DNA from: Acanthaster planci
Taxonomy: Eukaryota
Direction: 5' to 3'
NCBI RefSeq assembly: GCF_001949145.1
Contig: NW_019091359.1
Location: 2,394,861-2,458,860, forward strand
Length of the DNA stretch: 64,000 nucleotides
The translations under genes and the position numbers were made by a program. Within the stretch, counting starts at the first letter, position 1. The number at the start of each line of letters is the position of its first letter. Below, in pieces: positions 1-64,000 of the stretch. The notes beneath the pieces were generated by a model. It was not told the DNA's origin and did not search any database. It was given only the letters and a program-made list of their open reading frames with translations.

Positions 1-3000
1 GTGACGTCACCACTAGAGGCGCGTACAGGTTTCTACGGGCCATTGAAAATAATTTGCGTGATGTTGCTCATTGATTTGCTGTCCTGCATTGACTAAACAA
101 TGAAACACTACAGAAAATGCGCTAAGCTTCAACAAATTATGCTGAACCAGTTGCAGCACAGAAACTTCTGCTTAGTAAACAAATTAATTCATGAATATCA
201 TGAATATGGATACTAAATACTAGCATACCAAGACTAACAGACGCAGTTGCTGTACTATGTCAAGGATTTGTTGGATATGAATATGGAAACACACATTGGC
301 ATTAAAACCAGCAACGCTCCTCCAGAAAATTTAGGGCTACCTTTAGCTGGAAAGCTGAAGAGAAATCTACAAAATTGAATTTAAAAATTCTTTCAATGTT
401 TTCTAAATTTCCGTTTTGATTTTGGAAACGCTTGACAAAATTAAAGTGGAAATTCCCTAAGCATTTTAAAGCCGCCACTGCTGCTAAATCACAACTGACT
501 GAGCTTTTCCATCTCATTAGTCAAGTATTTGTTGTATTACCAATAGAGAAATCATTCCTTGGCATTCTATTTTTTCAGTAATTATGTGTTGTTGAAAATT
601 GCAGAAATTGACGATTGTGCATCAAACTTACTTGACAGCCAGATACACGACGATAGTAACCACAAGGGAGACAATGGAAACACCGCATCCGATTTTACTT
701 ATTAGATCCAAGGCTAAGCTGGAGTATTGACCGTGAATATCCTAAAAGAAAAACAGAGACACTCTCAGTTGTTTCGTATCTTAACCTACTGAAACAATCT
801 CAATCATGAATTGCAAGGATTAGGAGAAACTGATTTTGTTTAATTCTTGGGATTTTAAAGACTTTGTGGATAAAATTAATTTCGAAACTATAAATTTCAG
901 ACGCCCCTTTTGACAAGCATCTTCACATTTTGGGGGGTATTAAGGCTCGTCAGTGAAACACAACAATTTAAAAAACAAGGTGATTATTTTTTTTATACTT
1001 TACCACAAGTACGGCAAAGCTGGTAGCGAGGTTGCAATGACACGCCGTCCGTCCGTCACCCGAGCGGGCTTGTTTGCAGCCCGCTGTCGACCAATCACCG
1101 ATTCCATCTTCAAGACGAAAGTCCCAGAACACACATGATAGACTTTCTTTAATTTTGTCAGATTTCTGGCTTATCTATGAAAGAAGTTTGGAAAATTGTC
1201 TCGAGATGAAATAAAGTCATGGAGTTTGTCCATTCAACAGGAAATTTCTTTTTCCCCGGAAAGTTCAAAACATTTTCCAGGCTTTTCGGGAAAGGGCCCT
1301 CAACTTTCCTGTATGGTAAAAAAACCCACTCTTTTTCAAATAGATTTCTTTTAAAGACACATTTTCAAACAAAGCCCCTCCCCATTACAATAATTACTGT
1401 CATTGGCCCTGTGGTTGATTAATGGTATGCTTGACATATTTTGCGTCAACAGTAAGCATGGAAACCCCTGTACATCATGACCGGGAGCTTAATGATATCG
1501 TAGCAACAGCGCCCTCACTTCCTTGGAAAAGCATGCGAAACTTTGAATGTTTAATAATAACCAAAAAGGGATGTTGAACAGTTTTTAAAATATATTTAGG
1601 AGAGTGTAAAGCTGCATTAAAACATTTAAAGCTGAAGAATATATCACGGAAACGAAATCGTGGATAAAGCTCATTTGCATAAAATTATTTATTTAACAGA
1701 GTTTCTATTTGCCCGAATTTTGAAAGGGCTTGGGCTCTTAAGCGGTCTAGTTAACACAAAACAGCCAGACACACACTACCCCNNNNNNNNNNNNNNNNNN
1801 NNNNNNNNNNNNNNNNNNNNNNNNNNNNNNNNNNNNNNNNNNNNNNNNNNNNNNNNNNNNNNNNNNNNNNNNNNNNNNNNNNNNNNNNNNNNNNNNNNNN
1901 NNNNNNNNNNNNNNNNNNNNNNNNNNNNNNNNNNNNNNNNNNNNNNNNNNNNNNNNNNNNNNNNNNNNNNNNNNNNNNNNNNNNNNNNNNNNNNNNNNNN
2001 NNNNNNNNNNNNNNNNNNNNNNNNNNNNNNNNNNNNNNNNNNNNNNNNNNNNNNNNNNNNNNNNNNNNNNNNNNNNNNNNNNNNNNNNNNNNNNNNNNNN
2101 NNNNNNNNNNNNNNNNNNNNNNNNNNNNNNNNNNNNNNNNNNNNNNNNNNNNNNNNNNNNNNNNNNNNNNNNNNNNNNNNNNNNNNNNNNNNNNNNNNNN
2201 NNNNNNNNNNNNNNNNNNNNNNNNNNNNNNNNNNNNNNNNNNNNNNNNNNNNNNNNNNNNNNNNNNNNNNNNNNNNNNNNNNNNNNNNNNNNNNNNNNNN
2301 NNNNNNNNNNNNNNNNNNNNNNNNNNNNNNNNNNNNNNNNNNNNNNNNNNNNNNNNNNNNNNNNNNNNNNNNNNNNNNNNNNNNNNNNNNNNNNNNNNNN
2401 NNNNNNNNNNNNNNNNNNNNNNNNNNNNNNNNNNNNNNNNNNNNNNNNNNNNNNNNNNNNNNNNNNNNNNNNNNNNNNNNNNNNNNNNNNNNNNNNNNNN
2501 NNNNNNNNNNNNNNNNNNNNNNNNNNNNNNNNNNNNNNNNNNNNNNNNNNNNNNNNNNNNNNNNNNNNNNNNNNNNNNNTTCGTGGGTGTTGTAGTTGCT
2601 ATGTTGAATGTGGTAGTTGCTTGTGTGGTTTCCTTTACTGTACTGACAAAGGTTTCTGTTGTTTCACTAGGAAAGGTTGAAGCCACCGGAGCTGTAGGTT
2701 CAGTTGTTCCAGTTTGACTTTGTTGGGTTCCACCAAATGTTGCATTCTCTAGGGTTGTTGCACTGTCCCCAATCAATATGGTGGTAGCCTGCAAGTCTGT
2801 GATTTGCACGGTTGAACTGACCGCTGATCCTAATGATGTCGTCACGGTGTTTATGTTGGAGATCGTGGTTTGAGCTGATGGAGTGACATTAGTTATGCTT
2901 GCCGATGACAGTGCGACCGAGGTCTGAATGGTTGTGGCTAGTTCCTCGGTTGTACTTTCCAAAGTTTTTGTCCTTGTAGCGGTGGTGATGCTCATAACTG

Positions 3001-3314
3001 AAGGTGTAATTTTAATTAGCTGTGTTCTCTGTCGATGTGGTGGTTTCCATAAAGACTAACGTGGTATCCTGAACTATCGTGGTTTCCTCGGTTGTGATGT
3101 CGATAGTTTCCGTTGTCTCAGAAGCTGATGTGGTCTCATATTTGGAAGTGGTGAGATCATTTAGAGGGGTTTGAATTGGGATGGTTGCACCGGACGTCGT
3201 GAGACTTTCTGCCGATGAGGAAGCGGCTTGGCTGGTCAGAATAGTGGTTGCTGGGCCCACCGTGAATACCAGCGTTGTTTCACCTGATAGTGATGTCTGA
3301 GACATGGTTGCAAC
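1..3314 (-). pseudogene. Decayed partial duplicate of the adhesion GPCR (mucin exon fragment, GPS exon 1004-1174, TM1 exon 632-741); continues beyond the left edge of the window
   Basis: Colinear near-identical match of about 59-3314 to 18222-25618. Lesions: deletion at 1436 equal to 19591-23616 of the intact copy (five HRM/GAIN exons lost); 4-bp insertion near 3012 that frameshifts the mucin exon; GPS CNHAT changed to CNLAT; 5' truncation at 3314 with no signal-peptide exon. Confidence 0.85.
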
Positions 3315-3944
3315 TCTCCAAATTAGACATGACTTTAGTTGCAGGTTGGCTCACAGAAGTCTTTTAAACAGTAACGTTACTTGTTAGCCCCATAAATAAT
3401 GCTGATGTGCTGGACAACCTGTTCTCATTGGTCAATCCTCCATGGCATACACACCCACAAAAACGAACACGTCATATTTTCTGAAACTTAAACCAAGTGG
3501 TAATTGCCCCTTAACAATACATTTAATAAACTGTTTGTTATCCACAGCACGTCAAGTATTTCTGGATTTCAAGGTGAAATTGGGAGGACAAGATGGAATA
3601 TCTGTATCGGTTGGCAGATTTCTTCCTGGAATTTGATCAAAACAAGTCGGCACATTTTTACAGTATGCAAATTAGAATAACACTGCGGATAAGTTGGCCG
3701 GAACATTTTTGCTGAAAACGTTTTTCCCAAAAAACACTTGGTTGAATTCTCAGAGAGGCGATATTTTCTTGTCAAGGGGCAGGGGTAGTCTAGCATTATT
3801 GGAATTAATGTGACTAGTATATGCTTTGCAGGTGGGATTTGTACTTGAATTATTCGGAAAAGATCTTTAGAAGTGAATGGAATCATCACATTGTCATTTG
3901 TTAAACCCCGGCTTTCGCAAGTCCTATGCAACTCATTTCATGGC

Positions 3945-4260
3945 CGACGGACGACGCACGATGAGCGACGGGCGACGCACGACGGGCGANNNNNNNNNNN
4001 NNNNNNNNNNNNNNNNNNNNNNNNNNNNNNNNNNNNNNNNNNNNNNNNNNNNNNNNNNNNNNNNNNNNNNNNNNNNNNNNNNNNNNNNNNNNNNNNNNNN
4101 NNNNNNNNNNNNNNNNNNNNNNNNNNNNNNNNNNNNNNNNNNNNNNNNNNNNNNNNNNNNNNNNNNNNNNNNNNNNNNNNNNNNNNNNNNNNNNNNNNNN
4201 NNNNNNNNNNNNNNNNNNNNNNNNNNNNNNNNNNNNNNNNNNNNNNGACGGGCGACGGCA
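3945..4260. repeat. CpG-rich 7-bp tandem repeat (CGACGGG/CGACGCA variants), mostly inside N gap 3990-4246
   Basis: cgacgga cgacgca cgatgag cgacggg cgacgca cgacggg left of the gap, and gacggg cgacggc right of it. Confidence 0.75.
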
Positions 4261-4417
4261 GATATGGAATTCCATAGTGTAGCGCGTTTCCTGTAATAAT
4301 GCCACTACGGTGGGTCTCGTGTGTCGGTGGAGGTAATAATAGCACTGATGCTTTGTTCACGTGATACAACGCCCCGGTCAGTTCCCCGCCAAGCATTAGG
4401 GCGTTGGTTCCTAGTCA

Positions 4418-7400
4418 ATGACCATGGCGGCAAGCGACGAGCCCAGTTACGACAGAATGGATATTTTCCCGACCTCAAGGGGTCACCCAAGACGCAGTGC
4501 TCTTTGCCACGACGTCATGGTCGTTGTGATCGGGATTGTGGCCATCGTTGCCCTGGTGTTCTCGGCAATTGCCTTGTCTCGCCCGGGAACGACGGAAGTA
4601 CAGCTTGACGGTGTGGCAGTAGGTACGTGAATACCGTAGGCCAACACGTGCGTTAGCAGCTGCACAGTGTAAGAAATTAAGATTGGGTACATTTACATGC
4701 TTACATGTTAAAAGTCAAAGCCCAGTGCACAGTGTAGCATATGCAGCAAGGTATGAGACGGAGAGAACCCCCACCCCTGCTTTGTGTTGGTCATTGTCTC
4801 GCAAGAATCTGGGGAGTTCCTTTCAGACATCTTGGGGGATGTGTTAAGTAACAATAGTCTGGAATGTGTATAGGGATTGGACATGTTCAGAGGGCTACCC
4901 CTCGGTCTCATTTCTTGATGGGTATACAGTGGGGGGTAAATACCCACCCACCCGCCGGGGGCACAACTGTTCCAGTGGGTATCGCCGATGAACTGTAGTT
5001 TGTACATTATTGTTGCGTGTATTTCAAGATCTCAAGTAATGGGGAGGTTTTTACTCAGCGGTGTGGGCCTAATTCCAAACGCATTCGGAGTTGCGCGTGG
5101 AAACCCTTGATCCCTCTCCATGGATAATTACAGTATGCTTGCAGTGACTTTCTATGTTATCTGCTACAGTGCTAAAGGTCATTTTTAAATTGGCCATCAG
5201 TAACCGCCCAGCAACTGCATTTGATGGACGCTAACTGTACCGTGTAGATGACTTGATTCATAAAAGTCAACTTCATGTACAGTGGTGTATATATTGCGTG
5301 ACTGTTTAGCCAGTCGCCTGCCTGGGGTCACGTACGTTTAGTGGGCCCTGTGCAGGCTGTGCTTGCATATCGGTGGTGACCTATGTGAGGGATCGGTCCT
5401 GCCACTTCCCTTGAAGACCTTGTGTGTGAATAATTGCTAAGAATCTATCAAATGGTGATATTTAATAGCTTCTGGTAAGAAAGATCTCCGAAAAATAATC
5501 AAACTCAAAGAAGTGGAAAATGCCACTTTTACGCCAAAAGATAATTATGAAAAAAATTATCGCGTTTTTTTAATTTGTGTCTAATTTTCACTATTTTGCC
5601 GGGCTTATCTTCAAGTGACTTTGATACCACATGAAGGACTAGTAACTCTTATGATCAAAAAGTTTATTACTTCAAGTCAGAAAACCTTTTTATGAAGTTC
5701 ACTTCGTTTTTCATTGGGACCCATTTTCCGTGTTTTTCTCCTTACTTAGCGCCAAATTTTCACACTTTTGTCGAATTCCCCTCAGATCATTGATGACACT
5801 GTCTGGAAGACTGATGAATCGTTTGTATCCATCAGTTCATTTCTTCAAGACTGAGATCCATTCGTCTGAAAAGCGGTTCGTTTTCATGCGGATTTCAATT
5901 TTCGTACTGAGTCCGACATGTCCAACAGCGATCAAAAATGAGATGTCCGGATTTGGGGCATGGCATACACGTACACGCACACACACCAAGATATAGATGC
6001 GAGTGCGTTTCGGGTTGACTTTTACTGCATGGCACTAATGCGTATAATGACGTCAAATTGCCCCACTAAAAAGCACCAACCGTTTACTTCCCGTTCTCAT
6101 TCATGCGGTTTCCTTCTTGCATGGTACTTTCTCATTAGAACGTCCATGATATTTGTCACTATTCAAAAGTAGAGAAATATCAAGGAAAACCCCACACAAT
6201 TAGAAAATATCCCCTGTAAAATGTTGGCTTCACTTCTAACTTCTGACTCTGTTACTTTGGAGGTACGTGAGATATACGGACAAAAATTTGGCAGAAAATG
6301 GATTTTTATTCTGTGCAAGTTAGCAAAAAGGACTTTGAGTGTTTAAGTACTAATCGGTATGGGGCAAACAACTATATCCGAGCTTGATGTTGATCAATTC
6401 TTTTTGGGGTCCACCTGTCCGAGTCAGAGACATTTTACTGGCTTCTGGCCGTAGTGGGATTCAGTACGCATGCGCACCAACGAAGTGAGGGGCGCGGCAC
6501 GAACAACGTGAGGTCCCTTATTTCGCCCCTATTTTGTCAAGCCTGATTGGTTTTCAGAGTAAGTGGCGAAATAAGGGACCTGGCAACTATACATGTACAT
6601 GTATACGGTCACGCATGGCATGTATTTACCAAGGTGGAACGTTATTGTCGTCACTGTTGTCTTTGGCAGGTTCTAGCCTAGCAAAAGATGACAAAATATG
6701 GATATTTGCGATTGGCCACGATGGTACCAACGTGGAGTATTTGTAAGTGCATGCTTTCACAATACATTTGTGTATACCCAAGACACACCCCCATTAGATA
6801 CTTCCAAGGTACCCACTCCACAATTGATAGTACACTGTACATGTATTCACTGTTCATGTAAGTCGGTCATGTCATTTAGAGTATTTTCATTACGACAGAT
6901 TTTTTTTCTTGCTTTCACTGACAGTGACAAAACGACTGGAACATTGAGGGGGTTCCATGTTGACATTGTTGACGCCGGTAAGTAAACAGGTGACAACAGC
7001 GATAACTAAAGCGACTGGTGGTCATTTAAGGAGGATCCAGAACCCAATTTTCTGGGGAGGGGATTATTTTTTTTTATTCCTGTGTATAACCTTTAATTCT
7101 ACGTGTTAGGGGTGAGGCTAAATTTTGGAGCTTTGATACACTTTTAGAGATAAGGGAAATAAAACATCCCTAAATGTCCTTTCTCTCACTATTCAAACAA
7201 TCGGGGAGGCAGTGGTGCGGCCTCAATAGCCAGTTCGGTACTTCAAAAAGACAAGGTTTGTTCGGGAATAAAGCACGCGCGTCACGGTGAGTTGGCATAT
7301 ATATGGCTGTGCTTATAGGACAGACAATCGCACACTGGTATACTGCTATATTGTTCCTGCATGACCTCTAGCCACGCTTACAGCTTTGGGCGCGCCCTGT

Positions 7401-10400
7401 TGGTGCGTTCGATTAGCTTCCCTGAATACACCAGTGTTACACTCGAGGGAAACCTCGAAATGAGGGTAATCGAACGCTGCAGTGTACTCGCCAAGTCATT
7501 CTTGGAAAAAGGTCAAGGCCCCGCCACGTTCCATCATGTAAGTCTATGCACGAACAGTCCATCCGTGACGTCATTACACTCGGGCAGCCTCCAGAGACCC
7601 GCTCGCCAGCTGGGGGTAGCAGTGGCTGACATCAGGGCAGGCACGAGAATCACGTGATGGCTCAACGAACGCTCTCGTGTAAGTTTGACTGACATGTGTA
7701 AGCTAATCGAACGCACCCACTGTCTCATCGGCCGCGTCCCTGGATCTGCCATTGGTTATCACAGTGCTGTTGACGATGTTGATTGTGTTCATTATTCGCC
7801 TTGAGCAGAAACGTTTACCCCCTCATCGGTTAAAAAGAGCCATGTTGGTTTGGAGGGTTGGGACTGTTCATTTTTGTTGTTTGATGATGCGACAGCAACG
7901 TGTCAATTTTATGGTCGTTTTTTGAAACCAGCGCGGTGCAGTTCCCACAAAAGAGCCTTCGTTGCTAGCAAACTTGGGCCCTCTCTTGGTCCAGCTCGGG
8001 ACTCATGGTATACTGACGAAAAAAGGCAAAGGACAATACGGTTGCGAAACCGGGAACTCGACTCTGTATACATATAATCTCTTTCAAATCACTGGTTTCT
8101 ATTTAGTGTGCCAAATGGCTGATAAAAATTGCCGGTTGATGTGGGATGCCTATGAAAACTGCTACACCTCAGACGAGGGGGAGTTGCCACGCCCTGGACA
8201 GGGACTGATTGGTCGTTGGTACGATGCATGCACTGGTAAGCATGCGGCCTCCTTACTTTGCTCTTGTGCATGCACATCAAGTTTTGCCCATCAGGAGTAA
8301 GTTATAGATAAGATTCTTATTTCCTGTGTTAAACTTACACCAAGCGACAGATCAAACCAACCAACACTTTGCTTTTCAGCATTTTGCAAAATCTAAAGAA
8401 GCGTCTATTCGCATAAAATTGATTAGAACAATCGGTCAAAGGTCGCAGACACCATTTTAGACAGAAAGGGTCTTCAAATCACGCACACTTTGACCAGACC
8501 AACTAATAGCAGTAACGTTACGCCTTACCAAAGGTATTGAAATATACATGACAAGGACACGATTGGTTAAATCTAGTCGTGTTTTGTTGAGTAGATATTC
8601 AAAACTGAATAAGACCCATTAGAGATCGCTGGGAGCATTCATGCGTGACGGGAAATGAATCAGACCACACAATATTGTAAGGTCTGCCCCCACTTGTGTT
8701 CTTAGCCTCACTGAAAATATTTCTATCCCCGGAATGATTGTCTCCAAGGCTGGTTTGCCACCCCTGAGCGCTCGGCGTCTGTCTCTTTCACCACGGCATT
8801 CCGTAAACCACTATCAAACGTTTTCTTCGTTAAGAAGGGCAACCCAAGAGGATTCGACGAATCTAACATCTCGGGCAAGAAAATTGCCTTCATCGACGGC
8901 TCCGCGACCAGTGAATTTTGTCTCCACCATGCTGGATATACCGTAAGACCAAAAAACTATAGTCCATCGAAAACACGCTTAACACAGAGCGTTTGTTCCG
9001 TGTACAGGTGACATAACACGCTAATCATGAAGGTCTGTATTTCATCTGGCGAGATGCCAAGTGTTAATATGAATTCCATCTGCTTGGCTCTCGGAGCATG
9101 TTATTTAACATAATGGCATCCTCTAGTACTTGTGTTTTCTCGACTCTGCATACCACAACATTTTTCATGTCTTGTAGAACTCGTTTTTGAGTCATTCTTT
9201 TTTCTTCTTCAAGGAGGAACAACTGACACCTGACCAAATCTTCCACTTCAAAAGCAAGAAAAGTTTGGTGAACGCTGTTAATAATGATCTGGTAAGCTAA
9301 ACGCGAATGATGCTGATGCACATGTTCATCTCTTGAGGTCAATCTTAATTTGGTTCCAGAAGGGGTGCACTTGGGCGAGCACTTTAGTTTTCTCCTCGTC
9401 ACTGTAAATACAAGTGTAAATGTTTTAACGCCTTTCAACCGCCTTTCAGGTAAACACTTCATGAACGTGTTGTAACCTAGGCCTATGCGGTTTGCAGTGT
9501 TTGAGCAGATGAGACCGACGTTTCCATGATTGTGGCTGAGTTTGTGCAAACCAGTTCTCGATTGGTGCCGGCGATCCAGATTTGTGTGAAACAAACAGGC
9601 CCATATTGTGTTGTATGACCACTGGATCACTGTGTATGTTAAATAAGGCGAAAGCATTCATAGCCATCTCATTCGAGCGCATTCCTGTTGAAGCTGTAAA
9701 TGATTAATGACTTCCCTTATACAATTGAGATTGCCTTCCTTTTCCACAGGTGGATGCTGCTTTTTGCAATACCCAATACTTCAATCTGGATGAGGATTTA
9801 CAGGTTGTGGGTGACCCAATTACAAGCTGCATGAAAGGAGGCGCCGGCATGATGGTCCGTAAAGACAGCCGGCTGCCAGATTGGTGGAACCCGGCCTTTG
9901 AACAGCTCAAACTGTCGTCGGAGTACCAGCGAATCTGCGATCGAGTTACCGAAGTGCACGGTGAGTACATGTACCTGGTTGACTGTTGGTGCCTTTGCCC
10001 AGCAAAGGCAAACACATTGAACGTTGTTGCTATCTTCGGTAGCCCCATATCGTTGGTTTCGTTTAATTCACCATTTTGTTCCATAGTTTCACCGTTCTGT
10101 CCCTGGTTTCGTTTGGTAGTTTCATCATTCTATTTGTCGAATTCGACATTCAATTCGCCAATTTCATCATCCAACTCGTCATTTGCTTTGTTCTATTCGG
10201 CAATTTCACTTTTTCATGATTTGTTAATTCATTTTGCCTTATTTGCCCGAACATGTCGTGAAAAATTGTTTCATTCCGCGAAAGCATAATTTTGCTTTGG
10301 ATTTTTTCTCTTGAAAGTATTCGATTCCATGCGTTGGCACAGCTACTCGATTTTACGTGTACATGTAATAAAATTGTACACGGCAAACTTTCCTTCCATT

Positions 10401-11286
10401 CTACAAAACGTATTATTCTTTTCGGCAAATTCGTTGTTCTTTGCTGCATCAGTCCTTTTGATTGAAGAGACTTTTTGACCGTACCGGGTCAATCTGAAAT
10501 TCTGAGCGCACGAGGAAGCCTCGAATAGCGACTAGACATGGATTTGGTTTGGTATTCTGCACAGTCGACAGAATAGAACTTGCTAAATGGAAAGGTTATG
10601 TTACAGAATAGAATGGTGAAATTGCCAAATAGAAAACTGAAATTTCAAACTTAAACGGTGAAATTGCAAGAAAGAGTGAAATTGACGGGTTTGGTGGAAA
10701 GATGCCTCATTGGCATCGACTAATCTCAAGATGAATGGCTAACCAACCGTTTTACCTAGCAATGAATCGATCTCTATTCGTTGAGATTATAGCCTCGTTT
10801 TGGGTCAACTTCGCCCATTCGCCGATAAAAGATAAATTGATGTGTATTCGGCTTTTCGATAAAACAATAAGACGAAAATGAAAAATATCGGAAATCTTCA
10901 GCTGCCGGAGTGTTCGAGATGAACCCCATGTCGCATACATGTATATGTATACTTTGTTCATACAGAAATTATCTTGGCCGTTCATTTGAGAATACCAGTG
11001 TAATGCACGGTCCACCTCATTCATCAGTCAGGCTTATGTATTTGTAGTTATCTTTCCGTTAACACAATATGGGAAATATTCAACAGGCTCCCTTGTATTG
11101 AGTCCTCGCACTTTGCAACATGTGCAGCATTTGCCTTCGAGCCTTGGTGTTATGTAACCAGACTGCTGAACAAGTTTTGATTTGCTGCTCGCATCAAGAC
11201 GGGGGCCTGTTAAAATTATTACATTCTTATTTCTTTCCGTCTTTTATCTAGATGCATCAGAGAATGGCATTGATTGTGTTGATTGA
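4418..11286 (+). CDS. Type II membrane protein with a stand-alone bacterial family-3 (HisJ/ArgT/GlnH-like) amino-acid solute-binding domain; 8 exons, 325 aa
   Basis: Exons 4418-4622, 6670-6742, 6925-6977, 8107-8235, 8749-8942, 9214-9291, 9750-9960, 11252-11286. All introns are GT-AG and phase-compatible (978 nt). Protein has an N-terminal TM (VMVVVIGIVAIVALVFSAIAL), then EYFDKTTGTLRGFHVDIVDAVCQMADKNC, GWFATPERSASVSFT, ISGKKIAFIDGS, VDAAF, GAGMMVRKDS, WNPAFEQLK, SEYQRIC. AATAAA near 11460. Confidence 0.85.
6511..6581. repeat. Short hairpin / mini-MITE with perfect 17-bp inverted repeat
   Basis: aggtcccttatttcgcc (6511-6527) is the exact reverse complement of ggcgaaataagggacct (6565-6581). Confidence 0.8.
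7402..7717. mobile_element. MITE with perfect 18-bp terminal inverted repeats, in intron 3 of the solute-binding gene
   Basis: ggtgcgttcgattagctt (7402-7419) pairs with aagctaatcgaacgcacc (7700-7717). A partial internal copy of the TIR lies near 7467. No clean TSD. Confidence 0.7.
10050..10690. repeat. Degenerate 21-bp repeat arrays in inverted orientation (foldback-like element)
   Basis: Left units such as tttcatcattctatttgtcga and ttgctttgttctattcggcaa. Right units such as aatggtgaaattgccaaatag are their reverse complement. Confidence 0.55.
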
Positions 11287-12847
11287 TTCCGTCGCAGATG
11301 ACGTCATCAACAAAACGGAACAGCAGGTGGTGGTTGTTTTAGAGTGATACATTGTACAAGGGAAATCGAGTCTTCTCTTGTTTTTGATTTGATTATAGTT
11401 TTAGCTTGCAGCTGTTGTAGTGGAGCGATAAATGTTGGTATGTTTTTGAAAACTGTTAAAATAAATGTGGCAGAGGTGGAAGTTTTACGCACTTACTTTT
11501 GATCCAATCACAGAGGCAATCTGGATTTTTTCCTTTTTATATGCTTCATATTGCGATTTAGTGACCGTAAATGTAGAATAGGCACGTGTGTTTCCAAAGC
11601 TTTTGTGTTAAAATTATCTTGCGTTGGCTACCTTTTTGTCATCAAGTGGCTGAACATCTCTAATTTTTTAGAATGCGTTGTATACGTTTCAAGTAACATT
11701 CATAATCTACAGGTGGAAGTGGAATGTTTGAATCGAATTTGGTGTTTGCATACATCATCCATAAAGGGGAAGTTGGGAAGATACCAATACACCAGTAATT
11801 ATTTGCTGTCCGTTTCACATTAAGCTGGAATTGCTGTTTTATAAGAATGGATGCTTCACATTTCATGTATATCAGTCTGAGTAATTTTTCATCGAAATAG
11901 GAGCAGCTCAGAGCATTATGACAAATCTTATTCATACATGTATTAAGTTTACTTTAATAAAGTACACGTGAAAAGATTTGACATGCCGACACATGAAAAT
12001 CAGACAGTGTTTTGTTTGATTTACGTCACATCAGCAGCACTTGAAAAAGCTTGGACAATTTGTAATGTTTTAAAGTGGATCAAATACGGTAAACACAAAA
12101 CAGTGATCTTCCATTGCAGAGCACCAGTTATTAATAAAGTTCTCCAGGGAGCGAGTCCGTATAAACAGGTTGGGCGTGGATGTCAACGCTGCGTGCAGTC
12201 GATGCGAGGTAATCTCATCAACAAAATTCATCGATGTGGATATGTTCAACAATTGAGCGCAGCATGGCTGTATGTTGAAAATAAGCCATGTCACTGTAAC
12301 ACATACACCCAGGAGCATTAACTATTATACAATAGTGCGTAAACCTGTGCAACATACGTTGTGCAACAGGTGTACAATGTATGTGGTTTCTGAAGGTTGA
12401 ATGCAACCTTTTTTATTGATACTACCCTGCAACTTCGACACAAATCCTGGTGGATGGGAGTTATGTATCCCCCATACGTTTTCTCTGGAGGAGATCAACC
12501 ATTGGATCATCCCCCACCTTTCTATGCTAAAAAGGGCGTTCAGGGTATAATTTCCAACTTCCCAACACTGTTTTGATGTTAAGGAGTGTAAGTGTACATA
12601 AGATGTTCATCGGTATCATGATCAGCGCTTCCTGGAGTTATGCGATGTCCGGCAGTTCCCTCGCCCACCCCAATCTTCACTGTCCCTACTCTGCTTTTCG
12701 AATTGTCACGGCCAGGAAATGTTTAAGGCATCCCCCACTACTTGGCACAAACTAGATTTACCCCACTGCTGCGGACTTAATGCCCGAGTAACTCCACATG
12801 GATGACAAGGACGTGGCATCTTTGAACGCCATGAGTCACTATGAGAG

Positions 12848-13023
12848 AATACGGGCGATTCACAGTAGTGCGCCTCCAAGAGTTTGCGACGCGTTGGCCA
12901 ATCACAACGCGTGAAATTTGTCGACCCTTTCCAAACGCGCATTGGGTCGAGAAATTTCGCACATTGTGATTGGCCAACGCGTTGCAAACTCTTGGAGGCG
13001 CACTATTGTGAATTGCCCGTATT
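12848..13023. mobile_element. Palindromic element: 80-bp arms, 16-bp loop
   Basis: 12848-12927 against the reverse complement of 12944-13023 shows 7 mismatches in 80 bp by manual alignment. Confidence 0.85.
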
Positions 13024-13487
13024 GGTCGAGTTCGGGCAGCCAGTTCTTGACACAGATTTCGTGTTCTCGCGCTCGAGCGGCGGGAACACGACCCAAGACA
13101 CTGTTCTCAGTACAGGATCACACACCACCTCCTCGTCAGGATTTTACACGACCAAGCGGAAAATCCGTGAGATTTGATTTTTAATTAAACAGCTGCAAAA
13201 AGTATCGATATGGCTCACAAAGCCGGAGACAATGGAAAGTTTTGTAAAATTGATATTAATAATATTCCATGACAGACATGGATTTTTTTAAATGGAAATT
13301 AAAGAAGTAAGCCCAGTTATTTGACATTAACTCTCAAAAAATGCACAAGGACGCTGCCACGTTGCATGTTGCTTTCCACAAATAACCACCAGTTGTAATA
13401 ACCGGGTGTACGTTCCCGGCGTTCGAGAGGCCGACCCACGAACACAAATCCAGCTGTTCGTGAACAAGCCGCCCGAACTCAGCCATT
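13023..13487. mobile_element. Old MITE with degenerate terminal inverted repeats
   Basis: The left end tggtcgagttcgggcagccagttc...gatttcgtgttc resembles the reverse complement of the right end (tggctgagttcgggcggcttgttc...ggatttgtgttc). Confidence 0.55.
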
Positions 13488-13785
13488 GCTAAACGTTGTT
13501 TTGGAGTATGTAATTATTTGTACGATTGGTAGGAGCATCAACTTAGAAAAAAATTGGGGGCATGATTTTCAAATTCCAGCTTGCATCGTTTTGAACTATA
13601 AATGCAAAGAGTCGTGGAAATGAGAAAAATATCAAGAGTCACTTTTCAATTCTTCAGCGATGCATTAAACGAAAACTTTACAATGCACTCACAATGCAGA
13701 CATGTATAGCTAAACGTGTTTGACTTTGAAAAAACATTCGAATGTATTTGATTGAATAGTTGTATACTTTATAACCATTCTAAGG

Positions 13786-14056
13786 CAGCGGCATATCCAG
13801 GCTTTGGTGTCCGGGGCAAATTCAAAATCGAATGCGGCCCATTCAACATGATGCTGAGGAGAAACAAAAATATCGCCTTACTAACGGTCCCGACATCTTG
13901 CTTTGATTTGTTGGTGCTGTTTTCTTAGGATTTGGGGGCTAATATTTGACAAATAAATATACTTATGACATTCTTTCTCACTCACCTATGAAGCATTCTT
14001 CGTAAAAACAAATCCACCAGTGGGCAAGTTGCCCCCCCCCCGTTGATGCGCCACTG
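13786..14056. mobile_element. hAT-type MITE with 8-bp target-site duplication
   Basis: Ends cagcggcatatcca ... gttgatgcgccactg, flanked by perfect TSD ttctaagg (13778-13785 and 14057-14064). Confidence 0.85.
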
Positions 14057-14884
14057 TTCTAAGGCTATTTCACAACAATCCATCTTTCGGTATAGGTATT
14101 TTTATCGTGGTTCATGCGATCTTAGCTTGAATTCTAGTCGAAATGTGCGCGTCAAAACCATCAGTTAGCCACTCGTTTGGCAATACACATGACACTATTG
14201 CCGTTGGCATGTTTTTGTTGAGCATATTTCGTACTTTCAGCTTATTCAAATTCACCTCCTTGATGTAAATTTGAACGACTAATCTACAATTTTAACATTA
14301 TCCTTAGCAGATACATTTATGTCAGGTTACGTCGAACTCAGTTTATTCTGAGTAAATATTAGTCAGGCCCAGCAAGATCGAGATGGAGACCATGTTCTGA
14401 AGACGCCTGGCAACTTTGCTTCGTCTGCTTCTCACGGTAAAGCAGACGGACTTGTCAGCTTTGCATGTCAGCTGGCGGATGACAAGTACGAAGATGATGG
14501 CGTTGAAGAGGAGGACCAGCCCGATGATCAGCAGTTGACCGTAATAAAAGGCACTGCCAGGCTTCAGAAAGCAGCTGGAATTATCAAACAGAAGTTGAAA
14601 AATAGAGCTAGACGAAATCCGATATACCCAAATTGTAAATATTCTTCTGGTAACAGTTTGTGACATAAATCACTTCTTTTTTGCAAGGTTAACGGACTAC
14701 CTCAATTTAGAAACAGTAATGTGACATCTGACAACCATTTTGAACAAAAAAACATTCAAATATCAGTTACCTTGTTGTGTTTTCATATACAGTGTAATCC
14801 ACACCAAGTATAACACCTACGACTATCATTGGCAGCCCTATTGAAAAGAAAGACTAAATTTGGCTTAAATTTTAAATTTGGAAC
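13995..14884 (-). pseudogene. Duplicate (allelic haplotype or paralog) of the adhesion GPCR 3' end with a 953-bp deletion removing the end of TM6, TM7 and the C-tail
   Basis: Matches 14887-15249 joined directly to 16203-16725. Exons 14771-14837 and 14343-14574 end in GLTNIYSE*. A single N at 14885 separates it from the intact copy. Confidence 0.75.
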
Positions 14885-15691
14885 NTATTCTTCGTAAAAC
14901 AAATCCACCAGTGGGCAAGTTGCCCCCCCCCCCGTGGATGCGCCACTGTTCTAAGGCTATTTTTCAATCCATCTTTCGGTATAGGTATTTTTATCGTGGT
15001 TCATGCGATCTTAGCTTGAATTCTAGTCGAAATGTGCGCGTCAAGACCATCAATTAGCCACTCGTTTGGCAATACACATGACACTTTTGCCGTTGGCATG
15101 TTTTGTTGAGCATATTTCGTAGTTTCAGCTTATTCAAATTCACCTCCTTAATGTAAATTTAAACGACTAATCTACAATTTTAACATTATCCTTAGCAGAT
15201 ACATTTATGTCAGATTACGTCGAACTCAGTTTACTCTGAGTAAATATTAACTGATAAGTACTAATTAAAGACATTTTTAAATCATACAGTTGAAATATTG
15301 TACAAACTATAAGAGCCTAGAACAAAACCTAAAAGTCTGGGTTTCTGAATGTTTACATCATTTTTAATATTATTTGTCTTGTCATTTGGTGCAAACAATG
15401 AACAATTTAAGATTTTTCAGTTTTTTATTTTGTTTGGACCCAACACATGGTGGTCTGGTACAGCGCGTTTATTTACGAAGTGCATCTGAATCTTCTTTCT
15501 CTTCTCATTCCTAACGAAATTCTATTTGTCTTTACTCGCTCGAAGTAAAGTCAATATACATGTGCCAGTTGCCGTTAACTTATACTTATACATCGTTATC
15601 TTTGCCTTAATATCAATTCTCAAGAGATAATCAAAGAGCCCGAGTTGGCTCAACTTTCGAGAGACAACCATCTGCCCACCGCTGGTAGATT

Positions 15692-18600
15692 TTACAGAGT
15701 GATCAACGGGGCACTTTCCTTAATGCCCCCTCCTTCTGTAGTATCGTTGTCGCCCTCTTTTGGTGAGGTGGTAGACATGACTGCATCGTCAGAGACTCTA
15801 TCTTCTTTCCTGACTGTTTTGGCTCCCTCCCCTGACCCCTCTCCCTCTACCTCATCTGTGACGCCACCATTCGTGAAGGATGTCACCGTACCACGAGAGA
15901 AACCACCTTCTTCTTCCACTGTCTCCGAGATCAAACTCATCCCAAGCTCTTCTGTCACCGTCGTCTCGTTGTTACCCTCCACGTCGGGAATCGACAAAGC
16001 GTTCTCGGGGACCTCGAGTTGGAATTTGCGCTTGGACGTCGAGATATCGAGCCGGTACTCGTTTCTTCTTCTAGTCAGGTACCCTTGGCGGACGACGAAC
16101 AGCAGGAAGATGAAAAGCCCCTGCAGGGAGTTGAAGGCGCAGAAGAGGATCTGGAAGATGAAGTTAGTGGACTCGACGACAGAGAAGAGACCGAAGATCC
16201 AGGTCAGACCCAGCAGGATCGAGATGGAGACCATGTTCTGAAGACGCCTGGCCACTTTGCTTCGTCTGCTTCTCACGGTGAAGCAGACGGACTTGTCAGC
16301 TTTGCATGTCAGCTGGCGGATGACAAGTACGAAGATGGTGACGTTGAAGAGGAGGACCAGCCCGATGATCAGCAGTTGACCGTAATAAAAGGCATTGCCA
16401 GGCTTCAGAAAGCAGCTGGAATTATTAAACAGAAGTTGAAAAATAAAGCTAGACGAAATCCGATATACCCAAATTGTAAATATTCTTCTTATAACAGTTT
16501 GTGACATAAATCACTTCTTTTTTGCAAGGTTAACTGACTACCTCAATTTAGAAACAGTAATGTGACATCTGACAACCATTTTGAACAAGAAAAACATTCA
16601 AATATCAGTTACCTTGTTGTGTTTTCATATACAGTGTAATCCACACCAAGTATAACACCAACGACTATCATTGGCAGCCCTATTGAAAAGAAAGACCAAA
16701 TTTGGCTTAAATTTAAATTTGAAAANNNNNNNNNNNNNNNNNNNNNNAAAGAATTGTAGATACAATAAACTTAGACTGGGTGGTCATTTTCTTCCGGTGA
16801 CTATGGGGAGACATCATATCACCAACAAATTAGGCCGTGGCACTTCGTCATTTTAATTGTAAAGCATTGTTAATTAACCCGCCTTGGGACCCTTGAGATC
16901 CAGATCCAAGTGAAATAAACAAGCCCAGTGATATACTTGTAGATTCGGCAATTCAAACATGCAAGACATCCTAATTTTTTATCTCTGGCTTGTGGCCAAT
17001 AGACGGGCTCCCAGTGTGATGATGTGAGCTTAGCACACCTTGAACAATCCCAGAGCCTATTCCATTTCGACGAACGACTTTAATTGTCTGGCACGTGGAC
17101 CGCTCAAAATTTGCATGCACGTGTACGTTTTTCGTGAGAGAGCAAACCACGGATTAGGAGAAAACGTGTAATCACTGGGCCACCTCCATCCCAGGGACCC
17201 CAAACCCGTATCTCACTCACCCCAGGCTACAACGAATGCCTTGATCATGAAGTGCTTCACGTCAGCTCTGAAGACCCTGATTAGCTTGAGGTAGAGGTTG
17301 GTAGCCTCCACACCCATCCAAAACACGGAGGTTAGGGCGAAGTAGTGCATCAAGACAGCCATGACGATGCAGACCACGCGAGAAGACGTCTGCTCGATCC
17401 CGAACAGAAAGACGGCGTACAGGCAGAGCAGAGACAGGCAGAACCAGATCAAGATGTGACTGGCTGTCTTCTTTCGAAATTTTCTGTCCACAAGATATAA
17501 GTCAGGTCAATCTAAGGACATTTGCATACATCAAGGTTGCCTAAACATGACTTCTACACNNNNNNNNNNNNNNNNNNNNNNNNNNNNNNNNNNNNNNNNN
17601 NNNNNNNNNNNNNNNNNNNNNNNNNNNNNNNNNNNNNNNNNNNNNNNNNNNNNNNNNNNNNNNNNNNNNNNNNNNNNNNNNNNNNNNNNNNNNNNNNNNN
17701 NNNNNNNNNNNNNNNNNNNNNNNNNNNNNNNNNNNNNNNNNNNNNNNNNNNNNNNNNNNNNNNNNNNNNNNNNNNNNNNNNNNNNNNNNNNNNNNNNNNN
17801 NNNNNNNNNNNNNNNNNNNNNNNNNNNNNNNNNNNNNNNNNNNNNNNNNNNNNNNNNNNNNNNNNNNNNNNNNNNNNNNNNNNNNNNNNNNNNNNNNNNN
17901 NNNNNNNNNNNNNNNNNNNNNNNNNNNNNNNNNNNNNNNNNNNNNNNNNNNNNNNNNNNNNNNNNNNNNNNNNNNNNNNNNNNNNNNNNNNNNNNNNNNN
18001 NNNNNNNNNNNNNNNNNNNNNNNNNNNNNNNNNNNNNNNNNNNNNNNNNNNNNNNNNNNNNNNNNNNNNNNNNNNNNNNNNNNNNNNNNNNNNNNNNNNN
18101 NNNNNNNNNNNNNNNNNNNNNNNNNNNNNNNNNNNNNNNNNNNNNNNNNNNNNNNNNNNNNNNNNNNNNNNNNNNNNNNNNNNNNNNNNNNNNNNNNNNN
18201 NNNNNNNNNNNNNNNNNNNNNTGACGTTGCTCATTGATTTGCTGTCCTGCATTGACTAAACAATGAAACACTACAGAAAATGCGCTAAGCTTCAACAAAT
18301 TATGCTGAACCAGTTGCAGCACAGAAACTTCTGCTTAGTAAAACAAAGCTTTGTTGCTCATGAATATGGATAGGCCCTACTAATACAAGCATACCAAGAC
18401 TAACAGACGCAGTTGCTGTACTATGTCAAGGATTTGTTGGACATGAATATGGAAATACACATTGGCATTAAAACCAGCAACGCTCCTCCAGCACTTTTAG
18501 GGATACTTAAGCCGGAGAACTGAAGAGAATCTATAAAATTGAATTTAAAAATTCTTTCAATGTCTTCTAATCTCCCGTTTTGATTTTGGAAGTGGAAATT

Positions 18601-21600
18601 CCCTAAGCATTTTAAAGCCGCCACTGCTGCTAAATCACAACTGACTGAGCTTTCCCATCTCATTAATCAAGTATTTGTTGTATTACCAATAGAAAAATCA
18701 TTCCTTGGCTCGACATTCGATTTTTCTCAGTAATTATGTGTTATTGAAAATTGCAGAAATTGACGATTGTGCATCAAACTTACTTGACAGCCAGATACAC
18801 GACGATAGTAACCACAAGGGAGACAATGGAAACACCGCATCCGATTTTACTAATTAGATCCAAGGCTAAGCTGGAGTATTGACCGTGAATATCCTTAAAG
18901 AAAAGCAGAGACACTTTCAGTTGTTTCGTATCTTAACATACTGAAACAATCTCAATCATGAATTGCAAGGATTTTGGAGAAACAAATTGTGTTTAGTTCT
19001 TGGGATTTTAAAGACTTTGTGGACACAATTAATTTCGAAACTATAAATTCCAGACGCCCCTTTTGACAAGCATCTTCACATTTTGGGGGGTATTAAGGTT
19101 TGTCAGTGAAACACAACGATTTAAAAAAAACAAGGTGATTATTTTTTTATAGTTTACCACAAGTACGGCAAAGCTGGTAGCATGGTTGCAATGACACGCC
19201 GTCCGTCCGTCACCCGAGCGGGCTTGTTTGCAGCCCGCTGTCGACCAATCACCGATTCCATCTTCAAGACGAAAGTCCCAGAACACACATGATAGACTTT
19301 CTTTAATTTTGTCAGATTTCTGGTTTATCTGAGAAAGAAGTTTGAAAAATTGTTTCGAGATGAAATGAAGTCATGGAGTATGTCCATTCAACAGGAAATT
19401 TCTTTTTCCCCGGAAACTTCAAAATATTTTCCGGTCTCTTCGGGAAAGGGTCCTCAACTTTCCTGTATGGTAAAAAAAACCATTCCTTTTCAAATAAATT
19501 TCTTTCAAAGACACATTTTCAAACAAAGCCCCTCCCCATTACAATAATTACTGTCATTGGCCCTGTGGTTGATTAATGGTATGCTTGACACAGTAGTCTT
19601 TCTTCTACCTGTTTTTGCCAATTGTGAGGAGCAAAGGTGCTGGAAACAGGTGTCTTGGACGGAAGATCGTCAATAGTGGAGTTGATCACTGTAGCTGATA
19701 TGACAGAACTGGCAATGGAAAGATTCCTTGAAGCATCTTCCATAGCTTTAGCAATCTTCTTTGAGCGGAACAACTTGGTATTCTGATATAGGATAAAACT
19801 GATGGGAACTGCTCCTCCTTCTGTTGGTGAACAATAATATTTGAACACACCTTAGTAACAGACAGCCGAAATGTTGAAACATACCGATGTAACAACACGC
19901 AATGCATAAGCCTAGCGGCCCAAAACAGGCAAAGAAGGAACCAGCAATGTACTCAAGTGCCAGGTACCAGTTGGCTAGCGTCATTACCAATATTGACTTT
20001 TTGCGCACACCATATACGCCATACCAACAGTTCTTAGAAGCAGCCAACAGTCAAGTGTTTTTGAGTACATTAATTGACTCCTAGTTTCTGTTCGAAACTA
20101 CTTTTCTCGGCTTTTCTTTCGTGTGCCTGAAAGAAGGGCGTAAGCACTGACGCCCTTCAGCCGGGAAGCATGATCATTGCAAAAAAACTTTTCACGGCAA
20201 AAGGACGTATGTATGCAACTGTTTTATTTTAATGAAATGTAAAGATTTCACAAAAAATTTCCCAAGTTGTTCACAGGTTCCTCTTTGTACAGTCTGTGTT
20301 GATTTTGTAAAAGATTTTATCTGGTTTTTACTAAATAAAGAGAGTGACGCTGTGTTTCTCATGCCCTTTTACCGGAACAGTTTTTCTGCTGTAATCATGC
20401 TTTCCGACAAAAGGGCATAAGCGCGCTTACGTCGTTTTTGCAGGGCACACGAAGTTTGAATCTTTAAACTTCATCTTTTGCTGGAGGTCAGCGCTTTTCA
20501 AAAGCAAATAAGTTAAACAAAAGGGCAGGCTACTTTGACTTGACCTCTTAACTTTTAGCAGCTGTAGGACATGTTAAATTCAGGGTCAGGATTATCCATG
20601 AAGCATTACTCTGAGCAATATATGCCTAAAAATGGGGGGGGGGGTCTTCAAACTGTGGCCGAAACTGCGGACGTACCTGTTATATTCATGTCTTATATTT
20701 TTATATAACAGGTTTTGCCCTTACCTAACGTATATATTAATAAACACTGTATGCTCAGTGCTTGTCCGAGAGCTTGCGAAAAAAAGTCACAAGCTTACTC
20801 GGGTGGGACTCGATCCCACGACCTCCTGCTTACTATATTTTTGCGTGAAATTTGTCTGTCTGATGCACATGATTCCAACAGGATTTTGGAGCAGTTAGGT
20901 CTGGCTTTAATGCATACAGCTCAAGTCGAATCGGCATAAAATGCGAGGCCCCAGTGCTTATCAGCCAGCGCTCCAAAGGGTACCAATGGGACACTGGTGC
21001 CGAGGGTCTTCAGGACACCTCATTACAGCCCTGGTTACACATTATTACGAGGGGATACACACGAAAATATTGCACAATCTACCTGAAACGAAGTTCATTA
21101 GTACTTCCCCCGGAAGAGAGATGGAAGCCTCAACTTTATCCATGGGAATTGCTGACTCGGAATAATAAACACTGACTCTACCCTCCGTCAAGGGATCTTC
21201 TCCAGTCGTTCCTTTCATACAAACAAGACCAACCCCACCAGCGACAGAGCTGGGAGAGGCACTCAGCGCCTTGACGGCGAGGCTACTCGTAACTTTGGAG
21301 AAGTTCGCGCCATTTGCGAGAACGTGCGAGATTTGGCTGTCAAGGGCTTGGATTATGCGAGAGGATGAATCATCAGCTGGTTCACCGCTGTCTTTTTTAT
21401 CAGCTTGGAGGAGGTTGTTCACCACGTTCACGACATCAGATGTGACCTACCGAACAAGAATGTCACATCTTTATCCAAATTTCAAAACTTTCGTGAACAT
21501 CTACTGTTCCATAGTTAGTCGGCAAAAGCTCGAAGATTTGAAACTTCAGAAAGCGTAACTTACTTCCGGAGAGGAATCTCTAATATTAATAATATTGTCC

Positions 21601-24600
21601 AGGACATCAGCTGTGGAAGACAGTGCGGCTTCATCAATGGAGGAGATGTTTTCAGTCAGAGAGATCAGAAGTTCTGCAACCTTCTCCACATTATCTTTTG
21701 TCACCGTTTTCTGAGAGTAAAATGAAACCAATTTCACTGGTCTCCTTCATTCGGCAATAACTGTGTTATTGTTAAAATTATGCGTAATTATATACCCTTA
21801 TGCTTCATTTAAGACCTGATATTTGGGGTGCGGGAGCTGTGCTTTGAAAAGTGAGCTTATTTTGTCAAAATAGCATATTAAGCAAACAGCTTAAGTCAAA
21901 ACTTCGTATAGGCCTATGGCTGCTCCAATTACGATAGGGACTGTCACTCGCGCATCCGGTCCGTCAGCAAAAATGCAGGGGCGCATCAAGCATAGTCTCC
22001 CTAGACTGAGTAACCGGTGATGACATACCGCCCTGCTGAAAATAAACTATGATAATGTTCACATAGTTAAATACCGGTAAATCAAACAATATTCCACAAC
22101 TACTCACATTTTTCAAGCTATCTAGCTGATCATTGACATCTGGAGTACAATTATTCAGCACGGGTTCCTGCCATTTGGCAAGACTGGTATTACCAACGCA
22201 CAGTCGAAAGGCGAGTGCCGGACCATCTGAAAAACAGTATGGATTTACATCACAAATTATTGCTGATTGCACAGATGGAATGCAGGATTCATACGGTTTG
22301 GTCTAGCTTGAAACTCTAGTACCAGACCAAAGGAAAGAAATCCGATCATTTTTCAAATTACACATGTACTTGTAATATAGACCTACATCCCAGCTATGTG
22401 GGCTAAAGGGGGCTGCAGCGGCGCAAAATGAAGAATTTTGCGGCAAATATCGGGATAGTGCGAACAAATAATACATGAAAAACTGGGATCATGGTGATAA
22501 TTGCTGACAAGATCTTTAGATGTCACAAACTGTTTTGAAATTGATTATATAAATTGTTTTCTGAGTGCCTCCATGGCTTAATTTGGCGATGGAAAGTAAA
22601 TGGGTCAAATGATGATTTAGCAACAGGCCAACCAAACGCGACCGATATCGAGTGAAAACGCATCTCGTTTAAGCTACTCGTACCTTGCTCCGTGAGGCTG
22701 CACGTCTCCAGCGATTTAGCACTCGATCCAACACTGGTTTCCAAGAAAGTCAGAATGTTCCCAGCAAATAGCAGAGCCTCATACGGACAGGTAGCTTCAA
22801 ATAAGCAGACAATTTCAATTTTTCATATTTTCAAAAATCTTAACATCCCAAAAAGCAGAATTTGCTTTTTCTGCAAACCTTCTCAAAAATGTATGTGTAA
22901 AAATGTACGTGGACTCAGGCAAACACTTGCCTGAAGACCAGCCGTTTTGTTTCATTTCACCTTCCTGTTGGGAACAAGTTTGACAGTGTCATCAAAAAGC
23001 GTAAAATAAACTAGAAAATCACTATATACACATGTCAGCCAGAACCCTCACGCAACTTGAGAATACAAGGTGCCTTTCTGCATCATGTGAAGTTTTCGTT
23101 TAAAGGACCCATGCAATTCTTACCATACAGTTTTACTTGTGCAATATTCCTTTTGTCTGATTCACTCGGAGCCGTTTTTATGGCATTTGGGCCGTTTTCT
23201 AATACTTATTTTAGGCTCCGTCTCAGGCTTCAACTTTTTTTGTTACTTCCTGACTTTGAGGATGTAAGCGCACTTGTAAGTCTGATAGTGCCACAAAACA
23301 TCAAGTAAACTGCAAATTAGCAAAACATTAGAGTACTTCAATTTAAGTTAAACGCTTCAGGCCCACAATCGGGGATTGGTTTCCTACACGAGGACGAAGT
23401 TGAGTATCGGAACACGGCCCAGGTTTTCTTTGGATGCTAATGCAATTTGCGTATTGATTTATGAGATAGAAATCTCACTGTTATAGCTTTTCTTCGCTAA
23501 ATTAAGCCAGAATGCTTAATATTTTGCTGTCAAAAAGGGCTTGTTTACTTCCCTTATTCGCTGTTGTTTCACTTCTGACATGAGCAGAGTTTTCTTACAA
23601 ATATTTTCAATCGGCATATTTTGCGTCAACAGTCAGCATGGAAACCCCCTGTACATCATGACCGGGAGATTAATGACATCGAAGCAACAGCGCCCTCACT
23701 GCCTTGGAAAAGCATGCGAAACTTTGAATGTTTAAAGGTGCACTTTTAATAATATCCAAAAAGGGATGTTGGACAGTTATATAAAATATATTTAGGAGAG
23801 TGGAAAGTTGCACAAAAGCATTTAAAGCTGAAGAATATATCACGGAAACGAAATCGTGGATAAAGCTCATTTGCATAAAATTATTCATTTAGCAGAGTTT
23901 CTATTTGCCCAAATTTTGAAAGGGCTTGGGCTCTTAAGCAGTCTAGTTAAAACACAAAACAGCCAAACACACACTACCTCNNNNNNNNNNNNNNNNNNNN
24001 NNNNNNNNNNNNNNNNNNNNNNNNNNNNNNNNNNNNNNNNNNNNNNNNNNNNNNNNNNNNNNNNNNNNNNNNNNNNNNNNNNNNNNNNNNNNNNNNNNNN
24101 NNNNNNNNNNNNNNNNNNNNNNNNNNNNNNNNNNNNNNNNNNNNNNNNNNNNNNNNNNNNNNNNNNNNNNNNNNNNNNNNNNNNNNNNNNNNNNNNNNNN
24201 NNNNNNNNNNNNNNNNNNNNNNNNNNNNNNNNNNNNNNNNNNNNNNNNNNNNNNNNNNNNNNNNNNNNNNNNNNNNNNNNNNNNNNNNNNNNNNNNNNNN
24301 NNNNNNNNNNNNNNNNNNNNNNNNNNNNNNNNNNNNNNNNNNNNNNNNNNNNNNNNNNNNNNNNNNNNNNNNNNNNNNNNNNNNNNNNNNNNNNNNNNNN
24401 NNNNNNNNNNNNNNNNNNNNNNNNNNNNNNNNNNNNNNNNNNNNNNNNNNNNNNNNNNNNNNNNNNNNNNNNNNNNNNNNNNNNNNNNNNNNNNNNNNNN
24501 NNNNNNNNNNNNNNNNNNNNNNNNNNNNNNNNNNNNNNNNNNNNNNNNNNNNNNNNNNNNNNNNNNNNNNNNNNNNNNNNNNNNNNNNNNNNNNNNNNNN

Positions 24601-26894
24601 NNNNNNNNNNNNNNNNNNNNNNNNNNNNNNNNNNNNNNNNNNNNNNNNNNNNNNNNNNNNNNNNNNNNNNNNNNNNNNNNNNNNNNNNNNNNNNNNNNNN
24701 NNNNNNNNNNNNNNNNNNNNNNNNNNNNNNNNNNNNNNNNNNNNNNNNNNNNNNNNNNNNNNNNNNNNNNNNNNNNNNNNNNNNNNNNNNNNNNNNNNNN
24801 NNNNNNNNNNNNNNNNNNNNNNNNNNNNNNNNNNNNNNNNNNNNNNNNNNNNNNNNNNNNNNNNNNNNNNNNNNNNNNNNNNNNNNNTTTGAGAGTGTTG
24901 TAGTTGCTATGTTGAATGTGGTAGTTGCTTGAGTGGTTTCCTTTACTGTACTGACAAAGGTTTCTGTTGTTTCACTTGGAAAGGTTGAAGCCACCGGAGC
25001 TGTAGGTTCAGTTGTTCCAGTTTGACTTTGTTGGGTTCCACCAAATGTTGCATTCTCTACGGTTGTTGCACTGTCCCCTATCAATATGGTGGTAGCCTGC
25101 AAGTCTGTGGTTTGCACGGATAAACTGGCCGCTGATCCTGATGATGTCGTCACGGTGTTTATGTTGGAGATCGTGGTTTGAGCTGATGGAGTGGCATTAG
25201 TTATGCTTGCCGATGACAGTGCGACCGAGGTCTGAATGGCTGTGGCTAGTTCCTCAGTTGTACTTTCCAAAGTTTTTGTCCTTGTAGCGGTGGTGATGCT
25301 CATAACTGAAGGTGTAATTTTAGTTGTGTTCTCTGTCGATGTGGTGGTTTCCATAAAGACTAACGTGGTATCCTGAACAATCGTGGTTTCCTCGGTTGTG
25401 ATGTCGACAGTTTCTGTTGTCTCAGAAGCCGATGTGGTCTCATATTTGGAAGTGGTGACATCATTTAGAGGGGTTTGAATTGGGATGGTTGCACCGGACG
25501 TCGTGAGACTTTCTGCCGATGAGGAAGCGGCTTGGCTGGTCAGAATAGTGGTTGCCGGGCCCGCTGTGAATGCCTGCGTTGTTTCACCTGATAGTGATGT
25601 CTGGGACATGGTTGCAACCACGGTCGATCGGCCTGTGCTTTTCATCCATGCTGAAGTAGTCTCGGCCAATGAAGAAGTCGCCTCTGCGGCACTGGTTGAT
25701 TTTGATGTTTGAGCCGTGTCTGTTGTCACTTCATCGGCGATTGTGGTCTCTTCCTTTTCCGTGGCAATATTTGTTGTGCTGGTCACGTCTGGAAACTGGT
25801 TTCCAGTCGTCAAGACGTCTGTGGTGGTTGAAACTGTTGTGAAGGTTGACTTCTCTAATACGGCTTTTTGAAAATTTTAAATTGAAATGAAATGAAAGGT
25901 TATTCCTGTTAGTCTAGTAGCAGACAAAGAAATCTCAAATAAGTTGTGATTTGATGTAGAAACTATTGTGGCTTGGTGTTCCCCCAAATACTCACCGACT
26001 ATATTAGTGCCAGAAATATCATCTATACATGAGTTCAAGAGTTCAATGTATTGAGGCCAATGCAGGTTCGGTATACGCTTGCTGTTCAACATATTTACAC
26101 GTACACAGTGGTTGAGAAATGTATTTATGTCAGACTTCTTCCATGTCTCCTTTTGTTTAACATTTAAGGTTATTTAGTTCCTGACTATTTGGCCGACTTT
26201 TAAGAGCTTGAGCTCCTGAGCGGTCTGAATGGAACTCAAAGCAGCCAGACACACACAAACAGAATGTTAAAGATCAAAGGTAGGAGAGCTAAAGTCACAA
26301 ATCTTTTTGGAAAACTCCTAGAGAACCAGCATATGTGACAAATTTTAGGTTACCCTTTAGGCATGAATAAAATCAAATTACTTGACCATAATGGTCATAA
26401 AAATGAAACAAAATATTTGAGAGAGATTATGGAAACATTGATAAAGATTTCCTCTTTTGAAAAACATTACATTCTGCAAGTGATTATTGTTTTTAGATAA
26501 AAATGAAACTTTTCTCTTCAGTCGTAGAGACTTCAGTGATGGTTGAGACATCCACCGGGAATTAATGCTAATATTGGAAAAAGTATCTGTGTATGATTTC
26601 GAAAACTACATTTATTTAGGCCAGCACAGAATCGGTAGACTTGCATGTCAGCTGTTATGTCCACAATTATTCAAGAGAATGTATTTCCTGTCAAACTCCT
26701 CCAAATACCACACACGATTTTGCCAGGAATCTGTCAAAGTCCCCATTACAGGTGAATTTTCTTCTTCAATTAACTCAGGAAACGTGGTACTTACTTTGAC
26801 AGAAGACCAGGCTGCTCAAGATAGGCATAAGAAGCCCAGTTAGAAGTAACTTTCTAGCGAACATTCTTGTTTTCAGCGCTAGGGTACAGTACAT
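15692..26894 (-). CDS. Adhesion GPCR (ADGRG-like architecture): signal peptide, Ser/Thr mucin stalk, HRM, GAIN/GPS, 7TM, acidic C-tail
   Basis: Exons 26795-26894 (MYCTLALKTRMFARKLLLTGLLMPILSSLVFCQ), 25854 into gap 23981-24887 (mucin), 22684-22794, 22108-22226, 21564-21710, 21083-21446, 19609-19820, 19158-19328 (CVFWDF...WSTAGC...CHCNHATSFAVLV), 18784-18893 (TM1), 17221-17483 (HYFALTSVFWMGVEA), 16613-16679, 15692-16415 (LLGLTWIFG, FNSLQGLFIF). All visible junctions are GT-AG and phase-consistent; the 3' end of the mucin exon lies in the gap. Confidence 0.92.
16885..17202. mobile_element. Possible degenerate MITE in adhesion GPCR intron
   Basis: Imperfect inverted ends tgggacccttgagat / atcccagggacccca, with a possible imperfect 9-bp TSD (aacccgcct / aacccgtat). 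Confidence 0.35.
20118..20453. mobile_element. MITE with imperfect ~40-bp TIRs
   Basis: Left end ttcgtgtgcctgaaagaagggcgtaagc resembles the reverse complement of the right end, ttcgtgtgccctgcaaaaacgacgtaagc. Confidence 0.6.
20740..20835 (-). mobile_element. Truncated tRNA-derived SINE
   Basis: cacaagcttactcgggtgggactcgatcccacgacctcctgctt matches the fuller copy at 49140-49280. Confidence 0.6.
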
Positions 26895-28587
26895 CTAGTT
26901 CCTGTCTCGTACTCCAATCATGTGTCAGCCGGTGTCCAGTAAAAAGAACCAAGAGTTCCTCGTTACCATGAACTTTACCATGGTATGTAGAGACAGCACT
27001 GCTGTTTCGTTACAGGGGTTCAGTTTGTTTCTCTGTATAATTTGGTATCATTTCACCACGTGACCGGAGTAATCTTTATTTTCACCTTTGAACTTTGACA
27101 ATGACTGCGTGGGAAGAGCGTGTTCAGCGCAGAACTGGTTTCAGAGAGATCTTAATAATTCATTAATAATTAATAATTCATTTAATGTATATTATGCTCA
27201 TGCTCACGACTGCATTACAATAATAGAAATCGTATACATTTAAATGACAGAAAAATCTCCATAAAACTGCGTTAAAACCCAAATTAAAACTCTAAACTAC
27301 GTTACAACAATTCCGAATTGAAAAAAATCTTCATGTAAAGTGGTGGTATATGTCTTTCCCCTGATGAGTGTAACATTCAAACAAAACTTCCATCCTCACT
27401 CCTAACCGCAATCATATGACCAGAGTGAAACCAGAAAATATTTTGAATCAATGCAGTGATTTAGAGAAGGAGGTTGAGCCAAGTACAAAATAACCCGGAT
27501 GCAATAAACTGGGACAGGTTCATTTAATTTTAACCTATAATGTTGTCATCACACAAAAGATATTCGTTTGCGAATAAATTGTCACATTAGCCAATTCCAA
27601 TGTCAAGTCATTACCGGCACATGTCCTTTTCTTGTTTAGTCAATATAGAACAATTTGTTGCATTTTACCAAGACATTGACCGTCTGTGTGATTGCGCTTT
27701 CTAAAGTTGAGATTGGGGCTCAAAGGCAAGCCCTGTGACTCAGATGTAGTTAGACCATCTTGCCTCGGGGCCTGAAGATCTCAGAATAAAAAAAAATTAC
27801 TCACGCCGCATGGATTACACTAACAGGAGCATTATATTTCACATTCGCCAATAATGTGCACTCATATCTACAGGATGGAGTTTATTGAGGGGAAGTGTTC
27901 GCTTTGATACCAAGTTTTCAAAACTGCGTTTAAATTAAGGAAAACAAAGAACCTTTATACAAACGATAAATGTGTTCCGTTGAATCAATGGAGTCGGCTG
28001 TAGTGTAAACCTTGCTGCTTGCGTGTGCTTTTATTTCAAATGGTTTGTTTATTCAAACTGAGTGGGTTATACTGTCGAATGTGTACTGAGGCGCGCTATC
28101 GTTTGTGCTAATTACGCATGTTAGAAATAATTTACAAAATAAGGTCGCAAATAATGTGCAGAATTAACCTTGTTTAGTTTCGATTGCTTGGTTGACTAAC
28201 AGGTTTCCTGGTTTTGACCTATACAATGTCGAAATCGATATAATATAGAAAAATGATGCAAAAGTCCATCTAGTGATACTAATATTCTGTGTAGAGTTTA
28301 CGTGACAAGGAAGTGGGCCATGAAAAATGTCTTTCATCTCATCATTACAAATGAAATGGTACCACTCGAACTATTAAGAAATTAACAGGCAAGCAGTCTG
28401 AAAAACAAGGAAATATCGGATGAAATAATGATCGTGAAAACTTTTCTATACGGGCACAAATAAAACCTTAGCAGAAGGGGCAACAGCGGACCACCGATAC
28501 ATGCGTTTTCTTTATGTAGTATTTCCACTAGATTTAAATATTCGGAATATGTTCACACATATTTTCCTATGTACATGCATTCATTTA

Positions 28588-28941
28588 CAGTCATTTGCAA
28601 AAGTTTAAGACCACCTGTAAGTTTGTTGTTATTTCTGTCACTGGGTCTGAATTATATTGTTTCATTTAATGATTACATAAGATTTTTTTACAGTGGTGCA
28701 TAACATCAGTGTAATGCTATATACCCACTTGAATTAATTTTTTGCAATGGCAGGTCTTCTAAATATTAGACTGTTAATATTTCAAATCATGGAAATGTAG
28801 TCAAATAACTGTTCAACCAAGGCACTAATATTAGACATTGAAATTAAACTTAAGTAGCCATGATTGATTGGTTTAAGTTTGCTTTTTTCCATCAGATTTA
28901 TGCATTTTGTATGGGTGGTCCTAAAGTTTTGTAAATGACTG
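28588..28941. mobile_element. Tc1/mariner-type MITE (354 bp)
   Basis: 28-bp TIR cagtcatttgcaaaagtttaagaccacc (3 mismatches between ends), flanked by TA on both sides. Confidence 0.85.
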
Positions 28942-30361
28942 TACTTATTCGCGTACATTTACTACTTATGAAAATTCCTTAGAGTTACAGTATTATGTAA
29001 TATTGGAAATCGCGACAGTGTTAAGGCCATGTACAGTTTAAAACATCATGTAATAGTTACTCTTCCTTAATTTAAATTTGACAGTGGACAAATTATAGAC
29101 ACTGATGACGTCACACTTTTTCTTCGCTTATTTTTACCCCTCCTTGGAGCTTTTAATCCGTTGTTTCCATTTGGCTCTCAATAAGAAAGCACACAGGAGA
29201 ACAGGTATGACGTCATCACCGCACAGGCCCTCAGGAAAAGCCTATATTTCTCAGAATTCCTCTAAATGCGCGACTGCTGTTGAAAAGAACGGGTGAGTGG
29301 TGACTCGGAACTATATCATCTTTTGCATTTTTCTAAGTAAACGTAATATACCTTATTCACGGGGAAGCGATTTTAAAAATCTTATTCCCTGTATCTATCA
29401 TATTCAGTGTAATCTTTAATTGAAGTGGTGGATTGCTATGTTGGGCTTCCAACTTTTTAAAAAATGAAAGCCTCGCTCTCGTTGCTTGAAATGGGGTTTA
29501 TATACCATTTAAGGTAAATTTTATCACTCATTTTAAATCATTCAAAACAGAAACCCTGGCATGAATTTGTTTTGTACTTTTATTTTGTGGCTGTTACACC
29601 TCACTTTCAAATTCAAGATGGCTGACACATGAATGCATTCTTTTCGGATCCACCACATTTGTGGAACCATACCCCTTCAAAGGCGGGAGTATCGGACATT
29701 GTTTCCCAGTGTGGACAAATGAGGGCGCCTTCTCACGGTATCCCACGAAATGACGTGGGGGGGCACGACGCAGCAGGAGTACGTGCTCCCTACGTACGCA
29801 CCCACTTGTTTCAGTTTCTCACAGCCTACGCACGTGCCATAGTTTAGTTGCTGTCAGTTGTCCTTGAAACAAAGTGTGCACCCTGTATCTCCCTTTCCCC
29901 ACAAGTTCTGTCTGAGCTACGTCACTGTCCAGTGTTGGAACACCTGCACCTCATTCGTTTAACAGAAGAACTATTTTGAATTGTTTACCGTGAGTTAGTC
30001 ATTCGAATGCTGCTTGACAGTACGACTCAATTATAATGAATACTCAAATATGTTTAAAGTACATTTGATTTTAAATCTATTCAAACTTTTCACAGAGGCT
30101 GAATTTTGCTGCATATGTATCGTTCACGTGTAATTGTCTAGCAATATGAATAATGATAATAAAATGAATACTTTCAATGATATCGGGATATGTCAGGAAA
30201 TTAATATTTAAGAATCATATTTTAAATGTGAGCCCTAAAATGTTGTCCTGAAAGGTGTTTAATATTGTGGAGTTGTGCGAAAGTACCTCTTAAAAAGTCA
30301 ATAAGAATATGAGAGATATTAATGAGTCCGGAGTACAGACGTGATTAAAAAAACTTAAATA

Positions 30362-31750
30362 TTATTGTTTCTTTATGTATATGTAATTGGACAGAGGGAA
30401 ATGTTCTAATTGATTTGACATCATTGGATGTGTCCTTCTAAAGTCTAGCGTCTCTTCCAGACACTGCATCGTCACAGGGTCGAAATCGTAATGAAACTTG
30501 TTTGCAAAGAGATTGGGGACCCGTATGAGGTACTGGAGGTAGTCTACACCAAATATGCACACGACTCGGACGTCCTTCCCAAAACGGCACTTTGGGGTGT
30601 TACGGTGGCTCGTCCATTTTACGAACCGAAACCTGTAGCCAGAGTTGGCGATGTTGTCGGGAAATCCACCGGGAACGCCCGGCAGCCTTTGCAGGGTCGC
30701 CCAATAGACTTCATCGGGGCTGTAGGTGTCGCGTGTCCACTCCAGCAGATCAATGGCTCGCTGGTCGGTCAGCACAAACTCGATGAACCGTCGCGTTGCC
30801 GCAAAGTAGGCGTTACCGTTGTGCAGCTTCACGCCGTGGGGAGGGGGGCGCTTGCGAATTCGAGTGAGCTCAACCTTACCATTTCTAACAGCGTGGTGAA
30901 AAAACGTCCAGTATTTTTTATATGCTGTCTGGGGATAGCTTACGATATCATTGGTGCCGTTATAAAATCGCAATTGGCGCACAATTTCGAGATTTGTTTT
31001 AAGAGGGAAATCTTGACCACACAAGTTAATCAGGTACCTCCAAGCGCGAACCTGAGTCCGAGAGCCCGTTAAATCTTGCATACAGTTGATATCGGCGAGG
31101 AGTCGCGTGAACCCAGCGTACTGAACATCCTCGAGCTTTGACGCGATAAAAACGTTATCAAAGCAATGGGCGAGGCCGCGAATCGCACCCTGAAAATCTT
31201 CCGATGATCCGGCGTCCGGATGAATGCAGTAGACGTTCTGTGGTTGGTAAATTTCCCGCAGCAACCTCTCGACTTGAGCCGAGGTGATGTGAGTGATGAT
31301 CGTGTATGCAAGAGGAAAGCTGGCCTCCTCCTCTGACGAGGGACGTAACGGGTATCCCCTTTCCCTTCGGAATGTATCACAGTCACGCGTCCAGTTCCGT
31401 ACTTCTGCGTCTGTCGGGACAGGGAGAGACCCGTTATTCTGTTCCCTCTCCCCGGCGATGAACCTCGCTGTTTCTTCGATCTCAGCATCGTCGCCGGCAA
31501 ATAGAGCGGAGCAGTTGACATCCCAGTGCCGGTGATACATGACACGTGAATGGCTCATCTCTGCTACTTGGCTCTCTCCGTTCGATGTAGACATTTCTCT
31601 GTGCCTAGCCGTCCATCGCCATACGTCACTCGTGGTCTGGCCCTGCAAGATCTGTAGCATGACGACCGTGACGCAGGAAGCAACCAGGACACCAAACAAG
31701 ATAATCCTCGATCTAAAACGCTTACATATCAAGCGGTTTGGGAAATCCAT
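30362..31750 (-). CDS. Beta-1,6-N-acetylglucosaminyltransferase, core-2/I-branching enzyme family (GT14; GCNT-like), single coding exon
   Basis: Type II TM near the N-terminus. Motifs FPLAYTI, IYQPQNVYCIHPD, RLLADINCM, WRYLINLCGQDFPLKTNLEIV, TYSPDEVYWATL, RFVKW, LFANKF. First ATG at 31750 (462 aa). An in-frame acceptor AG at 31794-31793 allows an upstream exon. Confidence 0.93.
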   Translation of the reverse strand: MDFPNRLICKRFRSRIILFGVLVASCVTVVMLQILQGQTTSDVWRWTARHREMSTSNGESQVAEMSHSRVMYHRHWDVNCSALFAGDDAEIEETARFIAGEREQNNGSLPVPTDAEVRNWTRDCDTFRRERGYPLRPSSEEEASFPLAYTIITHITSAQVERLLREIYQPQNVYCIHPDAGSSEDFQGAIRGLAHCFDNVFIASKLEDVQYAGFTRLLADINCMQDLTGSRTQVRAWRYLINLCGQDFPLKTNLEIVRQLRFYNGTNDIVSYPQTAYKKYWTFFHHAVRNGKVELTRIRKRPPPHGVKLHNGNAYFAATRRFIEFVLTDQRAIDLLEWTRDTYSPDEVYWATLQRLPGVPGGFPDNIANSGYRFRFVKWTSHRNTPKCRFGKDVRVVCIFGVDYLQYLIRVPNLFANKFHYDFDPVTMQCLEETLDFRRTHPMMSNQLEHFPLSNYIYIKKQ

Positions 31751-34405
31751 GATGTGTGGCACGGAAACGACCCTTCTCTGTCGCGTTAGAATCTGTAGCT
31801 ATCTTGTTTTAAAAGGCTATGTCACTGGCTTCGATTTGCTTTCATTCTGTGTATTACGATTTACACAAGGTATTTTCGTTGCAAAAACAATCATTTGTGA
31901 AATGCAAAGTCAAACACAGTATCAGCACACGTCACATCTGTTGCAGTTAGTGACAAATCAAACAGTTCCGTAAAACTGGCGTTTTTAACGTACTTTTTAA
32001 ATAGCAAAGTCTGTGGCACAAATTTTGTTTTTAATTAATACCTAAAACTAGCCGGGGACAAAAATTGATTGAGCCTAACTATTGCCATCACAATCATGAT
32101 ACCCCGCTATGAAATGCGGTAAGTTTGTCAGTTGGAATATGGGTCAGACAATACGACCATGGTATGTTTTTTTCTCCAAGGAGAGAAAAAAGAGCATATA
32201 ACAAGTTGCGATAGGGTCAGATCAAAGCGGTAGAGAGTTGTGATAATTTCACAACAGAAGCCATTTTGGTTTTTAACTTTCCAACATGAATCTTTCATGT
32301 CATCTTTGTCATCTTCCAACCTACTAACAACAACCCACCATCCTGGGAATGTTTTAAATTAAACACCGATCTCCTATATCACAACTCTTTCTAATAAGCA
32401 ATGCTGCTTTGGGCTTCAAGTTTCTGGACTCCAAACAAAAAAAACCTATACAACGCGACACAAACGCAGAACCAACAATGTGGTGTACACATTGCATTTC
32501 GAACGGGCTTTTTTAAATATTTTATTATATTATTTATTTTATTATATTATTTTATTTTATTATATTATATTATTATATTAAGATTTTTAATAACATTCGG
32601 CACAGGCTGCCGTGCCATGCAGAGTCGTACCGAACAAAGTAGAATTGAGAGCGACCTGAGTAGATCCAAATAATATGAAGAGCGACTTGAACTGAACTGA
32701 TTCAAATAGATTTTGTTTTGTAGACAGACGTACATAATTGCAGCAGCGTGAAGAGCAAAATCAACACGCACAACTCATTCCTTGCATCGTCATTTCTCCA
32801 CACAGTGTTGTTGAACATGATGGATATGAAGGCCGGCTATCAAGTACTGGGCCACAGCGAACCAGCAGGTGAAATTTGGATCAATTTTGTAAACATATTT
32901 ACTGACAATTATAAACGTGAAAGTTGGTCAACAAAACTAGGGCAGTTTTAATTAAGAAAACTATACTTCCTTCATGGATACTTTTTGCAATCATAATTTA
33001 TACACAAGAAATAGATTTGAACAATAGCGAGTTAGACCAAGCCATACTGATGAAACAATACATATGTAGGCCTAGCATTGACATTTGAATTGGACGGAAA
33101 TCATTTCAAAGACAACACTTTCCATAAGAGGTTCTCTCCCTTTAAACAAACACGAAAATGAAAATACAGAAATGATTAACCATTGATTTATCGGAGCTAT
33201 AATTTGGACAAACGATCGTTATGATGATGAAAGAATTTGATGACGAGAAGCAATTCGATATTAAATTGAGCCTTGTCCATGCGCAGTGAAATAACACGAT
33301 GGAGGTAACTACACTTTCAGTTATAAGTGAAGGGATAAGATCAACCGTATTAATAATTATACGAGTAGAACCTTTCTTTGCAAATGCTCCTGAATTTTGT
33401 CATGGTAACGTCAAACTTCACGTTCAGTTGTTTGTATTCCACCAGAAGGTACAGAACGAAAACCTATTTCTCCATAGCAATGTTTTTTTCACATAAAAAA
33501 AATACAAATTCAAATACATATGTATATATAGTTTCACTAGAAAGTAATAATGCTCAATGCCGATTTCTAGATAGCTTGAATCTGGAGTTCTTATTAGTTT
33601 CCTTAGTAATATTGGCAATAAACTCAGTCTGTGAGTGGTGCCGTCGTCATCATAAAAGGGAATATATCGTTACATACTAAATTTCCTGCTTTTCATATAC
33701 GCTCCTGTCTTAGCTAAGCTCTATTGAAGAAATGTTTTTGCAGACCATGGGTTTTCAAATTCGAATGTTCTTTTCAAGTGAATATACAGGAATGAGCAAT
33801 GCGACGATCGAAAACCTAAATTAATCCCCTTCTGGCGCAAATGCAATGGTAACACACTCATCGGTCTTGGCGTTGATATCTCCCTGTAGGGCGGGCGCGT
33901 GGGCGCGTATGCTCCGGACATCTCAAATTCTGTGTCAACAAAAAAAGCTTCTCGCTACCCTGGTTACCGGAAAGCTGTTTCTTCGCTTAAAATTGTGTGG
34001 TGAATCAACCGCTCTTCAGTCTGCGAGCGATCTGTGACAACATTACGGCTATGTTGACAGTGTGCGAAAGGTTTCTTTGACAAATGCTCTCAATGAAAAA
34101 GTGAATAATGATTAATCTAGGAAGCCGAGCCAGACTTGTTTTCAACAAGAGGATATTACCCACGTGCGTTTCCCTGAACTGATCAATCACAAAATGAGTA
34201 TGGAAAATACACAATGTTGTTATAGTAACTACTGTCGACATCCCACTTTGCAATTGGTCGACGGTGATTTTTGTTATTACCTGGAGCAACTTCGAGTCTG
34301 CCGAGTGAGTCACACAATGTCATGTAGCTCATTTGAGAAACTTGTGTACATCGGTACATCCATCTTAATCCCTCTTCAGATCGAGCGGTTTATGACTTCA
34401 TGGAC

Positions 34406-34432
34406 GTCTGTCTGTCTGTCTGTCTGTCTGTC
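34406..34432. repeat. (GTCT)n microsatellite
   Basis: About 6.5 perfect units, roughly 130 bp upstream of the GPCR start. Confidence 0.9.
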
Positions 34433-34560
34433 AAACTCTTAAACATTTTGATGTGTTGGCCTTGTGGATGAAACGCATGCTGAATCAAGGCAGGTCGATG
34501 CCGTTAAGTCTGCCAAAAAATACATCGCTTCAGGCAATTACACTTTATTAAAACATTTCT

Positions 34561-35850
34561 ATGACTTGTAATCTGAGCAATGCCATGGAGAGCACTGCCT
34601 TTTCAAACTTCACCGACCAAGATGACGGTGTCCAGGCGGTTGAGGGTTCAGTTAGCACCGGCAGATTTGTCATCCGTCTTCTAGTCCGCACATTGAGCTT
34701 CTTATTTGGTGTTCCCGGAAACTGCCTCGTCCTCCGTGTCTACTGGGCCAAGACCCGTAAGACCAGCACCCATGTCCTGATCATGGCCTTGGCCTGCGCT
34801 GACCTCTCAGTGTGCCTTCTGGAGATCCACAACATCGTGCGGGACGTCTTATCCTTCTCTGGCGAGGAGGCTAACCTTGTCTTCGATCTTATCCTGCCTT
34901 TTCAGTACGCATTCATAGCAACTTCAGCAGTTATCACCGGAGTCATTGCAGCGGACCGCTACGACTGCGTCTGTCGGCCACAGCGGAGGTTTTTCAACCA
35001 TAGAAGGGCAAAGGTGGCTGCCCTGACAGCTTTTTTATTTTCAGTTGTCATCAGTGTCCCGAAATTTATGAATGCATTACCCCAATTACCTAGCTCGACT
35101 TTTTTTGAAATACTGCCGTATGCTGTTCAATTAGTGTCTTTCGTGACGCTTTGCATCACGATTGTGGTTTGCTACGGAAAGGTTTACGCGACCATTCGTA
35201 GACATGTTAGAGTGGGTGCCCTGCTCAGACCCACAACAGGCGAAGAGCTTTTTGTCGTGCGACCGATGCCAGTTGTTCAAGACATTTCTGCTGTCGACAA
35301 CATTTTTACTTCAGCTGTCGATCAGGCGCACTCCAGCTCCAATACACGCCGCACTGTTTCCATCAAGACCACTCTGAGATGTACAAGAGAAGTAAGGTCA
35401 CGCCACCTACAGCCAGATGTCCGCCAATCAGTAGGCCTATCTCGTGAGACGCGCACAGCTCAGCAAACGAGATGTAAACATTTCTCAGTGATGCAAGGTC
35501 CACCTCCCGTGGATGAGAGCAGAGATCGAGGCATGGAAGAACTTCAACAGGCGGGAAACGCCCCTAAAAGGCTCGGCGCTGCTGTACTTCAACGTAAGAC
35601 AACCAAGATGCTCTTTCTCACCAGTGTTGTTTTCTTAGCGCTGTGGTTGCCATATTGGATTTATGTTGCTGTAGAATTCGCCTTTTATGGAGGTGCACCT
35701 GTCGCAACCACAGTTCGAAAAGCTCTGCTTGACATTCAACTTGTGCTTTTCATGAACCACGCCATCAACCCAATTCTTTACGGAGCCGCCAATAGACGGT
35801 TCAGAAAGGACTGTAGGGGAGCCTTCCTTGGCAAAATGAAACTTTGCTAA
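34561..35850 (+). CDS. Intronless orphan rhodopsin-family (class A) GPCR, 429 aa
   Basis: Seven hydrophobic segments. Motifs GVPGN (TM1), LACADL (TM2), ADRY, LWLPY (TM6), NHAINPILY followed by helix-8 NRRFR. N-terminal N-glycosylation sequons and a long ICL3. Confidence 0.93.
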   Translation: MTCNLSNAMESTAFSNFTDQDDGVQAVEGSVSTGRFVIRLLVRTLSFLFGVPGNCLVLRVYWAKTRKTSTHVLIMALACADLSVCLLEIHNIVRDVLSFSGEEANLVFDLILPFQYAFIATSAVITGVIAADRYDCVCRPQRRFFNHRRAKVAALTAFLFSVVISVPKFMNALPQLPSSTFFEILPYAVQLVSFVTLCITIVVCYGKVYATIRRHVRVGALLRPTTGEELFVVRPMPVVQDISAVDNIFTSAVDQAHSSSNTRRTVSIKTTLRCTREVRSRHLQPDVRQSVGLSRETRTAQQTRCKHFSVMQGPPPVDESRDRGMEELQQAGNAPKRLGAAVLQRKTTKMLFLTSVVFLALWLPYWIYVAVEFAFYGGAPVATTVRKALLDIQLVLFMNHAINPILYGAANRRFRKDCRGAFLGKMKLC

Positions 35851-38599
35851 TCGTTGCAGTCGTAAAGACTTCTGCTAGGAACTTCTAATTCGGTGTCATC
35901 GGAGTGGAATCATCACGTTCCTCTTCTTTAAAACACGGGCTGTAGAGTTACATTTCACACATGAAAGGTTTGTGCAACATTATCTTCTGTTCATGGGACT
36001 GGAGCTCGACCAAGAGAGGGTGCTATTTTCTCAGCAACGGAGGCTCCTTTGGTCGGAACTGAACTTACATTACATAATCTGTGTTTTACCTACAGCTGTC
36101 ATCATGTGAAAATACTGTACAGTTACAAAAGACTTGACTCCAACTTTCATCAGACCCAAGAAATGATAAATGCCACTGAGGAGTCCAGGACAATTGGCGA
36201 AAGTTGCTTGGCAGTCGCTTGCTAGATAACAGCTCTCTCTAGGAGGTGTTAAATGAACAGCGAAGAAATTTAGTGCCCGTTCACTGACCTGAGATGGAGT
36301 AGGATGGAGGGGGTTGTCAAACGCCACAGCGCAACCTTTTGCATGTGCATGCCATGGTTTCTATATCTAACTATTTAGATACTCCTTGCAATAAAACATT
36401 CGGACGACCCTTTGCGTAAAACAATCGCAAAAGCTGTATACGAAGGGCAGACCAGATGAGCTTTGCAACACTGAGCCTTATGCCTAAAAGATATATTAGA
36501 TAATTTTGAGCGCATTAAAAAAACGCGTTACTCATAACTCATGACTTAAAATTAAGTGCAGCAATATCAACAGTTTGTATCTGTCCGGTCCTCGATGAAT
36601 GAGGAACATAACTCCCTTTTTCATAGCGTTTTTTGAGGTTCATTCCTATCTAATGTCTGATTGGACACAAATATGAACACTGCAGCAGCTTAGATAACAG
36701 CCCGTTTGGTTACACCGGGAGCGGATCCCAACCCCCCCCCCCCCCAAAAAAGAGTTCAGATGCTGAATGATGTTATGAGACTATAGTGAAATGGTTAACT
36801 AATCAATGAAATTCTTATGTCTCTACATTTATTCTCAAATTGTCTTCGAATGCCGGAGTACACTTCCGAGAGATTTATGCACCCGGACCCCCCTCCACAG
36901 AGTCATCACTCGGTCTCACCCCTGGTTTCCTGTAACAACCCCCCCCCCCGTTTTACTATGCTTATTTGCCGCTGATTTTGCGTATTCTATTTTCCACTCA
37001 CAGTAAGACATGCGCTGGCTGACCGCTGCATCGACCGTCGGGCCTCAAATTTAACGCGCACACACTGTCAAACCTGCAATGCGATATCAGCTCTGATATT
37101 TTATGTAATTTAAACCACCAGATATGTATCAAAATATACATATATTATTTCAAGTAAAGATATTATATTTCAAGTAATTCATTAATATGAGAATTTTTTT
37201 CATTTGTAATAGTCCAGTCGCCGCGGGTGGACTTTTCTTTGTGCCTGTTGTGATTGTTGCTGATTTTTTTCGCAATTTTTGGTTGAACATGTTCGTTTTT
37301 GGATTGTGAAATGCAAGTTCAAATAAAAACTTCAGGATTGATGTCGGCAAAATTGCTACTGCCTCATCAAGAACAATGTCTTACAGAAAGGTTTGAGACG
37401 TCGGAGACGGGACTTTACAACCCCATTATTTCTAAATCGAAGATAATACTTCATTTGACTTTGGGAAACCTTTCAAATTTATTTTGCTACTCTACAAATA
37501 GCTTTGGCCGGCACAGTGATTGCTGTGCAATTGCGCCCTCTATTGTTAAATACTGACTCAATTTTCAATTTACATACAAACCCTGCATTCCATCAAATCA
37601 TTGGATTTCTGCGCTCGAGCTCATTAATATTTTGTAATTCCGCAAGAGTTTTTACAAAAAGACATGCCATAATCAGGATGGATCATAGAGATATTTCTAT
37701 AAATCACGAATTTGGGACTGCCAGTTTCCAATTGGTGGTATTTCTTTCACAAAAAGCCCCAATCTGTGGGCCTATTTTGGACATGTTGGATAGAAGCGGG
37801 AGGCTACATTGCTCTCACTGAGTCAACGTGTACCTTGGGCTACTCGTACCTCGAGTTAAGACCACTCGTATTCCTCCATGTTATCAATTCGGTTGTAACT
37901 TTCTTTCTCTTCCTTTGTTTGTTTAACATCAGATTTGACAAACATATCAAGGAAAAATCTTCATAAATCTCCCGGAGAGATCTCGAGCGTCAGCATGATT
38001 TTCTGCATCGTGCCTGCCGCGGGCCTTTGCGTCGTCAGTTTACGTGACGGATGTTGAATAACCCCACCATTCAACTCGACTTCCTTAAATGGGGGGGGGA
38101 CTTTACGAGACTTTACACTTTAAACTACGGAACTTCTTTGGGGGGGGGGCTTCAATGTATTCTTTTGGCTCTGGAAAAAGGTTATTGGACTTTTCAATTT
38201 TGTCTGGGAATGATGCCTCTGTTTAGTAACGTTTTTACTTTTGTACTTAATAAAAAATTTTTATGTCCTGATTTCTGTTGGAAATGTTTCTGGTCCCGTT
38301 TTTTAATTTTGTTTTTTTCGGGGGGTGTTTGCCTTTTTTAAATTTTTATATCTGACATTACTTTCTAAACTTTGAAGTAAATGAAAACATGATATCACTC
38401 CATGATCACATGACGGCTGACTACACAGTGGAGATTCCGAATCGCATGCGACGACAGCATTGAGAGCTGGGCGCATAGTTTTACTACTATTTTGGGGGTA
38501 TCTTTGGGGAAAGGCGAATATAGAAAAAAAATCGCGTGGCTAACCCCGATAAAATTGAAACGAAATTAGAAATTTTCATATTCTTGAATTGAAGTGAAA

Positions 38600-38702
38600 A
38601 AGAAGTCAACCACTTCCAGAAAGTCAACAGATGGCGCTATTTCAGCCCGATACGAGGTTGGATAACCGCAGACGCGACGCGTCGTGGTGACACACGAACA
38701 CG
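38600..38702 (+). promoter_or_regulatory. Probable FBH1 promoter and non-coding first exon
   Basis: CpG-rich patch with ETS-like CACTTCC and YY1-like AGATGGCG motifs, ending in donor CG|GTAGGT at 38702/38703. A candidate acceptor lies at 40220. Confidence 0.45.
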
Positions 38703-39126
38703 GTAGGTACAAGTCACATTTTGATGATATGACTCTTAATATGAGACTTTATTTCAGCCTTGAAGCAAAAAGCAAGACACTGGAACAAGTTTACATATAT
38801 AAGCTTTTCACATATAAGAGATTGGAGGAGTTGAAGTTTTTGGCAAAGAGATGGGTTGCATTGCAGTTGCTAACTACCTAACTGAGGACATATCTAGGTC
38901 AGGGGATTTCCCCGAACGTGCAATAAGTACGGACGGACCCTTCATACGGACGCCGCTTGACAACCTGTGCACAAACCCTATGGGACTGAAAATTCTAATT
39001 TTTCTAAGTAAACGGTTTGGTTTTTCCCTCCTAAATTGAATTTTTCTGGACATGTTTTTGCTTTCTGATGCCTAGTCACAGTACATCATGCTGCAGCCTG
39101 CGTCCGTATACCGTATAGTATAGGCC

Positions 39127-39713
39127 GTAGCCCCACAAATGGGGCAGCACGGACATCTGGGATTCTCACAAAATGACAGGTACTGCGGCAGTGAAAACAG
39201 CGCCCTTGGTGACATACTCATAGCACCAGCCAGTCTGAAGATCAGGTACAATCTTTTCTTTGATCTGTACGTACACATGCGCTCATTGCAGTTGTCTTCA
39301 TTGGCGCGGTGTGGTTGCTACCCGTATTTTTGTGAAACTCCCAGATGTCCGTGCTGCCCCATAGGGCTGTAGTGCTGTCTTTTACATTCTGCTCTTGTTT
39401 TTCAAAATGGCGCCGCCCGTGGTCAGCATGTAATACTACAGGCCGGGTTTTTCAAGGCGCCATACATTTGAAAATTTACGATTTTGGAAAGCTTTAGGGT
39501 GCTCGTATGAAAGTCCAAACTCTGACAAATACGCCGTTGTAAGTAAAATTGTCGAGTCATTCTCATTTCAGAAGATATTAGGATTCAAAGTTTGTGACAA
39601 TCCTGCAGTTTGGATTTCAGGTGTTTAAGACATGCCTTGAAGTAGGGCTGTGGTGGCGACAGATAAGAGACAGATTGTAAAATAGAGCCACTACAGCCGT
39701 ATTTGTGGGGCTA
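39127..39713. mobile_element. Outer MITE (~55-bp TIRs) whose left TIR is interrupted by a nested MITE
   Basis: Removing 39141-39360 and one AT restores tagccccacaaat-agggctgtagtg-ctgtcttttaca. This matches the reverse complement of the right end, tagccccacaaatacggctgtagtggctctattttaca. Confidence 0.75.
39141..39360. mobile_element. Nested 220-bp MITE with GGGGCAGCACGG TIRs and AT target-site duplication
   Basis: Perfect 22-bp TIR ggggcagcacggacatctggga / tcccagatgtccgtgctgcccc, with AT on both flanks. Confidence 0.85.
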
Positions 39714-39922
39714 TATAGGCCTATGCATGGAGGGAGGAATATGGAACTCTCCCCCCTCGTAGGGTTTGTGCTTAAGATGTCAAGTGATATCCACGTATGG
39801 ATCTCTTTTCAAGGTTTATAAAGGAGTGTGCTGGCCCATGGCTGGCCCACCTTATTGGTGTTACTGACACTTAAAAATAAGTCAGATGATGGTCTGATCT
39901 TGGGACTAGGCATCATGTAATG

Positions 39923-40001
39923 TTACCCCCAGAACTGTGGAGTTTGTCATCCACGTTCATTGGATTACGACAGACGACAAACCCCGCAATTCTGGGGGTA
40001 A
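39923..40001. repeat. Short palindromic element (29-bp arms)
   Basis: ttacccccagaactgtggagtttgtcatc against the reverse complement of 39973-40001 shows 4 mismatches. Confidence 0.7.
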
Positions 40002-40310
40002 TGTAAGGTGGAATTCTTTCCAGTGGGATGGCCAGTAAGCTGATGCCATAAGTTGGGAAGGTACATTGGTTACATCACTAATACTGGCTATTGTTATATC
40101 TGTATCATTTCAGAATTACTTACAGCAGTACAAGTTTTTTTATCATCCATCTTACAACTTCTTGCCATTGATAAACATTTCTGCCTGTTGTCGAAGCAAT
40201 CATTTTACTGATCCTTTCAGAGAGCTTTCCAGCTGTAAATTGGTAGATGGAAGTCATTTACATGCAGGGGAAGACAAACTCAGCCCTGTTATTGCCACTG
40301 GAAATCAAGG

Positions 40311-43300
40311 ATGGAGGGAAAGACTTCTACCAAAGATGCTGTTGTGCATGATGATACCCATCCTTGTTCAGCGGAGGAACCCAGAGACCCAACTCGGCCA
40401 CGCAGTTCTGCTCACCAGGCTTGTACCAATAACAACATCTCTTCCATTAAGGTCGAGCCATCGGATATCGCCCAGCTATCGCCTCCACTGTCATGGTTGG
40501 ACAATTACGACGATGACGAGTACGATAACACAACTCGGTCACAAAGCCTTGCTGATCAAGCCTCTTCTGACAGCAGTGCCGCTGGCATAAAGATGGAGCT
40601 GCCGGATGCCTGCAAGGTTCCTCTTTGGCCATCTTGGGTTGATGTAGGAGAACAAAGTAATCCAGATCGGCCACACAGCTCTAATAGCCAAGCCTCTACC
40701 AGTAATACTGATGCAAGCATCAAGGTCGAGCCATCCGATTTCTGCCCGATGGCCCTTGCGCCGACACAGCTCCAAGGTTCTAGTGAGTTTATTGAGACCA
40801 GCCTCCACAGTTTTGAGTCACCACCTGTGTCAGTGACAACAAGTGGGACAAAGAGGAAACGTCTCCACATGGATGCCCTGAACTGTTTCCATTTAGCTCA
40901 GACAGAAACAGGAGCCATGGCACTGAAGAACCCAGCGATCGTTAAAACGTCGAGTCTAGACTCCAACAGGGGCATGTACCCCCAGCTGCCAGGAACAACC
41001 CCACGTGGGTTGCCTCCAGCACCTCACTTCTCACAAAAAAAAAAGAAACCCATCCCCAAGAAGTTTTCTCTCAGCGAGGAGGAAACAAACAACCAAACAA
41101 CGATTGAAAGGCTCTTTCCTGTCTGTCCTGGCAAGAGGGCCATGCCCAGTAGTGCATCAGCTGATAACAAGCCGTGCTCGCATCCCTTACCAGCATCAAG
41201 AACAACTGCTTTTTCTGATCATTCTTCAACCCCAACCTTCCCGAAGAAAAACCTGAACACCCAGTTTGCCTCCGTGGGACTGCCTACATCGCAAAAGCAG
41301 GCTCAGAACAACACGACGTTATCCACACATCAGCAGAACAGGTTTACTGGGACATCACTTGCCCATTCATCCAGCATTCCAAGCTCCAAAACAACCACTC
41401 CAGTGAAGATAGTCCTCTCTTCTACCAAAAGCCAGAGTTCAGACAACTCACTGGATGCAGCTATTGTTGATGTCTCCTTGACGCCGCCAAATTCCAGCCC
41501 TTCAAAGTCAGTCCAGAGCACCGACAGCAGTGACGTCGAGAGTTTTGAGAATGAGAGCTTCTTTGATGACCTTGACCCAATTCTCCTGGATGTGGATTCC
41601 TCCTCCTCTCAGCGCTCATCTTCCCAACCTGATGCCAGTGAGCCTCCCAACACCTTTGGACTGCTCGGCGAAGAACCTTCAAGATTCAGTGACCTGGATA
41701 CAGATGATCAGCAACCCTTCCGAGGCTTTGACGCACTCCCTTTGGAAGTCTTAGAGAGGATATTCTGCTTTGTACCCACGATGGATGCACACCTTCGTCT
41801 CAGCCTTGTCTGCAAACGATGGAACGAAATCCTCTCAAAAGAAGACGTAAGACATTTCAAAGAATGACTCCACTTGGTTCTGCTTATCATTAGCCAATTA
41901 AGCTGTTTCACTACCTTCATAATAAGTGCCCCATAATTGAAAATAAGGAAACATCTCTCTAAAATTGTTCTGTGCTGCACTTTGAACAACTTGACTTCAA
42001 TCAGAATTAGTTTAAATATATATACCCCTACCTCACATAATTTAATTTTATCAGCATTTACAAAGTTGTCCTTTTCTGGAGAAAGTACTTCCCGTAGTCC
42101 GTTACTGTGACATTTACATGGTTTTTTTTAATACAGTTTATGCCATGGAAGAAGGTTTACCATCGCATGCGGATGCAGTCTCTCCATAAAGTCCCTGAAC
42201 AGCCTAATCTCTTGAGACCTGGAGCGGAGAAAAATGAAGACACTTGTCTGCTTGATCTTGTCAGGTCAGAAACCAAACACATCATCAGTAGCACATCTGG
42301 CATTGTTGGCTCTGTTGCCGAGGCACGTGTAATGTTTGGAAGGAGTTTTCCCCTGTTGCGTTGTTTCTTTTGTTTCGGCTGTGTGGTTCCAAGGGGAACC
42401 AATGCCACATCTAGTGCAGTCTACTCTATTCAACATCAAGATGTGTCTCTTTCTCTGGAAACATTTTTCTGACATTCATGTACCTAAATGTACATGATGT
42501 GGTCTGTGAAAATGGCCTTCCAGTTTTACTGTTTTACTCTAAGACATAATTTAAAAACCTGCCTCCTTATTTGCTCATAAATTCTGGTATGGAGGTTGGT
42601 GACGACAAAGGTCGAACATTTCTGGAAAGAAAAGAGTGTTGCCTTTCATACAGTGTAAATGTTTAGTTTTGATGAACTATTTTCCTAGAAAAATCTTCCA
42701 ATATTAAAAGTTTTAGTACAAAAAGAGACTCTAAGTAGCTGAACTGATTGTGAAGGGGTCTTTAAGTGGTGAGTTAATGCCATTGACAGAATAGTTTTAA
42801 CCTTATGTAAGGTAAACATTATCTTTTTACACTATATCTTACATTATTTGACACGACACGCCGCAGGAGCATGCCAGAGTTCAAAGATCGCTATGGCTCT
42901 GGTATGGACACAGACCTTCACAGACATCCCAAATACGACCTTGCCAAAGCCATCATGAAGAGCAAAGCCCCTGAGCTACTGAAATATGAGGTACTTGCAG
43001 CAATATTAATCCCCTAACCCGAGGGCATTTTGTCTCTTTTAAGTATGCCCGATGGAATATAGTTATGCAGTCCAGTTGGTCTGTTTTTTTTTTAAATAAG
43101 ATAAATTAGTTATTATGTTCACATGACATTTAAGTTCCTCTCTTTTCGGGGAGCCAATTATGATGCTTACAACCAAAAAATATGTAGAGGCCCAAATAAA
43201 AAATAGACCCTGTACACTTCAATTAAGTGCATCCCATAATTTTTCATTTGCAAGCAAATTGTGGGAACAAGGTTTTTCCATGCAGGCACTTAGAAAAACG

Positions 43301-46300
43301 AAACGAAATAACAAAAGATAGATCGCTTTAACTTTAATTTGTTGCCCGTTTTTTTAATCCTAGATTGCTACTTATTGTATTTGGTCATTGCTTTTGTAGG
43401 AACCCAATCCCTGGTCCACCATTTGTATGCTCGTTCTCCTGTCTGAGACAGTCCAAGATGTGTATTGCATCTTGAAATGTCTTCTCCATCATACGGCATC
43501 TTGTACCACAATGGAGGTGCTGGAATGCCTGTATTGCATCGCTGCGTATCTCTGGAAGTTTAAAATCAGTTTTGAGATGAGCAGTGGGTATGTAGTTAGG
43601 CTGAGAATGATATTTGACTGGTTTACAGGGGAATTCTGCCTTTGTCTCTCAGATTGCACCAAAGGATCCCTCTCACCAACAATCAAGAGAAAGGTCGCTG
43701 GCAAAATGTCCATCATGGTTTGATAAACAATCTTTGATTCACACAAGGCAACATCAACTGCTGTTCACACCATTACATTTCAAGTCTTGATAGACCATTC
43801 AGACACATTGTCATTGCTTTTATACAAGCAGGTCGGTTGTGATCATGCCTAGCTGTGCTGCTGTTCAGGACCCTTGGAGTTTTTCCAAACAAATGCTGGC
43901 AGAGTTCTTGACAGGCTTATTATGGTAGCCATGAGCTCGTGGCGATCAGATCTGATCTTTGTTCTGATTTTTTCAGTTAAGAAAAATGAGATTAACAAGA
44001 GTATGCTGAGTGCCTTTTAGCCAAGTTGTCACCAGCAATGTTCTGGTGCCTTATCCAGGTCTTGGGTCGGGAGGAGGTAAAATGGAAATTGTTTCCCAAA
44101 AGAACTGTCTAAATTTTCTAATCTGAAAATGGCCATTCACCCTCCCCCCAAGAAAGATGTTAGTATGTGGCTTTGAATATGCTAGCACATGTAATTCTTG
44201 AAAAAAAAACCCGAAGATTTGGCAATACGGCCAGTTGCCATTCTACTCTAGTTATTCCCTTTGAATGCTCAGGGTAGCCAGCGTTCAGCAGAGTTAAATA
44301 ATTTTATAAGTCACAGTCACGTTTTAATTGTTTATTCTTGTTTGGGTTTATTCTTCTTTCTGTCTGATCTTGTCTTCCTTGTGTTTTCTCTTTCCTCCGT
44401 TATTCCAACTTCCTCTTGTTAATTATTAGATACCACTATCGTGTCTACCATGCTCTGCACTTATTTGAGAACAGTCACTCCTCTGTACCATTGAAAAGGG
44501 AAGGCCCATCTGATCTTCCGACAGTAAACAGACTTGGCCTTGCGCTGCCAAGGCAGAGGTATGTCACTTGGACATTCATCCAGTAATCTTTGTACTTTAA
44601 ATATGTTTGAATCAATACCTCAATACCAACAATCTTTTTTTTTTTTTGGTCCTTTCTGTGATATTTGATCAGATTCACTTTTCTTGGCCTTTCACTTCAG
44701 ACGGCAAATTTTGTCTATCTATATCTTACACCTCTACCAGAACTGACATGCTTTAATTGTAAGAGCTAACAGATTGCTGCTGGATCTTTAGCTGAGAAGG
44801 TCATCTTTTGTTTACAGACTGTTTATTTTGATGTGTTTTTCTGAATCTTGTTGGTTCCATTCAGCATGCCTCCAACTGATGAGCAGTGGCATATCATCAA
44901 TTATGACATCAATCCTGGCAAAGTGGTCAAGGTTGTTGCTTTTGCCGGTGAGTACAGACGATGTGTGAACAAGAGTTAGCAGACTCCTCTAAAGCAGGAA
45001 CTTATAAGAATAGGGAGTAATTCTTGGCTTCTCAAATTATGGGGGGATGACACCTTGACAGTGTTTCCAACTCAGATCATTTAAGCCCCTCCCCTCCAGA
45101 GGGACCAATACATGGTATAGACTGGTTACCTTGCAAAATGAATGTGGCATCTTTTTTACCTCATTGGTTGCTCTGCAGTGTATTCATTCTTCCTTTTCTA
45201 TCATTTGATTGGCTACTAGAAATGACGCAAGCACCTGTATGGGGGCTTGTATATATCTAAAATGAGTTGACCTGGTGTTAGAGTTCATCAGGTCAAAAAA
45301 GCTGCTAGGATGCCACCTGACTCAGTGCCAGAGATGGAGGTCATGTTTTAAGGAGATGTTGTTATTTTACCCAGGGACTGGCAAGACAACAACCCTGGTA
45401 AAATATGCCGAGAGACGACCCAACACTTCATTTCTCTATGTGGCTTTCAACAAGTAAGACATATTGCCTCTTATGTTGTGTCAACAAGTAAAGCATGTTG
45501 GCTCTCATGTTGCGTCAGCAAGTGAAATATATCACCTCTTTGGTTGTTTCAACAAGTTAGACACTGGTATATTGCCTCTTATGTTGTGTCAACAAGCGAA
45601 ATATTTTGCCTCGGTTGTTCCAACAAGTAATATGCGTTGCCTCTTGTGTTGTTTCAACAAGCGAAATATTTTGCCTCTTAGGTTGTTTTAGCATGTTTCA
45701 ACAAGTACGATGTATTTCCTCTTGGTTGTTTCAACAAGTTAGACATACATTGCCTCTTATGTTGTGTCAACAAGTGAGGCATGTTGCCTCTTAGATTGTT
45801 ACTTTATTTTGGGTGCCTTCTCCCATCTACACATAGAAAATAGCCCAACAAATCTTCCTCCGTAGCACTTCTGACTGGATTCACTGCATGTGTAAAAAGT
45901 TGTGCCTTTTGCATGGGAGATTGTTTATTTGGGCCAGATGGAATGCTGTGGTTACTTTTTGTGGACTGAAAAACTGTTTCAGTTTTGGTTTGTCTCCGCA
46001 GGTCAGTACAGAAACATGCCAAGGAGATCTTTCCTGGTAATGTTGAAAGCCGGACGATACATTCCCTTGCGTTCAGTGTAGTTGGGTACAAGTAAGTCGT
46101 ACAGATGACCCAGAAAATTTCAGATCAGAGGACAAAAAGCTTGATTCTAAGATTCATTGATTGAGATTGGAGAGGGAGGATATTTGGAGAGGACCTCTTC
46201 AACCAGGGACTAATTTCATGGAGTGGCTCAGCAGAGCCTCAGACCAAAGTACCAGGCAAACTATAAGGCAGAGGAAAGGCTCCTTGTTCTCCGTCCTTGC

Positions 46301-49300
46301 CCTTCCATATTGGCACCTGTTTTGAAATTTGTGAATGGCTTTTTTTCGGCAGAAAAATATGATAAATTCCGAAGCAAAAGTGGGTGGAGGTAGGACTCGG
46401 TCCATTATCGGTTCTTGTTGAATTTCCTCAACAGTCAGTCAAAAGCTGGCTTCTCTCGCAAGAGATTTTGTTTGTCTGTGGTGTACCTTTGAACCTGCTT
46501 GTTAGTTCACCACTCAACCACACTTAGAGTTTTAAAACTTACGACAGAATTCCATGTGAATCTGATAAACAGGTCCCCAGTAATTCATCCGACTGAAGTT
46601 GGAACCCTCCAAACTTAATTTTAGAGCCATATTTGATTGATGGTGTATCAATTTCTAATCAGACTGCAGGTACCTTGATAAAGTTACACCCTGAAGTTTT
46701 GTCATTTTTCATCGGAACAGGTACAGGAACAAGCTGGTTTCGTCCCTGAATCCAGTCAACATACACTGGGCACTTCCACCGGGAGAACGCAAGGAAGTAC
46801 CCTGGCTGCGTTACGCTAACCTTGTCTGCAAGACCATCAAGCGCTTCTGTGCTAGTGACAATGATTACATAACAACGCAGCACGTGCCGTCAGAGTACCA
46901 CACCTATAAACAGAACGGTGATGAAGTTTTCCGGCAGAGGGTCACACTAGATCACGCACTCCAAATGGTATGTAAATATTGTCTGGCTCAAAATGAAATA
47001 CAAGGAGTATTCTCTCTAGGTAAAATCTTGACTTTTCCATTTCACAAGTTGAAGTGTAATGAAATGAAAAAGTCCAGATTTTACTGAGTGATAATATTCC
47101 CCTCATTCCCACCGTTTTATGGGGGGGTCTGCTGCACATGTGTTGATGCCACCCCCATAATTGTGGGTGGTTGCCAAGCAGCACAAATCGGATCACAACT
47201 TTCTCCCCAGGTTTTGGTCTACGGAGCTCTGCTGTTCAAAATTAGGTTCTACTGTTCAAAAGCCATGGGAACGAGGATGATCCTTCTTGTTGAATAGTAA
47301 ATCCCATTTCCCTATGGGAGAAAGGGACATTTTTAGCCCTGGCGTGAATGGCAGTAACAATGAATGTCACATGATGTGAGTCCACCAATCAAATGACAAG
47401 AATCTGTGTGCCAGTTATAATAGGCTGAAGACCTTATTTCCTGACCCTTCAAAGCTGAGGGTTTTTTTCTCCGTTTTTAAAACAACATCCCTGTTATTGA
47501 ATTAGTGACTCATCCATCACGTGTCATGAACAGTCAGTGGTACCAGCTCCTACTTGACTCCGGACTGGTCACTTGGTCTGCTGCTGTTTGTTACCACAGA
47601 CTTCAAGCTACACCAAGACAGGGTTGTAATCAAGACCCTGCAAGACCATCAGAAGTCCTCCCGTCTAAACTCAAGTCTCTAGACAAACTAACGGTTGCTT
47701 GTGACTGGTCTTGTGACTGGTCACATGACATGTCTTATGTAAGACTGAGTCAGTTTGAATGTTTGAATATTCAACTTTGCATTTGATTGAATATTCAAAT
47801 ATTCAGTCGTACCAGCTTCCTTCAAAAGCAGAAACAAAGGATCCGGTCGTTAACAAATTTTTAAAAAGTAATTTTTGGGCTTATTGTTGAGCATATGAAT
47901 TCAGCGTCTTGTAACACCTTGAAATATGCTTTTAAAACTGAATTTAGAACCAAAAGAGTGGAATTCTTCCCTTTTCGGTTCACTGATTTTCCCCTCCGTA
48001 TGTTTGAATTTACATACTTTGAATATTTGATAATCAATGGAATATTCAAATAATTGGCACGGCCTAGTTTTGTTCCTTGTCTCGTGATGGTGTTGACTAC
48101 AATACTGCCCCCAGATGGTATCTTCAAGGGGTCAAGGGTCAAAGTATTGGATAATCTGTAACTATTGATCCCTTAGCTTGGTGGAAAACAAAACTGATTT
48201 GATGGTTCATTATTTGTTCTTTATACAGAAAATATCCAATGACTCCTCCTCTGTGTGGGAAAAGATGACTGAAGTCAATAACAGAGATGTTCACATAACT
48301 CATGATGGTAATTATGGAATGTGTACTCAAGAAATCTCGGACATTTTTTCCAAGGGTAAATGATCTCATCTTTGAGAGATAGAGATCGGCGTTTCCGCCA
48401 TCTCGGAGATTATCCCATGGCCTTCCTCCTCGGTCAGAAAGTGGAGGAGATAGATCTTTGTAAACTGTATGCATGAGCGCCGGTGTCCAGTCTACGTTAG
48501 CTTGTGCATATTCATGACAAACCCCAAATGATATGATCTGACCAAGTTATCATGTCACTTCACACACATGGGCAAGTGTGCAGGATTGGTGTTCTTCAAT
48601 AGGATTCAATCAACTGTTGTATCAACATTGGCAGACAGAGACTTGTGTTACTTTTCCAAGAAGTAGAATACTTCAAATACTAATTAATGCTAATTTTTCC
48701 TTTGTGTCAAATGGTGGAGAAAATCTTGAATCAGTGGCCTTAACCCAAGCTATAAAACCTCCAACCTCCCCCCTACCCAGTCTCTCTTTGCTGGAAATAA
48801 TGGCACATGCTTTGTACTGTAACTTTCAAAGGGCATCAAGTACCCTGTGAGGTTGGGCTCTACCCTCCCCAGTCCTACAGAATCCTCCAAAATGCCTGGT
48901 GGACTTTGTAGGATCTAGGAGGGATTGCATCTGATTGCTAGTTATGAATTTTCTTGTTTCAGTGTACCTCAAGCTCTACCAACTCAAGAAGCCGTGGTAT
49001 CTTGACTATGATTGTCTGCTGATTGACGAAGCTCAAGATCTGACACCAGGTGAGTGAAGAACAGCTTAGAAATTTTGATTTATAAGATATTGTTTTATGT
49101 CAGGGAGTTGTCATATGTTTCATATTGGCTATTTTAGTTTACACCAATGTGTATTTATAGACACTGTGTAATCAACATTGTCCAAAGGCTTGTAAAAATA
49201 TCTGCACAAGCTCACTCGGGTGGGACTCGAACCCACAATCTCCTGCTTTATAAGTGCAGACATTTTACCACTTGACCAGACGTGGATAAGACATATCTAT

Positions 49301-52300
49301 CTCCACATTTGTGGAACTGCCGTCTTACCATTGTCCACCACAACCTTGTCTGTGCCTGCTACAAAATTAGACCACGAGTTGGGTCTCCTTAGCTCTTGTC
49401 ATTTGAGCAAAAGTGGTTAAGACGCTCCTTTTGGCACTAAGTCAATTATGATTTAGAAGAAGCAAATCTGTAAACTAGATGTATCGTCAAAGTTGCAGAG
49501 TTTGCTGTTTTGGACTGACTGATCAACTGACTGCTTTTCAATTGGGAAAATGGAATTTCCCAAAACAGGGGTGCATCCGAACGGGTCTAGTTTTGATCAA
49601 CTTAACTATTATTCTCCAATGCATTTTAAAATGATGTATGCATAGAAACATTCTCAGAATTAAATATTATTAATTTATGAATATTGATTGGAAACTGAAT
49701 ACTTAATAAGCCAAAAAATGTGGTGATGCCAGTCACTGAAAAAATCTTAGACTTTGAAAAAATTGTGACAACATCTCGCTAAATGAGTGTGTAAAACCTC
49801 TGGTAACTCAACAGCCCAGGAGCATATCCTCTTGAATCAACCAGGCTCCAAGATTCTAGTCGGTGACCCCCATCAACAGATCTACAGCTTCCGCGGTGCT
49901 ACGGACACCATGAGAAGGGTACAGTGTGAGAAGACATTCCATCTAACCCAGGTCAGTGGGTCTTGCCAAAATAAATCTCATTGTCAGTTTAGCCTGATGC
50001 TGTGTGGACTATTCACATGAAGCACAGTTCGTGTGTGACTGTACAGATTGCGTACTTCCAATTTTCATCGGAATGTGTACAAATATGGAAGACCTTCCCA
50101 GGAGACCACAGATTTTCCCGCCATTAGGAGGTACCTTCCGGAGTCTGTTATTAAGAGTGAGAGCAGTTGAGGTCCACTCTGATCTCTGCTCACATGTGTT
50201 TCCTTCGTGAAGTATGCCATGCATATTCATATAAAAACAATCCCTGCATCATCAGTGTGCTGGGGTTGAATTTGCTTGGCTCGAAAAGCCGGCTTTATCT
50301 GTGCAAAATGTAACATGTTTTGGCCTGATAGCTGGTCATGTAATTGGTTTGTCTACAGTCTTTCCGCTTTGGCACCGAGATTGCCTACATTGCCAACTGC
50401 TTGCTTGAGAGGGCAACCAGCCGCAGCACTCCCTCTACACAAACGCTTATTGGCAAAAGAGAACCAGGCAAGTGGTGGGAACCAGTCAAAATCACGGGAG
50501 TGGAAGTTTTTCCCTCATACTTGTTGGAGTGGTGAGATCCAAAGGTGGCGTAACTTTGGAAAGAGCTGTGCTGATTTTCAACGCTCCCAAGATTGAGGAC
50601 ACCATTCATTCCACCCCCACATTGTGCTAAGCCTCCTTGATTTTTTCTTCAGCTGATGTGAAGTCGTTTTGCCTCTAGCTTTCAGAAAATCATTGAAGTG
50701 AATCAAATGCATTATAATAGCTTCTCTAAATATATTGTAATGTACCTACAAAATCTGTAAATTGGGAAATAATGAACCTTCCCCTGAAATTTTCTGCGCT
50801 GAATACAGTTGCCCAGAATTGGGAAACATAGTAGAACTGATTTGTTATCTAAAATAGTTAATGAAAATTATTTTTCTTTGAGCAGAATTGCACAAACTTT
50901 TGAAGTGTAATTTCATTCAAATTTCACACCTGGGACTTCTTACCGGCACAGGTCACATTGATGGAGAAGAGATTGGTAAAGTGGCCATTATAACACGCAC
51001 CAATGTCACATTGTTCAAGGAAGCTGTCAGGATTGTTGAGACTGATTCCACAACCTCAATAGCATTTGCAGGGGTAAGATACAAAGGGCTTTTTTTGTGA
51101 GAAATCATTGATATTTTCGTCATTTACAGTCTTTGTTCACCCTTATTGTTTGTATTTTGGAGCCTTTTGTATGCTAAATAGAATACCCCTTTTGACGAGG
51201 AGACAAATTCTTCAACAGTTATAAACTGATTCTTGAATACAAAAGTGCAGTTGGCAAGAGTAGATGTTATGTGTTCATGTTTTCATTTTGCTTTGTTCTG
51301 TATTTTGTTTCTTTCGTGCATAAGTACTGTTTGTTAGGTCAGCACTCATAAATTGATATTAAAAGTCTTGGTATTCATTTCTGCAGGGCATTGGCAATTA
51401 TGGTCTGGACGTAATTCTGGATATTTATCAACTGCAGCAGCCAGAGCAGAGTACGTTTCCGTTCGGTCATTATTCAGATTCTGGAAAAATATCACAGTTT
51501 TGGAATAACCATGATCCAATTCCATTGCTCTACAAACCAAACAACTCGATGCAAACTGCCCTAGCAGAGAATATTGAATCTTTGACTTGCTGCAAGTAAA
51601 ACCTTGAACAAAGACCCATTGTCATGAATCAAAAAGTGTAATCCTTCTTCCTACGTTTTCCAACACCCTAATTCTTTTTGGCCGAACACATCACATTAAC
51701 CTTTCAAGGGAATGAAAGCAAAAGTTGTCTCACAAGTTTGTATTTTGTTATTGTTTAGAACGGGCATTCATCAAGAACAAATACATCTGGAGCCATGAGA
51801 ACTTTGGCGCACTCAAGCAACATGCCATGGAGACGGATGATATCGATCTGATGAACAAAATTAAAATAGTTGATATGTACAACATTCGCATCCCGGAGAT
51901 TGTTGAAAAAATCCAGAGTAGGACCAGGCAAGAGGGCATGGCAGGTAGGAAGAAGCCGCAACCATGTCCAATTTACTTGGCTATGGCTTTGAATAGCATG
52001 CATGTGTAACCTGGAAATTTGCCCCGCTAACTTAATACCTAAGAATTTGGGCAAGTAACAAGATCTGAAGACACCTGGTTCAGGAAGACTGGGTCGCGAT
52101 TTATGTGGGAGGTCAGGACAAAGTTAAAAAAATGAAAAAATGGAAATGTGATAACAACCCAATACCGTGCCACCAGTGGATTACTCGAGTGACCAATCCT
52201 GCACAAAATTGCCTATAATCATAGCCAAATAATCTGGATATGGCTAAAGTCTCCTTGTATTAATAAGCTTTCTGTGTAGGAACTGGGTATAGTACATTTT

Positions 52301-54918
52301 AGTGCAAGCTAGCTGCAGATAGTTTGTATGAAATATTGGCTCGTGTTGTTCGTATGATTACATGTTATGACACCAAGCAAATCACTTCACCCCTACATGC
52401 CCCTCTCCAGCCAGGTGTAAGTGGTTCCCAGTAAGGGCAGTTACAGTAATTATGTTGAGTCAATTACATATGGCGGCATTGTTATAGTGTACTCCCCAGG
52501 GAGCTGAGATGGTTTCGGGAGTGTTCAGATGTCGTTAACCAAGTATACCTTTGAATGACAGATACTGTTAAAAATTGTGTGCCGTACAAATGCTTGATAT
52601 TACCATTGTTGTTATGTATGTCAGGTGATTTACCATTGTTGTTATGTATGTCAGGTGATTTACCATTGTTGTTATGTATGTCAGGTGATTTACCATTGTT
52701 TTTATGTATGTCAGGTGATTTACCATTGTTGTTATGTATGTCAGGTGATTTACCATTGTTGTTATGTATGTCAGGTGATTATGTGAAAATGTGTGATACA
52801 ATTAGGCCATGATTTTTCAGTAATGTTGATTTGGTTGCATCAGGCAGAACAAGTTTTAGCTCATTTTCTAGTTTAATCTCTCATTATCTGATGAGATTTG
52901 ATGAGAACTGTTGACAATTCCCATTAACCGCCATCATGGCAAATTCTCGTAAAGGCCTGCTAGTGTTTACTCAAAATTGGTTCTGTCAAGTTGACTGGGT
53001 AGGTCACATATAACAATATGTGTTAGCTCCATAGTTTTTATTGTATCATTGGAGGTTGCACACCAGACGACCAATTTCTACTTGAATGTGCTGAAGGGAG
53101 CCCTCTATATGTACAGTATTTGGCTGTTTATTTAATGACCTGACCTGTTTCTTGCCAAAGAAATCTTTTGAAGATTTTGCGCTGTTTCTAACCAAAGCAT
53201 TGTGAAGCTGCTGCATTTTGTCAGGATGTGGACTGTTAGGTGCATGTTTCAACAATCTTCTTTGTGTCAGTGTTGGATATAGTAGGCTTTGACTGCAAAG
53301 CAGGATTTTTTGTTTCTAAGTTTGGCTTGCTTTTGTGGTCTTTCCCTCTCACAGATGTCATCCTCACCACTGCTCACAAGGCAAAAGGGCTGGAGTTTGA
53401 AACGGTCATGTTCACCAACGACTTTGGAATATGTACTACCACTGGCAGGCTTAGTAAGTTGGTGAATGGAACAGTGAAACCGAGGTGTTGGGGCATGCAT
53501 ACGCATAAAAGATGATTGAAAAGAGCTGTGGTCTTCTCTGCAACTTGTTATTCAGAAAACAGCATCTTTAATCCATTTCATGCCGGAGAATCTAGCCACT
53601 GACAGGAATTTGCTGTGAATCTTTACAAGGTGTGGCTAGCAGGTGAAACCGTGCCGTCAAGCTAATTACTTCAAGTCTCCCAGTGTGGAGTTATTGTTTT
53701 TATACACACATACACTCGTTGTCTAACAAGTTATAGTGAGAAGTAGTGTACAAACATTTGCCCAAATGACTTTGGAATTCTGAAATTGTGGCATTTGAAT
53801 TCATTTTGAAAGTTCGTAGATTTGTTTTCTCTTATTTCGGAATTGTGTATTTTGGCACAATACGTCACAATGATAAACTATCTTTGATGACTGTCACTGG
53901 AGTGGTCATACTGCATTGAACAAAAGAAAAACAGGTGTTTAAATGGTTCAAATGCAAACAAAAAATCCCACAGAAACTTGGTACTAGATCCATCCTTGAT
54001 CTTCTCTGATTAGTTCTGTTTTTTTTTGGTTCGGTATTGCTTGAACAGGTCCACTGTGCACAATGGAAGGAGATGAGTTGAACCTGGTATACGTGGCCAT
54101 CACCAGAGCCAGGAAGAGTCTAGTACTCACCAACAGCTTGATCAAATTCATCGGCGAGCGACCTACATGGGTAAGTTGGGAAAGTTGGAAGTATAAAAAA
54201 CACCAACCGACAATAGATTGAAATAGTGAGACACCTGGTGTGTACACAACAGTCGAACTGTAATATACCTAGGCCTAGATTGTGAGAAATCTACTGTCTC
54301 GGTTGTTCTGATGAGGCTGTTAAATTATTTCAAATGGTTTATTATTAACCCCAGTTCCCTTGGCATTTTACTAGGGACTTTCCCAAAGGGACCGTGAAGT
54401 AAGCTACCTGCCAGGACTTGTGCATCTTATGTAGCTTTGATTTCTTTTTCTGTCGTCATCTTCCTAGGAGAAGTTTGTCCACCCGGCACCAGTGATGCCC
54501 TCCAGTGGTGCCATCACTCCTTGTGTCTGCATTAATTGTCACACACACATCCACGGGGACTGTGCCATGCTGCTCCAGAGAAAAGCCTGCAAATTGGTAA
54601 GTCTTTCTCTCTGTGGTGTTGTTTTGTAGATTGTCACCATCAAATCCTTGCCTGACACCACTAACGGTGGTAAACATGCTAAAACTCATTAAGCCATGCA
54701 TTGGGGTTGAGTTGCAATAGGTTATTGGTTTGTTTGGGGCTGAATTTGGACTGGATCGTTGGTTTACTTCTTTTTTTTTAAATACAGCTTGGACTTACCC
54801 TTGTGATGATCTCCTTGTCTTTATTCAGGCCTATCCATCAACCACACGGAAGGGTGGGATTTGTTGCAGAAAGTGCTCCATTAAGCTATGTCCAACCTTC
54901 TCTTGTTTGCTCGGATAA
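40311..54918 (+). CDS. FBH1: F-box DNA helicase 1 (UvrD-family SF1 helicase with F-box), 20 coding exons, ~1275 aa
   Basis: Exons 40311-41846, 42137-42264, 42867-42990, 43400-43587, 44430-44558, 44865-44947, 45375-45453, 46002-46091, 46721-46967, 48229-48307, 48963-49049, 49815-49951, 50359-50467, 50952-51073, 51387-51450, 51759-51944, 53355-53453, 54049-54170, 54468-54596, 54829-54918 (3828 nt, phases consistent). F-box LPLEVLERIFCFVP...LSLVCKRW; Walker A AFAGTGKTT; LLIDEAQD; VGDPHQQIYSFRGA; LTQSFRFG; TAHKAKGLEF; NLVYVAITRA. AATAAA at 56041. Confidence 0.95.
45435..45795. repeat. ~33-bp degenerate minisatellite (about 10 copies) spanning an FBH1 exon/intron junction
   Basis: The unit approximates tcaacaagt-aagacatattgcctcttatgttgtg. 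The first copy is the real junction TTCAACAA|GTAAG. Confidence 0.85.
47740..48066. mobile_element. Degenerate hAT-like MITE with subterminal GAATATTC repeats
   Basis: Clusters of ttgaatattcaa at both ends, right terminus ggcacggccta, decayed left terminus. Confidence 0.4.
49140..49280 (-). mobile_element. tRNA-derived SINE
   Basis: The minus strand reads ctggtcaagtggtaaaatgtctg (A box) ... gtgggttcgagtcccac (B box), followed by a body shared with 20740-20835. Confidence 0.7.
52601..52780. repeat. 30-bp minisatellite, 6 near-perfect copies
   Basis: taccattgttgttatgtatgtcaggtgatt x6, with one substitution at 52701. Confidence 0.95.
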
Positions 54919-57127
54919 GACATTAAAAGTTTACCGTCCAACATCGCGGTGAGAGAAACATGTAGAGATGGAAGAGTTTATTTTTAATGATGCCTTATAT
55001 GATTAAAAATTAGTCAGGGCTGCCACACCAGTCAAACAACAAGACTGACTTTTGACTTGAGTGTAGTTTGGGTATCAGACCACGTACAGTTTTGAGCTGA
55101 GCAGACCATATTCTGGCAATGGAGCCTTGGCCCACTGGATGAAGCTCATAAGCTCCTAGCTGGCAAAGAGAATATTGAAATAAGAAGCAGAATGTGTCTG
55201 AAATATTGATTCCTTACCAGGAGTTTCTATGCCCGTGGAAACACTGACATACCTTGGTTGTGAAAATGGGCTGAAGGTTGGCTAAGTTTTTCTGTTCCAA
55301 TCAGCACAATTACCATTCATTAGCTTCATGACGTTGCCCCGGTTCCCACCAACATCAGCAGCATGGTATCTGAATTACAAGATGTGATTTTGCAGGATTG
55401 CATGTGACTGCTTCCCATTGAATAGTAGAAGCTACATGTGTTGCACACAAGAAATGAAAGCATTCTAATGAATTGGTTCAATCATCGGCACTGTTTCATC
55501 GAGCTGCCGTGCGGAAAACATTTCGAAATAAATTTTGAAAAGGTGCAAACTGCTCACACAACCAAACCTCACAAGTAACTTTGGCAATCAGAAAGTGATA
55601 CTACGTGAACCGTTCTGTATTTTGAGGAAATGAATCGGTTCTTCTTAGTGAATGAATGTTTTTATTTGTAACCTTTACATCCGAGAAAGTGGCACTGCTC
55701 TAATGTTTTGGTGTTATTGTAACTTCAGTTACAAGATATCTTCATCTTTGTAAAGTAAAATGCCGTATTTTTATAGTACTGATAATGCATGCAGTAGGAA
55801 GCAGCCAATCAGCCAATCACAACATGCATTCAAAGTCGGTAACAAGTCTTCTGATTGGATCACTGGTTCACACTCATGTTTAAACTGAGATCTTCTGATT
55901 AGTGCAATTTTTTAAAATTTACCTGTTTCAAAAATAGCCTATAATGTCACAAAGTATTACCATGGCAAAATCCATGTGATCTGTAAGGGATAAAATCCCT
56001 GAAGTAGAGTCTTCCAGCTGTGTATTTTTATTGATCACACAATAAAGATTTATATTGCGGTGATGTTGTTAATACATCATTTGTTATTGGGAAATGAAAA
56101 GCAATCATGGAAGATGTTTTCATCTTTACGGTTTCTTTTTTTTCCAAAAATGACATTGGCAGTCCTCTTACAGGTAAATAAGATAAAGGTGCTACAGAAG
56201 AATTATTGTGCTTACAAAATTAAACAAAGTTCCAGGAAAAAAAACGGAGGTTCTCAAAGGTTAGGGAACTTTTCAAAAGTAAAAAAAAAGATTTATGGCC
56301 AGCTGTTTAGCCACAAAACTTGCCAGTCATAGAAAATAGTATTTATGTAGCGGTCCGGCCCCCTGGCCAATCGCTCGGGGGCGGCGGTCCGTCCGCCACT
56401 GAAGGGGGAATTGGAGGCCAGGCAGGCAAAAAGAAAGTTCAGCAGACACTGAAAGACTTGGGTGTTCAAGCGGACTGGATTTCTTTTATAATCACAACTG
56501 CTTGGACAATTAAACCGGTGCTAATCTATGTGATTCCCGGCTGAGCCATCACAACGTCCATTCACCCAGTCATCTCACACAGCACCTCCCGCTTTCCCGA
56601 AAAAAAACTTGGGAAACTCGCCCAACTTCAGTGCCGCCAAAAAGTATCACATTGGAGGCCACTTCCAGCCGACAGGCAAGACTTACAGAAAAAACTTGTA
56701 CTGTACATTCTGTGCACCCACGTGGGCCAATCATGCCTTGAAGACGTGCACAAGGTTCAAAGGTCACACAATTCGCTAAATTAACGGGGAATTCCCAGAT
56801 CCCTACATTTATAGTATATTTTATTCCTGGCAGAGGGACGTTCAGGCAGTGTTCCTCCCTGAAATTGCATCATTGCTGGCTTTAAACACCCCTCTGCTGG
56901 CTAGCAAACTATACATACAAATGTACTTGGTAAAAGTAAGTTAGCAACTAAAATGCGTAAAGTGTATTACTCATTGCTGATACTCGGTATCCTCTAAGCA
57001 ATATTTGCTGCTTAGAATAGTAACTCCATAAAGTTTGACGGAGATAGAGTTTCATGCAGGTTACTGTCCCCAGCCACTTTGTCCGTTCCAGATAATATAA
57101 TTTCTGCCAGATCGTGTGATCCTTAGA

Positions 57128-57362
57128 CAAGGGCGGATCCAGAGCCAAATTTTTTCTTGGGGGGGGGGCTGCAAACAATGTTCATGTCAACTTTAATTTC
57201 CTTTCTAAGGATTGTGGCTACATTTTGGAGCTTTGTACATGCTTTTGAATAGAAGGGAAAGAAAGTACAACCCCCCCAAAAAATCCCCCTTCATCATTAA
57301 AAAATCTCTAGGGTGGGGGGGGGAGCATGGCCTCTTGACGTGGCCCCTCCCATCTGCCCTTG
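57128..57362. mobile_element. hAT-type MITE; related remnant at ~7030-7200
   Basis: Ends caagggcggat / atctgcccttg with an imperfect 8-bp TSD (tccttaga / tcccttga). The internal ttttggagctttg...aagggaaa is shared with 7030-7200. Confidence 0.6.
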
Positions 57363-60300
57363 TCCCTTGATAATAGATATATTTTTGCATATGGTAACCT
57401 GTGGAATCTATTTCATTATTAAGGGTTATGATATTCGGAATGGTTTTGCCTACCATTCCTGCTGCTTCAAGAATCATGTTGCTTGTCTGGCAGTAATACG
57501 ATGACAGGTCCAAAATGGCTTGTGTCATCGGTATACAGGTGCATTGAAGTACCAGGAGAAAATACACTGTGGAAGATCATGCCTAAAAGGGTTTTTAAAG
57601 GGGATCTTACCATTGATCCTTGTGGAACTTGAGATGGAACCATTGCAGTCTATCAAAATTGGCCAAAACAATTAAAAATATTCTGTGCTGAAAAGCCAGA
57701 ACAGTTGTATCCGTGCAACAGCACTAGTTGGGATTTCCTTCCAAGCCTGTGTCCAAATAAAATGAGTTTTTCCTATGATCTGACTGGCCAGCCAGTTATA
57801 GTCAGGAGGAGACTTTGGGAAAACTAGAGTAAAAATATTTACCCAGAAGAGGCAAAGTGGATTTGATGACCATTTAAAGATGTGATAGTGGATATGACTT
57901 TATCAACAAGGTCCCAGCATTACAGCTTCTTTACCCCAATCGCTGGTGCCAGAAGTAGGGGGGGCCCAAGGATGCCAACTTCCCCCCCCCCTTTGAAAAT
58001 GATTCCATGGCCGTTGACCCCAATCATGTTGAAAGCGTATATTCAGAAGTCAACCAGATGGCAAAACATGTCTTGCAGTCATTTCATCAGCAACTTGTCC
58101 TAATTATGGGCCCCGCACAAATCACACCCACCCAATCCTCAGTCTGTTCTGAATGCAAATGAATATCACCTTCTTGGATTTCAGAAGGAAATGTGATCTG
58201 GGGTGATTTTCTCTAGTGACTGGCTGGCTATTGAGGTTCATGACACTGGCTTTTAGTCCACACCAGACTTGTTTACACATTATTACATTTTGGTGAAGTA
58301 ATGTAGCTGGTCATGACTACGCATGGTTCCCCTAATGTATATGGGCGGGGTTTCAAACGTACGGAGGGGGAAAAAACAATTATTTATTCAGGTGGCCACA
58401 AACGACCGGCATAACAGGTGACATTGTCTTAGCAATCAGAGGATGCTAAGTCACCCTTACTTGTGTAAATCATAACAACATTAATCTGTAAGCCGTGTAA
58501 ACTTTTTTGTGACAGGTTACACAAAGGTATGTCAGACATACATAGGTTTTTATACCATCAAATGGATGTGTAGTCTGGCCAGGGGCTTTTGTTCTCATGA
58601 TAGTTCGGATTTACTAAAAGCATAGGGGTGGATGCGTTGCAGAGTTGACGCTGTCAAACTGAGATTTAAAGGAGGGCTTTGAAGTTGTATTATGGAACAA
58701 CTAGCAGGCAGCGTAACTGGAAACTTTTGATTTCATGCACTGTTGGTAAATAAACAGCATCTGCAGTCAGTACAAGGGGGCAAGAGGTGGATCCTTTTCA
58801 TTGTAATTATTTTATGCCAGGTACATGGAGTTCAGTTCCCCTTGGGGTTCACTGACTGAAGTTAAGTAACTATTCCGAATAACTGTACCATTTTTCTTAA
58901 ATTGATTATTTGGTGAACATATGTGCTTCAAGTCATTTACTCTGGCATTTTAAATGGGGCCAAGAGATAGTGGGGAGGGTAGATGTCCTCAGGGTGGGGT
59001 ATGAGGGAGGTTTTTTATTTTCAAAAGTTAAACGATAATGGACACGTAGAAAATTGTATCTTCTCCGAGTAGTTCCTCTTAGTTCCTCTTACCCGCAAAG
59101 AGAAGACTGGTGGGGATTGTTTCAACTTTGGAAGGGCACAAGCGCAGAGACCACACGGTCCACCAGAAACTGGCTGCACTGCATTGCCATTGTATTAAAT
59201 GGTTAACTTTTGACAAAAACAGGGAACTTTTTCACACACTGCATCAATTTTGCGAATTGATGTCTGCCACCATCGTACTGAAACAAGAGAAGGTGCTGCC
59301 TTTTTTCATGAACACGGAACAGAATGATGACACATGGATTGGGGGACCAGTTTCTTGCGTATTTTAATGAACTCCCTAGTGGAGATGTACAAAGAGACAT
59401 GACGTAGGTGTTATCTCCAAAGTTGTTTTCTTTTTGTTTTTGTTTTCTCCCATTTGAGTTGCTATGTAACACTAACATGTCAAGACAATACTCACAAATC
59501 TACAAAATAAAAAATATTTGATTTGAAGCAACAAGATTTGCAGTAAATGTACAGTGATAACGAAAAAAAAAAAAGACTAGAAAGCTTGTATAATACTAAC
59601 ACTTTGGTATTCAAAACACTCTAAAATGGCATGAGACAATTCACAAGGGAAATGTTCTGTATCTACAAAAATGGCAAGGATCAAGTTCTCTCTGTTCAGC
59701 TCATCAATGATATCAAATCATATTACCAGAATACTGTGCATGCACACTGTAAAGCCAATCTACTTGTCTTGTGTAATTTCACCTAATGGTTTTTTTTCGT
59801 CTTTTTTACTTCACAGGGAATCTGTGACCCCATTCGATGAGAACAAACCTCAACATGGAAATACTTGTCACATTTACAGGCCCAAATTTTTTTCAAGCAT
59901 TTAAAATTCCTTTTGTGTCATAGTGTAGTTAAAAACGGCAATGCTCGCCATCAATATTGTCAAAATGAAACAAAATGAATGTCACTTAACAGTTCCGCCT
60001 CTGCTCTGAATCAATAAGTTAAAGCCTAATTTAGTAGGTATGCAATTAATCAAAGTTACACTGCCAACGGTGCAACAAGCTGGTGTATTTTCATACTCAA
60101 ATTCCATTTTTTTATCTCCCACTTCCGGGGGAAAAAACTACTTTCATTTGATACATCGACCAAGTCTTCCCCAAGAAAAACTGGCCGATTACCGTTTCAA
60201 GTTAGATCAAGTTCCTGACACAGCATGATTCAAATCTAACAATCGTATCACAAGGATCAATTTAAAATATACAATTCATCTAGAAGGCTCTACAAGCTAC

Positions 60301-62827
60301 GCAGCATAAATACCTAAGACCTAAAACACAGACTGGAGATTGGCCCATATTAAAAAAAAAAAGTCTTTAGCCAAAAATACAATCAGAAATGCCCATTATT
60401 TTTCCTTTACTATCTTCTGATTAAAGCTGTTGATTCTACAGTGGCCTGCTTTACTCACATTTGCTAAAAAAATATTAACATTTTGGGCCCTTTTGCTCAA
60501 TTTTTTTTCTCCTTTTGGCAGTGTTCATTCCTGATAAGGATTGTAAATTATTTACTCATTTAATTCCACTTTTTATTTGACAACCACTACAAAGAATGGG
60601 GAAAGAACTGATTAAATATTTATCGCAGAAAAAAGGGCAGAATCACGCCTCCTTCAGGTAATTTCTGTATTGTGGGATAACAAGTAACTGGCATTTATAA
60701 AACTTTAAACAGTTGCCAATCAGTGAATACGAAAAAAGTCACCCATCTTGGCAATTTACATAATTGCTTTCAATGTATACATACATATTTCATAAAGGGG
60801 GTGGGGAGAGGGACTTCTTTCCAAATGTTAATAACATGGCAATGTTTCAAGGTAACGAACAGTTGGGAAATAAGGTTGGATTTATTTCATAGTTCAAGAA
60901 GCAAAACTGGCCTGAATGTAAAGTTAGAGGAATACAGGGTTGTTACATACAAAAATTACCTTTACACAAATTACTGTCTACGATTACTCTTCAAGTTTAC
61001 AAGGTCTGAAGAATTGGGGGTATTTCCACAAATATTTATACACTTCCTTGTGTTTTAAAAGATCCTACGAACAGGACAGTCAAAAAAGGTTCATATCTAC
61101 AACTGTATTACCTCAAGACATATCCACATCATGGCACGATTTCATTGTGGTCATTGTCTCAAAACACAATCTTTTTGTTTCTCAAGAATACACCCTACAC
61201 ATAGAGTATGACCCAGGAATCTACTAGCTCTTTTGTAATTTCAAGTTGGCGGGACTTAAGGGTTGACAGATCGATAGCCATAGCAACAGATTTGAAATTA
61301 CTCAATAGCCCCTCCGCAACATTCACCCCTTTGTGTCAGAGGAAGACAAGATGCAGAAAAATGCAAAGAATACTCAAACTAACGTCCTTTTAAAATTTTT
61401 GTTTGTTGTCTATTTAGCTTTCTGCTATCTTTGGAAGGAGATGACAAGGGATTACAGAAATAATTGTGTGAACAGGGAATTGTTGTGCCAAACATGCTGG
61501 CATGACTGTTACACAACATATTATTTTTTCTTTGATTTATTCAACTGGAGTTGAGCTCAGTGCAGTGCCGTGCATGTAAGAAGCAGGCCTTGATGGTAAA
61601 AGGGTGTATTTCAACGGCCTTGAGAGGCTTAGCGATTTGTCGACCACAAGGACATGAGGGTACAATGCTAAAACACAATGTACAAGTTTTCAAACACAAG
61701 ACATCAATGCACAATTACATATCTGAAATACAAGGCTTGCTTATTCAACAAAGACGTGACCAGCTTAGAGTTAACCTCTGACCTCCACTACCACTATCAG
61801 CTTTAGTTTCAAGCACTAATTATCAGTTTGTTTGTTTTTTTACATTCATGTTTCTACCTTGAGCCATTCCGGTACTTGATTAGTAGCACTTAGTCACTAG
61901 ACATTGCAGATATTCACAGCGTACCTCACTCAATCCACTTGTCCACGTCCTTTCTTAAAATTTTAAACCAATGCCGTTAAATTGGTTTTATTTAAATGAC
62001 GGAATTCTCCCTGTCAATGCCTACTAGATATTCTCTCAGATAAAGCCCAATGCTGCTACACATTCCAATAAAAAAAAGGAACAAAACAGCCACCAGGTAT
62101 TAAAATAGACTTGCAGATCTAAACACATATCTTCATGGCCGCCAGCGTTGTCCCAAACAACAGAAATAGAACTTTTCTGGAACCGACGTGTCTGGAACGA
62201 CACAGCCTTATCTGTTAAGTACAATACACACAACTTGTCAGCACCACCGAGTTTATCTTTCCGCAATTTATTGCTTTGTTTGTTTCTTTTTTTCTTTACA
62301 AGCTCATTGTTATTCTTTCTTAAAAGTCACATCAATGTCAAATTAAGGTCGTGGAATTGAAACTTTCGGCTACATCCGTTGAATGAGTTCATTAAAAAAA
62401 AAAGTAGAAATATAAGCGATTTATAGTTGTATAAAATGCCCTTGACAGTGTTATATCGGATTAGGCATGGTGATGCTTTAAGTATGACAACCCATCATTA
62501 AAAAAGACTCATAAAATTTCAGTTAAAAATCTTGCAGGGGTAATGGAGCAGTTAAGCTGGACTTGTGCAAGGCTGAAAATGTAATTGAACTGTTGGAAGA
62601 AAATATCATGGACGAAACAAACAAAACACAAGTGTTGCGTTCCGACTGTGGACACCTCGAGGGAGCCATCTCTAACAGCACACTTTAAAACGGCTACAAA
62701 TTGACTACGGCAAGTAAAAATAACCAATAAAAAAGAAACAAAAATAATCCAAGCAACATATCGACAAAGCTACATTACGCAGGCTTCGAAATTGCTTTTA
62801 CAGCTTTACATGGCTAAAATCAACAAT

Positions 62828-62909
62828 GCCAACAGTGCACACCACTAAGGGACGCCAACAGTGCACACCACTAAGCGAGGCCAACAGTGCACACCACTAA
62901 GCGAGGCCA
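62828..62909. repeat. 26-bp tandem repeat, 3 copies, in the presumed 3' UTR of the last gene
   Basis: gccaacagtgcacaccactaag(ggac/cgag) x3. Confidence 0.9.
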
Positions 62910-63467
62910 TTTGCGCTCGGTTCTGCTCTCTACATCCCGAGTGGAATCCAGACATGACATTTCTTTGGACAGCAAGGCGTGGAAAAGAATTCACTGGGCA
63001 CTGCCAGCTGACATCATGAAGACAGAACCGACCCACGGATTGGAGGAAGAATGCCTAGAGTGGGAATGCACCATGAAATGGATTTACTGACAAACCAGTA
63101 AACAACGTGCATTAACTAGCCACTCAACATAATGACTTTTTTGGTTCAAAGCTGAAGGAAACAGGATGTAAGGTTGAGGTTTTTTGAAGCCCTAATCACC
63201 CTCAACAGGTGAGAGATCAAGCACTGGCAGGATTAATCTAACTATTCCGCCTTTCCCAAGCCACGGATATTCCTCTCTCCCAGTTGATAGCTTTACTGTG
63301 CTTGGACAAAAGCAATAATGATAGAGCCTCGCTAGAGCCGTAGTCTGTTTCCAACTTATCTTGAGACACAAATGGCCTGGCGTTATTTGTCACTGAATTA
63401 CAATATGGAACAGTCTGTTATTGACACGAGTAAGGGAGGCGGGAGAGATAGTGGCTTGAGGACGGCC

Positions 63468-63836
63468 TTACTCGTCTCCATATTCCAGATCGTCGTCATC
63501 TTCATCATCGTATTCATCGTCGTCGTCATCGTCTGGCTGCGGCGCTGTCTGGGGGTGGTGATGCTGCTGAGCCTGCTGCTGTTGTTGCATGTGCATCCTC
63601 TGCAGCTGCATCTGCTGGTGGGCAGCGGCGGCCTGCGCACTGCCATTGTAGCTGTTGGCTATGCCCAGCCCCACCTGACCAAACTGCTGCTGCTGTTGCC
63701 GGTGCTGCTGTTGGGCTTGGTGTTGCTGCTGGGCTTGTTGCTGTACCTGTTGTTGCTGCATGGTGGCAGCTTGCATGTGGCTCATGCTTGGCTGAGAGGA
63801 CTGAGTTGGTGCTTTGTGGGGCTCTGGAATACCCTT
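63468..63836 (-). CDS. Terminal coding exon of an unidentified gene (polyQ/His-rich region followed by an acidic D/E tail); upstream exons lie outside the window
   Basis: Polypyrimidine tract and AG acceptor at 63838-63837. The in-frame translation is KGIPEPHKAPTQSSQPSMSHMQAATMQQQQ...PDDDDDDEYDDEDDDDLEYGDE*. Confidence 0.75.
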   Translation of the reverse strand, partial: KGIPEPHKAPTQSSQPSMSHMQAATMQQQQVQQQAQQQHQAQQQHRQQQQQFGQVGLGIANSYNGSAQAAAAHQQMQLQRMHMQQQQQAQQHHHPQTAPQPDDDDDDEYDDEDDDDLEYGDE

Positions 63837-64000
63837 CTACAAATGACACAAGAAAAAGTAAAAAAAAAAAACATTTCTTTCTTATGCATACATTAATACA
63901 GAGGGCTATGTCAAGGTCTATTCGATCAATCTCAAGCTGAAGTGCACCCTCCCAAGCAAAGAAGAGACAGAGATGGGAAATTTCTCACAAGCGAACACCA

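What the first reader, a model, noticed from the sequence alone, without database searches (positions are those of the whole stretch)
4418..11286. Intron-containing animal gene encoding a membrane-anchored, stand-alone bacterial-type amino-acid binding protein
Seen: eight small exons, mostly invisible in the ORF track, splice in phase into a 325-aa protein with a short cytosolic N-terminus, one TM helix and a single extracellular domain. Established: the motifs D-x2-G-x-L-x-GF-x-VDI, C-x6-C (the HisJ/ArgT disulfide spacing), TPER-x3-V-x-F, GKKI-x4-GS, VDAA and G-x3-RK-x-S...N-x2-F-x2-LK-x3-EY are the signature series of family-3 periplasmic binding proteins of bacterial amino-acid ABC importers. 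Animals lack such importers, and the closest familiar animal homologue, the iGluR ligand-binding domain, is split by channel helices. Here the domain is uninterrupted and there is no channel or permease. Inference: an old horizontal acquisition from bacteria that gained seven spliceosomal introns, a type II anchor and extra cysteines (9 in the ectodomain). It may be a cell-surface capture protein or co-receptor for dissolved amino acids or odorants.
Basis: partly seen in the sequence, partly recalled or inferred. Interest (0 to 1): 0.9.

Follow-up and report, generated by a model that had tools for sequence, protein, structure and literature searches.

The report
Bacterial-type capture protein in starfish
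This is a real, spliced and expressed starfish gene for a predicted membrane-anchored protein built like the ones bacteria use to catch amino acids; it belongs to an unnamed family spread across marine invertebrates, and its rebuilt pocket likely catches some other small dissolved acid at the cell surface.

Summary
Observation confirmed. Eight GT-AG exons splice to 325 aa; all 7 junctions are in RNA reads. The protein is 94.8% identical to Acanthaster planci LOC110983787: type II anchor plus one uninterrupted family-3 solute-binding domain (Pfam 41 bits; AlphaFold model closest to LAO/ArgT). It is not a starfish oddity: 337 representatives match, from echinoderms, hemichordates, amphioxus, priapulids, brachiopods, annelids, molluscs, a green alga, a diplonemid and a few rare bacteria, forming one cysteine-rich clade (100/98). 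Corrections: the four conserved cysteine pairs are shared with the bacterial members, so were not gained in animals; the ninth cysteine is allelic; direction of transfer is unresolved (AU p=0.25); and the LAO amino-acid-gripping triad D161/S72/R77 is intact in 0 of 161 animal-type domains against 29 of 33 ordinary bacterial ones. Only the carboxylate arginine survives, in a remodelled pocket held nearly invariant across sea stars to acorn worms. The database label 'arginine-binding' is probably wrong. Likely a tethered capture protein for a carboxylate-bearing solute, working with an unknown partner. No paper on the family was found.

The parts
4418..4622 (+). Exon 1 (coding part): start codon, cytosolic tail of about 32 aa, signal-anchor helix, start of the stalk (aa 1-69)
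   Evidence: junction reads
4514..4576 (+). Predicted type II transmembrane helix (aa 33-53) with a conserved face of small residues (A42, A45, S49, A52)
   Evidence: hydropathy; model helix 28-54; conservation in 60 anchors
6670..6742 (+). Exon 2 (aa 69-93): first strand and GHDG loop (LAO D11 and Y14 positions are both Gly)
6925..6977 (+). Exon 3 (aa 93-111): G-x-L-x-GF-H-VD motif
8107..8235 (+). Exon 4 (aa 111-154): C112-x6-C119, Y126, family-specific 11-aa insert, C129 and C152
8749..8942 (+). Exon 5 (aa 154-218): GWF-x-TPER with R161 (codon 8769-8771, equals LAO R77), hinge, GKKI..G204, C211
9214..9291 (+). Exon 6 (aa 219-244)
9750..9960 (+). Exon 7 (aa 245-315): VDAA, allelic C/S250 (9765), N251 at the LAO D161 position (9768-9770), C271, WWNPAF, C307
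11252..11286 (+). Exon 8 coding part (aa 315-325, C323, stop)
11287..11800 (+). 3' untranslated region, at least to 11800 (end of the stretch laid)
   Evidence: read depth
4363..4417 (+). 5' untranslated region (lowest place reached by the X1 contig; the true start is not shown)
   Evidence: table 8

Best explanation
The gene is spliced and expressed and encodes a predicted type II membrane protein whose outer domain is a predicted Venus-flytrap binding domain that likely captures a small dissolved molecule by its carboxylate, likely not a free amino acid held in the bacterial way, and would pass it to a partner receptor or transporter. Shown: gene structure, expression, domain family, pocket residues, family range. 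Inferred: (1) four disulfides stiffen the two lobes outside the cell; (2) R161 pairs with the ligand's carboxylate as LAO R77 does, while Y126, W155 and F156 (and an aromatic at 205 in most family members) replace the acid and hydroxyl groups that held the alpha-amino group, which suits an N-substituted amino acid or betaine-type osmolyte or cue, or an organic acid; (3) closing of the lobes holds the ligand at the cell surface; (4) since the tail is short and unconserved, output needs a second membrane protein or self-association through the conserved small-residue face of the anchor. Secreted, anchored and tandem-repeat paralogues with differing pockets would cover a range of ligands. The domain comes from the bacterial LAO/ArtJ/HisJ side of family 3 and was in place by the last common ancestor of bilaterians.
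For: Pfam SBP_bac_3 41 bits over cut-off 26.4, 33 of 33 aligned animal proteins match it. Model pLDDT 84.6; all listed Foldseek rows are bacterial binding proteins, LAO first; VIA-align best Z 20.9, rmsd 3.4, 222 aligned. R161 kept in 156 of 166 animal-type domains; D/E at the D161 position in 7 of 161; triad intact in 0 of 161, against 29 of 33 ordinary SBPs and 7 of 7 GluR0-like (roles of D161, S72, R77, D11, Y14, F52, D30 from a passage of PMC7815116). In the starfish gene's own group (24 rows, median identity 52%) seven lobe-I pocket columns have mean entropy 0.11 bits against 1.23 for all columns, and N251 is kept in 22 of 24, so the pocket is remodelled, not decayed. Aromatic at the S120 position in 124 of 166 animal-type, 0 of 33 ordinary SBPs. 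F156 aligns with the Phe five residues before the Arg in the ectoine binder EhuB. Cysteine pairs are present or absent together. 60 of 157 animal-type proteins have a signal anchor, 55 a signal-peptide-like start (crude hydropathy rule). Ala at anchor position 45 in 47 of 60.
Against: No ligand, location or partner was measured. Across the whole animal family the pocket columns are no more conserved than average (2.66 against 2.55 bits), which fits ligand variety but also relaxed constraint. Lobe-II contact columns vary even within the starfish group (1.39 bits), and the starfish protein has Ser, not the family's aromatic, at 205. The LAO Y14 and T121 positions, whose loss stops ligand-driven closing in LAO (passages of PMC13041562), are Gly87 and Ala206 here, so closing may be weak. 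The EhuB model scores only 27.5 bits against a cut-off of 190.9. Residue mapping is from alignments, as model coordinates could not be read. Topology rests on hydropathy and charge.
Confidence: 0.5

Rival explanations
1. Function: it still binds ordinary free amino acids, with N251, backbone groups, H85/D86 and H104 standing in for the lost contacts, and serves uptake of dissolved amino acids through the body wall.
For: Nearest solved relatives all bind polar amino acids; R161, Y126 and T158 are kept; N251 is held in 22 of 24 rows of the starfish group. The named hosts are soft-bodied marine invertebrates, known from my own recall (no call) to take up dissolved amino acids through the skin.
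Against: Triad intact in 0 of 161 animal-type domains; D11 and D30 positions are D/E in only 18 of 149 and 18 of 152. No ABC permease or ATPase among the 25 window ORFs scanned.
Confidence: 0.2
2. Function: it is an ecto-enzyme evolved from a binding protein, as cyclohexadienyl dehydratase did, acting on a carboxylate-bearing substrate.
For: That dehydratase arose from a cationic amino-acid binder of this fold and lost amino-acid binding (PMC7683729, introduction and start of results read); it appears among profile hits at 1e-5. The rare bacterial members stand without a transporter operon. Conserved His and Asp exist (H85, D86, H104 in the starfish group; H314 in 114 of 166).
Against: No polar residue other than R161 is conserved in the cleft across the family; the column I take (from recall) for the dehydratase's general acid is highly variable (position 254).
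Confidence: 0.12
3. Function: it is a surface recognition or adhesion module that binds a larger partner (peptide end, microbial wall fragment, matrix) rather than a free solute.
For: Many members are tandem arrays of 2-8 domains, some with thrombospondin and EGF domains; family-wide pocket variability; paralogue expansions.
Against: The buried lobe-I pocket and R161 are almost invariant in the starfish group; all close folds are small-solute binders or their sensor and enzyme offshoots.
Confidence: 0.1
4. Origin (separate question): the family is an old eukaryotic one, inherited or passed among eukaryotes after one early gain from bacteria, and the rare cysteine-rich bacterial copies are a sister line or came back from eukaryotes; there was then no transfer into animals as such.
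For: Members in Prasinococcus and Namystynia and in unnamed protist-like arrays; in the best tree the bacterial copies lie inside the eukaryote rows (94/92); they are very rare: 1 of 151 genomes of one order and 1 of 301 of one phylum, in each case the source genome itself.
Against: Animals share all four cysteine pairs, the 18-residue insert span and W155 with the bacterial copies (14 of 14) but only two pairs with most protist rows, which fits an exchange between that bacterial line and the animal stem. Eukaryote monophyly is neither recovered nor rejected (p=0.249). No choanoflagellate, sponge or cnidarian name turned up, but only 11 of 30 looked-up representatives had an organism name.
Confidence: 0.4
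5. Origin (separate question): it is a glutamate-receptor ligand-binding domain that lost its channel.
For: Folds are close: GluR0 Z 19.4, AvGluR1 and GLR3.4 18.4, against 20.9 for LAO. Joining the family to GluR0-like rows is not rejected (p=0.214).
Against: No break or channel remnant between the lobes. C-x6-C is in 151 of 152 animal-type and 30 of 33 SBP rows (the SBP rows were picked by the animal profile, so this is biased) but 0 of 7 GluR0-like. Animal profile scores SBP rows at median 82 bits and GluR0-like at 22. None of the 60 shown of 62 PDB profile hits is a glutamate receptor. Best tree separates them (99/97 and 100/99).
Confidence: 0.07

Closest known systems
Bacterial polar amino-acid binding proteins of ABC importers (LAO/ArgT, HisJ, ArtJ/ArtI, STM4351; Pfam PF00497, TIGR01096)
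   Same: Fold (Foldseek E 2e-15; Z 20.9), uninterrupted two-lobe domain, C-x6-C pair, R77-, F52- and G119-equivalent residues; nearest outgroup in the tree.
   Different: Spliced animal gene with a type II anchor; three more cysteine pairs and an 11-residue insert; D161, S72, D11, Y14, D30 and T121 positions changed; 43.6 bits against a cut-off of 256 for TIGR01096; no permease or ATPase beside it.
Rare cysteine-rich stand-alone bacterial family-3 proteins found here (L001, L004 gammaproteobacterial MAG, L005 acidobacterial MAG, P0122, P0170)
   Same: All four cysteine pairs, the insert, W155, an aromatic at 205, R161, broken LAO triad (14 of 14 domains); no ABC transporter genes beside the three copies with context.
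   Different: Intronless, signal peptide instead of type II anchor, 24% identity to the starfish protein, undescribed themselves.
Ionotropic glutamate receptor ligand-binding domains (GluR0, AvGluR1, plant GLR, animal iGluR/IR)
   Same: Same fold (Z 15.6-19.4) and carboxylate arginine.
   Different: Their domain is split by the channel and keeps the alpha-amino acid residue (7 of 7 GluR0-like rows); this protein has one helix before an unbroken domain.
EhuB, ectoine-binding protein of family 3
   Same: A family-3 protein that binds a non-standard zwitterion (PMC5924519, section 8.3 read); Phe five residues before the Arg as in F156.
   Different: Far below its model's cut-off (27.5 against 190.9); the aromatic-cage roles of EhuB residues are my recall, not from a call.
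Cyclohexadienyl dehydratase
   Same: Family-3 fold that lost amino-acid binding.
   Different: No conserved catalytic acid seen in this family.

Membership tests
Solute-binding protein family 3 (PF00497) | Score above Pfam's cut-off | tested here: met
   41 bits against 26.4 for P0001, the 94.8% identical RefSeq protein; 33 of 33 alignment members match
Solute-binding protein family 3 (PF00497) | Periplasmic-binding-protein type II two-lobe fold | tested here: met
   Model pLDDT 84.6; Foldseek and VIA-align
Solute-binding protein family 3 (PF00497) | Carboxylate-binding arginine | tested here: met
   R161 aligns with LAO R77; 156 of 166 animal-type domains
LAO/ArgT/HisJ/ArtJ cationic amino-acid binding proteins | Score above the subfamily cut-off (TIGR01096) | tested here: not met
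   43.6 bits against 256.35
LAO/ArgT/HisJ/ArtJ cationic amino-acid binding proteins | C-x6-C cysteine pair | tested here: met
   C112/C119 align with ArgT C38/C45
LAO/ArgT/HisJ/ArtJ cationic amino-acid binding proteins | Main-chain gripping triad D161, S72, R77 | tested here: not met
   N251, F156, R161 here; intact in 0 of 161 animal-type domains (roles)
LAO/ArgT/HisJ/ArtJ cationic amino-acid binding proteins | Side-chain contacts D11, Y14, D30, F52 | tested here: not met
   G84, G87, H104, Y126: 1 of 4 kept in kind
LAO/ArgT/HisJ/ArtJ cationic amino-acid binding proteins | Cognate ABC permease and ATPase | tested here: inconclusive
   None among 25 window ORFs scanned; no whole genome is held
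LAO/ArgT/HisJ/ArtJ cationic amino-acid binding proteins | Binds Arg, Lys, Orn or His | not testable with these tools
   needs a binding assay
Ionotropic glutamate receptors | Ligand domain split by channel helices | tested here: not met
   one hydrophobic segment only, before the domain
Ionotropic glutamate receptors | Pfam Lig_chan / Lig_chan-Glu_bd match | tested here: not met
   1 of 33 members at E 0.063 for PF10613; PF00060 not among the 25 shown of 35 families
Ionotropic glutamate receptors | Nests among receptor ligand domains in a tree | tested here: inconclusive
   separate in the best tree, union not rejected; no eukaryotic receptor sequence was on hand
EhuB ectoine-binding proteins | Score above TIGR02995 cut-off | tested here: not met
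   27.5 against 190.9
EhuB ectoine-binding proteins | Aromatic cage around the cationic group | tested here: inconclusive
   F156 and Y126 fit, G87 does not; one column seen in an alignment, the rest recalled
Cyclohexadienyl dehydratases | Conserved catalytic glutamate | tested here: inconclusive
   no conserved acid at the column taken from recall (254); no direct alignment to the enzyme was made

The most novel reading that the evidence does not exclude
An overlooked bilaterian-wide family of bacterial-derived flytrap proteins serves marine invertebrates as their version of odorant-binding proteins: secreted and anchored paralogues, each with its own pocket, catch waterborne betaines, amino-acid derivatives and organic acids and hand them to chemoreceptors or transporters through a conserved membrane helix. 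It was missed because the usual model animals seem to lack it, and in the crown-of-thorns starfish it would be a handle on feeding, settlement or aggregation cues.
Probability: 0.22. Interest if true: 0.9.

Novelty: new variant of a known kind. Interest (0 to 1): 0.72.

Why it matters
Animals are taken to use this domain only inside glutamate-type receptors. Here it stands alone, in at least seven animal phyla by named records, as anchored, secreted and tandem forms, with a pocket rebuilt in one consistent way and kept for the whole history of echinoderms and hemichordates. Databases label these genes 'arginine-binding' or 'histidine-binding periplasmic protein-like', which the pocket residues do not support. 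The ectodomain is small and should be easy to screen, so its ligand is directly testable; it could reveal how soft-bodied marine animals sense or scavenge dissolved organic matter, give a control handle in a coral pest, and supply new disulfide-stabilised scaffolds for biosensors.

Tried and rejected
Contamination or a chance exon chain: rejected. A starfish-only or worm-only family: rejected. Cysteines gained in animals: rejected. A tandem paralogue in the window: none, 11 family proteins hit only this gene's exons. Viral carriers: no relative in viral contigs with two queries; none in plasmids with P0170. First genome scan with alignment A2 found nothing; the second found 2 loci. The animal profile found 0 of 301 genomes in the phylum of G002 although G002 holds L005, so these genome searches miss weak relatives and the rarity counts are lower bounds. 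Single exons scored below Pfam's cut-off. No listed holder was on record as RNA; raw-read runs were laid instead. Model coordinates were not readable, so disulfides and pocket geometry rest on alignments. Literature: searches aimed at the family gave no description; one search listed a fungal transfer paper (listing only), a sponge genome preprint whose one passage concerns iGluRs; one search was swamped by an unrelated term; the hemichordate genome paper had no matching passage in main text or 2 supplements; the crown-of-thorns genome paper and the LAO mutant paper are not held, and their texts and supplements may bear on novelty. Absence from vertebrates, insects and nematodes was not tested: none was named among the hits, but 187 of 337 representatives were not listed and most listed ones are unnamed.
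Full report
Observation. Reading 3500-12500 and splicing by coordinates gives eight exons, seven GT-AG introns of 182-2047 nt and a 325-aa frame with one terminal stop; an in-frame TAG 6 nt before the ATG fixes the start. All seven junctions appear in raw RNA reads of X12, X15 and X16, and depth follows the exons. Contigs of X8 and X9 run through exons and introns and show none of the three exon joints in 8050-10050. Of five raw RNA runs laid at similar volume, three (X15, X16, X17) give exon depths of tens of reads and two (X12, X19) about 1-3, so expression differs by sample; tissues are not given. The spliced protein differs at 17 of 325 residues from Acanthaster planci LOC110983787 (P0001), which I used as query in all later searches. 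Four of 25 window ORFs scanned have Pfam families, all animal-type. No whole genome is held.

What the protein is. One hydrophobic segment (about 33-53) with flanking charge +3 and -1 indicates a type II anchor (inferred). The rest matches Pfam SBP_bac_3 over the cut-off and TIGR01096 far under its cut-off. An AlphaFold model from 33 relatives (pLDDT 84.6) matches LAO first by Foldseek, all listed rows being bacterial binding proteins, and by VIA-align (Z 20.9; GluR0 19.4; AvGluR1 and GLR3.4 18.4), so the fold alone does not separate binding proteins from receptor domains. Sequence does better: 62 PDB sequences match the animal profile, best 3e-18, and none of the 60 shown is a glutamate receptor. 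The Atlas look-alikes are bacterial SBP_bac_3 clusters.

The family. Word-seeded searches gave 34 and 35 proteins from sea stars, brittle stars, urchins, a crinoid, hemichordates, Priapulus and Lingula. The full profile library gave 337 representatives at E<=0.001, of which 150 were listed. Of 30 looked up, 11 carried an organism name: Elysia, Mytilus, Owenia (2), Lingula (2), Saccoglossus, Ptychodera, Branchiostoma, the green alga Prasinococcus and the diplonemid Namystynia. Among 157 animal-type proteins (unnamed ones assigned by tree position) a crude hydropathy rule signal-anchored, 55 signal-peptide-like, 13 unclear and 29 partial; 7 are tandem arrays. Two bacterial-looking hits (P0122, P0170) led to three intronless loci: L001, L004 and L005, flanked by bacterial genes but no ABC permease or ATPase. 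Such copies are rare in the genomes searched (1 of 151, 1 of 301), with the sensitivity caveat.

Origin. A 72-row IQ-TREE tree (33 of 105 rows dropped as redundant, long or mis-cut; bootstrap not fully settled) holds animals, protists and the rare bacteria in one clade (100/98), inside the proteobacterial LAO/ArtJ/HisJ-type proteins (99/97) and apart from GluR0-like domains. The bacterial copies fall within the eukaryote rows (94/92), but eukaryote monophyly is not rejected (p=0.249), nor is a union with GluR0-like rows (p=0.214). All four cysteine pairs are present together in nearly all animal-type and 14 of 14 bacterial cysteine-rich domains, only two pairs in most protist rows, one in ordinary SBPs. 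So a bacterial root for the domain is likely, presence in the bilaterian ancestor follows if the animal clade (92/85) holds, and who gave it to whom is open. Truncated gene models suggest intron positions 154, 218, 245 and 315 are shared among echinoderm relatives and position 93 with amphioxus and a hemichordate-like record (indirect).

Pocket. With E. coli ArgT, HisJ, ArtJ and ArtI as guides and the LAO contact roles from PMC7815116 (passage): R77 is kept (156 of 166), F52 is mostly aromatic (106 of 155), but D161 (7 of 161), S72 (26 of 166), D11 (18 of 149), D30 (18 of 152) and T121 (27 of 166) are not; the triad is whole in 0 of 161 animal-type, 0 of 33 protist, 0 of 14 bacterial cysteine-rich, 29 of 33 ordinary SBP and 7 of 7 GluR0-like domains. 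New aromatics stand at the L71 (150 of 166) and S120 (124 of 166) positions. Family-wide the pocket is as variable as the average column, but within the 24-row group of this gene the lobe-I pocket is almost fixed (0.11 against 1.23 bits). I read this as a working, rebuilt site with paralogue-specific ligands. Against it: the Y14 and T121 positions needed for closing in LAO (passages of PMC13041562) are changed, and lobe-II columns vary.

Mechanism and rivals. Most likely a tethered capture protein for a small carboxylate-bearing solute that is not held as a standard amino acid, acting through a partner (0.5). Rivals: ordinary amino-acid capture with new contacts (0.2), enzyme (0.12), adhesion or recognition module (0.1). 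The anchor keeps small residues on one face from starfish to Priapulus, Lingula and amphioxus, which points to helix packing; this could not be modelled. The link to skin uptake of dissolved amino acids and the odorant-binding-protein analogy are my own knowledge, from no call.

Novelty. The genes carry automatic labels in RefSeq and UniProt. Seven usable searches aimed at the family found no description; subscription papers and several supplements could not be seen. Papers seen: PMC7815116 and PMC13041562 (passages), PMC7683729 (passages, introduction and start of results), PMC5924519 (passages, section 8.3), PMC9732360 (passages), bioRxiv 120998 (one passage), PMC4729200 (passages, term search of 2 supplements), PMC11291939 (listing). 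Verdict: real; a new variant of a known kind; interest 0.72.

Noticed in passing
window 9750-9860 (exon 7): A divergent haplotype carries six linked changes in about 75 bases, four of them changing residues (250, 254, 263, 270), two beside the pocket position 251; it shows in part of the depth of X8 and X9 and matches the RefSeq protein. Could be balanced alleles or a close paralogue.
   Followed up: partly
window 15695-21446, minus strand: Exons of a secretin-family (adhesion-type) GPCR converge on the gene's 3' end (Pfam 7tm_2).
   Followed up: no
window 30362-31798 (-), 34552-35850 (+), 40239-41867 (+): Long single ORFs for a core-2/I-branching glycosyltransferase, a rhodopsin-type GPCR and an F-box protein.
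   Followed up: no
window 4738-4926, 7445-8006, 9524-9605: High-copy repeats inside introns 1, 3 and 6 draw many unrelated reads (depth about 500-600 per strand at the first).
   Followed up: no
L005:288-3590: The acidobacterial copy lies about 860 bases upstream of a sodium:solute symporter on the same strand, with an aminotransferase and an amidohydrolase nearby; a hint that the bacterial protein might feed a secondary transporter. L001 and L004 have no such neighbour.
   Followed up: no
P0187, P0148, P0146, P0171, P0119: Protist or protist-like members are long arrays of 3-8 binding domains, some with thrombospondin, EGF, WWE and ADP-ribosyltransferase domains.
   Followed up: partly
P0085, P0110 and relatives: A hemichordate-containing subclade has a signal peptide and a conserved helical-looking pro-region of about 100 residues with no Pfam match.
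   Followed up: no
window 1783-2579, 3990-4246, 17560-18221, 23981-24887: Assembly gaps; the second lies about 170 bases upstream of the start codon, so the promoter is partly missing.
   Followed up: no
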